64,000 bases of DNA from Cyanidioschyzon merolae (Eukaryota), in assembly GCA_000091205.1 (NCBI GenBank), contig AP006492.2; one strand, 5' to 3'. The position numbers and the translations under genes are program-made. Positions 1-64,000 of this stretch are shown here, one piece after another. The notes below the pieces were generated by a model that saw only the letters and a list, made by a program, of their open reading frames with translations, did no database searches and was not told the origin of the DNA. The stretch's first letter is position 1. Every line of letters begins with the position of its first letter.

Positions 1-2250
1 GGAGACTCCGGCTCGTTCCATCTTCAGAAATGGAGCCTCGTGCGGGACCGTGTCAAAGGCCTTTTGAAAGTCGGTGAAGCATACGTAAGCTGGTTGTTGG
101 CCGCTAATGGAGCAACGTTGCACCCTTCAATGAGGGTCAGGGCATGGCTCATGCACTCCTCGTGGCTCCGGAATCCAGCCTGTTCTGGGACGAGGAACTT
201 GCGTTCCTGGAGGCCTCTCTGAGTCCGGTTCGTGGGAATGGCGCAAAGTAGCTTCATGATTGACGGGATGAGGCGCATAGTCCGGTAGTTGTTCATGTCT
301 GTGTGGGAGTCCTTTTTGAGGACCGGTACGACCTCGGCAGTCCTCCATACATCCGGGATGTACGCCTCTTCGAACATGCGTTGGATGAGCTCCACAAGGC
401 GTTTGCCTAAGCTTGTGTCAGATTCATCTGGTATTGATGGTGTCCCTGTTGTCCCGTCTTTTGGGGTCACCAGTTTCATCCACTCCGCAGGGATACCGTC
501 GATGCCAGGTGTTTTGCGGTTGCTTGAGCATAGCACGGTCCGAACAGATTCAGGCCAGAAGATTGGGTCGTTCCATTCCGGTACCGGTTCGAGGCGCGGT
601 AGTTCTGCAGCATATTGGTGCCAATAGATTCTGTCTTGGCAGTGCCCAGTTGCGTCTTCATGCAGCTCTGTGCCGTGGTCCGTCCAGGCCTCATTCACTG
701 AGGCACGCTCCGTCCTCAGCGCTTCCTCATAAACGACTGGTGTGAGCCCCAGGCACTTTTTTGGTGGGTCCAGTCTCGATCGAATGTAGCGCCAGGTCTC
801 ATCTTCGTTGGTGCTCTCTAGCATAGATTTCGCCAGGGAGGCGATTTTGCGGGTTCGATCCTCTCGTTTGTCTTCTCTGGAAAGTTTCTTCTTTCTTTTG
901 ATAGCTTCTTCATGTTGTGCCTGTAGCGCCGTTAGGACTGCCTTCGCTTCCTTGTCTCCGGCGTTGGCGCGTATGGCGGTGTGGTTGACGATCTGATAGA
1001 GTCGGTGGTGCTCGTCAATCCGGGTATTGGTACGTCGTTTCAGGCACTGAGGTTTGCAACTGTTGCGTTCTGGTGCAAGCAGTCCCAGCTCTCCGGCAAT
1101 CTTCTGATTCCCATCTACAAACTCGCGTGCCAATTGGTCTAAAGATTTGTATGCACGGCTTTTCGGATCTTCAGCGCTGTGAGTAGGTGACTTGGTTTGG
1201 CGACGGCTTTCTTGAGTTCCTGCTGGGGTGCTCTTTCGGGGACGACATGTGATGGGCTCGCTGGAGCCCCCGCCTGTGGGCTCGTTCGGGAGTTCTTCTT
1301 TCTATTCTTCTGTTTTTTTCTTGCTGGTCTACTTCTTCTTCGGGCTCTTTCCTGAGCTACATTCTCTGGTTATTTTGCATCTAGGTGGATCATGAGGTTT
1401 CTGTGTCTCCTTCTCCGTGTCTGGTTGGGTCTCTTTTCCTATTGTACAGTCCTCGACTTGTATCAGTTCTTCATTACTCTACTAGTAATTCGATATCTCG
1501 TAGTTCAATACCGAGGCGATCCCGCTAATATTCCATGATGCGAAACCTATCGAGTCGTAGCGCATAAGGGAATAGGAGTAACGCTGCGGTACTCGAGAGA
1601 TACGTTGTCGATTGAGATGCACCCTCCACGGGGTGTGTGAGAGCACATGCCACCAGTGCCTCCTGCATTCCAGTCGTTCACTGAGTGTCTGCCGCAGCGC
1701 TAGCGTAGAATCAGATGTACGCTAGTCAAGGTCGATTCGAATGCGACCTTTATCTTGCCCGACGCTTTAACCTCCCCTCAACAATTGGGAACAGTCTGCA
1801 AACCACCCTTTCAGCGGCTACGTATCCGCTCCCCAAACACATAGGCGGGCAAGCCGCTTATTCCAGCTTCGACCGCAAACATACTGCCAGCCGTCTTCAA
1901 AAGTCTCCGCCGAGACTTTTTCCAAAGTTGAGGTAGGTACCCAAGGTAGGAGATAAAACTGAGCCCGAGTCCGAGGATCGATCCAAGATTTGCGCCCGAA
2001 CCTGCAGCGTTGATTCGGGAGGGGCGGATGACTGATCAGGATTTTCGTCAACATTTTCTGGTGCTACTGCCGCCGCCCCTCCGTTCGTTGCGCGGTCAAG
2101 GTCCCTGGCGTGGGCTTCCTTCGCCGTCGCCCAAGCACCCCGCGTTAACCCACTTTCAGAGCTTCTCCGGAAAAACTAGACCTCTAAGGCGGGCGTGGTG
2201 TGTGGGTCTTTAAGATAGTTGTTCTTTAATAAATAGTTTGTGACTGGTTT
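1..2250 (-). mobile_element. LINE-like non-LTR retrotransposon, copy 1 (3' part lies beyond window start); RT ORF plus ~1.1 kb 5' leader
   Basis: Sequence 1..2250 is near-identical to 41141..43393 (copy 2), including the RT ORF and the long leader ending in '...taaatagtttg(t/c)gact(g/a)gtttgttttgtt'. Homology to copy 2 stops at ~2250. Confidence 0.6.
24..1133 (-). pseudogene. LINE reverse transcriptase ORF (partial; 1-nt indel near 130 shifts frame relative to copy 2)
   Basis: Translation carries RT motifs (GIDGIPAEW, VVPVLKKD, YRTMRLIPS...). Compared with the copy-2 ORF (40919..42274) it diverges after '...SHALTL' because of an indel. Confidence 0.55.
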
Positions 2251-2717
2251 GTTTTGTTATCGGTGTTTTTGTACCCGGCGTTTTGCTCACCACGACCAGA
2301 TCGACGCCGAGATATCTCGGAGATCGGCCAGTCTACTGACACGATGCGAATGCCGCCGTTGAATGGAAACGCGATCCTGATCAGTAGCGTGTTGTTCTAC
2401 TGGAAAAATTGGATTTCCGTTAAGGTCTTAGCAGAGTACAGTTTTTTAGTTCATTTTTCTTTCAAACCTCAAACAAGTGTGTTCAAGTTTTTTTTCGCAG
2501 TATATAACAGAAGCGTTCACAGAGCGTTGTTTTTCAAAAAAAAAACTAAAAAAGGAAAGCTATGAGAAAGCAAGTCCACGATCCTGGAGGCCCAGGGTCG
2601 CCGGCTGCCAGAAAAAAACGAAAAACAGTGCCGAGTCCAGAAGAAAAGGGAGAGAAGAAGAACCGAAAGGGGGAGGCCCTACGTTGAAGGCTGCAACAAA
2701 GACGACTTTACGACGAG

Positions 2718-4976
2718 ATGGTGGTGAAAACCTTCCTTCTTAAACATATCAAGGATCCGTGCAAGGAAAAGTTGCGAGACGCTATCAAAAAACGTGTCGA
2801 CTCGTACTCCAAGAGTATTGTCAAGGCGTCGTCAGTACTGATGCATTTGGTGAGGGAGATGTATCGCGACGTGACGCACATGGAAACAGTCGAGATTCCT
2901 GACGATTTTTTCGACAAGACGTTTATTCGTCACCTGATGCTTGGCACAGCGGAAGCGCTGAAGGAAAATATGCTAGTGCACGCCCTCCACGAAAACTTGG
3001 TGGAATTCCGCTTCGAAGGTAATCGATACAGGGGTGCCTCGGATATTTAGGCATACGGAGCGAAAAAGTACATCACGAGTCTGAAGAACCATTTGACAGT
3101 GAACCTCGAACGTTTTATGATACGCGCGGTGGGTACACTCTACCCGGGCATCTTTCGCAACGGAAAATGGGCGATTATCAATGGCATCATGAAAGATCGA
3201 AAGTATGAAGTTGAGATCGAGTTTGTCGATAAGAAGGCGTCACGCAGGAGCGCAAATGAAGCTTCTGTAATCCGTGCGGCTATCCAAGAGTATCGTGCAG
3301 TCCTGGGGCTGGCGAATTTGGCAGAAAATTTATCAGAGTTGAAAAAAGATAAGGAAAGATACTACCGCCTCATCCTGTGATATTTCGTGTTTCTGGACCG
3401 AGAGCTCGAACGCGAAGCGGAGATGAAGCTGAGTGAAGAGACAAATCAAGAGTGGGAGAGACGGAAGGCTTTCCTAATGGGTAAGCGCTTCAACGGCGTT
3501 CCAATGTGCAATATCAAGTCACATTTCGTGACTATCGATTCAGGCGTCCTTTACGGCATCATGAGGGAGATCTGTCCGGAGTTCGATGTGAGCAGGGAGG
3601 ACTTCATCGGTGAAAACCGGGAGACGTACTGGAAGAGTATCTTCGATTTCAAACGTCTCAAAGTCAGCAAACAAAAGGTATTTACTGGGTTGATCGAAAC
3701 CGATGGAGTAGCCACGTGTGTACTCTATCGGCGGTTGAAGAAAGATCGTCCAGTTCCGCCCTCGGCCGCGCCCGTCACGAGGGATGCAGAAAACAAAGAG
3801 GAGGATTCTGTGATGCAGGAGGTGGAGGATACCGAGTTTGTCGTTGACGTGACGAAGGATGAAGAAAACAAAGAGGAGCATCCTGCTACGCAGGAGGTGG
3901 AGGATAACGACCTTGTCGTTGACGTGGCGAAGGATGAAGATGAGAAGAAGGCGGATCCTTCGGCGCAGGAGGTGGAGAATAACGACTTTATGGTTGACGC
4001 GGCGAAGCATGAAGAAAACAAGGAGGCGGGTCCTGCGACGCAGGAGGTGCAGGAGAACGACTTGGTCGTTGGCCTTGACCCTGGGAGCACGACCATCCTA
4101 GCCATTGCTGCACCCAAGCGTGCGGAAGACGGTACTGACGGCAAATTACGTCAGAAAGACATGCGTGTGTTCAAGCTCTCGAATGCGAGATATTACCGGG
4201 AATCGGGAACCATGAATGCGAGGAAGAAAATTGAGACTTGGAATTCAGGAATAAAAGAGCACCTGGAAGCTATGAGCGAGGTGACGAGCCGAGGAGCGGA
4301 CTTTCGAGCTTTTCGGAAATTCATGGAAGTTCGTGTTGCTCATTGGGAGGCGCTGTTGGAGGAGTATACAAAGCCCGTGTGAGCTCGTCTGTGTATGAAT
4401 CTGTATTGTGGAAAGCAGCGTGCATTCGCGAACTTTTTCCATGAGTTGAGCGCCTCGAAAGAGGACAAGACTCAAAGGCTCGTCGTAGCGCACAGAGCGG
4501 TGCACTGGATGACCCAAAAAGGGACTCCGCCAGCTCCAACGACGAGAACGTACAAGGAGTGTGCACGGCGTTTTGTTACAATACCTGCAGACGAGTTCCG
4601 AACATCTTATACACACCATGAGCTGGGTTGTAAACTTCAGAGGGTCGAGATGAAAATGTGCCAGCGGAGCCCTAAGGACATAGCAAAGTACGGACCGCTG
4701 ACGGAGGAGCTAATGGAAAGGAGGGCGAAAGTTCGTGGACTCTTTGCATTAGTAAGTGCAACCAGTGATGGCAAGAAACGTATGGAGTTTGTGAACCGCG
4801 ACTTTAATGCTGCCATCAATATAACGAGATATGCGGTGCTGGAGACGAGACCTCCAGAGCAGACAAGAGAGCTCTTTGTTGAACAGTCACTAAAAGTTGA
4901 ACTATATGAGAAGAAATGGGAAGCAGTAGTGGATGGCCGTTCGAAAAAGACGGGGAGGCGTCTGCATGTTAGTTAA
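2718..4976 (+). pseudogene. Fanzor (eukaryotic TnpB / OrfB_IS605-like RuvC nuclease) ORF with three in-frame stops (TAG 3051, TGA 3381, TGA 4380)
   Basis: ORFs 2718..3050, 3093..3380, 3387..4382 and 4395..4976 are all in the same frame. Motifs: RuvC-I-like '[18 protein letters not shown]', 'IPADEFRTSYTHHELGC' (YTSQ-like plus degenerate zinc finger), and RuvC-III 'KRMEFVNRDFNAAINI' near 4780..4825. Confidence 0.55.
3780..4075 (+). repeat. ~72-nt tandem repeat (about 4 units) encoding acidic '[21 protein letters not shown]' inside Fanzor A, just upstream of RuvC-I
   Basis: Direct reading of protein 3387..4382. Copy B has 1 unit and copies C/D have 2. Confidence 0.6.
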
Positions 4977-5093
4977 TGACGTCTGCACTAGGGCGGGTTT
5001 CGCCGCCTCTACACCGCCGGTGACACCGTTTTTCTTTTGAAAGACGTTTGTTTCCAGGGGTGAAAGCGACAGAATCGGGACGTGCGTGCTGCC
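4977..5093 (+). ncRNA. Conserved structured non-coding 3' end of the Fanzor element (candidate omegaRNA scaffold / right end)
   Basis: 'ggcgggtttcgccgcc' hairpin, 'caccgccggtg' near-palindrome and the T-tract 'ccgtttttcttttg' are identical in copy B (reverse complement at 14707..14926) and partly conserved in C (26372..26463). Confidence 0.25.
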
Positions 5094-5994
5094 ATCATTA
5101 TCATCGTTCAAAGATCCCTGACCGCTGGGCCCGAGACTCGGCAGAGACTGGCTTATTCACTGTCGGAGATAAGAGAGACGAAAAGGAAGCGAGAGGAGAA
5201 AGAGCCCGCCAGGCTGGTGCTTATCACACTAGGAAAAGCCGAACTTTTTTCTGTGGACCCCCGAGTCAGCGAGTTCCGTCCATGTTGTTGGGGTAGTGGG
5301 TGTAGACGGCAATGCGCCCGCGCACCGGCCGAGCCTGGGAAGCACACGCACTTTCCGGTTACGATCCAGACTGTTTATCATCAAACAAACATGCTGTTAG
5401 GAAAGCTCGTTTTCCCAGAGCCGACCCACTGGGTGCGGCACGCAATCTGCCCGATGCTGGGACGTCCTTAGGAGGCAACCAGCGATTCATGCGTGGACGC
5501 TCGCGGGAACGCCACGCTCGGGGCCGCGGCTCCCCGCGCTCTACAGAAACAGCCTCGAAACATGCCCAGGGCTCTCGCACATGAATACAGTGCGGAACAA
5601 AAGCTGGACGCTCGCCACGCCCGTCATCAACGGCGCTTGTCTCGATTTGAGCACCAAGCGTCAACGCAATGGGCTTTTGCTGGAGCCCGTCTCTGGATGG
5701 TAACGGTGCAGGTTTGCCAAACGCTCGACGACGTCGACGCGCTAATCTCGATAAAACTGGTCAAGGATGCTCTGCCGCTGTTTAAAAGCTCTTAAGCACG
5801 GCGACATGCTCGTCAAACGCTCTGATCGAACCGACTTGCCGCGAATGATCGTGGAAATCGACCGGCACCAGCCAGCGTGCCCGAACGGCGGTCGCTTGAC
5901 GCCGAAACAACGCAAGCATGCTTCGCGGGTACGGTGTGTGCAGAGCGCATGCTCCACGCTGATACGAGGTCCCATTCTGGATCATTCCATTTCC

Positions 5995-6017
5995 GTGTAT
6001 GTGTGTGTGTGTATGTG
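5995..6017. repeat. (GT)n microsatellite
   Basis: gtgtgtgtgtgtatgtg. Confidence 0.8.
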
Positions 6018-6041
6018 CCCAGCTCGAAGCGTCCGTCTGGA

Positions 6042-7511
6042 TTACACCCTCGCATGCGTATGCTGCGTATGCTCAGATGCGCTCGAATCAGAGAGCAGTC
6101 CTAGGCGCCGTCGTGTCGATAAGCGCGTTCGATAGCACTCAATATCCCTGCCTTGGTACGGTGGGCGATCGCCTGCCTCGAGCGAAACAAACGGTCGAGG
6201 CGCAGACCCCGTGTACACCTGCGCCGGACGAACCACGTGGGTATGCTCTCGAACATCGAGCTGGGCTTCGGCCAGCTGAGCCTCTCTGCTATGTGCGAGC
6301 CATCCCGCGATGCGCGGTATAGCGAACAAAAGCGGGTAAAAGTCGGTCGGGAAACCCAAAGCCCGATAAATAACACCACTGTAAAAATCTACGTTCGGAT
6401 AGAGTCGACGAGCTCGGAAGTATTCATCCTGAAGTGCACGTTGTTCGAGCTCTTTAGCCACAAGAAAGAGCGGCTCCTCGACTTTGACCAGCTCGAGAAT
6501 CTTCTCCACCTGCTCTTTAAGAATGCGAGCTCGTGGATCAAACGACTTGTACACTCGATGCCCGAATCCAAAAAGGCGCTCCTCCTTCGCCTTCACGCGC
6601 TCGAGAAACGGCTCGATGTTCTCAATCGTCTGAATGCGCTCGAGCTGTCGTACAACCGCTTCGGCGGCGCCGCCGTGGCTCGGCCCGAACAACGCGCTTG
6701 CGGCGCCACTGATGGCGGTGTACGGATCAACACGCGCACTCGTCAAATGACGCATACACGCTGTCGAGCAGTTCAGCTCGTGATCCGCATGAACGATCCA
6801 GAGAATGTCGAGAGCGCGCACGATCGCAGGGTGCGGCCTATAATCCCTCTCCGAGAGGCGATCGAGCATGTAGAGAAAATTCTCGGTGTAGCCGAGGTCC
6901 ATGCGAGGCTCGTTGAACGCACGACCTATCCGATGCCGGTATGCATTCGCAGCGATAGTACTCGCTTGCCCCAGAATGCGATATATGTGTTTATCGAGCT
7001 GCTGCAAATCACCCGCTGGAATTGTGGTCGCAAGAGCCGCCATCGACGAAATGAAAATGCCCATGGGGTGCGCATCGTAACGAAATGAGCGCATGTAATC
7101 ACAGATGTCCGTGTGCAGGAATGAGTGATCAGCGACAAGTTTGCTGAACTGGTCCAACTGTCCCTTCGACGGCAAGTCCCCAAAAATCAATAAAAATGCA
7201 ACTTCCAGGAAAGAGCTCTGCTCCGCGAGCTGCTCGATTGGAATTCCTCGGTACCGCATAATCCCCTGCTCGCCATCTATGTACGTTATGCTCGACCGCG
7301 CCATCACCGTGTTCAGATAGCCACTATCATAGCAGACAGTGTGCGTACCCGTCGCTTCCTGGACAGTCAACGCGACGTCCCTGGCTGCAATGGCAATCGT
7401 AGGCTCGGTGGCCGACTCCAGCACCTCGCACTCCCGAGCCTCGTCAGGGCTCTGAGTACCGTTTTTCACGCTCACCCTCACGGTGAGTGATGCGCTCCTT
7501 TCATCTCCCAT
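6042..7511 (-). CDS. citrate synthase
   Basis: 489-aa ORF with citrate synthase signatures ('GIPIEQL', 'HADHELNCSTACMRHLTSARVDPYTAISGAASALFGPSHGGAAEAVV', 'GFGHRVYKSFDPRA'). The ATG sits one codon inside the ORF-track GTG start. Confidence 0.85.
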   Translation of the reverse strand: MGDERSASLTVRVSVKNGTQSPDEARECEVLESATEPTIAIAARDVALTVQEATGTHTVCYDSGYLNTVMARSSITYIDGEQGIMRYRGIPIEQLAEQSSFLEVAFLLIFGDLPSKGQLDQFSKLVADHSFLHTDICDYMRSFRYDAHPMGIFISSMAALATTIPAGDLQQLDKHIYRILGQASTIAANAYRHRIGRAFNEPRMDLGYTENFLYMLDRLSERDYRPHPAIVRALDILWIVHADHELNCSTACMRHLTSARVDPYTAISGAASALFGPSHGGAAEAVVRQLERIQTIENIEPFLERVKAKEERLFGFGHRVYKSFDPRARILKEQVEKILELVKVEEPLFLVAKELEQRALQDEYFRARRLYPNVDFYSGVIYRALGFPTDFYPLLFAIPRIAGWLAHSREAQLAEAQLDVREHTHVVRPAQVYTGSAPRPFVSLEAGDRPPYQGRDIECYRTRLSTRRRLGLLSDSSASEHTQHTHARV

Positions 7512-8009
7512 CACAGACGACGAATCTCCGGTTATGTCTTCCTCTGGTAGCGTATCACGTCGCCTGTGTTCGTCAGTGTGCGCTACTCAGCACGAGATCG
7601 TTAAACGACGCGTCTGAAGCCGTCGGCTTACCTGACACCAGACGCAGCGTCCTTCTCGGGAATCGGCATTGCGCCTGGACGGCGGCGTGTGTCGCGACAC
7701 GGGGCGCTGCTCTGACAGCAGGTTGGCTCGGCGAGTGTCGCGGTGCAGAGGGGGAGACGTCGGGCACCAGCGTCTAGTGCAAGTTCACTGGTACAGAACG
7801 CAAAGGTAACGGTGCTTGCTGGAAGCGGTTTGTGCAAACCTCTGTTTGAAATAGGTAGAGCGGTACTCTGATCTGTGCGCTGATCTTGCGGTGCACTGAC
7901 GAGAGAAAGCTGTGCAAGCGACTCGAGCGTCAACGATTGAGTTTGTGCAGTGCCTGCTGTGTACCGCAGTGAGCTGTGATAAGCCAAGCGGACTGCAGAC
8001 TCGGAAGTT

Positions 8010-8516
8010 ATGCAGCCGGATAAAGAAGTTCGGGGCACCGAGGCCGTCGATGCGGCCAGCTCCTCGCCATCGCGTGATAATCGCTCCAAGGAGCAGATGA
8101 TCGAAGACGCCTTGAACTGCCCGTGTGTAGAGTCACTGAAGGAGGGATCGTGTGGTGGGGCTTTTATCGCTGCGTATCGGTGTTTTTTGGAAAGCGAAGC
8201 CGAGCCACGAGGTTCCGATTGTTATGAGGTGTTCCAGCGGATGCAGGACTGCATGCTCGCACACCCGGACGAGTATCACTTTGACGATCGCGAAGAGGAG
8301 GAGGCCGAGTTGGAGCGACGTTCGTCGTCCGTCGAAAACGGCAGGTCGGTTGTGGTGAATCCAGAGCCGCTGCCGGCACCAGCTAGTGCCCCACCTTCAA
8401 CTGGACGAGATCCCAGTGAATCATTGGAGGGTGCGCGCACTCGAGCTGTTGTTGCGGCAGCGAGCTCCACCGAGGACGGGCAAAGCAAACCCGAGCAGGG
8501 CGCTCGTTCGAGATGA
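8010..8516 (+). CDS. Mia40/CHCHD4-like mitochondrial IMS oxidoreductase (CHCH domain)
   Basis: 'CPC' redox motif followed by twin Cx9C: 'LNCPCVESLKEGSCGGAFIAAYRCF...GSDCYEVFQRMQDCMLAHPDEY'. Confidence 0.6.
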   Translation: MQPDKEVRGTEAVDAASSSPSRDNRSKEQMIEDALNCPCVESLKEGSCGGAFIAAYRCFLESEAEPRGSDCYEVFQRMQDCMLAHPDEYHFDDREEEEAELERRSSSVENGRSVVVNPEPLPAPASAPPSTGRDPSESLEGARTRAVVAAASSTEDGQSKPEQGARSR

Positions 8517-9599
8517 GCTTTCTTGAGTGCTTGCTGGCAAGCGCATCGAGTGCGTCGACAGCGGCGGTGCTCTGGTTCCAGAATCCACGTGCCGGTGCCT
8601 GGACGAGTGCAGGTCTGAACGGCACTTCTGCGCATCGAGCGCTTCGTTTGCGGGTCTGGAATGCGTCGAAGAGGAAGTTTTTATGATAACGGAGCGTTTA
8701 CTGGGGACAGCGCTCCGCTGCATAGAGTTTTTTGAGGACGCATTCGAGACGATCTTGTTGCTCGAATGGTGCTCCTGCGCGGAACTGCATGTGCGTTTCC
8801 TTGCGTGTCGTCGGGGTCGAATCTCGGGTGAGCACTATGGTGCCCCCTCCCGAGTCGTCGTCTGGAAGCTACGGCTGCCAAGCGCTCGGTTCTTTGAATC
8901 TTTGTCTGCTGTATTCGCGTGCTGCAACGAACGAGCAGCGAGAAGCTTGATTTTTCGTTCGAAGAGCGGTCTGCACTCGCCATGGTGCCCATGTATGCAA
9001 TCTCGCGCGAGGCTGCTGCACATGGCGCGCAGAGCGCTTCGTTGGCGTGGATACCGACTTGAGTTGTTGCACGCGACGAATGAGTCCGGCGCATGGGGGC
9101 ACCCAGCATGCAACTGGCGTCAGGCGGGCATCCCGCTGTGCCCCGATGTTCGTGCTAGGTACCAGAGCATTGGAGCGAAGGCTTTTCTCTGGTCAGCATG
9201 GTCTATGCGACGGAACGTCGACGGCTGTGTTCTGTACCTCATACGGTGGCGGAAGGTGTGCGCCCATACTCGGGGTTTTCTACATACGGGAGTATCGTTG
9301 GCTTCAACGGCACGATGACATATGCTTCGGGATATGGTCCTGGAAGAAGCTGGAAACGGGACTATATGCCCACAACAACTGCTATGAGTGCAAGTCAAGA
9401 TCTCAGGGCGTGCCCCCATTGGAGCAGCATCACTTGCCAGCTACGATTTGATCACGCCTGCGGGATGCAGCGAATGGCTGAAGCGCAGTTTCTCATGCTA
9501 GAGCATTCGCTTGTAAACAGATGTGTCGAATGCCTGCTTTTACGGGCTTCTGTCATGGAGAAAAGGTTCTCAAATCGTCATTCGGACGATGACGCAGCG

Positions 9600-10560
9600 T
9601 CAAGAAGCCCGCCCGTTAGCAGTTGCGCGCAGAGCCGAAGCGCATCCTAGACTCTTTAGCATCAAATTCTGGAAGACCAGCATTGTTCACCAGCACGCTC
9701 GGAAAGTTGTTCCCGATGTATAGATACGGTGCTCCATTCTTGATGGATTGCTGAACCGACCCAAACCAATGCCTTGCTCCGGACGGAAATCCGCTGGTCT
9801 CTCTCCTCGCCACTGAAATCTTTTTTTCAAGGAAAGTCTTCAGCGTTTCTGCACAATGCGCTGACCAGGGACGAAACGATCGCCTCGAGCATTCTCACAA
9901 TACAAAGCCGCTGGACGCTCAGGAAGCATGAAACATTTCGGGATGTTGTTCGAGGCGGTCAAGTCTCTGTGCAGTACGTGCTTGTACGCATAATCGAGGA
10001 TGCAATCACAGCATAGCGAGCCACTCGATTTCAATTGCCCTCGCCGGCTGACGTTTGTTCCGCTTACCGCACACCATCTCGTGTATTCGTCAAGGTTTTA
10101 CGCTCCTGTTCTCGGCCAGTGTCAGCGTGCACCCCTGCTCTTTACCCGTGCATGTCAACATGAACGCATCAATAGGAAGCATCGGGATTGAATCGTGCTT
10201 TCGTTGGATACTCTCGTCAATGGAGCGGGAATGCAATTATTTGGAAGCTGCAGCACGACCAGCGCCGCAGAATACCGCCAAGGGTGCCAAGCATTGGTCA
10301 TTTTCATCTCATAGCGATTGAACAAGTACGCGAAAGCACGCTTCTTTCATCCGCACAACCGAATGCGCTTTTATGCACTCGCACCAAAGATGTTCCGCAT
10401 GAGCCATTCGGACATGCGTGGCCTCTCTTAAGCTTACGTTCAAGACATTCGCGTGTTTCAGACACGTTGCTCAAAGCGTCGACATTTGGCCATAAATCCG
10501 CCATTCCACGTGCTCGTATGCGTGCTGGCATCCATCGTGCCTGACTCTCGATGGTGCCGT
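9600..10560. repeat. Diverged paralogous segment (partner at 32260..32900); gene fragment or repeat family of unknown function
   Basis: Nucleotide similarity, e.g. 'gaaagtcttcag..tttgc.cacaatgc' and 'cttggacgctc...agca..aaac'. Translated + frames align ('ETI.S..S.WTL..H.T...V.RG......VLVR', 'TAHH'). Confidence 0.4.
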
Positions 10561-12062
10561 ACCCTGGAAAGTCATGTCTTATTGCATCTTCTGTCCAGAT
10601 CATCAGTTTTCGCACGTAGGTTTCTGTCGATAAATCCCCGAGGAATGTGAGAAGCTGGCATCCCTGCGTCCAGAACACCTATAAATCGTTGCCTGGTTAG
10701 CTCTGCCCAGGCGAGCGAAGCTTGGCGTGCCTTTCTCGTGGAAGACGCTGCGTCAACTTTCATGATGTCCTGCACGCTGCTTTTTGGTAGATTTTGCCCG
10801 TCGCTTTGTCTAGGTAGCGATGCCCTGAAACCCGATGCAGACTGGTCATAGCGCTCTGGCAGGTTGTCATTCCTGGCCTTACACTTCATTGTTCAGCTGC
10901 ATCTTCTTCTGTTTGGATTGCTTGCTTTTACTCCTTCTCCTCTACTTGATGTGCTTCCATAGTTGTGATTGTTATACTTCGCACCCGTTTCCTCTCGGAA
11001 CTTAGACGTACAGGGTAGACGGTTGCACTGGAACCCGTCTTTTTCATCTATGAGCGGATCTAGCGTTCCTCAGGTTCCATGTCGTTAACTCCGCCATGGC
11101 GAGCACGCCCACGGACTCTCGCGCACCTGTACGCTCGCTCTGGTGCACGAGCACACAACCAATGGTTCAGCCCAGAGCGGACAACGGTAGATAACGACGT
11201 GTCGAAGCGCCTATTTGGCCCAGATGCGAACGGCCCGTGTACTGATCCGCCCGCGTAAAACTGGCGTTTGAGAACAGAGAAGACGTCTTTGACTCCACCG
11301 AACCAGGACAGCTGGACTGGAACAAAGAGCAGTTCGACGTACCGATAAGCTGCAAAGTCCCGGGCTGCTTTTGAGCAGCGCAAGGCGGCGGCGTCGAAGA
11401 GCAGGGCACAAGTACATGGTAAGGAGAATTCATGGGATGCCTCGACGAAGAATGAAGTGATGAATGATGACGTCCGTTTTGCGATTCGTAGGCGGTCACA
11501 CAATCGCATTCCCTCCAGGGATGATGTTGTTATCAAGAGGCTCGCTTGTGTCTTTTCTACGAACGGCGGTCTGCCGCTCTCTGAGTACTAACGTACGAAT
11601 CTGCCATTCCTCCCGAATGCCGTTTCATCGAGTGAGACGAATGCCCGTGCTTCCTTTCATTTGCATTCGCGTTTCACGACAAAGTCAATGGTGCGTTGTT
11701 CAGCGCGCGATGCTATTCGATAGAATCGCGCATTTTTCTTTATCCATCCGTTTCTCTTGATTGCCGATTATATATGAAAGTCACAGAAGCTTCGTCCCCA
11801 ATAGGTTCTTCAGTATGGTTTCTTATAAACCGCATTTAGTGGAATGGATGAACCTTTAGACAGAGTTTGACAAGTTCTTTCTAAGGCGGACGATGTTCAG
11901 GATAAGAACTACGCACAGAGTGGTGTATCCACTTGCCCACAGTGGCATAACGAACTTGCAAAAGTAAATCCGTTTCCTCCAAGCCAGCGCCGACTGCGCA
12001 GTATCCTTCCGCATCATTTCCGCGTCTACTAGATACATGCTATCTTTGGAACCGTTCAATGA

Positions 12063-12081
12063 AAACAAACAAACAAACAAA
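12063..12081. repeat. (AAAC)n microsatellite
   Basis: aaacaaacaaacaaacaaa. Confidence 0.8.
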
Positions 12082-12245
12082 GCGAAGAAGGATGCACAGA
12101 TACAGACGTCCCAGAATGCACTGACCTGGGTTTGATCTCCTTGCGCGCACCCTGGTCACGACGCCTGGCGGTATGCCGCTGGTGCTTCAGCTGCTTTCTG
12201 GTGTCGCAGCGGACCGACGGATGCGTCGGTGACACCACCCGAACG

Positions 12246-13088
12246 ATGAACGTATGGTTGCTTGGCAGAGGAGAGCTTCGACGCCGTCACGATGACGTGC
12301 TCCAGCTGGAAAGAGCTTTCCTGACGGACCGCACTGGCCTGCACTTTGTGAACGCGCGAAGCTCCGAGGACCTTCTTGCTCTTGCGGAATCCAGACGTGC
12401 GGAACAGCAGTGGCCAGTGCTTGACGCTGAATGGATATCACCGGTGGGCACCGATACCTGTGACGACCTGGTCTGGCAGAACCTTGAAAGCACGCTGGAT
12501 GGCCGACCGGATACGTTCTATTCGACGGCAGGCTTTGAGGCCGGCAACACGCTCAGTGGCACTGGTGAGCTTGCCCCAGGCGAGGCGTTCCTAGCGTATC
12601 GCTTTTGGCGCCCAGTTCGAGTGTACGCGGTTCAGCTGCGTGCATTCCAAGCGGACTTTCACCCTGGTCGGCCGGTCTATCCGTTTCAGGTGGCACGAGT
12701 GGGTGTAGGCTGTAGTCTACAGGCCGGTATGTCGCTGAGCTACGGTGCAGACGCGTCGGCGCCGGGCACCTCTTGCAACTATCGGTGTTTCTGCACCACT
12801 GAACAACAGACCTTGGTTTTCGACGACCCGATGGTGGGTGTCTACCTTGTCATTTGCCTGAAAGGTTTTCCACAACAACAGCTAACTGATCGTCTGCACT
12901 ACGCTGCTGTGTCGGGGATTCGAGTTTTCGGAGAACCTATCTCATCTCCAGCGCTGGAGAACGAGCTTTCGTGCCTTATATCCAGAGGATTCATACTAGA
13001 TGGTCGAGATGCAGCTAGGTGGCTGGATCTACGCAGCGCGCAAGAGCACGCGGCACCGATGCATATTCCAGAAGACGAAGTCATTTGA
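12246..13088 (+). CDS. hypothetical protein (no recognisable domain)
   Basis: Long ORF; first ATG at 12246 (ORF-track start 12132 is TTG). Confidence 0.3.
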   Translation: MNVWLLGRGELRRRHDDVLQLERAFLTDRTGLHFVNARSSEDLLALAESRRAEQQWPVLDAEWISPVGTDTCDDLVWQNLESTLDGRPDTFYSTAGFEAGNTLSGTGELAPGEAFLAYRFWRPVRVYAVQLRAFQADFHPGRPVYPFQVARVGVGCSLQAGMSLSYGADASAPGTSCNYRCFCTTEQQTLVFDDPMVGVYLVICLKGFPQQQLTDRLHYAAVSGIRVFGEPISSPALENELSCLISRGFILDGRDAARWLDLRSAQEHAAPMHIPEDEVI

Positions 13089-13984
13089 GCGAGATGCCGC
13101 TCACGTGCAGTACATTATTGTTCTGGGTGGCTGGCTCTGAGCATCTGTACGGTAGGCTTGCGGGATATTGTCGAAAGAAAGAGGGCGATCACTGTTTCGA
13201 TGCGTACGGTTTCGGCGCTGCGGCTTCGTTTGGGATCCACGCCAACGCACCCGCAGCCGATGCCCAGGTGACTCTTGCGAATGAGCGACCCGCGAGTTTC
13301 CGCAGAGTGATGATGCGTTCTGCGAACTGCGAACGATGTTGTGCAAGCGAGCCACTCTGGAGGTTTTATCTTGTATTGGTTGTTGTCGCGGTCTGGAGCA
13401 TGTGGCCAGTACCAGATCGTCACGCCTTGTCTGCATCGAGATGCGCATTCCAGGCATACGACGCGGTATGAAACCGCGCGGAGCCGTTGCAATGCATCGC
13501 AGATGGGATGTTTTGTATATTCTGGTAACGACGCTGAGGGATGCTGCTGTTGCTGCTGCGTTTGCATGTGAGGGCTACTAACGCCGTCGCCTCCGTGCCC
13601 TGGCAGGAGTCCCGGCAGCGCACCTTCATGTATTTGTGCCCAGATACTTAGGCAAGATGACCAGAGCAGATTGGATCAAAAGCTCACTCGGATAAAATGC
13701 CAAGTGCATTGCTCATGGGACAGCCCGCACTTGGCGTATGCCGGCGCATACGCTTCGCGCTCGTGCAGCACCGAGGTTGGCACATGCTCTCTTTCGAATA
13801 ATCCTTGCGATCGGTCGCGCTGTTGACGTTGCGAAGTTCTCTATGAACAGCATCCTTGGGGTTCACTCGAGCGTTCAAACAGCTTCCTTGGCCCGAAATG
13901 CTCGCCATCTGGACTCAAGCACCAGGATAAAGATGAAAGTTCCATTGCTCCGAAGTGCTCAGCGGCTCGAAACCAGAATCTGTA

Positions 13985-14614
13985 TCATCTAGCGGTTCCT
14001 CGGTACCGTTCCCGAAACATGCTTTTTACGCGCCATACACGCCAACCAAGGGTGCTGAACAGCACCATCATTTCGACCAAGGTCATGACTCGGAGCCGAC
14101 GCATGCTCTGTCGCAGTTTGCCCTTCGTTCGTAGGTCTTCGTGTAACGCGTGTTGCGCACGATACTTCAGGTCCTCCAGGGTTTGCGCCAGCGTTAAAAC
14201 AGAGCGCTCAAACCGTTTCAGCTGACCTTTTTTCAACAACGCCTCTAGCTCTGGGAAGTGCGGGGCGCTGATTCCGAACCGTACGCTCGCTGCGGGTGGC
14301 TCCGCAACCCAGCAGAAACAGTAGTCCCCATCGTCAGGCGCCTGGAAAACAAGCTCTGCAGCAGGCCCTTTGGCAGTTTCTAACCGTTTCCGTCCGTCAA
14401 GGGTACTGACCCATGCACGTACTCGCGTTCGTTCCCACTGAAGCGGATAGAACGCCGCCCTTACCCTTTGACCAGTATAGAGACTCTCAAGGACACACGT
14501 CTCGGTTGTGGAGCTGGAGCTCTTCGGATCGAATATAAGCGCGAGCCCCTCGAAAGCCAATAGAAATAGGATAAACAAACAACTTGATGCAATCTTCTTC
14601 GACCTCGCCGTCAT
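13985..14614 (-). CDS. p24/emp24 (TMED, GOLD-domain) cargo receptor
   Basis: N-terminal hydrophobic signal ('SSCLFILFLLAFEGLA'), GOLD-like domain, coiled-coil region, C-terminal 'LRVMTLVEMMVLFSTLGWRVWRVKSMFRER' matching the p24 'RV..WS...LV....Q...LK.FF' tail. Confidence 0.55.
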   Translation of the reverse strand: MTARSKKIASSCLFILFLLAFEGLALIFDPKSSSSTTETCVLESLYTGQRVRAAFYPLQWERTRVRAWVSTLDGRKRLETAKGPAAELVFQAPDDGDYCFCWVAEPPAASVRFGISAPHFPELEALLKKGQLKRFERSVLTLAQTLEDLKYRAQHALHEDLRTKGKLRQSMRRLRVMTLVEMMVLFSTLGWRVWRVKSMFRERYRGTAR

Positions 14615-14671
14615 ATTGTAGCTGCGGAGGCGCGCTTTTCTGTTTCGATCCGTGTTGGTAACGCGTGTGCG

Positions 14672-17205
14672 TATGCGTGTGTGTTTGCACGTGCACGCCC
14701 GACACCGCCAAACGTCTTTCAAAAGAAAAACGGTGTCACCGGCGGTGTAGAGGCGGCGAAACCCGCCTTAGACTAGACGTCATTAACTAACTTGCAGACG
14801 CCTCCCCGTCTTTTTCGACCGGCCACCCACTACTGCTTCCCATTTCTTCTCATATAGTTCCACTTTCAGTGACTGTCCAACAAAGAGCTCTCTTGTCTGC
14901 TCTGGAGGTCTTGTCTCCAGCACCGCTCATTTCCTTATATTGATGGCAGCATTAAAGTCGCGGTTCACAAACTCCATACGTTTCTTGCCATCACTGGTTG
15001 CACTTACTAATGCAAAGAGTCCACGAACTTTCGCCCTCCTTTCCATTAGCTCCTCCGTCAGCGGTCCGTACTTTGCTATGTCCTTAGGGCTCCGCTGGCA
15101 CATTTTCATCTCGACCCTCTGAAGTTTACAACCCAGCTCATGGTGTGTATAAGATGTTCGGAACTCGTCTGCAGGTATTGTAACAAAACGCCGTGCACAC
15201 TCCTTGTACGTTCTCGTCGTTGGAGCTGGCGGAGTCCCTTTTTGGGTCATCCAGTGCACCGCTCTGTGCGCTACGACGAGCCTTTGAGTCTTGTCCTCTT
15301 TCGAGGCGCTCAACTCATGGAAAAAGTTCGCGAATGCACGCTGCTTTCCACAATACAGATTCATACACAGACGAGCTCACATGGGCTTTGTATACTCCTC
15401 CCACAGCGCCTCCCAATGAGCAACACGAACTTCCATGAATTTCCGAAAAGCTGTAAAGTCCGCTCCTCGGCTCGTCACCTCGCTCATAGCTTCCAGGTGC
15501 TCTTTCATTCCTGAATTCCACGTCTCAGTTTTCTTCCTCGCATTCATGGTTCCCGATTCCCGGTAATATCTCGCATTCGAGAGCTTGAACACACGCATGT
15601 CTTTCTGACGTAATTTGCCGTCAGTACCGTCTTCCGCACGCTTGGGTGCAGCAAGGGCTAGGATGTTCGTGCTCCCAGGGTCAAGGCCAACGACCAAGTC
15701 GTTCTCCTGCACCTCCTGCGTCGCAGGAACTGTCTCCTTGTTTTCTCCATGCTTCGTCACGGGCGAAGCCGAAGGCATGATAGGATGATCCGCATTCAAG
15801 CGCCGACACTGTAAGCATATGGATACCCCATCGATATGGATGATCCCTGTGAATGCTTTTTTCGTGCTCGTATTGAGACGTTTGAAATAGAAGATAGTCT
15901 TCCAATGAGTCTCCCGGTTATCGCCGGTGAACTCTATCTGCCTTACATCGAATTCCAGACTGATCTCCATCATGATGCCGTAAAGGACTCTGGAGTCGAT
16001 CGTCACGAAGCATGACTTGACGTTGCACAACTGAAAGACGTTGAAGCACTTGCCCTGAAGCGCAGTCTTCCGTTTCACCGACTCTTCACGTTTTCCCCGC
16101 TCAGCTCCATCTACGCCTTGCGTTCGAATTCTCGGTTCAGGAGCACGATATAGCGCAGGATGAGGGGATAACATCTTTTTTCATATCTGATACCCTCTCT
16201 GCTCGATCGACCTGCCCCAAGACTGCACGATGCTCTTTAATAGCCGGACGGATTACAGAAGCTTCGTTTCTGCTTCGGCGTGACGTCTTCTCGTCGAAAA
16301 ATTCGATCTGCTGTTCGTGCTGGCGATAAGTCCTGATTTCATTGATGCTAGCCCACATCCCCTGGCGAGAGAGGTCGGGGTTCAGCGCAAACATAGTGCG
16401 TATCATGAAACGTTCGAAGTTCACGATCATATGGTTCTTCAGGTCCGTGAGGTACTTAATTGCCCCGCAGGTGTATATATTCGAGTCACGCTCGTGTCGA
16501 GTGCCGTCGAAGCGGAATTTGGAGCGATTTGCATGGAGGGCATGCGGTCGCTCAGTTTCCGTCGACGTTTCCTCTGTGCCAAGCCTCAGGTGACGAATAA
16601 AGGCCTGGTCGAAAAATTCTTCCGGAACCTGGACTGTTTTCATGTGCGTCACGTCCCGAAACATCTCCTTCACCAAATGCACTAGCCATGACGAAGCCTT
16701 TATAAAACTCATAGAGTACGACTCGACGCAGTTTCTAATGGCGTCTCGTAACTTTTCCTCGTACGGATCCTTGATATGTCGACGAAGACAGGCTTTCGCC
16801 ACCATCTCGTCGTACTGTCATCTTGCTCGCAGCCTTTGTCGTAGGGCCCCCTGCCTCAGCTTTTTCGTCTTTTCCAGTTCCTTTTTGCTCTGGCTGCCGG
16901 CGACTACAGCCCTCAAAGATCCTCCACTTTCATTTCCATAACTCTTCTTTTTTTATGTTTTTGAGCAAAAACACACTTTGAACGCTTCTGCTATAAACCG
17001 CGAATAGTCACTTGAATCCACTCCCATGAGGGTCAAAGCACAATTGAACTGAAAAACTCTACCTTGCTACGACTTGAAAGCAAATACAACTTGCACGTTA
17101 GAACTACAGATCAACGAATAGTCAGGATTGCGTTCCCTTTCAACGGCGATACGCGCGTCGTGTCTCATGGATGCCAGAGCTCTCGGGTGCGCGTATCGGC
17201 CACGC
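14672..17205 (-). mobile_element. Fanzor/TnpB-like element, copy B (inverted relative to A; boundaries +/- 40 bp)
   Basis: 3' segment 14707..14926 is the exact reverse complement of A 4977..5052. The 5' leader 16806..17205 is homologous to A 2285..2717 and to the C/D leaders. Confidence 0.5.
14927..16805 (-). pseudogene. Fanzor (TnpB-like) ORF, copy B (frameshift near 16150, in-frame TGA near 15366, extra stop after 'NAAINI')
   Basis: Proteins from 14927..15364, 15377..16174 and 16137..16805 match the A fragments. Same RuvC-I '[17 protein letters not shown]' and RuvC-III 'FVNRDFNAAINI'. Confidence 0.55.
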
Positions 17206-17910
17206 TATGTAGAACAAAGAACAGAGACTCACTACTAACTCGCAACGAGATAACAATTTCTTTTCCCCACTATGATAAATGTTAAAAGTGGGCAACGGTT
17301 TCCGCACTGTCGAACGTTTACCTTCTCGGCGGAAGGTCCCACGAGCCAGACGAGTCTGCCGGGCTAGTGCTTCGTGCACAAGCGAGCGACGAGTTCAGTG
17401 GCGAGACCTGAGCAGCTCGTCCGCAACGTAGTTTATTCTGGGACTAGGATCGGGTAGCCTGCGTCTGGGCGTCACTCTTGTTGCAGTGGCCTCCTAGTAT
17501 ATCAATTCGGATTGCCGCCTGTACTAGGTCCGTCTGCGCTGCTTGCAGGCTCCCAGAATGATTATGAATCCCAGATCCCCATCAGGTGAAGCTTTCCTCG
17601 ATCCGACGCCCTCTGTGGTTTGGCAACGCCGTTCTGCCTCCCTGCAGCATCTGCCCAGAGGTTTAGGCGCCATCGCCGATGCTCAAAGCAGGCAATCGGC
17701 ACACGATAGAACATACGAAACGACCAGTACATCCGAGAGAAAGTATAAGTAATGGAACTAGAAGACAGGGCACAGCATAATAAGTGTCTTCCCGTTTGCC
17801 TGTGACGATCCCGCAATCTGGGATCCATGGACCATAGAGACAATGTACAACCATGAAAAATACGGCCCAAGAGGCAGCCAGCGCATCCTTTTTGACCGTT
17901 ATGTACATAA

Positions 17911-19134
17911 ATGTGTATTAACGACCAACTGCCCGTCACGACACCGCCGTCACGAATTTTTCAAACGCCCACACCGGGTGCCAGCCCAACGTGCGCGCGC
18001 CGGCATACGTGTGCCGCGGCACTTTGCGGCTTTCGCGTGAATGTCAACAGCGTGAGCGTGCAGAGCCTCCGCATGCGGCCAACGGAGAAAACCTTCCACT
18101 TTCGGCGCAGATCAGAGTCTCCCGCTGGGGGTGCTGCGAAGCTGCCCGCACGCTCGGACTCTGAGCAACGATCTTGCGGTGTCCAGAACGAAAACAGAGC
18201 CGTTGTAGTGGCGGGCGAGGCAGCGGCGACAAGCGTTTGCGCGGAGCCCTGCGCTGGTGACAAATCGTCTGTCGGTATCCAAAAGCGGCACGGTGAACAA
18301 CAGTCAACGGGTGTGGTGCGTGGACTCGAGGCAGTAGTCTCTGCGAACGGGTTGCTCTGTGAGCGTATTCCGCGCGACATAGCCCAGGAGGTGCGGCTGC
18401 TCCGTCTGTGCGAGTGGTTCGCGCTTGCCTCTCTTGACGGTTTCCGCCAGCGCCTCGTCGCCTCCCAGGACCTTTACCAGAAAACTGCAGGTCTTGAATG
18501 CGTATCTGAGAACGAGCTGTGCTGTTGTATTGCGCTCTTTGAGGGTGCGGTATCCACGTTCTTGAAAGACATAGAGGAGCGTTTTGTCACACCAAATCGC
18601 TTACTCACCAGCGCGCCTCCAGATACTCCAGAATCTGAGGAGCGTCCACGTTTAGAGGAGCTGACCTTCGCCGATGTGAACAGGTTGTTGCAAAGACCAA
18701 TGCGACCGAACAAACACAACCAGCGAATGCGCAAATCCCTCAGCGCCCTTACTGCACTTGAAGCTCTGTATGACCGTGAAATTGCTGGCTGGGAGGACGT
18801 TCAGAATTTCCTGCACGATGAGAATCAAGAGGCTATGGAGTCGGATGAAGCATGCGCCCTTTCGCCCGTTGACTCGACGCAAACCGACCAGGCGCTGCAT
18901 GATATACGCGACCACCAAAAGCGTTTAGAGGAAAATATTCTACTCCATCTAGACCAGCTGGAGCGACATCTGCAGCGCCTGTTCCTCAGGTACCAAGCAG
19001 CTGATGAGTTCTGTCTCAGCACCGCGCGTCGTATTAACTCAGATGCATTCGCCGGCCTCGTCGACATCGGAGAGACCCGAAAACTGCTCGCGAATGCGCC
19101 ATCAGCCGTCTGGCTAGAGCAAGCGGAAGCCTGA
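17911..19134 (+). CDS. hypothetical protein (no recognisable domain; true start may be internal)
   Basis: 407-aa ORF starting at an ATG; coiled-coil-like C-terminal half. Confidence 0.3.
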   Translation: MCINDQLPVTTPPSRIFQTPTPGASPTCARRHTCAAALCGFRVNVNSVSVQSLRMRPTEKTFHFRRRSESPAGGAAKLPARSDSEQRSCGVQNENRAVVVAGEAAATSVCAEPCAGDKSSVGIQKRHGEQQSTGVVRGLEAVVSANGLLCERIPRDIAQEVRLLRLCEWFALASLDGFRQRLVASQDLYQKTAGLECVSENELCCCIALFEGAVSTFLKDIEERFVTPNRLLTSAPPDTPESEERPRLEELTFADVNRLLQRPMRPNKHNQRMRKSLSALTALEALYDREIAGWEDVQNFLHDENQEAMESDEACALSPVDSTQTDQALHDIRDHQKRLEENILLHLDQLERHLQRLFLRYQAADEFCLSTARRINSDAFAGLVDIGETRKLLANAPSAVWLEQAEA

Positions 19135-20335
19135 GCAAGGCATTTTACACGCGCCACATGATCAACACCAGTGTCGACATACGCTCCCGGTTTCACGCTC
19201 ACGGTCTGTGGTGTGTTACCCACAAAAGTGGGCGGTGTTTCACGGGAACGATGAGCAAGCTACCGCCACTGATGAGCCTCAATCTCCACGTGCGTGTCAC
19301 CAGGTTTAGTCGATGCCACTGCGCCGCGTCTACTGATATCACTGGCATTGCCCGCCGAGCGCCAAATGCTTGAAAGTAAAATGAGCTCAAGTGAGAATAC
19401 GATGCCCTGGACCAATGAATGAGCGGGATTCGAATTGTTTTTCGTTGCGTCATAGACGGAATGGCAGAATTTAGCGAGTCGTCGAACCCGCGGCTCGCCA
19501 GCAGCGTCCGTGTTCATCATGAATGTACGCAGTCACGAGCTCGTTGCTCGCAAGCGATGTTCGCGCCACATTGGAACTGGAGACTCACGGACAATATGCT
19601 TCGGTTCGAGCCCACACTTCTATGCACGGAGCATGCCGGCAGTGTTTGTAGCTTCGATCCTACCTCTGTAAAAGGCTATCACTATGGTTTCCACCACGTT
19701 CCCGCTTTCACCTGCCAGGGAACGGAAACGACGACGACGCACCGGGGAACGCTGTCGCCTCCGAGCGTTGCCGCCACGCTCCAGACAGCATTGCAGAGAG
19801 TGCTTACCCATCTCTCTCCTAGACAACGGTGTTGACTGATGAACCAGCCCCGAAACTCGTTTTTGTCCTGGATCCTGTGGACTCGGCTGCCGAATTGTGC
19901 TCGGATAGGTTAAACATCAAGTATCAGTGACGTCTGAAGCTCGACCTTGGCTCGAGCGTTTACCTTCTTTTGCACGGTACGTGCGGCACGTTGCTTCTCC
20001 CAAAGTGCATTCGTGCACGTGTCCTGCACAGCGTACTGGAGTCCGTTATTAGAAGAACGCTCTCAGGGAAACTCCTGCTCCATAGTCGCTTACAACCACC
20101 GGCTTACGCGAAGAAGACGCCATGAAGGCAACGTATTTCTGACAGCTATAGTCGTTCACGTACGTGGTACAGTCCAATATAGTCAAATAAAGTTCAATAC
20201 AGTATCGTACAGCCAAATTTAGTACAATAAAGAAAAAACATTCTAAACCCGTCTAATGCAGTACAGTCCAATGCCCTTTGGCGACGCGCGACTACAATCC
20301 ATGCAACCGCCATCGTATCGTATCGTATCTCAGTC

Positions 20336-21697
20336 ATGGAGCCGCAGACGGTTCAGGAGCTCGAGCTCTCCTACGGTGCTCGGGAGTTAATCCACAAGAC
20401 AGCGGAATTTGTCCGTAAGCACGCGGGTACGGATGTGGAGCAGCGGCTGCTGGCCCGCGAACCGAGCAAGTTTGCGTTTTTACAAGAGCAGCACCCCTGG
20501 CACAACGAATACCTCCGCGCCCTACTGGGCGAGGCTGCTGACGTTGTGACACCGCCCCAAGCAGACGCTTGTGCTGCGAAAGCGACTGGAAATGGCGATG
20601 TCATCACTACAGTCACATCGGACGCAATCTCGTTTGAGCAATACCTTCCGTACAAAGATTTTTTCCCGGCGTTGCGATCAGCAAACCTGGTGCTCGCTCT
20701 GGGCGGTACTCTTGAGGAGTGGCGAACGCGTCGACGCGAGCTGCTGTGTGCCCCTACAGCGTCAGAGCTGCAAGTGATGCGGCTGGTTGCGTCACACATG
20801 GCCCTGCGAGTGTTTTGCTCGGCCTTGCCGCCGCAACAGCGCGAGACCGAGGCTCCGGCGTCTGCGAGCCCTATCGCTGACGACTTGCGATGCTGCAGCG
20901 ATATCTGTTCGGGGGAGAAGCGTGGACTCAGCTCGGAACTACAGCGGGAGCTTCTCAGTTTGCTGGAGAAACAACCACGTTTGCTCGCGTTCCTACTGCC
21001 CCAACATGTTTATCATCCAATATTCCACCGGTTCCTCGAAGCGAGCGCAGATCTGCTGCACACGGCAGTCAATGGCGCTGCATTTGAATCGATGCTTGGA
21101 AAGCTTGAATCTTTCAAGGACGACGAATGGGCTGTGTTCGCTGCGGCACGACAATGGGTACCACGTGACCGGTATGCAGCGCCAGATTCTGGTGAGCAAC
21201 TCACGTTTCATGAGCGTGTATCACGGGCTTTCGCACTTGGAGCAGTGAGGCGGCCTAGAAAGCTAGGAACCCTAGCGATAAGTGAGCGTATTCCCGAGCT
21301 TCAGCGCTTGTCGCAAGGCGTACCGCCGGTTGCAGCCAGGACGTCATACCCGAAATCGATACCAGCGCCAGGGAAGCGAAAGCCCAATATGGCCTCTGGA
21401 CCTGCTGCTACTGGACAGCCGCCGTTCAAACGGAGCATGGTGACGCCACGAACATCGACAACGAGCCGCGTGGATGCTCGCGCATCCGCTACGTCGGTTC
21501 CCCAGCGACCACACCATAGAGCGGAGACACAGGCCATTTCTGATCCCCGTGCCGCACCGTTGAGGCCGGAGCACCCGCGGACTCAGCAAACTCGTGGGTG
21601 GCAAAACCAGTCGCCACGCGAAATGCAACGAGGTGGTAGTGCACAGCGGCGCCCGATGAACCCGTCGCCACCGTTTAACGGTCATCACACACGATAG
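20336..21697 (+). CDS. SURP (SWAP/Surp) domain protein, probable splicing factor
   Basis: N-terminal SURP-module signature 'ELIHKTAEFVRKHAGTDVEQRLLAREPSKFAFLQEQHPWHNEYLRALL'. Pro/Arg-rich low-complexity C-terminus. Confidence 0.5.
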   Translation: MEPQTVQELELSYGARELIHKTAEFVRKHAGTDVEQRLLAREPSKFAFLQEQHPWHNEYLRALLGEAADVVTPPQADACAAKATGNGDVITTVTSDAISFEQYLPYKDFFPALRSANLVLALGGTLEEWRTRRRELLCAPTASELQVMRLVASHMALRVFCSALPPQQRETEAPASASPIADDLRCCSDICSGEKRGLSSELQRELLSLLEKQPRLLAFLLPQHVYHPIFHRFLEASADLLHTAVNGAAFESMLGKLESFKDDEWAVFAAARQWVPRDRYAAPDSGEQLTFHERVSRAFALGAVRRPRKLGTLAISERIPELQRLSQGVPPVAARTSYPKSIPAPGKRKPNMASGPAATGQPPFKRSMVTPRTSTTSRVDARASATSVPQRPHHRAETQAISDPRAAPLRPEHPRTQQTRGWQNQSPREMQRGGSAQRRPMNPSPPFNGHHTR

Positions 21698-22678
21698 CTC
21701 GTGAAAAGCATAAGACAGTCAATCCGAATGGTATGCTTGTATCTGCAGTCATGAAGATAGGCCGCACGTTGTGTGGCCGCTCAAGGCGGGTACCCGCGCA
21801 CTTGGTATTTCGATGATTTTTCGGCATTGCTGGCTCGCCAAGATCACGAAATCCATACAAGCGAAAGGTTTCGCGGGTATCGCATCAACGCAAAGGCATC
21901 CAAGCTTTCGGCACAATCGGTTTACGGTGCTTTACGCTCCAAATGCGTTGCACTGCGGGTCGCATGCAAACACGACCAACGATGCACGATCGCAGACGTC
22001 TCAAATCCTTGCACAGGACGCTGTCGACAACCTGGGGCAGTGCTCCTAATTAGGCTTTCGAATTTCAGCTAGAAAAAGCTTCAGTCAACAAGTTTGGCAT
22101 CGTATGCCTTTGCCAGTCAGGCCAAAGATACGGGTCCATTGAACGGGCTCGGGTTCAGCATTTTACCCGATATATAGGGTGCATCTGCGCGTTTCCTCGG
22201 ATCCCAGCGCGACGACGAACCACAGCTGCTGATCCTCGTACGTGATGAGACGCAGACGCTGTCAATCGTTCCACAAAAAGCTCGCCACAACAACGCGCGC
22301 CTCCGCTGCATTTCAATGAGGTCCATGGTATACGCTGGGAAGAGCCTGTCCGCGAATGGACCCCGGCATCGTCGAGCAACGCTAGTCGATACCCGTCGAC
22401 GCGTCACCAGGTGCTTGTGTCATAGTGCGAGGTCCGTGGCGATGGCACATTCAGCGTCGCACGAGGCATTCTAGATAGAGTCGGCATGTAAGATCTTTGC
22501 TAAAGGGTACCAATCATCATTGCAGCTTGGAGGTAGTCTGGCCTGAAGCTAGTGTAGCATCGTCATCCATGGAGAGGCACGGCAGTCGCTCACCTGGTTG
22601 CTGACCGCCCTCGCGCTTCCAGGGGATGCTGTTTCAGTACATCCACCTGACTGCACGAAGAAATCGTCGCGTTGGGTG

Positions 22679-23473
22679 TTAGATCGGCGAGCCTGTGTCC
22701 GTCTCACATACGAACTTCATGGAGACGAGTTCCTCGATCCCGGCTTCGACGATGTCGCCGTGCAAGAGGGGCCCCACACCAGCTGGCGTGCCGGTTAGGA
22801 TGATGTCGCCCTCCTCGAGGGTCATCCACCGCGAGGCGTAGTGCACGAGACTAGCGATATCGTGGACCATGTCGACAGTGCAACCACGCTGGCGAAGCTG
22901 CCCGTTAACTTTCAGCCACAGCCACAGCCGTTGTGGATCATGCACCTCCTCACGTCGAATAAAGCGAGACATGGGCAGGAACGAGTCAGCGCTTTTCGCT
23001 AGTGTCCAGGGTAGTCCTTTGGCTTTCGCCTCGCGTTGCCAGCGTCGCGCTGTCACGTCTATGCAAACGAGGTACCCCGCAATGAACGAAAACGCTGCAT
23101 CTCTAGGCACACGTTTGCACCTACGCGCTATGACAAGTCCTAGCTCAACCTCGTGCTCTGGCTCAGAGCCAATTGGCAGGAGGATCGGTCTCCCTTCGCG
23201 CAAATAGCACGTCGTAGGTTTCATGAAGAAAAACGGTTCCTGGGAAACACTAGGCACTTCATGACCCATTTCTTTAGCGTGCTCCACATAGTTTCGACCC
23301 ACAGCAAGACATTTCTTGGAGATTTTCGATACCAGTGCGTCACCGAGTGCTCTCCTCGCTCGGGAGGCCATGAGCACCTGCCAAGCCTGGGCACTGTTCT
23401 CGCAGCGCTCAAGTGCGGCAGCGGCAACGGTATTGGCGCCAATGCAATGCAGCGCGCCTTGGCGGATATGCAT
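22679..23473 (-). CDS. fumarylacetoacetate-hydrolase family protein (FAHD1-like)
   Basis: 'KKCLAVGRNYVEHAKEMG', 'GSEPEHEVELGLVIARR', 'DIILTGTPAGVGPL'. Start placed at ATG 23473; an alternative ATG at 23371 would remove a possible presequence. Confidence 0.7.
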   Translation of the reverse strand: MHIRQGALHCIGANTVAAAALERCENSAQAWQVLMASRARRALGDALVSKISKKCLAVGRNYVEHAKEMGHEVPSVSQEPFFFMKPTTCYLREGRPILLPIGSEPEHEVELGLVIARRCKRVPRDAAFSFIAGYLVCIDVTARRWQREAKAKGLPWTLAKSADSFLPMSRFIRREEVHDPQRLWLWLKVNGQLRQRGCTVDMVHDIASLVHYASRWMTLEEGDIILTGTPAGVGPLLHGDIVEAGIEELVSMKFVCETDTGSPI

Positions 23474-23702
23474 TGAGTCATGAGCAGTCTCTTGTGGTAG
23501 AGGCACGTTGGTTGGGTATACACTGAAGTCTATACCGTCAGTCAGAAGGACAGCTGGTACGCGGTGCTGGCAAGCGAGTTGTGTGACGAGCATCGAGCAC
23601 AAAAGCACGCTGTCGGGGGGCTTGTTGGGAGTAGCGTGTCTTGACGTTCTGGACGCTTTCATCGACCTACGCTGACGGGCTGGTGACCCTCGGGTCTGGA
23701 AA

Positions 23703-25094
23703 ATGACCCGCCGTTTGCGGACAAGTCGTAATTCCAGGGAGCAAAAGCCTCAGGCGAGCAGATCGCAGGCCGCACGGCACGGCGAGTCGACGACAAGTGA
23801 CGCGTTGGCGTGCCTAGGTCCAGACGCGGACGATGCGTTCTTCGCTGCGCGCTCGCGGGGCGCTGGAACCCCAGCGAGTGCGCTGAACCCACCGAGCGAC
23901 TGCGGCGAGCCCGAGCACCACGCCGAGGACCTGGATGCTGAGAATAGAGCACCAAGCGGGGACAGATTGCCTCCGGAAGGAGGACCAGGAGCCATGCAGA
24001 GCACCGGCGAACATGGGGTTTGTGCTGCACATTCACCAGAAACGCCTGCGGTGACCGCACCGACGTCTGCTGGCTCTTGGGATGCACTGGACGAGGACCA
24101 GCAACGGCACCTTGTATCAACAGTAACGCGCTTCCTACTTGTCCGTGAACAATCGCGCATACCCGTGTTGAAGCGGGACATAACAAGCCTCGTGGCTGAA
24201 ACCCTTGGGGTGCCGGCTGGTCCTCGAGGTCGATTTCCAACCTGGCTCACGACACTGCGGAACGCTGCTCTGGAACGCGCCGCACAAATGCTTCTTTTTG
24301 ATTTGGGCTTTCGGGTTCTTCAGGTGGGTCGTCTTCCGCTTGGCGAGCATGCGAGGGGTCGCACGCGACAGGCTGCTCGTGGTTTAACGCTGACCGTAGC
24401 CCCCTATCACTTCTATCAGGAGAGATGTCTGGTCGAGGGAGCACCACCGTCGCTCGACGAAGCGCCGCCTGGAAACGATGGAATGCCCAGTGATCTACTC
24501 CTGCTCGTTTCGGACTTGCCCCCAAAGCTGCGCCCACAGCCGAGGAGCATTGCTTTTTCGGGATTGCTCATGGTGCTTGCATGTCTCTTTGGTCTTTCCG
24601 ACACCGGAATGATACAAGAGAAAGAGCTTTTCAATAGTTTTGCGCGAATCGGCTTAATGACCGTCCACAACAATTCCCAAGCTACCCGTGAGGCAGCGCT
24701 TCCAGCGCATACGCACAACGGAGACTATGTGCCTGAAACGAACCCATTGCGAGGTGTGCCGGCGAATGACGCCGACCCCGATGCCACTGGAGCTGTCTCC
24801 GGCGACAACGTCTGGTTCCATGGGTACCAGCGAAAAGCTGACATCCACAAACTCTTAACGCTCTATCTCCCAAAAATGCTCTATTTGCAACGCTTTCGAT
24901 TGAATATCGCGGATTCGGAATGGACATACGCTGCAGGTCCTCGCCTCAGAGCCGAGCTTCCACCGGAAAGTTTGTTCGAGCTCCTGTGCGAGTTCTTTGG
25001 CGAGGATGCGGACGAAGGCGCTGCAACGAATCTACGGCGCCGTCTCCTACCAGATCAGCCCGTGATGCTGAATGCATCACGTGCCGAATCGTAG
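23703..25094 (+). CDS. Nse3/MAGE-homology-domain protein (Smc5/6 complex non-SMC element 3-like)
   Basis: MAGE-homology pattern: 'HLVSTVTRFLLVREQSRIPVLKRDITSLV', '...LERAAQMLLFDLGFRVLQV', 'FSGLLMVLACLFGLSDTGMIQEKELFNSFARIG', 'TYAAGPRLRAELPPESLFELLCEFFG'. Confidence 0.5.
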   Translation: MTRRLRTSRNSREQKPQASRSQAARHGESTTSDALACLGPDADDAFFAARSRGAGTPASALNPPSDCGEPEHHAEDLDAENRAPSGDRLPPEGGPGAMQSTGEHGVCAAHSPETPAVTAPTSAGSWDALDEDQQRHLVSTVTRFLLVREQSRIPVLKRDITSLVAETLGVPAGPRGRFPTWLTTLRNAALERAAQMLLFDLGFRVLQVGRLPLGEHARGRTRQAARGLTLTVAPYHFYQERCLVEGAPPSLDEAPPGNDGMPSDLLLLVSDLPPKLRPQPRSIAFSGLLMVLACLFGLSDTGMIQEKELFNSFARIGLMTVHNNSQATREAALPAHTHNGDYVPETNPLRGVPANDADPDATGAVSGDNVWFHGYQRKADIHKLLTLYLPKMLYLQRFRLNIADSEWTYAAGPRLRAELPPESLFELLCEFFGEDADEGAATNLRRRLLPDQPVMLNASRAES

Positions 25095-25195
25095 AAGGTG
25101 AATGGATTCGGCAGCAGGTGCGCATCTGTGCCGAGTCTGCTTCGACGAATCGCTGCTTTTCTAGAGCTGTCAGTGCCCAGATGATCTGTTCGAGT

Positions 25196-26404
25196 CTAGG
25201 TCGCGTAGAGTACTTCAGCAGGCGAGTAATCGTCAAAAGCTCGCGGTGAGCGCCGATGCTCCAGTCGCAAGTGCTGGTGCACGTCCGGCCATACCTGCAC
25301 ACAATTTGGTCCATACGCTTCAGCAACAGCATGAACAGCTGTGTAGTACACCTGGTCAGTACGTACGAAGCACTTTTCACGGTTCAGGTGCGGTTTGCAA
25401 ACGCGATCAACGGGAGCGGCAGCACCTAGCCATGGCCTCCGGAGCGACGTCTGAGAGGCTTCGCTCCAGTTCAGAGCCGGTTCAATAACGTCGTAACGCC
25501 ACCAGCAAGGCACTCGAACACTGCACAGGTTAATCGGTAGTTGTCTTTCAATGTCATCCAGCACATGCAGTACCGGGCTTTCCGGATTAGAGCGCAGCGC
25601 ATTTTCGCTCGGAACGATGTACTCGTCCACATCTGCGAAAAGAATCCATTTGAATATGCCGCGATTCCGCCACAAACAATCGTTCATGGCTGCAATCTGA
25701 ACATGATTCCAGTGCACGCCCTTTGGTGGACGAAATGGCCACGCTATGATCGATACATTCGCAGGCACATCGGCGAGTCGCTCCGTCAATTCATCCCTAA
25801 GCTCCATTATTCTGGAACCACAGGCATCCGGCTCATTGAGATAGATGAAAAAATTCCGAATGCCGACCCTTGTATGGTGTATGATCCACGACAGGAGGAG
25901 GCTCTGCGAAACGGAGCGTTCTACGTTGTTCGGCCGACGGTTCTCCTGAGACTCAGGGCGCAACCGCAGCATCGTCCAGGCAGCGAGATGTAACTGCTCG
26001 TTTGGAGCAGTTCCTTCGAAAGCATCGGCGTCTGGTTTGCACTGCAGAATGAGCACTTCGTTTTGCGGGTCTAGGCGTGGCGGGAGAACGCCACCGGGCG
26101 CACACCACGTCGCTGCTGCTTGCTCTACAGTGCGCCGGTCCAGGGGCCCGCGAGCGCTCAAGACCAGCGTTTCAAGACCGTCACGTGACCGGAACCTGTC
26201 AAGGACGCGTAGCTTCGCGTAGGAGGTGATTCCTGTAGTCTCCTGGGTAAAACGGCATGCTTCTAGTATGGAAAGCGTGCGCTCGAGAGCATCGCCCGAC
26301 CTGGAGTGAAGTAATACCAGGAGCGTCAGCAGCAGGACGCAACCGGACAGCAGTCTTCTCGGGAAACCTGTTCCAGACGCACCTCCGACACCAACAACAA
26401 ACAT
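25196..26404 (-). CDS. GT92 (DUF23) family glycosyltransferase, type II membrane topology
   Basis: N-terminal hydrophobic anchor 'LLSGCVLLLTLLVLL'. GT92-like block 'WPFRPPKGVHWNHVQIAAMNDCLWRNRGIFKWILFADVDEYIVP'. First ATG at 26404 (ORF-track start 26482 is TTG). Confidence 0.5.
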   Translation of the reverse strand: MFVVGVGGASGTGFPRRLLSGCVLLLTLLVLLHSRSGDALERTLSILEACRFTQETTGITSYAKLRVLDRFRSRDGLETLVLSARGPLDRRTVEQAAATWCAPGGVLPPRLDPQNEVLILQCKPDADAFEGTAPNEQLHLAAWTMLRLRPESQENRRPNNVERSVSQSLLLSWIIHHTRVGIRNFFIYLNEPDACGSRIMELRDELTERLADVPANVSIIAWPFRPPKGVHWNHVQIAAMNDCLWRNRGIFKWILFADVDEYIVPSENALRSNPESPVLHVLDDIERQLPINLCSVRVPCWWRYDVIEPALNWSEASQTSLRRPWLGAAAPVDRVCKPHLNREKCFVRTDQVYYTAVHAVAEAYGPNCVQVWPDVHQHLRLEHRRSPRAFDDYSPAEVLYAT

Positions 26405-28995
26405 CTCCCAAAAGAAAAACGTTGTGACCGCCAGTGGTGTACAGTAGTGGCGAGTGCTCCGCCTTAGACTAGACGTCGCCAACTGACGAGCTGATGCCTT
26501 CCAGTCTTTTTCGACCGGCCACCTACAACGGCTTCCAATTTTTTCTCATATAATCCCACTTTGAGTGGTTGTCCCTTAAAATTCTCTCTTGACAGCTGTG
26601 GAGGTTTTTTCTCCATCACCGCGCATCTCCTGATATTGATGGCGGTGTTAAAATCTCGGTTCACAAACTCCATACGTTTCTCGCCATTGTTGGTACTCAC
26701 CAATGCAAGCAATCCTCGAACTTTCGCCATCCTTTCCATCTGCTCCTCCGTCAGCGGTCCGTATTTTCTTATCCTCAGGGCTCCTCATGCACATTCCTAC
26801 CTCCACTCTCTGAAGTAGACACCCCAGCTCATGGTGTGTATACGACGTTCGAAACTCACCTACAGGTATTGTTACAAAGCGCCTTGCGCACTCCTTATAC
26901 GCACTCGTCGTTGGAGCTGGCGTAGTTCCTTTTTGGGTCTTCCAGCGCCCTGCTCCGTATGCTACTACGAGCCTCTGACTTTTTTTATCCTCCTTCAAGG
27001 CGCTCATCTGATTGAAAACGTTCGCAAATGCCCGCTGCCTCTCTCCGTATAGACTCATACGCAGACGAGCCCACCGGGGCATGGTATACTCCTTCCACAG
27101 TGCGTCCCAATGGGCAACGCGAACTTCCATGAATTTCCGAAAAGCAGTAAAGTCCGCTCCTCAGCTCGTGATCTCCCTCATAGCTTCGAGGTGATCCTTC
27201 ATTCCTGCATTCCACCTCTCATTTGTCTTCCTTGCATTCATTATATCCGATTCTAGACAGTATCTCGCTCTCGAGAACCTCAAAAGACGCATGTCTTTCT
27301 GAGGTAAGTTGCCGTCAGTACCATCATCCGCACGCTTGGGAGCAGCGATGGTTATGATATTCGTATTCCCAGGGTCCGCGCCGACGACAAAGTCGTTATC
27401 TTGCACCTCCTGCGTCGCAAGATCCGCCTCCTTCTTTTCTGCATTCTTCGCCGCGCCAACGAAAGTCGTTATCCTGCACCTCCTGTGCCGCAGGATCCGC
27501 CTCCTTCTCACATTCATGGTTCGTCACGGGCGCAGCCGAGGGCGGGACTGGACGATCTCTCTTCAACCGCCGATAGTGTATACACAAGGCTACTCCATCG
27601 GTATCGATCATCCCAGTGAGTACCTTTTGTTTGCTCACCCTCAGACGTTTGAAATCGAAGATATTCTTCCAGAACGTCTCCCGGTTTTCACCGTAGAATT
27701 CCTCCCTGCTAACATCGAACTCCGGACTGATCTCCTTCATGATGCCATGAAGGACTGCGGAGTCGATACTCACAAAATGTGACTTGATGGTGCACATCGG
27801 AACGATGTAGAAGCGCTTACCCATCAGGAAAGCCTTCCGTCTGTCCCAGTCTTCAGTTTTCCCCACTCAGCTTCATTTCTGCCTTGCGTTCGAGTTCTCG
27901 GTCCAGAAACACGAAATAACATAGGATGAGGCGATAGTATCTTCCCTTATCTTTTTCAACGCTGATATCTTGTCTGTTGGATTCGGCAGCCCCATGACTG
28001 CACGGTGCTCTTGTATATCCGCACGGATGACGGAGACCTTATTCGTGCTCTGGTTTGACGCCTTCTTGTCGACAAATTCGACGTCATCTTCACGCTTGCG
28101 ATCGTTCGTGATGCCATTGATAATCGCTGATATTCCTTTGGGACAGATGCCCGGGTAGAGTGCAAACAAGGCGCGTATCATGTAACGTTCGAGGTTCACT
28201 GTCAAATTGTTCTTCAGGTTCGCGGTATACTTTATCGCCCCGTATATGTAAATACCCCGGTCACCGCTTTATCGATTACTCTCGAGGCGGAATTCCGCCA
28301 AGTTTTCGTGGAGGGCATGCACTGGCTCATTTTCCCCCGCGCTTACTCTGTACCAAGCATCAGCTGACGAATAAACGTCGCATCGAAAACGCCGTCCGGG
28401 AACCTCGACCGTTTCCATGTGCGTCACTTCGCGATACATCTCCCTCGCCAAATGCATCAGTCCTGACGAGGCCTTGACAATACTCTTGGAGTACGAGTCG
28501 ATACGTTTTTCGATAGCGTTTCGCTAGTGTTCCCTGTAAGGATCCTTGATATGTTTAAGAAGAAAGGTTTTCACCAGCATCTCGTTGTACGGTTGTAGTT
28601 CTTGCGGCCATCGACTTGGGATATCCCCTTTTTGCGTTTTCTTCTTATGCTGTTCTTCTGAACTCGGTACTGTTTTTTTCTTTTCTGGCAGCCAGCGACA
28701 CTGGGGCGTCAGGATCGCCGACTTGCTTTTTCATAACATCCTTTTTTTGTTTTTTTTTGAAAAGAACGCTCCATCAACGCCTCTGATATAGACCGCTAAA
28801 TATCACTTGGATAAACTAAATTGAGCGTTGAAACATAATTGACCTGAAAAGTGTACTCTGTTATGACTTTAACGAATATACAACTTGTAATTGAGAGCAA
28901 CACGCTCAAGATCGCGATCGCGTTTCCCTTCACCAACGACATGCGCGTGGTGTCTCATACCTGCCAGATATGGAGGTGCGCGTATCGACCGCTAT
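26372..28995 (-). mobile_element. Fanzor/TnpB-like element, copy C (near-identical to copy D)
   Basis: ORF fragments 26464..26739, 26648..27130, 27161..27517, 27396..27866, 27873..28205 and 28269..28457 match the Fanzor protein. 5' leader ends ~28995 where LINE sequence begins. Confidence 0.5.
26464..28583 (-). pseudogene. Fanzor (TnpB-like) ORF, copy C (multiple frameshifts and stops)
   Basis: '[18 protein letters not shown]' (RuvC-I), 'EFRTSYTHHELGC', 'RMEFVNRDFNTAINI' (RuvC-III). Has TGG (W) where A/B have the TGA stop. Confidence 0.55.
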
Positions 28996-30380
28996 AATCC
29001 CTTGGCACACGGACTCGAACTCCAAATACCCTCGACAGAAGGTATAGCAGCAGGCTGCCGGGTACGTATATGGGCCAAAGGGCCCGCCATGCGCACCTCT
29101 TTGAGTCGGATTTTCATGCAGACCCCTACGCACCTCAAGAACACTTGGACGAAATTGACGCAGATTGGGCTGAAGCGCCTATTAGACGAACATACGCTCC
29201 CCAATCGTTCCCCAGGAATGTACAAGGCTCCCGCCGCCTCAAGCGAACGGTCCAAACAACAATATGGGAACGTAGACACGGAACCAGTCGCGCCAGTAAC
29301 GCCGGCTTGATCCTATACCGGAGCTACAACCTAGCATACACATGCAAGTACTGGTGGGAGGCGCTGGAATTCCCGGGACTTGCTCGAGGTACCCAGTGGC
29401 TCGCCAAAATCCGCGTTGGTGGCTTCTGGCTAGCGGCACCGGCTCTAAGCCGTATAGGGACACTGGAATCGCACTGGGAGTCACACTGTCCCTGCTATCG
29501 AGACGATAACCCCGAGACGCTGACATATTTAGGCTTACAGTGCCCGCGCTGGAAGCAGGAGCGCAGCGAGCTCCTTGAAGGACAGCAGCAGCTGGGCATC
29601 ACCATGATATCCGAGGGCCGGACACTCACTTTGAGAGCAGCACTGGCAACTGATGGTCCGCTAACAGATCCTCAGCGCTCATTAGTGGCGAACAAACTCA
29701 CATGCTACCTTCCAAGCGGAAGGTCCAGCGGATCGGATGCGCACACGGGCCCAGTGCTCTCTGCGCCTACCTTCTGTATGGGTGTCAAACACAAACCCGC
29801 ATTGCCAACCGACGACAACGCATTCCATGCATGATCACGAAAGAGAGAGGCGGCTCCCACGATATATCCTAACAGTCAAGTTTCTCCAGCGTGTCGAGCA
29901 GCGAAGACAAGCCTGCATCCGCAGACTGTCCGAGCACACACTGACGACGAGACCCGATTCTACGTCGGGTGAAGCGCACCTTGAGCCGACGCCCTCTGGG
30001 GTATAGAAAAGCCGTTCTGTCTCCATGATGCATCTGTACCAAAGGTAAAGACGCTATTGCGGACAATTAGGACAGGTTCTGGGCACACGATAGGACGTAT
30101 GAGATGACCAGAATATCCGAGATGAAGGATAGGTAATTTGACGTGGAGGTACGGGGGTTGATGGATACCCCACCGCGCACTGTAAAAAAATAACGCAAAA
30201 AGTAAGAAAAGAAAAATGCGCACAATCGGAGAACGCTGGCCCAAGTAAACGCGTTGTCCGTGAAAAAGGACTCATCGATGCCGGCAGGCGTGCAGGCAAT
30301 CAGGCAGGCGGCAATCTCAGCCACAGAATGCGACGGCGCGAGCGCACGTCCTTCCCGGGGCAATAAGCGGCGCCTTTCGT
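28975..30380 (+). mobile_element. LINE-like retrotransposon, copy 3 (5'-truncated: end of RT ORF, C-terminal Cys/His ORF, ~300-nt 3' UTR)
   Basis: 28891..29834 ORFs match copy 2 39551..40400 in inverse orientation. 30067..30363 matches 39076..39318 (3' UTR). Confidence 0.6.
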
Positions 30381-30462
30381 CCTATACGAGCGTGCTGCTG
30401 TAATTTCTGCTTTGAACCATTTTACAAGCGAGCAAGTACGAGGACACTGTTTCACGGAAACA

Positions 30463-31896
30463 ATGATAGCGTTCGTTATTAATTCTGCAACGAAGGCCGC
30501 AGTTAGCCCATTAAAAGGACAAATTTGCCGTGGTCTTCCGAAAAACCCGAGCTTTGCGGCGTCTACCTGGCTAGGGCAGGCTGCGCTCTCGACGCGGCCG
30601 CGAAGTTCGCAAGGGCGTGGGCGCTCCGGTGTTCGCGAAAGCGCAGCTACGCGCGCACGCGCTCCTGTTTGTGTTCAAACAAGTGACGTTGCTATGCGGG
30701 TCCGTTCTATTCGTGATTTGCAGGACGCTGAAATCCGCGGAAAAAGAGTGTTTGTTCGTTCTGATTTGAACGTGCCCCTTGATGGAAAGCGAATCACAGA
30801 CGACACGCGGATTCGGGCGTCCGTCCCGACGATCAAGTACCTCGCAGACAAAGGAGCAAAGGTGATCGTCGTTTCGCACCTCGGGCGACCCAAGGGCGGC
30901 TTTGAGGACAAATATTCCTTGGCGCCAGTGGCGGAACGTCTCTCGGAACTCTTGGGAAAGAAGGTTCGCATGGCAAAGGATTGTATCGGGGACGCAGTGG
31001 CGACCGAAGTAGCGGCTATGTCCCCTGGAGATGTTGTTCTTCTGGAGAACGTCCGTTTTTACCCTGAGGAAGAAAAGAACGACCCCGATTTTGCGCGCAA
31101 GCTAGCGGCGAATGCGGACCTCTACGTGAATGATGCGTTCGGAACGGCGCACCGGGCGCACGCGTCCACAGAGGGCGTTACCGCTTTTCTCAAACCCGCA
31201 GTGGCGGGATTCCTCCTCGAAAAAGAGCTGGATTATTTGTCGAACGCAATTGAGAGCCCGAAGCGTCCATTTGCCGCTATCGTTGGAGGCTCCAAGGTCA
31301 GCACGAAAATCGCTGTTTTGGAGAAACTTCTTCAAAAATGCGATACAATCATCATCGGAGGAGGCATGGTATTTACGTTTCTCCGCGCGCGCGGTCTGAA
31401 GACTGGTAGCTCGCTTGTTGAGGAAGACAAAATTGAGTTGGCACGAGTCATCGAGGAAGAAGCGCGCAAGCGGGGAATCGAGCTCCTCCTACCCCTCGAT
31501 GTTGTCGTCGCCGATAAGTTCGCCAATGATGCGAATACAAAGGTCGTACCAGTGGAGGAGATTCCGGACGGATGGATGGGTCTTGATAACGGGCCAGAGA
31601 CGACAAGAATGATCCAGGAGAAGCTTCGCACGATGAAGACTGTTCTTTGGAACGGGCCCCTGGGCGTTTTCGAGATGCCGAACTTTGCCAAGGGCACCTT
31701 TGCCATTGCGGAGACTCTCGCGGAGATCACTCAGAACGGCTGCATCACGATTGTGGGAGGTGGCGATTCTGTTGCCGCTATGGAGCAATCAGGTAAGGCG
31801 GACAAGGTATCGCATATCTCAACCGGTGGTGGCGCTGCGTTGGAGTTAATCGAGGGGCGGGTATTGCCAGGTGTAGCGGCGCTCCAGAGGGCGTGA
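30463..31896 (+). CDS. PGK: phosphoglycerate kinase with ~77-aa N-terminal extension (alternative start at 30694 gives a canonical ~400-aa PGK)
   Basis: '[16 protein letters not shown]', '[11 protein letters not shown]', '[23 protein letters not shown]', '[16 protein letters not shown]', 'GGGMVFTFL', 'GGGDS', '[10 protein letters not shown]'. Confidence 0.85.
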
Positions 31897-32259
31897 TTGG
31901 TCTTTGTTTGGGACGATCTCGCTCGATGCGGGGAATCATGTCGAGTCACGAGAGTTTCCAGCAGAGCACGTCTGGTTGCACCGGAATCTCAGGATTGTCT
32001 CGAGCACAGCGACAGGATTTTCTGCATCATTTGGATGTTGGTTCGTTTGGCGCATAAACGACTTGATGAGCAAATGCACCGTCACACCAGTATCCAAGTT
32101 AGTGTCTGACCAATCAGCAGGGACAGGAGCAAACGGGCGCGTCGTTCGTCAACCGCGTGCATCACCGGCTCTCCTCAACCGAAAACATGCATAAGCCGCA
32201 AATGCACTATAGAATGTCTTACTGCACATTGGAATACCGTGGTTGTTCCCAAATTGCCC

Positions 32260-32900
32260 AGCGGAATCGTACACTTTGTCCATAAACGGTGCTCTGGCCT
32301 CGCTGGATTGCTGAAACGTACCATATCAGTGTCTTGCGCTTGGTTGTAATCCCGTACCCTCCTTCATAATCGCTGATTTCTTTCATCGAAAGTCTTCAGA
32401 ATTTGCCCACAATGCCCTCATGGAATACGAAACGATTTTCCCGAAACATCGCTCAATAGAAAGTTCTTGGACGCTCCACGAGCACAAAACGCTTCCGCAT
32501 GTTAATCGCGGCGTTGAACTCAAGGAACACGAAGTGCTCGTGCGCACCGTTGCGGGTGGAATCTCATCATGGTACACTCTACGTTTTCGATTGTCTCACC
32601 ATTTGACGATAGCTCAGCATACTGCACACCATCCGATACATCCGGTTCTGTGCCACGCTGTTTTCATCGAACACTTTCAGCGCACAAGTGTGCTATTGAT
32701 GTGTTTTTGCCATCCTGACATATCGATGGGATTCGTATCGAATCGATTCCAGCACTTTTTCTCGTTAGCGTCGAGGAGGCAGGGTTGCTGCATTTGGGCA
32801 CCGCAGCTCGTTCGGCGTCCTAGACTAGCACGAAACGACGCTACTTTCCAACCCAATGAACAAGTAAGAAAGTGCGCGTTACATTCTGCCACATAACCTG
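32260..32900. repeat. Diverged paralogous segment (partner of 9600..10560)
   Basis: See 9600..10560. Confidence 0.4.
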
Positions 32901-35078
32901 GTTCATCTCCGACTCCAGCGCTCACTCATTTCCTCCCGCAAAAAGCCTTCGCTTGAACCATTTGGATGCTCGTGTTCTTTCTGATTGAGGCGTACAAAGC
33001 ACAACGTCCTGCTCGATGTGGTACTCATTGCATCGAGCTGGGTCCCGAAGCTGCCACCTCACGTGTTCGTATGGCGCCTGGTATCCATCATATTCGACTG
33101 TCGAAGACGTCGAGCCGTGGGAAAGTAAGGATGTATTGAAAGCCTGTCTCGAGCATCATTTCCGTTGTCTCAAGAAAAACTGGATCGGAACTGTTCCGGA
33201 GAATTGTGGACAGCTGGCAGCCGTGTGTCCGAAACGCCTACGAGCATTTGCTTGTTGAGGGACGTTACAGCGAAATATGCTTGGGGGGCATCCCTCGAGT
33301 AAGAGGGAACGCGATCCCTGCCAGTGCCCCGCTTCTCATGTTTGAGAGGATTCCCGCGATTGATACGTTTTCAGACGGAGACCTTGCCAAGGATTTCAGA
33401 CCGATTTTTCCATTCCAACTCTTTGCGCTCTTTGTGTGTCCTCGCCTCTTTTTGAAACAATTATCCCCATCTTAGGCTGGTGGGTTCTTCCGCTCCTCCG
33501 TTACTTGGTGGAGTATCATGTATGTAGTCGCGATGCTCCATATTCGTTTTCGCGTGATTTAGAGGTACAGGCTCTACGATGCCATTAAAGCTGACGTTTT
33601 CTGCCTACGTTGCTATTAGTTCTTCGATAAAGTTTGGCTATCTGTTGCGCTGCGAGCTCGCTGATGGACAGAGAGGTGCCCTTCGGTTCGCTCCCGCGCA
33701 ACAGAAGAGGAGCAACGCAGCAGTTCACTACTTGTGACATCACAGAACGACTAGTCGAAGGACGAATGTGCGCGCTTCAGCGTCGCAGATGCGAACGATT
33801 CTTTTATGTATCTGTGTGCGTAAGCATTGCATCGGACAACAAGGAGGACGCCTCTGACTGGAATCAGCCCGGGGCAAATGGATGGCATGATGCGCAGCTC
33901 AACACACGTTTCAGCTGCATTCTTGTTGAAGGCTTTTGAGCAACAAAGTGCGAATTCGTCTGACAGCAGGACAGAAAATTTTGTGGAAAAGAAGCCGCGA
34001 AGACTGCTTCATTGAAGAATGAGATAACGAATGATTACGATCGGTCAGCGTTTTGCAGACGAACGCACTATAGGATTGCCGCTAGAGCTGGTGTTGTCTG
34101 AATGCTCGCCCACGTTTTCTTTACGAACAGCGGTCTGCTTATCTTTTTGGCATCAATGTACATTTCTACCATTTTTCTTGAATACAAACGTATCCTTTGC
34201 GATGCACACATGGCCCTGATGTGATGAAGATTCGCGTTTTGTTAAAAACGCGATAGTATGTTGTCCAACGCGCGACGGTCCCGCATAGAGGCTTTGGTTT
34301 TCCTTAGTTCTTCCGCGTCGCTTTACTGCCGGTCCCATCATCGATACGGAAACATCAAATTCCGGAGATTTTTGGTATATTTTTCATTGAATTCGCATGG
34401 AGCGGAACATATTGACGAAGAGGAAGTGGTGCAGATAGTGTTTTATGAATTATGTTTTGGTTGAATGCGGTTCGGGATATTGACCACGAGAAGGCCTGTC
34501 CATCCAGATGCTGACTACATAGTAACTGACTCGCTCTTGTAAGGTCGTTTGTTGGCGGGCTAGTTGTGACTACATTGGGTCTTTCTGCATCCTCTATCGC
34601 GTTTATGATACACATTCCTTCTGTTCAATTTCTGCGACAGAAACAAACGAAAACAAAAAAGCCTCACAGACTTGGATATTCCAGAAATCAGTGCTCCGAG
34701 CATCGGGCATCGACGAACAGAGGCATTGCGGCGTGCATCAGTCGTGGTTACTGCACACAAGCCCTCAGGTTCCAGTTGGATTATTTTGTCTGATGCGCAG
34801 AAGCAGCTGGTTTCAGCTGTATCCTGGAAACAAGTACTTCTGTCGTAGAAGACTTCCACAGAAAGAAGGAGCGAGAAGTGCTAGCCGCCTGGATCCGTCA
34901 GTGCTCCAAACAGTGTCGCCCATCACGTCGTGCGTTGTCCACAAAAACTCCGCCCATTCCTCGTTTACGAAGCCATTGGGCGCTTCCCGCAAAACGAAGG
35001 GATTTTTCTCAATGCCGCGACCAATGAAAAAGCGTTTTTCAATTGGGTAGCTTTTTACAAGAGTTACGGAGATCTCGT

Positions 35079-36527
35079 TCAACAATCCGACCTCGGATTC
35101 TGCGCTTCTCTGACAGGCAGTTGTAAACGAGCGCTACTCCACTCGTACCGCAAAACCTGGTCGTATGTTTGGTGAAGAGCGGCCTCGCGTATCCATCGGT
35201 AGGTTTCAGCACAACCTGTGCCGCAGGCCAGATCCAAAAGCTGTTTAACCTGCTCCACACTGTACGCCCGACAATCAAGCCCCTTAGTGCTGCCGTCATC
35301 CAGAGCCATATTTCGATAATCCACCCAAAGTAGCTGCACACCGTGCTCCAAACTGGAGCCAGCGTGCGGATCTCGAAAATCAACGATCCGCTGTGGAACG
35401 GGTTGGAATGACTCGCCAGCAAGCACTGCGACTGTGACCTCCGGTACGACAGCTCCAAAGGCTGCCTGCCAAATGCGGGCCTGCTGCAGCTCCCAGTTGG
35501 AGGGATCCGCCGCCGCGACAAAGCGTCGGGCTCCGGAGCCTAGCTCCTCGGTCGGGAGTGCAACTGCGCTGCACGCGACAATAAGATCACGAAGCGGTAC
35601 AGCGGCATGTAGCAGCGCTAGGCTCACAGCGTTCACGGCAACGGCAAATTCGCTGCCATCGCTCTGGAGTACTTGGACGAATATGTCGACCTGAGCATGC
35701 GATGGCATGTACCGAGAGGACCCTGCGCTATTGGCATCGCTTCCTACCAGTATAGCGGGTTCGAACACCTCGCGAATATGCTCTGCTGCTTCGCGGGACT
35801 TTTGGCGGAATTTGCTGCTCGCGACAATGCCTGGCAACCGGAAAGACCGCTCCGTCTGCGCTTCGTGTGGAGCCGCCTCTGTGCGACCTATTCGGAGAGC
35901 TCCATTCTTTTCATCGTGACTATCCATTGTACTGGTTCGCATGATGGCTGTGCCCGCATACCTGTTCTGTTGTCGACGCCTGTAGGCACGCAGGGTTCGC
36001 ACCGAGCTCGCTGCCCCAGCGAAGGACGCTGTGCTGTACTCGCAGTGCACCCGGCCGTGTGCTGTTGCTGGTGGTAGCAGCTTGAGAGCAGTTGCGGGCG
36101 ATTCGTTGCCTGGAGCGTTACTGATAGCTGAATCAGAGTGATCCGACTCCACCGTGTCAATGTTGAGAGCCGTCTCCATATCGGAGTCGATGCTGGAGTC
36201 GTCCGATTCGGCGAAAACTGCACCTGCAACCGCTTGGGCTGGCCTAGCGGCGTGTGTCTCCGGGACGACTGGCGCTTGATACTCGGAAACCGCAGTGCGA
36301 AGTGCGTCATTGATCAGTGCTCGGGTGCTTGGTATACTCAAAGCTCCTTTTTTTGTTTCATAGGGGCCGTAGACAGCTACAAGCACCCGGGTTTGTCCTT
36401 GTTCTACGAGAACACTCCCGTCGGCGCCCGGAACCACCCCAAGCTGTGCAGAAATGCTCCTTACTTCATCTGGTTTCCGTCCGTCAACACGCAGTCCATC
36501 AAGACTCAGTAGATCTTGGGGTTTCAT
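35079..36527 (-). CDS. exosome complex RNase-PH-like subunit (Rrp41/Rrp46/Mtr3 class) with ~200-aa low-complexity insertion
   Basis: 'LRVDGRKPDEVRSISAQLGVVPGADGSVLVEQGQTRVLVAVYGPYE' (RNase PH N-lobe), '...DIFVQVLQSDGSEFAVAVNAVSLALLHAAVPLRDLIVACSAV' (C-lobe). ATG start verified at 36525..36527. Confidence 0.55.
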   Translation of the reverse strand: MKPQDLLSLDGLRVDGRKPDEVRSISAQLGVVPGADGSVLVEQGQTRVLVAVYGPYETKKGALSIPSTRALINDALRTAVSEYQAPVVPETHAARPAQAVAGAVFAESDDSSIDSDMETALNIDTVESDHSDSAISNAPGNESPATALKLLPPATAHGRVHCEYSTASFAGAASSVRTLRAYRRRQQNRYAGTAIMRTSTMDSHDEKNGALRIGRTEAAPHEAQTERSFRLPGIVASSKFRQKSREAAEHIREVFEPAILVGSDANSAGSSRYMPSHAQVDIFVQVLQSDGSEFAVAVNAVSLALLHAAVPLRDLIVACSAVALPTEELGSGARRFVAAADPSNWELQQARIWQAAFGAVVPEVTVAVLAGESFQPVPQRIVDFRDPHAGSSLEHGVQLLWVDYRNMALDDGSTKGLDCRAYSVEQVKQLLDLACGTGCAETYRWIREAALHQTYDQVLRYEWSSARLQLPVREAQNPRSDC

Positions 36528-36551
36528 AGCGTCTTACGCAGAGCTCGAAAC

Positions 36552-39110
36552 GCTCCTCCGCGGCACCCCACGCAACGCGCCAACAACGCCGTTCTGAACT
36601 CGAACGACGTCGAACGTGTACTGTATTGGCGACCAGTGCTCTAGACAAGAAGTCTCCAACTGATGTGCAGAGACCTCTCAGTTTTCTTGGACCGGCCACC
36701 TACTACGGCTTCCAACCTTTTCTCATATAATTCCACTTTGAGCGGTTGTCCCTTAAAATTCTCTCTTGTCAGCTGTGGAGGTTTTTTCTCCATCACCGCG
36801 CATCTCCTGATATTGATGGCGGTGTTAAAATCTCGGTTCACAAACTCCATACGTTTCTCGCCATTGTTGGTACTCACCAATGCAAGCAATCCTCGAACTT
36901 TCGCCATCCTTTCCATCTGCTCCTCCGTCAGCGGTCCGTATTTTTTTATCCTCAGGGCTCCTCATGCACATTCCTACCTCCACTCTCTGAAGTAGACACC
37001 CCAGCTCATGGTGTGTATACGACGTTCGAAACTCACCTACAGGTATTGTTACAAAGCGCCTTGCGCACTCCTTATACGCACTCGTCGTTGGAGCTGGCGT
37101 AGTTCCTTTTTGGGTCTTCCAGCGCCCTGCTCCGTATGCTACTACGAGCCTCTGACTTTTTTTATCCTCCTTCAAGGCGCTCATCTGATTGAAAACGTTC
37201 GCAAATGCCCGCTGCCTCTCTCCGTATAGACTCATACGCAGACGAGCCCACCGGGGCATGGTATACTCCTTCCACAGTGCGTCCCAATGGGCAACGCGAA
37301 CTTCCATGAATTTCCGAAAAGCAGTAAAGTCCGCTCCTCAGCTCGTGATCTCCCTCATAGCTTCGAGGTGATCCTTCATTCCTGCATTCCACCTCTCATT
37401 TGTCTTCCTTGCATTCATTATATCCGATTCTAGACAGTATCTCGCTCTCGAGAACCTCAAAAGACGCATGTCTTTCTGAGGTAAGTTGCCGTCAGTACCA
37501 TCATCCGCACGCTTGGGAGCAGCGATGGTTATGATATTCGTATTCCCAGGGACCGCGCCGACGACAAAGTCGTTATCTTGCACTTTCGGGGTCACAGGAC
37601 CCGCCTCCTTCTTTTCTGCATTCTTCGCCGCGCCAACGAAAGTCGTTATCCTGCACCTCCTGTGCCGCAGGATCCGCCTCCTTCTCACATTCATGGTTCG
37701 TCACGGGCGCAGCCGAGGGCGGGACTGGACGATCTCTCTTCAACCGCCGATAGTGTATACACAAGGCTACTCCATCGGTATCGATCATCCCAGTGAGTAC
37801 CTTTTGTTTGCTCACCCTCAGACGTTTGAAATCGAAGATATTCTTCCAGAACGTCTCCCGGTTTTCACCGTAGAATTCCTCCCTGCTAACATCGAACTCC
37901 GGACTGATCTCCTTCATGATGCCATGAAGGACTGCGGAGTCGATACTCACAAAATGTGACTTGATGGTGCACATCGGAACGATGTAGAAGCGCTTACCCA
38001 TCAGGAAAGCCTTCCGTCTGTCCCAGTCTTCAGTTTTCCCCACTCAGCTTCATTTCTGCCTTGCGTTCGAGTTCTCGGTCCAGAAACACGAAATAACATA
38101 GGATGAGGCGATAGTATCTTCCCTTATCTTTTTCAACGCTGATATCTTGTCTGTTGGATTCGGCAGCCCCATGACTGCACGGTGCTCTTGTATATCCGCA
38201 CGGATGACGGAGACCTTATTCGTGCTCTGGTTTGACGCCTTCTTGTCGACAAATTCGACGTCATCTTCACGCTTGCGATCGTTCGTGATGCCATTGATAA
38301 TCGCTGATATTCCTTTGGGACAGATGCCCGGGTAGAGTGCAAACAAGGCGCGTATCATGTAACGTTCGAGGTTCACTGTCAAATTGTTCTTCAGGTTCGC
38401 GGTATACTTTATCGCCCCGTATATGTAAATACCCCGGTCACCGCTTTATCGATTACTCTCGAGGCGGAATTCCGCCAAGTTTTCGTGGAGGGCATGCACT
38501 GGCTCATTTTCCCCCGCGCTTACTCTGTACCAAGCATCAGCTGACGAATAAACGTCGCATCGAAAACGCCGTCCGGGAACCTCGACCGTTTCCATGTGCG
38601 TCACTTCGCGATACATCTCCCTCGCCAAATGCATCAGTCCTGACGAGGCCTTGACAATACTCTTGGAGTACGAGTCGATACGTTTTTCGATAGCGTTTCG
38701 CTAGTGTTCCCTGTAAGGATCCTTGATATGTTTAAGAAGAAAGGTTTTCACCAGCATCTCGTTGTACGGTTGTAGTTCTTGCGGCCATCGACTTGGAATA
38801 TCCCCTTTTTGCGTTTTCTTCTTATGCTGTTCTTCTGAACTCGGTACTGTTTTTTTTCTTTTCTGGCAGCCAGCGACACTGGGGCGTCAGGATCGCCGAC
38901 TTGCTTTTTCATAACTTCCTTTTTAAGTTTTTATAAATCAGCCCTCCGTGAACGCTTCTGTTATATACTGAGAAAAACAATCGAATATTTTCACTTGAGG
39001 GTTGAAACACAATCGAACTGAAAACTATACATGCCTATGAAGTTAACAAAAATACAACTTTGACATTAGAGCTACATGCTAGATATCAAGATCACGTTTC
39101 CCTTTAACGG
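36552..39110 (-). mobile_element. Fanzor/TnpB-like element, copy D (5' leader truncated at ~39110 by LINE copy 2)
   Basis: 36641..38700 is essentially identical to 26464..28520 (copy C). 3' end is more diverged than A/B/C. Confidence 0.5.
36641..38760 (-). pseudogene. Fanzor (TnpB-like) ORF, copy D (frameshifted)
   Basis: ORFs 36641..36916, 36825..37307, 37338..37694, 37573..38043 and 38050..38382 match copy C. Confidence 0.55.
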
Positions 39111-39550
39111 CGGCATGTTTTTCATTAACAACGCGTTTACTTGGGCCAGCGTTCTCCGATTGTGCGCATTTTTCTTTTCTTACTTTTTGCGTTATTTTTT
39201 TACAGTGCGCGGTGGGGTATCCATCAACCCCCGTACCTCCACGTCACATTACCTATACTTCATCTCGGATATTCTGGTCATCTCATACGTCCTATCGTGT
39301 GCCCAGAACCTGTCCTAATTGTCCGCAATAGCGTCTTTACCTTTGGTACAGATGCATCATGGAGACAGAACGGCTTTTCTATACCACAAAGGGCGTCGGC
39401 TCAAGGTGCGCTTCACCCGACGTAGAATCGGGTCTCGTTGTCAGTGTGTGCTCGGACAGTCTGCGGATGCAGGCTTGTCTTCGCTGCTCGACACGCTGGA
39501 GAAACTTGACTGTTAGGATATATCGTGGGAGCCGCCTCTCTCTTTCGAGA

Positions 39551-40321
39551 TCATGCATGGAATGCGTTGTCGTCGGTTGGCAATGCGGGTTTGTGTTTGA
39601 CACCCATACAGAAGGTAGGCGCAGAGAGCACTGGGCCCGTGTGCGCATCCGATCCGCTGGACCTTCCGCCTAGAAGGTAGCACGTGAGTTTGTTCGCCAC
39701 TAATGAGCGCTGAGGCTCCGTTAGCGGACCATCAGTTGCCAGTGCTGCTCTCAAAGTGAGTGTCCGGCCCTCGGCTATCACGGTGATGCTCAGCTGCTGC
39801 TGTCCTGCAAGGAGCTCGCTGCGCTCCTGCTTCGAGCGCGGGCACTGTAAGCCTAAATATGTCAGCGTCTCCGGGTTATCGTTTCCGCAGCAGGAACAGT
39901 GTGACTCCCAGTGCGATTCCAGTGTCCCTATACGGCTTAGAGCCCGTGCTGGTAGCCAGAAGCCACCAACGCGGATTTTCGCGAGCCACTGGGTACCTCG
40001 AGCAAGCCCCGGAAATTCCAGCACCTCCCACCAGTACTTGCATGTGTATGCTAGGTTGTAGTTCCGGTATAGAGTCAAGCCGGCGTTACTGGCGCGACTG
40101 GTTCCGTGTCTACGTTCCCATATTGTTGTTTGGACCGTTCGCTTGAGGCGGCGGGAGCCTTGTACATTCCTGGGGATCGATTGGGGAGCGTGTTGTCTCC
40201 TAAGAGGCGCTTCAGCCCAATCTGCGTCGATTTCATCCAAGTGTTCTTGCGGTGCGTTCGGGTCTGCATGAAAATCCGACTCAAAGAGGTGCGCGTGGCG
40301 GGCCCTTTGGCCCGTATACAT
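39551..40321 (-). CDS. LINE C-terminal ORF with Cys/His motif, overlapping the RT ORF end in another frame
   Basis: 'ESHWESHCSCCGNDNPETLTYLGLQCP'. The same overlap arrangement is present in copy 3 (29070..29834 vs 28891..29310). Confidence 0.5.
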   Translation of the reverse strand: MYTGQRARHAHLFESDFHADPNAPQEHLDEIDADWAEAPLRRQHAPQSIPRNVQGSRRLKRTVQTTIWERRHGTSRASNAGLTLYRNYNLAYTCKYWWEVLEFPGLARGTQWLAKIRVGGFWLPARALSRIGTLESHWESHCSCCGNDNPETLTYLGLQCPRSKQERSELLAGQQQLSITVIAEGRTLTLRAALATDGPLTEPQRSLVANKLTCYLLGGRSSGSDAHTGPVLSAPTFCMGVKHKPALPTDDNAFHA

Positions 40322-42274
40322 GCCCGGCAGCCTGCTGCTATCGCTTCTATTGAGAGTATTTGGAGTTCAAGTCCGAGTGCCAGCGCGGTGGTTGCCCTGC
40401 TCTGCATTGAGCATCCAACAACAACGAGTCTCATTGCCCCGTTGGCGGCTGTCTGCGGACGCGAGGCATTTGTGTGCTTCATGCCGCACCACTCAGCACC
40501 CCAGGTCGCAGGCTGGGTGATACACATCCTTAGTGCCCTCGTACGAATTGCTATGCGGATAGAGGGGTCGGATGGGAATGAGCGTGCGATCGCTGTACCT
40601 CTATGCATCTTGGCGATCATCTCGTCGACGTGTGCCTTTTCGTCGAGCGTCGGCGTGAGACCGACCCCCAGGTAGCGATATTTTTCCACGATCGGGATTT
40701 CCGGATTCTGCAACCGCCACGAGCGATTGCGAATGCTCTGCGAGTCTCCATGGATGACCATGACGCCGCACTTCGATGCTCCTATGCTCATCTCCCAGCG
40801 ATCGGCCCAGTCGCTGACTTGTTGCATGCTAGCCGCAAGCGTTTCAGGGGCGGGTGCCAACAGCACGACATCGTCCGCAACTAGACGGCCTGCGAGGCGG
40901 TTCCTATGTGAGGGCTCCTCATCGGGCATCTCCACAGTCTATCCACGGCACCTCAAGCCCGTATTGTCTGCAGTTGTTCAGCAGATCGTTGATGAAGATG
41001 TTGAAAAGGAGCGGGGATGCGCGCTCGCCCTGCCGCAGTCCACGGCGGATTCTTCTGGAAGGGGTTCTTGAGCTGTCGCCCAGTCGGATGCGCATCCATG
41101 AGTCTGCATAGAGCGCACGGAAGAACGCTAAGCACTTTCCGGAGACTCCGGCGCGTTCCATCTTCAGAAATGGAGCCTCGTGCGGGACCGTGTCAAAGGC
41201 CTTTTGAAAGTCAATGAAGCATACGTAAGTTGGTTGTTGGCCGCTAATGGAGCGACGTTGCACCACTTCAGTTAGGGTCAGGACATGGCTCATGCACTCC
41301 TCGTGGCTCCGGAATCCAGCCTGTTCTGGGGCGAAGAACTTGCGTTCCTGGAGGCCTCTCTGGATCCGGTTCGTGGGAATGGCGCAAAGTAGCTTCATGA
41401 TTGACGGGATGAGGCGCATAGAGCGGTAGTTGTTCATGTCTGTGTGGGAGTCCTTTTTGAGGATCGGTACGACCTCAGCAGTCCTCCATACATCCGGGAT
41501 GTACGCCTCTTCGAACATGCGTTGGATGAGCTCCACAAGGCGTTTGCCTAAGCTTGTGTCAGATTCATCTGGTATTGATGGTGTCCCTGTTGTCCCGTCT
41601 TTTGGGGTCACCAGTTTCATCCACTCCGCAGGGATACCGTCGATGCCAGGTGTTTTGCGGTTGCATGACCTTAAGAGGGTCCGGACAGATTCAGGCCAGA
41701 AGATTGGGTCGTTCCATTCCGGTACCGATTCGAGGCGCGGTAGTTCTGCGGCATACTGGTGCCAATAGATTGGGTCTTGGCAGTGCCCAGTTGCTTCTTC
41801 ATGCAGCTCTGTGCCGTGGTCCGTCCAGGCCTCATTCACTGAGGCACGCTCCGTCCTCAGCGCTTCCTCATAAACGATTGGTGTGAGCCCCAGGCACTTT
41901 TTTGGTGGGTCCAGTCTCGGTCGAATGTAGCGCCAGGTCTCATCTTCGTTGGTGCTCTCTAGCATAGATTTCGCCAGGGAGGCGATTTCGCGGTTTCGAT
42001 CCTCTCGTTTGTCTTCTCTGGAAAGTTTCTTCTTTCTTTTGATAGCTTCTTCATGTTGCGCCTGTAGCGCCGTTAGGACTGCCTTCGCTTCCTTGTCTCC
42101 GGCGTTGACGCGTATGGCGGTGTGGTTGACGATCTGATAGAGTCGGTGGCGCTCGTCAATCCGGGTATTGGTACGTCGTTTCAGGCACTGAGGTTTGCAA
42201 CTGTTGCGTTCTGGTGCAAGCAGTCCCAGCTCTCCGGCAATCTTCTGATTCCCATCTACAAACTCGCGTGCCAA
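40075..42274 (-). CDS. LINE ORF encoding reverse transcriptase (two overlapping ORF segments, frame change near 40919..40935); no AP-endonuclease domain recognisable
   Basis: 'FIDFQKAFDTVPHE', 'LRQGERASPLLFNIF', 'LVADDVVLLAP' (FADD-box equivalent); only ~120 aa N-terminal to the RT. Confidence 0.6.
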
Positions 42275-44086
42275 TTGGTCTAAAGATTTGTATGCACGGC
42301 TTTTCGGATCTTCAGCGCTGTGAGTAGGTGACTTGGTTTGGCGACGGCTTTCTTGAGTTCCTGCTGGGGTGCTCTTTCGGGGACGACTTGTGATGGGCTC
42401 GCTGGAGCCCCCGCCTGTGGGCTCGTTCGGGAGTTCTTCTTTCTATTCTTCTGTTTTTCTCTTGCTGGTTTGCTTCTTCATCGGGCTCTTTCCTGAGCTA
42501 CATTCTCTGGTTACTTTGCATCTAGGTGGATCATGAGGTTTCTGTGTCTCCTTCTCCGTGTCTGGTTGGGTCTCTTTTCCTTTTGTACAGTCCTCGACTT
42601 GTATCAGTTCTTCATTACTGTACTGGTAATTCGATATCTCGTAGTTCAATACCGAGGCGATCCCACAAATATTCCATGATGCGAAACCTATCGAGTCGTA
42701 GCGCATAAGGGAATAGGAGTAACGCTGCGGTACTCGAGAGATACGTTGTCGATTGAGATGCACCCTCCACGGAGTGTGTGAGAGCACATGCCACCAGCGC
42801 CTCCTACATTCCAGTCGTTCACTGAGTGTCTGCCGCAGCGCTAGCGTAGAATCAGATGTACGCTAGTCAAGGTCGATTCAAATGCGACCTTTATATTGCC
42901 CGACGCTTTAACCTCCCCTCAACAATTGGGAACAGTCTGCAAACCACCCTTTCAGCGGCTACGTATCCGCTCCCCAAACACATAGGCGGGCAAGCCGCTT
43001 ATTCCAGCTTCGACCGCAAACATACTGCCAGCCGTCTTCCAAAGTATCCGCCGAAATTGTTCCCAAAGTTGAGGTAGGTACCCAAGGTAGGAGATAAAAC
43101 TGAGCCCGAGTCCGAGGATCGATCCAAGATTTGCGCCCGAACCTGCAGCGTTGATTCGGGAGGGGCGGATGACTAATCAGGATTTTCGTCAACATTTTCT
43201 GGTGCTACTGCCGCCGCCCCTCCGTTCGTTGCGCGGTCAAGGTCCCTGGCGTGGGCTTCCTTCGCCGTCGCCCAAGCACCCCGCGTTAACCCACTTTCAG
43301 AGCTTCTCCGGAAAAACTAGACCTTTAAGGCGGGCGTGGTGTGTGGGTCTTTAAGATAGTTGTTCTTTAATAAATAGTTTGCGACTAGTTTGTTTTGTTG
43401 TTTTTTTTTTGTTTTTTTCCGCACGACGATTTCTCTTTTTTGGTTACGAAGAACGTTCCATACACCACCGCCGTGCGATCATGGCGGCGTTTCATTGGTT
43501 GCGGATTGAACCGCCTCCGCGTCGTTGCACCATTCGATTCGAAACGTAGGGCATACGCGACGCCTGTTCCCGTCGGATGGGGACGTGTCGCCGGGCCGGT
43601 GCGGGTACCGCCCCGGGGATGTCGGCACCCAGACCCCGCGAACGGGGACGCAGGAGCAGTTCCCTCGAGCGGCCCCGCGAAATCAACAGACGACCATCGA
43701 TGCGTAATACGTGGCGTAAATCAGGTATGCAACCGATCGAAAGGATACCAAGTTACGACGGCGACGGTTTATTCACTGACGCCTTCTCCAGACCTTGGCG
43801 TTTTCCTGCTTCAATCCAGTTTAGACAGGGCGTTAGAGTTTTCACGGAGGGAACCTCGTCTATTCGGACCAGTCTGCTCTCTTTTTGGAGGGACAGGTCA
43901 AGATCCAGCGTTTTCCTGGCGTGTTGTGTTTGGGAGTGCGGAGCGCTTTCTGCTTGTGCAGTGGACGAAAGCGGCTTTTGGTTGTCTCGTCACTTTGGAC
44001 GCTACTGGAGAATAGAAGTCACTCGCTGTCTTCTACAGCTAGGAAACGCACTTATGTGATTTTATATTTCACTTAATAGGCAAATA

Positions 44087-47000
44087 ATGCGACCGAATAT
44101 GCAACGATTATGGAATATTTTTGCTCTCGGGCTTGTGCTGTTCCTTCTTGCGAGACTTTCGCAGACGCTTTTAATAACAACCGTGAGGGACGGTGAAGCT
44201 GAGGCTATAAAACGTTCCGCTGCTCGCCATGAGCTATGGGATGATTGTTCTCCGTTCAGGCGCATAGAGGGTTCTTGGGCGCGGAGATGGCGAAGTGTCG
44301 TTTTCCATAGGGAAACTTGCGCTCGCTTCCGTGTGACGGACAGAGAACTGGTGAGCGTCGACGGGGAATCTGACAGCTGCGGCATTTCAGGAGTATGCGT
44401 TAGCCCATCCACCGAACTCGAACGATGGTCTCAACTACCGGGGAAGAGAGTAGCGGGACACGGGGAAGTGTTGCGTTTCTCGAACGTTCCAACGCACTGG
44501 AAAAGAATGGACTGTGTCCACGGCTCGCTGAAAGGCAACAGCATTCCCGTTAACGTAGAAAACGGGAAATATTGTATTTTACCCGATGGACAGGGGTTCA
44601 ACGTGTTATCGCCTGCCGCGGAAATCGAGCGGAGTGAAAGTCCTGCGGAAACAGCCGCGGACGAACTGGGATCTCATGAAGGTACTTATTCATGCCAGCC
44701 TGCCAGGCAGGTTGTGGAACCATGCTCTCCCGAAAGAAGGAGACTGGTAAAGGAAGCTTCGGGAGTAAGCAAGACTCTAGGCAGCTGCTTTTCGACCTGG
44801 CGGTCCTGGCGGTCCTGGTGGTCCTGGCAGTTCAGGTACCCCTGGTAGTTCGGATGGTGCCGGGGGTCCCGGAGGCGGTGGCCCCGGAGGCGGTGGCCCC
44901 GGAGGCGGTGGCCCTGGTGGCGGTGGCCCTGGTGGCGGTGGCCCTGGTGGCGGTGGCCCTGGTGGCGGTGGCCCTGGTGGCGGAGGTCCCGCTTCAGCTT
45001 CCGCTTCAGCTTCCGCTTCAGCTTCCGCTTCAGCAAGTGCATCGTACTCGCTGAGCTACTACGACTCGAGGAGCGCCTCAGCCTCAGCCTCAGCCTCAGC
45101 CTCAGCCTCAGCCTCCGCGTCGGCGTCGGCTAGCGCATCGTACTCGCTGAGCTACTATGACTCGAAGAGCGCTTCAGCCTCGGCGTCAGAGTCAGCCTCA
45201 GGCTCAGCCTCGGCAAGTGCCTCTTACTCGCTGAGCTACTATGACTCGAAGAGCGCATCAGTGTCGGCATCAGCCTCGGCGTCAGCCTCTGCGTCATCTT
45301 CGGCAAGTGCGTCGTACTCGCTGAGCTTTTATGATTCAAAGAGTGCTTCAGCCTCAGCATCATCTTCGGCAAGTGCGTCGTACTCGCTGAGCTACTATGA
45401 CTCGAAGAGCGCTTCAGCCTCGGCGTCAGCCTCAGCATCATCTTCAGCGAGTGCGTCGTACTCGCTGAGCTACTATGACTCAAAGAGCGCTTCGGCCTCA
45501 GCATCATATTCGGCAAGTGCCTCGTATTCGCTGAGCTACTATGACTCGAAGAGCGCTTCGGCCTCAGCATCATCTTCGGCGTCGTCATCAGCCTCGGCGT
45601 CCGCAAGTGCATCCTACTCGCTGAGCTACTATGACTCGAAGAGCGCATCAGTGTCGGCATCAGCCTCCGCGTCTGCTTCAGCATCATATTCGGCAAGTGC
45701 CTTGTACTCGCTGAGCTTTTATGATTCGAAGAGCGCTTCGGCGTCTGCGTCAGCTTCGGCGTCGTCATCAGCCTCGGCGTCCGCAAGTGCATCGTACTCG
45801 CTGAGCTACTATGACTCGAAGAGCGCATCAGTGTCGGCGTCAGCCTCCGCGTCTGCTTCAGCATCATATTCGGCAAGTGCCTCGTACTCGCTGAGCTTTT
45901 ATGATTCGAAGAGCGCTTCGGCGTCTGCGTCAGCTTCGGCAAGTGCGTCGTACTCGCTGAGCTACTATGACTCGAAGAGCGCTTCGGCCTCAGCATCATC
46001 TTCGGCAAGTGCGTCGTACTCGCTGAGCTACTATGACTCGAAGAGCGCTTCAGCCTCGGCGTCAGCCTCAGCATCATCTTCAGCGAGTGCGTCATACTCG
46101 CTGAGCTACTATGACTCAAAGAGCGCTTCAGCCTCGGCGTCAGCCTCAGCATCATCTTCGGCAAGTGCGTCGTACTCGCTGAGCTACTATGACTCGAAGA
46201 GCGCTTCAGTGTCGGCGTCTGCTTCGGCGTCGTCATCAGCCTCGGCGTCCGCAAGTGCATCCTACTCGCTGAGCTACTATGACTCGAAGAGCGCATCAGT
46301 GTCGGCGTCAGCCTCCGCGTCTGCTTCAGCATCATCTTCGGCAAGTGCCTCGTACTCGCTGAGCTTTTATGATTCGAAGAGCGCTTCAGTGTCGGCGTCT
46401 GCTTCGGCGTCGTCGTCAGCCTCGGCGTCAGCAAGTGCATCGTATTCGCTGAGCTACTATGACTCTAAGAGTGCTTCAGCCTCGGCGTCAGCCTCAGCAT
46501 CGTCTTCAGCAAGTGCGTCGTACTCGCTGAGCTACTATGACTCGAAGAGCGCTTCAGCCTCGGCGTCAGCCTCTGCATCATATTCGGCAAGTGCCTCTTA
46601 CTCGCTGAGCTACTATGACTCGAAGAGCGCTTCAGGCTCGGCGTCAGCCTCAGCATCATCTTCGGCGAGTGCGTCGTACTCGCTGAGCTACTATGACTCG
46701 AAGAGCGCTTCAGGCTCGGCGTCAGCCTCAGCATCATCTTCAGCGAGTGCGTCGTACTCGCTGAGCTACTATGACTCAAAGAGCGCTTCGGCGTCAGCAT
46801 CATCTTCGGCAAGTGCGTCGTATTCGCTGAGCTACTATGACTCGAAGAGCGCTTCGGCGTCTGCGTCAGCTTCGGCGTCGTCATCAGCCTCGGCGTCCGC
46901 AAGTGCATCGTACTCGCTGAGCTACTATGACTCAAAGAGCGCATCAGTGTCGGCGTCAGCCTCCGCGTCTGCTTCAGCATCATATTCGGCAAGTGCCTCG

Positions 47001-50000
47001 TACTCGCTGAGCTTTTATGATTCGAAGAGCGCTTCGGCGTCTGCGTCAGCTTCGGCGAGTGCGTCGTACTCGCTGAGCTACTATGACTCGAAGAGCTCTT
47101 CAGCCTCGGCGTCATCTTCGGCGAGTGCGTCGTACTCGCTGAGCTACTATGACTCGAAGAGCGCTTCAGCCTCGGCGTCAGCCTCAGCATCATCTTCAGC
47201 GAGTGCGTCATACTCGCTGAGCTACTATGACTCAAAGAGCGCTTCGGCCTCAGCATCATATTCGGCAAGTGCCTCGTATTCGCTGAGCTACTATGACTCG
47301 AAGAGCGCTTCGGCCTCGGCGTCAGCCTCTGCATCATCTTCAGCGAGTGCGTCGTACTCGCTGAGCTACTATGACTCAAAGAGCGCTTCGGCCTCAGCAT
47401 CATATTCGGCAAGTGCCTCGTATTCGCTGAGCTACTATGACTCGAAGAGCGCTTCAGTGTCGGCGTCTGCTTCGGCGTCGTCGTCAGCCTCGGCGTCAGC
47501 AAGTGCATCGTACTCGCTGAGCTACTATGACTCGAAGAGCGCATCAGTGTCGGCGTCAGCCTCCGCGTCTGCTTCAGCATCATCTTCGGCAAGTGCCTCG
47601 TACTCGCTGAGCTTTTATGATTCGAAGAGCGCTTCAGTGTCGGCGTCCGCTTCGGCGTCGTCGTCAGCCTCGGCGTCAGCTAGTGCATCGTATTCGCTGA
47701 GCTACTATGACTCGAAGAGCGCTTCAGCCTCGGCGTCAGCCTCCGCGTCTGTTTCAGCATCATCTTCAGCAAGTGCCTCTTACTCGCTGAGCTTTTATGA
47801 TTCGAAGAGCGCTTCAGTGTCGGCGTCATCTTCAGCAAGTGCCTCGTACTCGCTGAGCTACTATGACTCGAAGAGCGCTTCGGCGTCAGCATCATCTTCG
47901 GCAAGTGCGTCGTATTCGCTGAGCTACTATGACTCGGTGAGCGCTTCGGCCTCTGCATCATATTCGGCAAGTGCCTCTTACTCGCTGAGCTACTATGACT
48001 CGAAGAGCGCGTCAGCCTCGGCGTCAGCATCATCTTCAGCCTCAGCAAGTGCATCGTACTCGCTAAGCTACTATGATTCGAAGAGTGCTTCAGCCTCAGC
48101 ATCATCTTCGGCAAGTGCATCGTACTCGCTGAGCTACTATGTCTCGAAGAGCGCATCAGTGTCGGCGTCAGCCTCCGCGTCTGCTTCAGCCTCGGCGTCA
48201 GCAAGTGCGTCGTACTCGCTGAGCTTTTATGATTCGAAGAGCGCTTCAGTGTCGGCGTCAGCTTCGGCAAGTGCGTCGTATTCGCTGAGCTACTATGACT
48301 CGAAGAGCGCTTCGGCCTCAGCATCATCTTCGGCGTCGTCATCAGCCTCGGCGTCCGCAAGTGCATCGTACTCGCTGAGCTACTATGACTCGAAGAGCGC
48401 ATCAGTGTCGGCGTCAGCCTCCGCGTCTGCTTCAGCATCATATTCGGCAAGTGCCTTGTACTCGCTGAGCTTTTATGATTCGAAGAGCGCTTCGGCGTCT
48501 GCGTCAGCTTCGGCGTCGTCATCAGCCTCGGCGTCCGCAAGTGCATCGTACTCGCTGAGCTACTATGACTCGAAGAGCGCATCAGTGTCGGCGTCAGCCT
48601 CCGCGTCTGCTTCAGCATCATCTTCAGCAAGTGCCTCGTACTCGCTGAGCTTTTATGATTCGAAGAGCGCTTCGGCGTCTGCGTCAGCTTCGGCGTCGTC
48701 ATCATCCTCGGCGTCCGCAAGTGCATCGTACTCGCTGAGCTACTATGACTCGAAGAGCGCATCAGTGTCGGCATCAGCCTCCGCGTCTGCTTCAGCCTCG
48801 GCGTCAGCAAGTGCCTCTTACTCGCTGAGCTTTTATGATTCGAAGAGCGCTTCAGTGTCGGCGTCATCTTCAGCAAGTGCGTCGTACTCGCTGAGCTACT
48901 ATGACTCGAAGAGCGCTTCGGCTTCAGCATCATCTTCGGCAAGTGCGTCGTACTCGCTGAGCTACTATGACTCGAAGAGCGCGTCAGCCTCTGCGTCTGC
49001 CTCGGTGGCAGCATCATCTTCAGCCTCAGCAAGTGCCTCGTATTCGCTGAGCTACTATGACTCGAAGAGCGCTTCGGCCTCTGCGTCTGCCTCGGTGACA
49101 GCGTCTGCCTCAGGCTCAGCGTCGGCAAGTGCGTCGTATTCGCTGAGCTACTATGACTCGAAGAGCGCATCGGCGTCAGCATCATCTTCGGCAAGTGCGT
49201 CGTACTCGCTGAGCTACTATGACTCGCAGAGCGCGTCAGCCTCTGCGTCTGCCTCGGTGGCAGCATCATCTTCAGCCTCAGCAAGTGCCTCGTATTCGCT
49301 GAGCTACTATGACTCGAAGAGCGCTTCGGCCTCTGCGTCTGCCTCGGTGTCAGCGTCTGCCTCAGGCTCAGCGTCGGCAAGTGCGTCGTATTCGCTGAGC
49401 TACTATGACTCGAAGAGCGCATCGGCGTCAGCATCATCTTCGGCAAGTGCGTCGTACTCGCTGAGCTACTATGACTCGAAGAGCGCTTCGGCCTCAGCAT
49501 CATCTTCAGCAAGTGCGTCGTACTCGCTGAGCTACTATGACTCGAAGAGCGCTTCGGCTTCAGCTTCATCTTCAGCAAGTGCGTCGTACTCGCTGAGCTA
49601 CTATGACTCGAAGAGCGCGTCAGCCTCTGCGTCTGCCTCGGTGGCAGCATCATCTTCAGCCTCAGCAAGTGCCTCGTATTCGCTGAGCTACTATGACTCG
49701 AAGAGCGCTTCGGCCTCTGCGTCTGCCTCGGTGTCAGCGTCTGCCTCAGGCTCAGCGTCGGCAAGTGCGTCGTATTCGCTGAGCTACTATGACTCGAAGA
49801 GCGCATCGGCGTCAGCATCATCTTCGGCAAGTGCGTCGTATTCGCTGAGCTACTATGACTCGCAGAGCGCGTCAGCCTCTGCGTCTGCCTCGGTGGCAGC
49901 ATCATCTTCAGCCTCAGCAAGTGCCTCGTATTCGCTGAGCTACTATGACTCGAAGAGCGCTTCGGCCTCTGCGTCTGCCTCGGTGTCAGCGTCTGCCTCA

Positions 50001-50789
50001 GGCTCAGCGTCGGCAAGTGCGTCGTACTCGCTGAGCTACTATGACTCGAAGAGCGCTTCGGCCTCTTCGTCTGCCTCGGTCACATCTAGCCAATATGCAA
50101 GTGCGTCTGTGAGCGCGTCTGTTTCTTTCTCCAGTTCTTTGAGTGCATCTGCTTCTTCTAGTGTGTCTGTTTCGAGTACTACAACTGGCAATCCTGTACG
50201 TTTGATACTGAAAGAGGATTTTTTTACGGGTGTTGCCTCTGAGTCTGCGTTGGCTGACGCGCTTCGCCATGCCCTGGAGGTACTCTTCGGTATTACTCCA
50301 CTGAGTTTTATTGTGAATAGTATGCGTGAGATCACTAAGTCAAGTATTCTTGAGTCGAACTTCAGGTTGGACGCAGACGAGTTTGTGAGTTGCATTAGCA
50401 GTGCGCAATCTCTGATACTTTATAATACGACGAGCGTCTGGGATGCCGATGGTTCAACGGCTTCGCAGATCGCATCGGGACTTCGCGAAGCGTTGAAAAA
50501 TGGCACACTCAGCGCCGAACTATCCAAGTTTTACGGCTCTCCAGTCTGTGTAGCGCCGAATGGAACAGTAACTATAGCCGGATTGGTCACTTCGAGCTCG
50601 AGTCCGCTCCCTGTCTGGGTGATCGTTATCATAGTGGTGCTTGGAACTCTATTACTGTCTAGTTGCTGTGCGCTTCTTGTATTCGCGGTGCGTCGTCGGA
50701 AACGACGACATGCCGCGGAGAGCGAAGCGCAAGAGGATCAGACAGACGCTGAAACGGCCGACACCGGAATAGATGACTTCGGTTTGTAG
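44087..50789 (+). CDS. giant Ser/Ala-rich tandem-repeat surface protein (signal peptide, GGGGP stretch, ~65 x ~26-aa repeats, C-terminal domain, TM anchor, short cytoplasmic tail); needs a frame change near 44747..44780
   Basis: Signal peptide '[27 protein letters not shown]'. Frame changes to the repeat frame, which is open from 44781 to 50789. C-terminal TM '[28 protein letters not shown]' followed by 'RRRKRRH'. Confidence 0.55.
44747..44780 (+). other. putative 34-nt GT-AG mini-intron (gtaaag...ctctag) joining the signal-peptide exon to the repeat exon; the alternative is a frameshift
   Basis: Exon 1 frame ends with codon CTG at 44744..44746. Removing 34 nt (34 = 3n+1) joins it in-frame to GCA at 44781, the first codon after the frame-0 TAG at 44778..44780. 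Confidence 0.3.
44860..44990 (+). repeat. 15-nt tandem repeat (ggtggcccYggWggc) encoding GGGGP x ~8
   Basis: Direct reading. Confidence 0.7.
44991..50100 (+). repeat. tandem array of ~66-102-nt (modal ~78 nt) repeats encoding '(SA)n [13 protein letters not shown]' units, ~65 copies
   Basis: Direct reading. Also generates long antisense and out-of-frame pseudo-ORFs. Confidence 0.9.
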
Positions 50790-52560
50790 TATTTATTTAC
50801 CTATTCGTAAATTGTACATTGACTGACGTAATCTCAACGTACTCTGCCTGCGAGCCAGAGCTCAATATAACATAAGAATTATCTCCAGTTGAGAGCATTC
50901 CCTTCAGAATCCAAGATTCTTTGTGCGCGCGGGTTTGGACGACGTCGATTGCCACGGTCACAGAGTACTTGACCCGTGTCCGACAACAATGAGACTTTGA
51001 ATTGCTCGTTCTGTTGTCGCTTTTCGATCCGTTTTCCAATTTCTACCTATACGGTTTACGCAACGCATGCACCACCATATTTGATTCCAGATTCGTTGGT
51101 AGAAAGAGGTTCCTCCGGGGTCGGTTTGGTGCGTCACTTTCGAATCTTTCCCACCGAAATCCGTTGAGTCTGCAGAATCAAGATTATCGCGGATCTTCGG
51201 ACGTCGGTCTATAAAGCTAACCTCACAATTATCCAATTCCTCAACACAAGGGTACATAATTCTGGTCTCCTTACATGTTGTCTGCAAATCAGACGCATTC
51301 TTCAAGTTTTTGATTTTTATGCAGAAAGAACTCCTTATTGCAAAAATCCGTGCAGGTTGGTTGACAAAGAATAGGACTTCCATGTCGTATATTAGCGCAA
51401 TATTCACCAGCTCATTCCGAAAGCTTGTTTAACCTTTTATGATACAAAACAGATCTCGTTCGAAGAACGATACCTTTTCGCCGAGGGGCAACATGCGAAA
51501 CGGCATTCCACAGAAGCATCATTATTCTCGCGGGATTGGCTTCCAGAGGCTCTCGTCTTTTCATTCTGCTCGGCGAAGAATACTGGAATCGGACTCGAGT
51601 ACTCACAGCGACGGCCACGTGTGGGGCGTTTATTGCCGATTTGCACGAAAGGAATATGGGCAGATTGAAATTCCTGTACATTTTCTCAAACTTGAATTGC
51701 CTTCCGGTACTTGTTTGATCACAGAAAAGACCCCGATCGAAGGCTTCTATCCGAAGAAAATAAAAAAACAGAGGAAAGTCCTGCTAGATAACCAAAGCTC
51801 TTCTTCGTGTGTCAACCGCGATTGAGCACGTCATGCGGGGCCTTGAAGAACAGATTCATGGAAGTGAATGCACGTTTCTATCCCTGAAGTCGTCCTCGTT
51901 ACGAGCTAGTGCTCGATGGTGATAGCGCTGTCGCTGAAATTGCCGTGCGGGTTGGTGCTCGTTTCGTAGGCTTCGTATATTTGTGGATCGCCGAGTTCCG
52001 GCGAAACGTGAAGAATAAAGATGACCGAAGCATAAATCGTAAATATTATATATACTTCTTGTTCATCAAACAAGCCACAGCACGCTCATGTGCACCAGCT
52101 ACGCCTTGGGATGTATCCCGTCGGAGTACCAAAGATACTCTGCAGCATCTCGGAAAAAGGTGCACTCCGCTCCCACCAAGGGGCGCCATTCCCTGACAGA
52201 ACGCCTTCAAGCACAGTTTCATTGGGTGGGCGCCCTAGCTTGCGATACGTTGCGCTCAGCGCTACTCTGGGACAGAGATAACGGACAGGTACCCTGGATT
52301 TTACTTGCTCCGACTCCATATGCAGGAGCCTATGGAAATCGAAAGACTCGCGTACTCAAAAACGACAATGAAGGGGAAGAAAGCGAAGCGGTTGCAGAAC
52401 GAGCCTCAAAGCGTGGTATTGATAGAGGTGAAAAGCGGATCGAAGTTTAGCATGCTCGCTAGAACCAGATGAACTTGTTTTCTAGCATAGATGGGGCCAT
52501 GCTAGAATGATTAGAATTCGGACGTCAAGTCACCGTCCGTTTGAGTGAGCCGCTCGGCAG

Positions 52561-53694
52561 ATGTATGATACCCCCCGGGATCAACACATGCGAGCCACGG
52601 GCGCTCTGCACGTGACGCTGCGACGCTTGGGTTGCATGGCCCTCGGGCGTTCTCCTCTCGGCCTCCTGGGCTGGTGCGATGTGTGCGCGCTGGACGAGCC
52701 TGTCCATTCGAAACGCGCCTCGAGCTCACGAGTGTCGACCCAATGCCCAGCCTATCGCCACGCTCACCGCTTGAAGCGCGTTCTGACGCTTCCGGGCGCG
52801 TTCGTGCACCAGCTGCTGGAGACAGCGGCAGCCGCGGTGACGACACAAAACCCGGCTGCGGAGCCTGCGCTAACGCAGACACGCAGCACCCTCGAGCCGT
52901 TCTGGCACCTGCTGAAACGCAACCTGCGCGCCGCAGCATGGAATGACGAGCAGCTCCTGGCGTTTATCGACGACGTGCTGGTGATCTACACATGCCAAGC
53001 AGCGATGGCACGTCATTGGCGCACGCAGCTGGCAGAGGTCATCGGCATCGCAGCGGATCGCGTGTCCACTGATGCGGCGATTGCGTGCTGGTGCCGATGC
53101 GTGCGCGACGACGTGCCGCGTTGCCGGCTCTGTGGGCACGATCACTTGACACGATGCTGGCTGCCGGCGCTCGTTGCCTTGATTTGGGTGATTCCACCAC
53201 GAGGGCGCTCGCGTTGGCTTCAAAAGTGTCTATGTGCGCGTCTCCTGGAGAGCTGGGTATCGCGTCGTACTGAATTGCAGGTTGAGGCACAGGAGTCTGC
53301 AGTTGCCCGCATCGATGATGGTGCGTCCGAGGCGGATGCAGGGCACGCGTCGGTTATGCTGCTTGCACGCGTCGCTGGCGCGCTGTGCCTGCCACGCTAT
53401 GAGGCCGGCCGCACGTCGGGACGCGCTTCCGATGCGAGTGATCTAGAGTGGATGGTGGATGCGATGCACTTGCTCCTGCTGGATTGGAATGTCGTTCCCG
53501 ACATTGCCGCGGCGATACATTCGATGCGTCGGCATGTCTTGCAACAGCTTCGCACGGTGCTTGCTGCTTGGACGCAGGTTGCGCGTACGGTGCCGGAGCC
53601 GCGGGGTTACCGGCTGCGTACGCAGCTGCACCTGCTTCGTCGGCAGCTCTGCGATGAGCCCGTGGATGTGTTTGGGAGCGGTACGGTTCCGTGA
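52561..53694 (+). CDS. hypothetical protein (no recognisable domain; strand assignment uncertain)
   Basis: 377-aa ORF starting at an ATG in a GC-rich region. Confidence 0.25.
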   Translation: MYDTPRDQHMRATGALHVTLRRLGCMALGRSPLGLLGWCDVCALDEPVHSKRASSSRVSTQCPAYRHAHRLKRVLTLPGAFVHQLLETAAAAVTTQNPAAEPALTQTRSTLEPFWHLLKRNLRAAAWNDEQLLAFIDDVLVIYTCQAAMARHWRTQLAEVIGIAADRVSTDAAIACWCRCVRDDVPRCRLCGHDHLTRCWLPALVALIWVIPPRGRSRWLQKCLCARLLESWVSRRTELQVEAQESAVARIDDGASEADAGHASVMLLARVAGALCLPRYEAGRTSGRASDASDLEWMVDAMHLLLLDWNVVPDIAAAIHSMRRHVLQQLRTVLAAWTQVARTVPEPRGYRLRTQLHLLRRQLCDEPVDVFGSGTVP

Positions 53695-53708
53695 TAGTTC
53701 CCGATTCT

Positions 53709-54353
53709 CTAGCCGAGTACTGTGAACGCCACGAAAACGAACACGGTGACGACGGCGATGACGATGAGACTCAGCGAAATTCCCAGGATAGCACTGATAA
53801 AGAGCCAAAGGACGCGCAGGACGGCGAGAGCGACGAGCACCACGCCTGCCCAGAGGATCAGTTGCTCCCAGAACGTCCGCGACGGGTCGCTTGTGTAAAC
53901 GCCCTTGGCAGGCTGCGCAGGCGCGTCGCGCAGGACGCGTCGGAGTGCCGGCGATATAAAGGGCCGCTCATCTGACTCTGGGAGCAGCACACTGTCGAGG
54001 TAGTCATCGTCCAAGGGCGGTGGGTCCGCGGGGGCACCACGCGCCCGCGCGACGGCGCTCCTAAGCAGGTTGGGCACGTTGCCGGGGGAGAGACGCTCGA
54101 GGCTTCGCCTCAGTCGGCCGAGCAACCAGCGCTGTAGCGCATTCAGCCGCAGCGGCCGCTCATCAGGTCGTACACGCACTGTCTGGGTCGGCTGGTCGCC
54201 ACTGGACGGTGACGCTGGCGACGGCTCTGATACAGCACAGCGTGCCGGTGTGCGGCTAGTTCTTGACGCCGAATGCTTCACCCGCCGCACCCGTAACAAC
54301 GCGCTTCCAGACGCAAACTCGACGAAAGCATACCTCTGCAAACCGCGTGGCAT
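53709..54353 (-). CDS. hypothetical membrane protein (C-terminal hydrophobic segments)
   Basis: ATG verified. C-terminal 'LILWAGVVLVALAVLRVLWLFISAILGISLSLIVIAVVTVFVFVAFTVLG'. Confidence 0.3.
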   Translation of the reverse strand: MPRGLQRYAFVEFASGSALLRVRRVKHSASRTSRTPARCAVSEPSPASPSSGDQPTQTVRVRPDERPLRLNALQRWLLGRLRRSLERLSPGNVPNLLRSAVARARGAPADPPPLDDDYLDSVLLPESDERPFISPALRRVLRDAPAQPAKGVYTSDPSRTFWEQLILWAGVVLVALAVLRVLWLFISAILGISLSLIVIAVVTVFVFVAFTVLG

Positions 54354-54850
54354 GGGACATAGGCGTCTTGCAGGTTATTGGAGCACAGCCTCAGTACACG
54401 TTTATGCAACAGAAGCGCGTCGAGCGCAGAGCGTATCGGTGCAACCGACGCCGCCCAGAGCTCGCTGTACCTGCCGCGCGCGAACCTGTGCTGCGTCAAC
54501 TGCCCTGCTGCTGTCGTGTGTTGTAACATACGCTCTGCAACCGGCACAAGATCATGAGGTCGCAAGCCCACGACCCTCGGTCGATAGAGTTCACGCGCTT
54601 TCGTCGGTGCGCATCGCTTCAGATGCGTCCTGTGTTGCAGGCGACACGAAAGCGCCTCGTATTACAGACTTGTCGAGAAAGGCGCACCTGAGACACGCTT
54701 GTAACCGTCATACATGTACAAAAGGCGCATCCGCTGGCGATCCTACGCCACGCTGCTCTGCGGATCGCCGTCTGCGATGCATAGACCAGCGGCAGTGTCG
54801 CTCGAAATCTCGCCTGCCGCATGCTCAATGCGTACGCGATGAATCCCGTC

Positions 54851-55981
54851 CTAGTGCTTCTCCTCGGTAAGACTCGGATGCGGTACGAGGCCACTGAGAT
54901 AATTCGGCCAGCGCTTCAGGTTATTCGGATCGCAGTACCAGGTCTTGGTTCGGCGCAGGCCCTCTTCCCAGGACACCTGCGGCCTCCAGCCCAGCGCATG
55001 CAGCTTCGACGAGTCGATCCTGTAGCGCATATCGTTGAGGGTGCGATCTTTGACAAACTCGATGTGGCGGTTCGCCTCGGCAGACAGGCCGAAGAGATCG
55101 ATAATGTCGTGCACAACGTCAATGTTGCGTTTCTCGATCTCAGAGCCTACATTGTAGACCTCATCGGTCTCGCCACAATGCAGGATGGTGTCAAAGGCGC
55201 TCGCCGCGTCCTCGACGTACAAAAAGTTGCGTGCATGCTCACCAGAGCCGTGTACAAAGCAGGGCCGGCGTTGCGCCAGCAGACAGATACTCTTGGGAAT
55301 GAGCTTGTCGGGGAACTGGTGCGGCCCGTACACGTTGTTGCCGCGTGTGATGATCACCGGCAATCCGAACGACTTGACGTAGCCGCGGCAAATGAATTCG
55401 GCGGCGGCCTTGCTACATGCGTACGGGTTCGTGGGTGCCAGGATCGATGACTCTGTCTCCATGTTGCTCTCGCCGCCGTACACTTCATCGGTGCTGACGT
55501 GAATGAAGCGCCGCACTTTGCCGTACTGGCGTGCGCACTCCAGGAGGACGTGCGTTCCCAGCACGTTGTTCTCCGTAAACAGGATCGAGGACGTGAACGA
55601 GTTGTCGACGTGCGTGCACGCCGCAAAGTGGAGCACTGTATCGATGCACTCCTCCTGGAGCACGTAGAGCACCAGGTCATGCGAGCGGATATCGCCGCGA
55701 ATAAACTTGAAGTTTGGTCGGTTTGCCACCTGCGCGAGGTTGCTCAGCGACGAGCAGTAGTCGAGCTTGTCCAGTACCGTCACGCGGTAATGGGGATATC
55801 GACTCACGAGCCGTTCGACAACGTGCGAGGCAATAAAGCCGGCACCGCCAGTCACAAGGATATTCCGCGGCACGAAGCGCAGACGGTCGCCGTAGACGAC
55901 CCGCGCGTCCGAGTTCCCGTCGGGCTGTCCACCGGTTACCGACTTGGCACCGTTCGAAAGCGCCGTGCTCTGCGAGGACAT
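54851..55981 (-). CDS. UDP-glucose 4,6-dehydratase (RHM N-terminal-domain type)
   Basis: 'ILVTGGAGFIASHV', 'VLDKLDYCSSL', 'FKFIRGDI', 'HFAACTHVDNSF', 'RFIHVSTDEVYG', 'PTNPYACSKAAAE', 'ITRGNNVYGPHQFPDKLIPK' are collinear with plant RHM / fungal UG4,6-Dh. Confidence 0.8.
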   Translation of the reverse strand: MSSQSTALSNGAKSVTGGQPDGNSDARVVYGDRLRFVPRNILVTGGAGFIASHVVERLVSRYPHYRVTVLDKLDYCSSLSNLAQVANRPNFKFIRGDIRSHDLVLYVLQEECIDTVLHFAACTHVDNSFTSSILFTENNVLGTHVLLECARQYGKVRRFIHVSTDEVYGGESNMETESSILAPTNPYACSKAAAEFICRGYVKSFGLPVIITRGNNVYGPHQFPDKLIPKSICLLAQRRPCFVHGSGEHARNFLYVEDAASAFDTILHCGETDEVYNVGSEIEKRNIDVVHDIIDLFGLSAEANRHIEFVKDRTLNDMRYRIDSSKLHALGWRPQVSWEEGLRRTKTWYCDPNNLKRWPNYLSGLVPHPSLTEEKH

Positions 55982-57192
55982 TTATCTTGCCAACGTGCGC
56001 CTTTCGACTCGGACGCACACAACCACACGCACCGGCTACTTCCGAGCTCTGCCTGCACAGACGGTAAACGCCACGATCGTAGCGCGCGTTTCTGTTTCAA
56101 CAGGATCCATCTCTAGCGAGACACGTGTCCCAGGTATGCGACCGATGATGGCGGCAGCAGCGTCGCCACCGCGCACGCATCGCTGATGCGACGGGCGGCG
56201 ATTGCGCGCGCACTCTGTGGATCGCGCGCTTCCATCATGGTGTAGGGCAGAAGGATCAACACAGAGGCTGGCGGCATGAATCCAAGGAGATATGTGTGCA
56301 TCATTCGCGCTGTGGGCAGCAGCGCGATAGCGACCGACAGTGATGTTGCTGGCAGGTACGGAGTGTGGGCGCTTTCGGGGATCTGTTGAAACTCGCCTTG
56401 CCACTAGGACTTGTTTGTGTGTTCGTTCCTGTGTTCGCGCACGTGAATCCGCTCCACTATGCAATTCATGAGCGCTGTCTCGAGCGTGTCGGCCTTGACG
56501 GACTCTGCTTATGTGGCAGCATCGACAGCACGTTCCCGTCGCTCAGACATCCCAGCCAGAGCGTGGCGAGAACGCTGTGTTCCCATGCTGCAGCGTGCGC
56601 GCGTGCACATATTCGCGCAGTGCTCACCAGCATTCACACGTTTTTACGTATGGAAGCATGCACGAATGCAGTAATGCACGTATGCACGTATCGAGTCCCT
56701 AGGATCCCTGTAATCCTGACCGCTGCTAGCAGGCAGTCGTCCAGCCAATGCCTGCAGGCCCCTGGATGCTGCATTCGAAGGCACACATGAACGCCAGGAA
56801 CAAATGCCTGCGCCACTTTGATGTACTCTCTTCAGAAGCTTGCGTCATTTACACGGATCACTATTAGAAGGGCGCTGCAGTTGGATCATCCCGGTATCCG
56901 ATTTCGCCTGTAGCGGATGCCACAGCGGAGCTAGCCTATCGGAGCAAGTCTTTCCAGAACGCCTCGCAGTCAGCCTTGAGGTCCGCGTCGAAAGGTGCCT
57001 TACACGGCAGTAAGTGCCCTGGTGCCAATGACGCTTCCGTTCCTTTCGCCCAGTACAGGATCGTGCTAGCGCGCCTGCAGTCGCAGTCGCTTCCCTGCAC
57101 GCAAAGCGAGTCGTCCCTGGGAGCGCACGCCATCGACCCGTCACTCGGTGCGTAACCGTTTTGCCGCAAAGTACGCCACCTGCGGTGCTATA

Positions 57193-58107
57193 TTAGGGCG
57201 CCACCAGCGGCTTGACACCCTTCGCCTGCATGCGCCGAAAGACCTCCTCCATGGCGGCGTGGACCTCGCGGATCTGGGCACCGGGATTGTCCCGCAGCAG
57301 TTTGCGGACGTCGAGCTCGCAGTTGGAGCGGCCGGCCTTGAGGATTTTTGCCTGCTCCTCGAGCGTAAAGTTCTTCCATTGGAACTTTGGATCGATGTAT
57401 TTTCTGTAAAGCTCCAGGACCTCGTTATGCGAGATGCTACCCGGATTGGTAAAGTTGTACACGCCCGTAAGGCCGCGCTCGCTCATATCCAGTGCCACTG
57501 GCAGCAGCTCCGTCAAAACCGTCATGCTGTTGGGGATATTCACAACCTTTTCGTAGCGTGCGATTTTCGTGACAAAGCTGCGCGGCGACAGGTCGTCGCT
57601 CACGGGCATGCGCAGTCGCAGGATGAGCACATTGTCAAAAGCGCTGCGCAGCAGCTCCTCCACCATGGCCTTGGTGCGACTGTAGTAGCTACCGAAAAAG
57701 TTCGGCGGATCGTCCTCCGTGAAGGGCCTGCCGCCCTCAGCCGTAGGCCGGTGCTCGCCGTCGTCGTAGTGGTATAGACAGCCGGTAGCAAAGTTGGTGA
57801 GGTGGATCCCGCGCGACGCGCAGCAGTCCGCCAGGTTCAGCACGCCCAGTACGTTACTGCGGACGGTCTCGCGCCGGTGGTCCTCGCACCAGTCGACGTT
57901 CGGACGCCCAGTGACCCCAGCACAGTTCAGGACCCGCTGTGGGCGCAGCGCGTCCAGTTCGCGCTCACAGGCCTCGCGCTGCTCGAGACGGAAGCTCGCA
58001 AACGCGTACCGCTCACCGCGCTGCTCAAGTAGCTCTGCAACCATGTTGGCGATCCAACCGGTGCGTCCGACTATCAGAAAACGAACTTGAGCGATCTCGT
58101 CTGGCAT
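57193..58107 (-). CDS. UDP-4-keto-6-deoxy-glucose 3,5-epimerase/4-reductase (NRS/ER, UER1-like)
   Basis: 'RFLIVGRTGWIANMV', 'NCAGVTGRPNVDWCEDHRRETVRSNV', 'NFATGCLYHYDD', 'YSRTKAMVEELL', 'RLRMPVSDDLSPRSFVTKIARYEKVVNIPNSMTVL', 'FTLEEQAKIL'. Start moved to ATG 58107 from the ORF-track TTG at 58272. Confidence 0.8.
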   Translation of the reverse strand: MPDEIAQVRFLIVGRTGWIANMVAELLEQRGERYAFASFRLEQREACERELDALRPQRVLNCAGVTGRPNVDWCEDHRRETVRSNVLGVLNLADCCASRGIHLTNFATGCLYHYDDGEHRPTAEGGRPFTEDDPPNFFGSYYSRTKAMVEELLRSAFDNVLILRLRMPVSDDLSPRSFVTKIARYEKVVNIPNSMTVLTELLPVALDMSERGLTGVYNFTNPGSISHNEVLELYRKYIDPKFQWKNFTLEEQAKILKAGRSNCELDVRKLLRDNPGAQIREVHAAMEEVFRRMQAKGVKPLVAP

Positions 58108-58772
58108 ACTTGAAGCGACCTGTTGGCACTCGTGTCCACGCTGCGGGAAGTTCTGGATATCACTTGAGTGCACCCTCCTACTTGCAGGCGAAACAGTACT
58201 GCCCCAGGTTTCCCGCGCATGGCGTGTCTCGGGTATTTGATCGGGGCGCGCCCCAGGCGTTTCGTCGGGCAATCGTGCGGGGCGCTGGAGCCGCTACGCT
58301 GCTTGATGAGAGCGTCTCGACTCCTGCATGCTGAGATATTGTGTGCTCGAGGAGCCGTTGTCTTTCAGGATAGCGAGAAACGGGATACGCATTGCACGAG
58401 CGTTCTTTACTGTACGGTAGCAGTGCATGCTAGACGAGTCATCGGTATGCGGTACAGCGGTTCGCAAAGTATTCGACGTGAACTTGTCTATGATCGCACC
58501 AGAGCAGCGCTCGACGCATGATCCATTCGCTGGTACGCAACGCTGTGGCAACCAGGGGCGCGTTCTTGGCAAAGCACCATAGCGCCACGGAGTGGGTGTC
58601 AGGTGATGCCGACGCTATCACCATGCGAACGGCTCCGCGACGGGTAACCACAGGCGCTGTCATTCTCTTTGAATCGGCAAGTGCGATACGTCGCGTTGCA
58701 CATGGATTGCGCTCGCTGTTATGAGTACCGCCTAGGCGTCGGCGGTGACCTGGTGCCGCGCTGCGCCCTGAT

Positions 58773-60353
58773 TCAATCCGCCAGCATCCGTCTCGCCGAG
58801 ATCTCGATCTGCGACGCGTGCTGCGGAGGCTGCGTCGAATCGAGCGCTTCCCAGGTAAGCTCATCGATCGAGGAGTCATCGAGCGGCGTGGATTTCCCGC
58901 CTTCCAGATCCGACGATGTATTCGCCTGTTTGGCGAATGCCGCTGGCGCTTGTCCAGCACGCTGCATCGCCAGCGCCGAACGCTTCCACTCGTAGAAGCC
59001 GACCAGGCCCTGTCCGAGGCAGAACAGCATCGTGAAGCATATCGACACGGTAAGCACCGCGAGCGCGTGGAAGCTGTTATCGTCCCGTGTCTTTGCGATC
59101 CAGTCCGGGGAGAAGATGACGAACCAATAGTAGAAATCGGGGATAGAGCAGTACTGCGACGCGCCAATCTGCGGCGAGCAGATCGCCTGTGCAACCTGCA
59201 GCGCCAGCGCCAGGCACGCTACCAGCACGAGGCCTATCCAGCAGGAGCCCTGGAGGGCGAAACGCGCACGCGGCGGTAGCGCTGCATGGGATGCGCTGGC
59301 GGCACCTACACCGATGATCGCCAGCACCAGAGTCAGGCACGTCACCAGGATGCCGTTCCATGTCGGGCTGCGAGCGGCGACGACGAGCCCCACCACGGCA
59401 GCTACCGCCAGGAACGCAGTCGATACGAGGTACCCGGTGTGCATTTGGCAGAGTTTGCGCTCCAGGGTGCGTCGCTCAACGATGATCCAGAGCACGCCAG
59501 CCAAGGTCCAGTAACCGAAGTAGACGACAGTGGAGACGAAGGTCGGCGCATCCACGTATCCGAAGAGCTCGTGCAGCAGGTTGAAGAACTCGTTCCCGTC
59601 GTCCGCGCAGCAGGCCTCGGTGGACCAGAGCGCGGCATTCCACCACGGCCGCTGCGTGGATGGAATCGACTCGTCCTCGTTGCCGTTGCGCGTGAATGAC
59701 CCGAACAGGTTCGCTTTCTGGAGGTCCAGGAAGGCCGTCGACAGGAAGCCCGCAGCGAATGCGATCAGCAGCAGCGACGAGAGCGCGAAGAAGAGGCGCA
59801 GATCGAAGGCGAGCGCCCCGCGGTAGATTGCCCAGGCAACGACCAGCGCAACGGCCACGCCGACGGCTGCGGCGATGGGAATCGAGCTCCACGAGACACC
59901 GCCCGTGATTCCGAACAGGAATACGATGAGCTCGACGCCCTCACGCAGCACGGACGTGAAGACGAGCAGCGCAACGCCCCATCGGCCGCGCCTCGACAGA
60001 GCCCGCGCTATCCCGCCCTCGAGGTCGCGGCGCATGTGCGCGGCCGTGCTGAGCATCCAGAAGATCATCCACGTGATGAGCACTACCGCCACCAGTCGGA
60101 CAATGGCCTCGAAGAGCAGCTCAGTGAGACCCGTATACAGCTTCTGGCCGCGCGTCCAGAAAACGATGCCGAATGCGATTCCAATGACGATGAGCACACC
60201 GACGCCGGCTGCAACGCCCAGCCAGACGTCTCTGAGGTAGCGCTCATTCTTGGTACGCCGCAGGTATGCCAGACAGATCGAGACCACGATGCAGGCCTCG
60301 AGGATCTCGCGAAACGTAATGATAAAGCCTGCCAGTGAGAAGAGCTGTACCAT
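58773..60353 (-). CDS. FTR1-family high-affinity iron permease
   Basis: Two REXXE motifs ('FREILEACIVVS', 'LREGVELIVFLFG'), multiple TM helices and a long hydrophilic C-terminal tail. Start at ATG 60353. Confidence 0.7.
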   Translation of the reverse strand: MVQLFSLAGFIITFREILEACIVVSICLAYLRRTKNERYLRDVWLGVAAGVGVLIVIGIAFGIVFWTRGQKLYTGLTELLFEAIVRLVAVVLITWMIFWMLSTAAHMRRDLEGGIARALSRRGRWGVALLVFTSVLREGVELIVFLFGITGGVSWSSIPIAAAVGVAVALVVAWAIYRGALAFDLRLFFALSSLLLIAFAAGFLSTAFLDLQKANLFGSFTRNGNEDESIPSTQRPWWNAALWSTEACCADDGNEFFNLLHELFGYVDAPTFVSTVVYFGYWTLAGVLWIIVERRTLERKLCQMHTGYLVSTAFLAVAAVVGLVVAARSPTWNGILVTCLTLVLAIIGVGAASASHAALPPRARFALQGSCWIGLVLVACLALALQVAQAICSPQIGASQYCSIPDFYYWFVIFSPDWIAKTRDDNSFHALAVLTVSICFTMLFCLGQGLVGFYEWKRSALAMQRAGQAPAAFAKQANTSSDLEGGKSTPLDDSSIDELTWEALDSTQPPQHASQIEISARRMLAD

Positions 60354-60611
60354 GATAAAGCAAGGACTAGCGCGGTCGGGGATGGTATGCAAAAGCCCGT
60401 GAGAGTACTTTAAGAACACCGAGTGCGTTCTTTTGCAGAAAACGACCTAAACGTGAGTCTCTACGCCTACGTGCCTCTGCAACGGGGCAAGAATGAGCGG
60501 GAGAACAAGTTGGCGGATTCCCACGACGCTACGACTACCGCTACTGCTGCTGCTGCTCGTGCTGCTTCCTCCGATATTGATGGCGCACGCGCATGCTGCA
60601 CGCCAGCCGCC

Positions 60612-60662
60612 AATCGGCACGGGATCGGCACGGGATCGGCACGGGATCGGCACGGGATCGGT
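60612..60662. repeat. 11-nt tandem repeat (cggcacgggat) x ~4.5, ~260 bp upstream of the FTR1 start; adjacent (GCT)n tract at 60535..60567
   Basis: Direct reading. Confidence 0.8.
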
Positions 60663-61766
60663 ACGCGGCGTGAATGCCGGCCTGCTGGCAGCGAGTTTCA
60701 GATGAATAGCTGCGCACTCATTGATGGATGCGCTGCTTGATACGACAGAGACATGCCAGGCAGGTGGTTTCGTAGTACACCAGGTGCGTTCGATGGCGAC
60801 GGAACGCCAGCGTCATGCACGGTGCGATTCCTGTGGTGGACGATCCTGCCAAGCCGTGCAGGGCAATATTCCGACAAAGCGATTCCACAGGGGTCAATGT
60901 GCTCGCTGATGCTTTTATGCGACATCGCTGGTAACAGCACATTGATTTCGTGGTTGTTGGCTGTACTGCTCATACAATAGCGTATCGAACAGAGCGTAAC
61001 GGTGAACGAGACCGGTTCACGTGGTGCAATTGGATTTCCTTTCGGGGTGCTTTCGGGATGCGTGCATACGGAAGCAACGCACCGGACACGTGTACTATGT
61101 GCGTGCGCTGGCAATCACTCGCGCTTCTCTGTGATGCGCATGGATGCGAGAGGCACCGGACACGCACACGCTACGTCTACGAGAGCCTCGGGGGCAGCAT
61201 GTCGCTGTGATACACACCAGGGACTTGGACGGAGCGCTCTGGTATCGGGAATCTGCAGTCGCTTGACCGCTGCGCTATGCTCGCCGTCAGGTGTCATGCA
61301 CGGCTCGTCATACATCTTCGCCAAGTCATGCGCTGCAACGTGCGGGCATCAGTGCAACGGCACACAGGGGGCCCGAGACGCGCCCCATGAGTGACCTGCG
61401 CCCTTCGTGGGTTGCAGTCACCAGAGGCGGCGCCGCGCCGGCGCCTCCCAGCTCGATGCCCGGAGCGGCATTCAGAGCGCCTGACCTCGTTCGTGCGCGG
61501 CGTGTGTCGCCTCTCGTAGTACTTCTGAACGTTTCGTATCGGTGCAAGCTGCTGCACCGTCTAGCGTGTACTGCATTGTCGGTGGAGTAGCTTTTATTAT
61601 CAGTTTCGGTCTTGGTGCCACTGCCGCCGTTTTAGTGCGGCGTCCATGACCGGACAACCCGTGAGCAATACACTGGCTTTCGCGTTGCTGACTGTCGAGC
61701 CTTGCTGCTCGGAGCGAGTGTGACTTTGGTGTGCGGGACGGCCGTGTTTCGAGCTTGGAACACCAG

Positions 61767-62771
61767 ATGGACGAACTTCCAGAGCAGGTACTCGTGGAGT
61801 TCCGCGCAGGTCGCGCGTACCTGGACAGTGGTTTGGTGCACTCGGACGGCCGCAAGGGCTGCGTCCGTGTCGTGCGAGCCGCGGACGGCCTCGTGCACTT
61901 CCAGTGGCTCGACCGCGCAACCCGTGCAATCGAGGAGGACCTGATCGTGTTACCCCGGCGACGCGACAGGGGTATTCCTTCTAGAAGTCGACCCTGCAGG
62001 CCATGCAAGACTATGCACTGGCGGCGCGTGCACGCCTGCCGGACTGGTAGAATGTTCGTCTTGGGCTTTGCGTCGTCGGATCTACAGCTGTTCTTTTGGC
62101 TGCAAGAGCCTCGCTGCGACGCGGACGTGCGGCTGGCACAGCGGCTGCGCAACGCGCTCGAGTGCCGTCCCCTGGACGACCCCGCTGGCTTGGATCACGC
62201 AGATGAGGTGCGGCTCAGCGACGCAGAGTCCCGACCTGGGCCAGGCCTCAGCTCGCAGGTACCTGACGGCGCGACGCGTCCGTCGTCCGCCGCGCTTGGG
62301 CAGTCGCTCGTAGACGCGCTGCAGCGTCTGGGGGCCAGCGCTGCTTCCGATGCTGTGCATGCTGCGGATGACGCAAGTCGTCAGCCGCAGGCGCGCGCCG
62401 ATGATACGCCTGACCTCGGGGCGCTTCTGCGCTGGGGCCCCGCGCTGGAGCGGCTTCTCCGCGAGCCGGGCCTCGGACCTGCATCCGCTGCCCTGTGCCG
62501 CGAGTACCTGCCATCCAGCATCGACCTGGAGAGCGTGCTGCAATCTGCCGCGTTTCGGCAGCAGCTGGAGGCGCTTTCGACTGCGCTGAGACGCAGCCGC
62601 GGCGATGCTGGTCCCCTGTTCGCAGCGTTTGGCATCGAGCCACCACCAGCGGGCGACTGGCGGCACGATCTGGAGGCGCTGCTAGAGGCGCTGCGCCTTC
62701 GCGCTGAGGAGTCTGCGCGCAGTCGTTCTGAGGGCCCAGCGCCAGAATCACGGCATGGTTGTGGTAGATAA
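61767..62771 (+). CDS. Rpn13/ADRM1 proteasomal ubiquitin receptor (Pru domain)
   Basis: 'LVEFRAGRAYLDSGLVHSDGRKGCVRVVRAADGLVHFQWLDRATRAIEEDLIVLP...CRTGRMFVLGFASSDLQLFFWLQEPRCDADV' matches the Pru-domain pattern. Start at ATG 61767. Confidence 0.6.
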   Translation: MDELPEQVLVEFRAGRAYLDSGLVHSDGRKGCVRVVRAADGLVHFQWLDRATRAIEEDLIVLPRRRDRGIPSRSRPCRPCKTMHWRRVHACRTGRMFVLGFASSDLQLFFWLQEPRCDADVRLAQRLRNALECRPLDDPAGLDHADEVRLSDAESRPGPGLSSQVPDGATRPSSAALGQSLVDALQRLGASAASDAVHAADDASRQPQARADDTPDLGALLRWGPALERLLREPGLGPASAALCREYLPSSIDLESVLQSAAFRQQLEALSTALRRSRGDAGPLFAAFGIEPPPAGDWRHDLEALLEALRLRAEESARSRSEGPAPESRHGCGR

Positions 62772-63928
62772 ACTCGAGTGGGCGAGCTCGGGTTACCTGG
62801 AATAGAAACTCAAGTTTTATGCAGAGTAAACTGTATAGATACAAGCAGTTGCCTATAATAATGCGGATATCCCATAGACTCGCATCTGGAGCATCGTGCT
62901 ATCCTCTATAAAACTGCTGAAAGAGGATAGACTCTTCTGCGCTGACTCGTGGAGGCACGCATCAATCGACTGATCGTTGCGAGACTGTACAGCCTGCACT
63001 TGTGTGAGTGCTCACAGATCAGTATCGGCGAGCGTGCGGTTTGCGACTGTCCTTGTCGGGACAGGCGGCCGCTACGGGTTGTGTGCCTTGCGCGGACGCC
63101 CTCGGATGCGACGCTCTGTGCTGGCGGTGAGCGCAACAGTGTGCAGCACTTGCACTTGCGCAGGCGGGCTGCACAACGAGCAGCTGCCACTGAACAGCAC
63201 GAGTCGCGTATCGGCTAGCGAATGCGTCACGCTGGACCTGGCAGACTTGGGTGGCGCTGCAGCCTCGGATTCGTGATCAGGGTGTGGGCGCTTTATTCAC
63301 ATAGAATATGCTCCGTTTGGGCGGTGAATGCCGACGCTGCTCGTATCCGCTGGTAGAAGTGCATGCACGATGCGTGTGCAGTGTGCAGGGTATCTACCGC
63401 TGCATCTATGTGCGCAGCAGGATTCAGAAGGCAGAACGTTCCGCAGATTCTATGAGGCACCTTGTTGCTGGAATGACAGAATGGTGTACGCGACATTGCC
63501 CAATGATGCAGCATTCCATTGGATTTGGCGGCAGTTGGCTAGGCAGCCTCTAGCAGCGCCACACGTCACTGTATCCACACACACGCGCGATGCGTGCTCC
63601 CATGACGCTACTGCGGCATGTGAATTGCGTTTCGCGGAGATGCAAGGCAGCCCTTATAAAGGCTCGCTGCGATCGACGCACCTGTAACCGAAGCATCCAC
63701 GGCGACGGCGTTGATGTTGACTGCGGCAGCAACGATTGCGTTCCGCACATGCGAACAGATGCGAATCAGCGCTAGACACTGATCTGTGCTTTACACAGCC
63801 GTTGCCCATCCGCATACGAACACGCACGCGCCTATGCCTGCGCATGCATCTATCTATGGATACACCCCGTAGACTACGGGTACGGGCGCTGAACTTGGAA
63901 ACATCACCCAAGTGCATGGATCGCTGTA

Positions 63929-63967
63929 TGCATGCATGCATGCGTGCGTGCGTGCGTGCATGCATGC
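63929..63967. repeat. (CATG)n/(CGTG)n microsatellite
   Basis: catgcatgcatgcgtgcgtgcgtgcgtgcatgcatgc. Confidence 0.8.
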
Positions 63968-64000
63968 GCTGCGTGCAGCGCGTCGCCAACGCGTGCTGCG

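Follow-up and report, generated by a model that had tools for sequence, protein, structure and literature searches.

The CMJ309C locus and its two reading frames

The DNA analyzed here (the window) is a stretch of 64,000 nucleotides from Cyanidioschyzon merolae. The ORF at 44087-44848 on the + strand is an exact sequence match to CMJ309C, a gene on chromosome 10 that encodes a hypothetical protein of 253 aa (BAM80399.1/XP_005535006.1). A second exact match in the window identifies the ORF at 20336-21697 as CMJ300C of C. merolae 10D, and other ORFs of the window encode eukaryotic domains (Surp, RNase PH and FAA hydrolase).

CMJ309C starts with a hydrophobic N-terminus that resembles a signal peptide, and its frame ends with a TAG at 44846-44848. 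A second long frame, which encodes a repetitive sequence, is closed upstream by a TAG at 44778-44780 and is then open from 44781 up to the stop at 50787-50789. This repeat frame comprises 2,002 codons with 0 stops, whereas the other two frames contain 80 and 78 stops over the same stretch. The frames of the signal peptide and the repeats overlap by 68 nt (44781-44848) and are offset by +1. The positions of the two stops and the extent of the overlap were part of the original prediction and hold on re-reading. It was stated moreover that the removal of 34 nt, a length of 3n+1, would yield a single ORF of ~2200 codons. This segment, located at 44747-44780 (gtaaaggaagcttcgggagtaagcaagactctag), has GT at its start and AG at its end, and in its absence we indeed computed one ORF of 2,222 codons, joined after ...RRRL.

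The repeat frame is free of ATG up to its last ~150 codons and is therefore not a separate gene. Two long ORFs in such an arrangement are well past chance. They are clearly the halves of one gene, because the repeat frame lacks an early ATG and the C-terminal domain that it encodes is unmatched by the annotated C. merolae proteins. The two halves are:

44087..44848, + strand: CMJ309C, consisting of 232 native codons (signal peptide, Cys-containing N-domain and start of the linker) and 21 out-of-frame codons (exact match, translation)
44781..50789, + strand: orphaned downstream frame, 2,002 codons long before its stop and without an entry in the 10D proteome (frame scan)

Architecture of the encoded protein

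Taken over both frames, the order of the elements is signal peptide, Cys-containing N-domain, Gly/Pro spacer, Ser/Ala/Tyr array, juxtamembrane domain, TM helix and short tail. The elements encoded by the downstream half are the following:

44796..44983, + strand: Gly/Pro-rich spacer of GGP and GGGGP units, with one 9-nt unit more than the related loci L001 and L003 described below (translation, alignment)
44991..50177, + strand: Ser/Ala-rich tandem array with 63 motifs of the YSLS(Y/F)YDS type, 22-32 aa apart (translation)
50178..50609, + strand: non-repetitive C-terminal juxtamembrane domain of ~145 aa, with 96% DNA identity to L003 (alignment)
50610..50690, + strand: predicted single transmembrane helix of 27 residues (hydrophobic stretch, AF2 pLDDT)
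50691..50789, + strand: short cytoplasmic tail, basic and then acidic, with the stop codon (translation)

The array extends over 5.2 kb and is composed of 49% Ser, 26% Ala and 11% Tyr. The number of repeat units varies about threefold, as there are 63 in the window versus 20 in the intact gene of L003. A scan of the N- and C-terminal domains against Pfam gave no match above the cut-off, the sub-threshold matches being driven by the TM helix, and neither SEA nor another recognised mucin-associated domain was detected in that scan. Single-sequence AlphaFold2 models of the two domains had a mean pLDDT of 41 and 50, respectively, which is too poor for a fold search. The TM helix was the sole confident part, with a block-mean pLDDT of 81-92.

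In the HMMER scan with the N-domain, performed on 1.84 billion representatives, the domain retrieved no sequence but its own, apart from a spurious match, based on repeats, to a bacterial metalloprotease-like protein. The search with the C-terminal domain returned no C. merolae protein, its single match being a JGI fragment of 171 aa. Thus, two large protein searches yielded no homologues of either domain beyond Cyanidioschyzon, and, as judged from these searches, the family is an orphan restricted to that genus. Values for dN/dS between strains were high, from 0.55 to 1.26, but these were derived from small counts and within this range a fast-evolving surface protein is inseparable from relaxed constraint; we therefore discarded the ratio as a discriminator.

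Intact relatives and the 80-nt deletion

Relatives of the gene were collected by scanning metagenome contigs with the N-domain, which resulted in five loci (L001-L005). The most complete reading was obtained for L003, part of a 54-kb JGI contig, in which an uninterrupted ORF of 1,115 aa at 10001-13348 contains all domains in one frame. Signal peptide, Ser-rich repeats, the one TM and the short tail thus belong to a single polypeptide in L003, whereas they are split over two frames in 10D. The correspondence with the window (49374-53676) amounts to 95.7% identity and continues past the 3' end of the gene into its downstream neighbour. L001, on an independent ENA contig, has the same reading as L003 across the junction, and L002, a paralogous environmental locus that is CMN009C-like, likewise shows no break between the N-domain and the repeats. 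The 10D allele has its nearest counterparts in L004 and L005, with 99.8% identity in the CDS, but both contigs end ~130 nt before the junction and are therefore uninformative on this point.

The fate of the 34-nt segment in these relatives is clear. It is 100% identical and in frame in L001 and L003, and it is also in frame in L002, where it carries five substitutions and no indel. Its excision from the intact relatives would produce a frame with many stops. In the DNA alignment, the 34 nt are followed in both L001 and L003 by 80 nt that have no counterpart in the window, where a gap of 80 columns opens directly after ...GACTCTAG. More specifically, when positions 10697-10776 are taken out of L003, the result equals the window over a 120-nt comparison, save for 1 SNP. 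There is a 2-nt GC microhomology at 44781-44782, so that the breakpoint can be placed only to within 2 nt. The missing segment has no copy elsewhere in the 64-kb window, and the junction sequence of the window is absent from the five relative loci, of which L004 and L005 end before that point. The features around the junction can be summarized as follows:

44747..44780, + strand: the 34-nt segment, coding, roughly codons 221-232 (12 residues) of the ancestral gene (in frame in relatives)
44781..44784, + strand: deletion junction, with 80 nt missing (L003 10697-10776, encoding ~VKRLKLGDLHITGGLVSNNRRVYGLT) (alignment with relatives)
44783..44848, + strand: out-of-frame tail of 21 residues followed by the stop, representing the Gly/Pro spacer in the wrong frame (translation, alignment)

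The paralogue that 10D itself possesses, CMN009C, supports the direction of the change. CMN009C, encoded on chromosome 14, is 89% identical and was compared as protein sequence; the same stretch is read there as protein. The counterpart of the 34 nt is VMKASGATKTLG, the protein contains ...VMKASGATKTLGLKRLKKGDPHITAGLVSNNRRVAS..., and the reading across the region is ...RLVMKASGATKTLGLKRLKKGDPHITAGLVSNNRRVAS.... Since the segment is present in CMN009C and in L002, it is ancestral and its absence from CMJ309C represents a derived deletion.

The arithmetic of the deletion also clarifies why the removal of the 34 nt seems to repair the frame: together, 34 and 80 nt make 114 nt, which is 38 codons. 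As the length of the deletion is 3n+2, the indel at the break shifts the frame. The premature stop follows 22 codons past the junction, and no other start codon serves the downstream part. The original prediction had offered a frameshift or a genuine pseudogene as alternatives to an intron. The kind of lesion was correctly anticipated, but its detail was not, as the frame is changed by an 80-nt deletion immediately 3' of the candidate and not by a 1-nt indel. The 1-nt indel relative to other strains, which had been named as an outcome that would refute the intron, gave way to the 80-nt gap in the alignment with the relatives, and instead of an indel in a repetitive region, the alternative offered there, unique linker sequence is missing.

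Two other readings of the junction were tried and rejected. A 1-nt homopolymer error in the TTTT run at 44790-93 would repair the frame too, but L001 and L003 carry the same run and the 80-nt gap explains the shift fully. The missing 80 nt could also be thought of as a lost intron; however, the relatives translate them as part of the open frame, their number is not divisible by 3, and GT...AG ends result from none of the three possible placements of the breakpoint.

Another way to reconcile the two frames would be a programmed +1 frameshift of the ribosome on an unspliced mRNA, somewhere in the 68 nt that they share. The geometry is what speaks for it, namely the +1 offset, the short overlap and the open downstream frame. 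However, the gene of the relatives is single-framed and needs no recoding, the offset is fully explained by the 80-nt deletion, and we found no conserved recoding signal, the junction being unique to the window sequence. We consider the probability of such frameshifting to be close to negligible.

Splice signals of the 34-nt candidate

The original prediction favoured a spliceosomal mini-intron of 34 nt. Its attraction is evident: the segment has GT...AG ends and a length of 3n+1, its removal restores one long ORF and with it a protein of 2,222 aa, the frame downstream is unbroken and 10D does transcribe the locus. C. merolae is, however, known for its scarcity of introns, and those that it has are highly stereotyped. 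A total of 27 classical introns has been described for C. merolae, all with ACTAAC(C), and with a median length of 234 nt and a mean of 248 nt (PMC2483917). The 5' splice consensus in Cyanidiales is GUAAGU (PMC8831791). An RNA-seq survey with a minimum intron length of 20 bp reported 39 introns in C. merolae, in which GUAAGU is nearly invariant, ACUAACC virtually invariant and AG invariant (bioRxiv 10.64898/2026.05.17.725761).

The 5' end of the candidate, GTAAAG, has mismatches to GUAAGU at +5 and +6, and the motifs ACTAAC, CTAAC and GTAAGT do not occur anywhere in 44000-45300. The 3' end ...CTCTAG does agree with the AG of the introns; nevertheless this match carries little weight, because 129 other GT...AG pairs (10-400 nt, length 3n+1) restore the same ORF. 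Of these, 13 are not longer than 70 nt, and one of 16 nt has a better donor (GTAAGC). Chance alone would thus be expected to supply a GT...AG pair that restores the frame. In short, of the features that characterize the Cyanidiales introns the candidate has the AG, and it lacks GUAAGU, ACUAAC(C) and a non-coding status in homologues.

The mini-intron thus fails on two counts, for the relatives (L001, L002 and L003) and CMN009C all read the 34 nt in frame as protein, and the near-invariant splice signals of the species are missing. In addition, its length is far from the median of the known introns, and the RNA-seq-guided re-annotation retains the model of 253 aa with 0 TM (PMC13353863). Given the coding role of the 34 nt in the relatives, the mini-intron would moreover have had to arise anew, as a neo-intron making up for the deletion. 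All in all we regard a genuine intron at this position as highly improbable.

Transcription and annotation in 10D

The expression of CMJ309C depends strongly on the type of cell. In three replicates each, the TPM values were 0, 0 and 0 in diploid MS1, 13, 12 and 4.6 in haploid MS1 Ha3, and 80, 77 and 136 in haploid 10D (PMC13353863 Data Set 8). From this pattern it follows that CMJ309C is specific for the haploid phase, in which the cells are wall-less, and that its transcription persists in 10D. Based on the architecture described above, the full-length product would be a mucin-like, glycosylated and fast-evolving surface protein of the haploid cell. The idea that CMJ309C is a diploid cell-wall protein decaying in a wall-less strain was refuted by the same data, as transcripts were found in haploids only and diploids had 0 TPM.

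In the RNA-seq-guided re-annotation CMJ309C is kept as BAM80399.1, with 253 aa, a positive SignalP prediction and 0 TM, and the next gene in the table is CMJ311C (PMC13353863 Data Set 8). As CMJ311C follows directly, the repeat ORF is still unannotated. A full-text literature search for the identifiers CMJ309 and CMJ310 returned a false match only.

An open downstream frame together with transcription would be surprising in a pseudogene of great age. The combination agrees with a recent deletion, although an intact gene with an erroneous reference would account for it too.

A probable frameshift-truncated allele

Taken together, the data are best explained if CMJ309C in 10D is the frameshift-truncated copy, generated by an 80-bp deletion, of a gene that once encoded one long type-I membrane protein, a reading to which we assign a probability of about 0.85. 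The ancestral protein would have consisted of a signal peptide, a Cys-containing N-domain of ~200 aa, a linker of ~38 aa, the Gly/Pro spacer and a long Ser/Ala/Tyr-rich array, and, in its C-terminal part, of a juxtamembrane domain of ~145 aa, a TM helix and a short tail. The lineage of 10D would then have lost the second part of the linker through a deletion of 80 bp (3n+2) between the 2-nt GC microhomologies. Translation that begins at 44087 would accordingly pass into the wrong frame at 44783 and terminate at 44846-48, which yields a secreted fragment of 253 aa, and the 6-kb part encoding the repeats and the TM would be left without translation. The 34 nt at 44747-44780 would simply be the first part of the linker, with GT and AG at its ends by chance.

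The locus is accordingly best read as a truncated allele or a young pseudogene. Several characteristics of a young pseudogene were found, in that the ORF is continuous in relatives, the indel is derived and not 3n in length, and the early stop is not relieved by an alternative start. The signs of decay were not: there are 0 stops in the 2,002 downstream codons and the transcript level in 10D is 77-136 TPM. This missing decay points to a recent event or to a truncated product that is still in use. We infer that 10D cells do carry this deletion and that it is not an artefact of assembly or cloning; it is probably also recent.

The alternative to a real deletion is an error in the reference, in which the 80 bp were lost during cloning, sequencing or assembly and the true 10D gene is intact and encodes roughly 2,250 aa. 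It would fit the stop-free downstream frame (0 in 2,002 codons, versus 80 and 78) and the fact that CMJ309C is well transcribed in 10D. It has also been stated that annotation errors exist in the 2007 gene set of C. merolae (PMC13353863). In addition, CMN009C is annotated as truncated in the 10D reference too, whereas its environmental counterpart L002 is continuous, which could mean that there was systematic trouble at both loci. However, the break in CMN009C sits at a different place than that in CMJ309C, inside the Ser/Ala repeat, and the two truncations are therefore independent events. Moreover, the 80 nt that are missing from CMJ309C come from unique linker sequence whose flanks share only 2 nt of homology, so that a collapse of repeats offers no explanation. 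The 10D genome is a finished Sanger sequence with multiple-clone coverage, and the loss of 80 bp is atypical of a base-calling error. An error in the reference is for these reasons considered unlikely.

A variant of the truncated allele is that 10D has rescued the gene after the deletion, either by excising the 34 nt as a signal-poor neo-intron with its U1-less spliceosome or by +1 recoding, and that it makes the full-length haploid-specific surface protein after all. If true, this would account for the 6 kb of open downstream frame and for the good transcription. We see no more than a slim chance for such a rescue.

With the truncated allele as the preferred reading, the lesion is of an ordinary kind and its value lies mainly in the correction of the annotation of a model genome. 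A ~6 kb ORF (44781-50789) is unannotated in 10D, and the 253-aa CMJ309C would be the stump of a much larger protein. Moreover, 10D, the standard laboratory strain, may lack both full-length members of the family (CMJ309C and CMN009C), a loss that would be notable if the family plays a role in mating or at the surface of haploid cells. For splicing research a false lead is removed, as the locus provides no evidence for ultra-short introns in a genome with ~39 stereotyped introns.

Comparison with known systems

The canonical introns of C. merolae and the other Cyanidiales resemble the candidate in that they have GT and AG ends and lie in protein-coding genes of the same genome. They differ in that they carry GUAAGU and ACUAACC and have a median length of ~234 nt, whereas the candidate has GTAAAG, no branch site and a length of 34 nt, and is translated in the homologues (PMC2483917, PMC8831791, bioRxiv 10.64898/2026.05.17.725761). 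With the lineages known for ultra-short introns the candidate has the size class alone in common. Ciliates and microsporidia belong to these lineages. In the nucleomorph of Bigelowiella natans the ultra-short introns have a mean length of ~19 nt (PMC2483917). Lineages of this type possess hundreds to thousands of such introns and an adapted spliceosome, whereas for C. merolae no intron of that size is on record in the surveys cited here.

The encoded protein can be compared to the mucin-like type-I membrane glycoproteins. Shared features are the signal peptide, a Ser-rich array of variable length (63 versus 20 units), the juxtamembrane domain, a single TM and a short tail. The CMJ309C family differs from them in that it has no SEA or other Pfam domain, in that the repeats are rich in Ser, Ala and Tyr instead of Pro, Thr and Ser, and in that homologues of its N and C domains are confined to Cyanidioschyzon in the searches described above.

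The closest parallel for the lesion itself is found in strain-specific frameshift or nonsense alleles of surface-protein genes, which are truncated alleles or young unitary pseudogenes. The lesions in the adhesin pathway of the laboratory yeast S288C are an example. CMJ309C deviates from these in having a downstream ORF without further decay; for the rest the likeness is clear, as it comprises an out-of-frame deletion, an early stop, intact counterparts in the wild and transcription that persists.

Apparent truncation and possible exchange within the gene family

CMN009C (268 aa, chromosome 14 of 10D) is the sole paralogue of CMJ309C, the ORF interrupted by the 80-nt deletion. As annotated in 10D, the CMN009C protein stops early (...VASATASASLPPRQH*), and exactly at this stop point its environmental counterpart, L002 (3261-4863), runs on in frame into the Ser/Ala repeats. 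On comparison of these sequences, both members of the family thus look truncated in the reference strain 10D, at different positions.

The first ~100 residues of the proteins encoded by the environmental CMJ309C-like loci L001 and L003 show CMN009C-type variants (ALIRSTARH..., SSFRRIKGSWARGWRSVVCHGETCARCRV), and the remainder is CMJ309C-type.

N-terminal stretch with CMN009C-type variants in L001 and L003
window 44087-44400, compared with L001 1338-1650 and L003 10001-10310

This mixed composition suggests that gene conversion or recombination may have occurred between the two paralogues.

Variation of the spacer and the Ser/Ala array

The Gly/Pro (GGP) spacer (window 44796-44983) has one additional 9-nt GGP unit in the window, and the array that follows (window 44991-50177) holds 63 YSLSYYDS units; the relative L003, whose gene is intact, has 20, and its array is ~3 kb shorter than that of 10D. 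Spacer and array are polymorphic in repeat number. Three long antisense ORFs lie within the array.

Antisense ORFs within the Ser/Ala array
45130-46440, minus strand, 436 aa
46465-47592, minus strand, 375 aa
47680-50016, minus strand, 778 aa

A comparable antisense ORF (393 aa) is found in L003. These ORFs look like by-products of the codon composition of the repeats, and gene callers could be misled by them.

Flanking regions and genomic neighbourhood

The 581-nt segment directly 5' of the CMJ309C start codon (window 43385-43965) is present in L002 and L004, is missing from L001 and L003, and has a CGA microhomology common to both its boundaries; the promoter region is polymorphic for this indel. 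The environmental contigs of L004 and L005, with a coding sequence 99.8% identical to that of 10D, end at window positions 44651 and 44645, respectively; in both cases the deletion junction lies ~130 nt further downstream. One possible cause of these contig ends is a branch in the assembly graph due to allelic variation at the deletion site.

Dispersed repeats (81-97% identity) are abundant in the window.

Dispersed repeats in the window
1-2258 and 41141-43399, pair
26465-28930 and 36642-39104, pair
29003-30267 and 40382-39118, inverted pair
4003-5050 and 15756-14709, inverted pair
2338-3919, 28954-27384 and 39116-37561, set

The copy immediately upstream of CMJ309C corresponds to CMJ308C, labelled 'retroelement, alive' in the published table (Data Set 8 of PMC13353863), and the repeat-protein gene therefore resides in a retroelement-rich neighbourhood.
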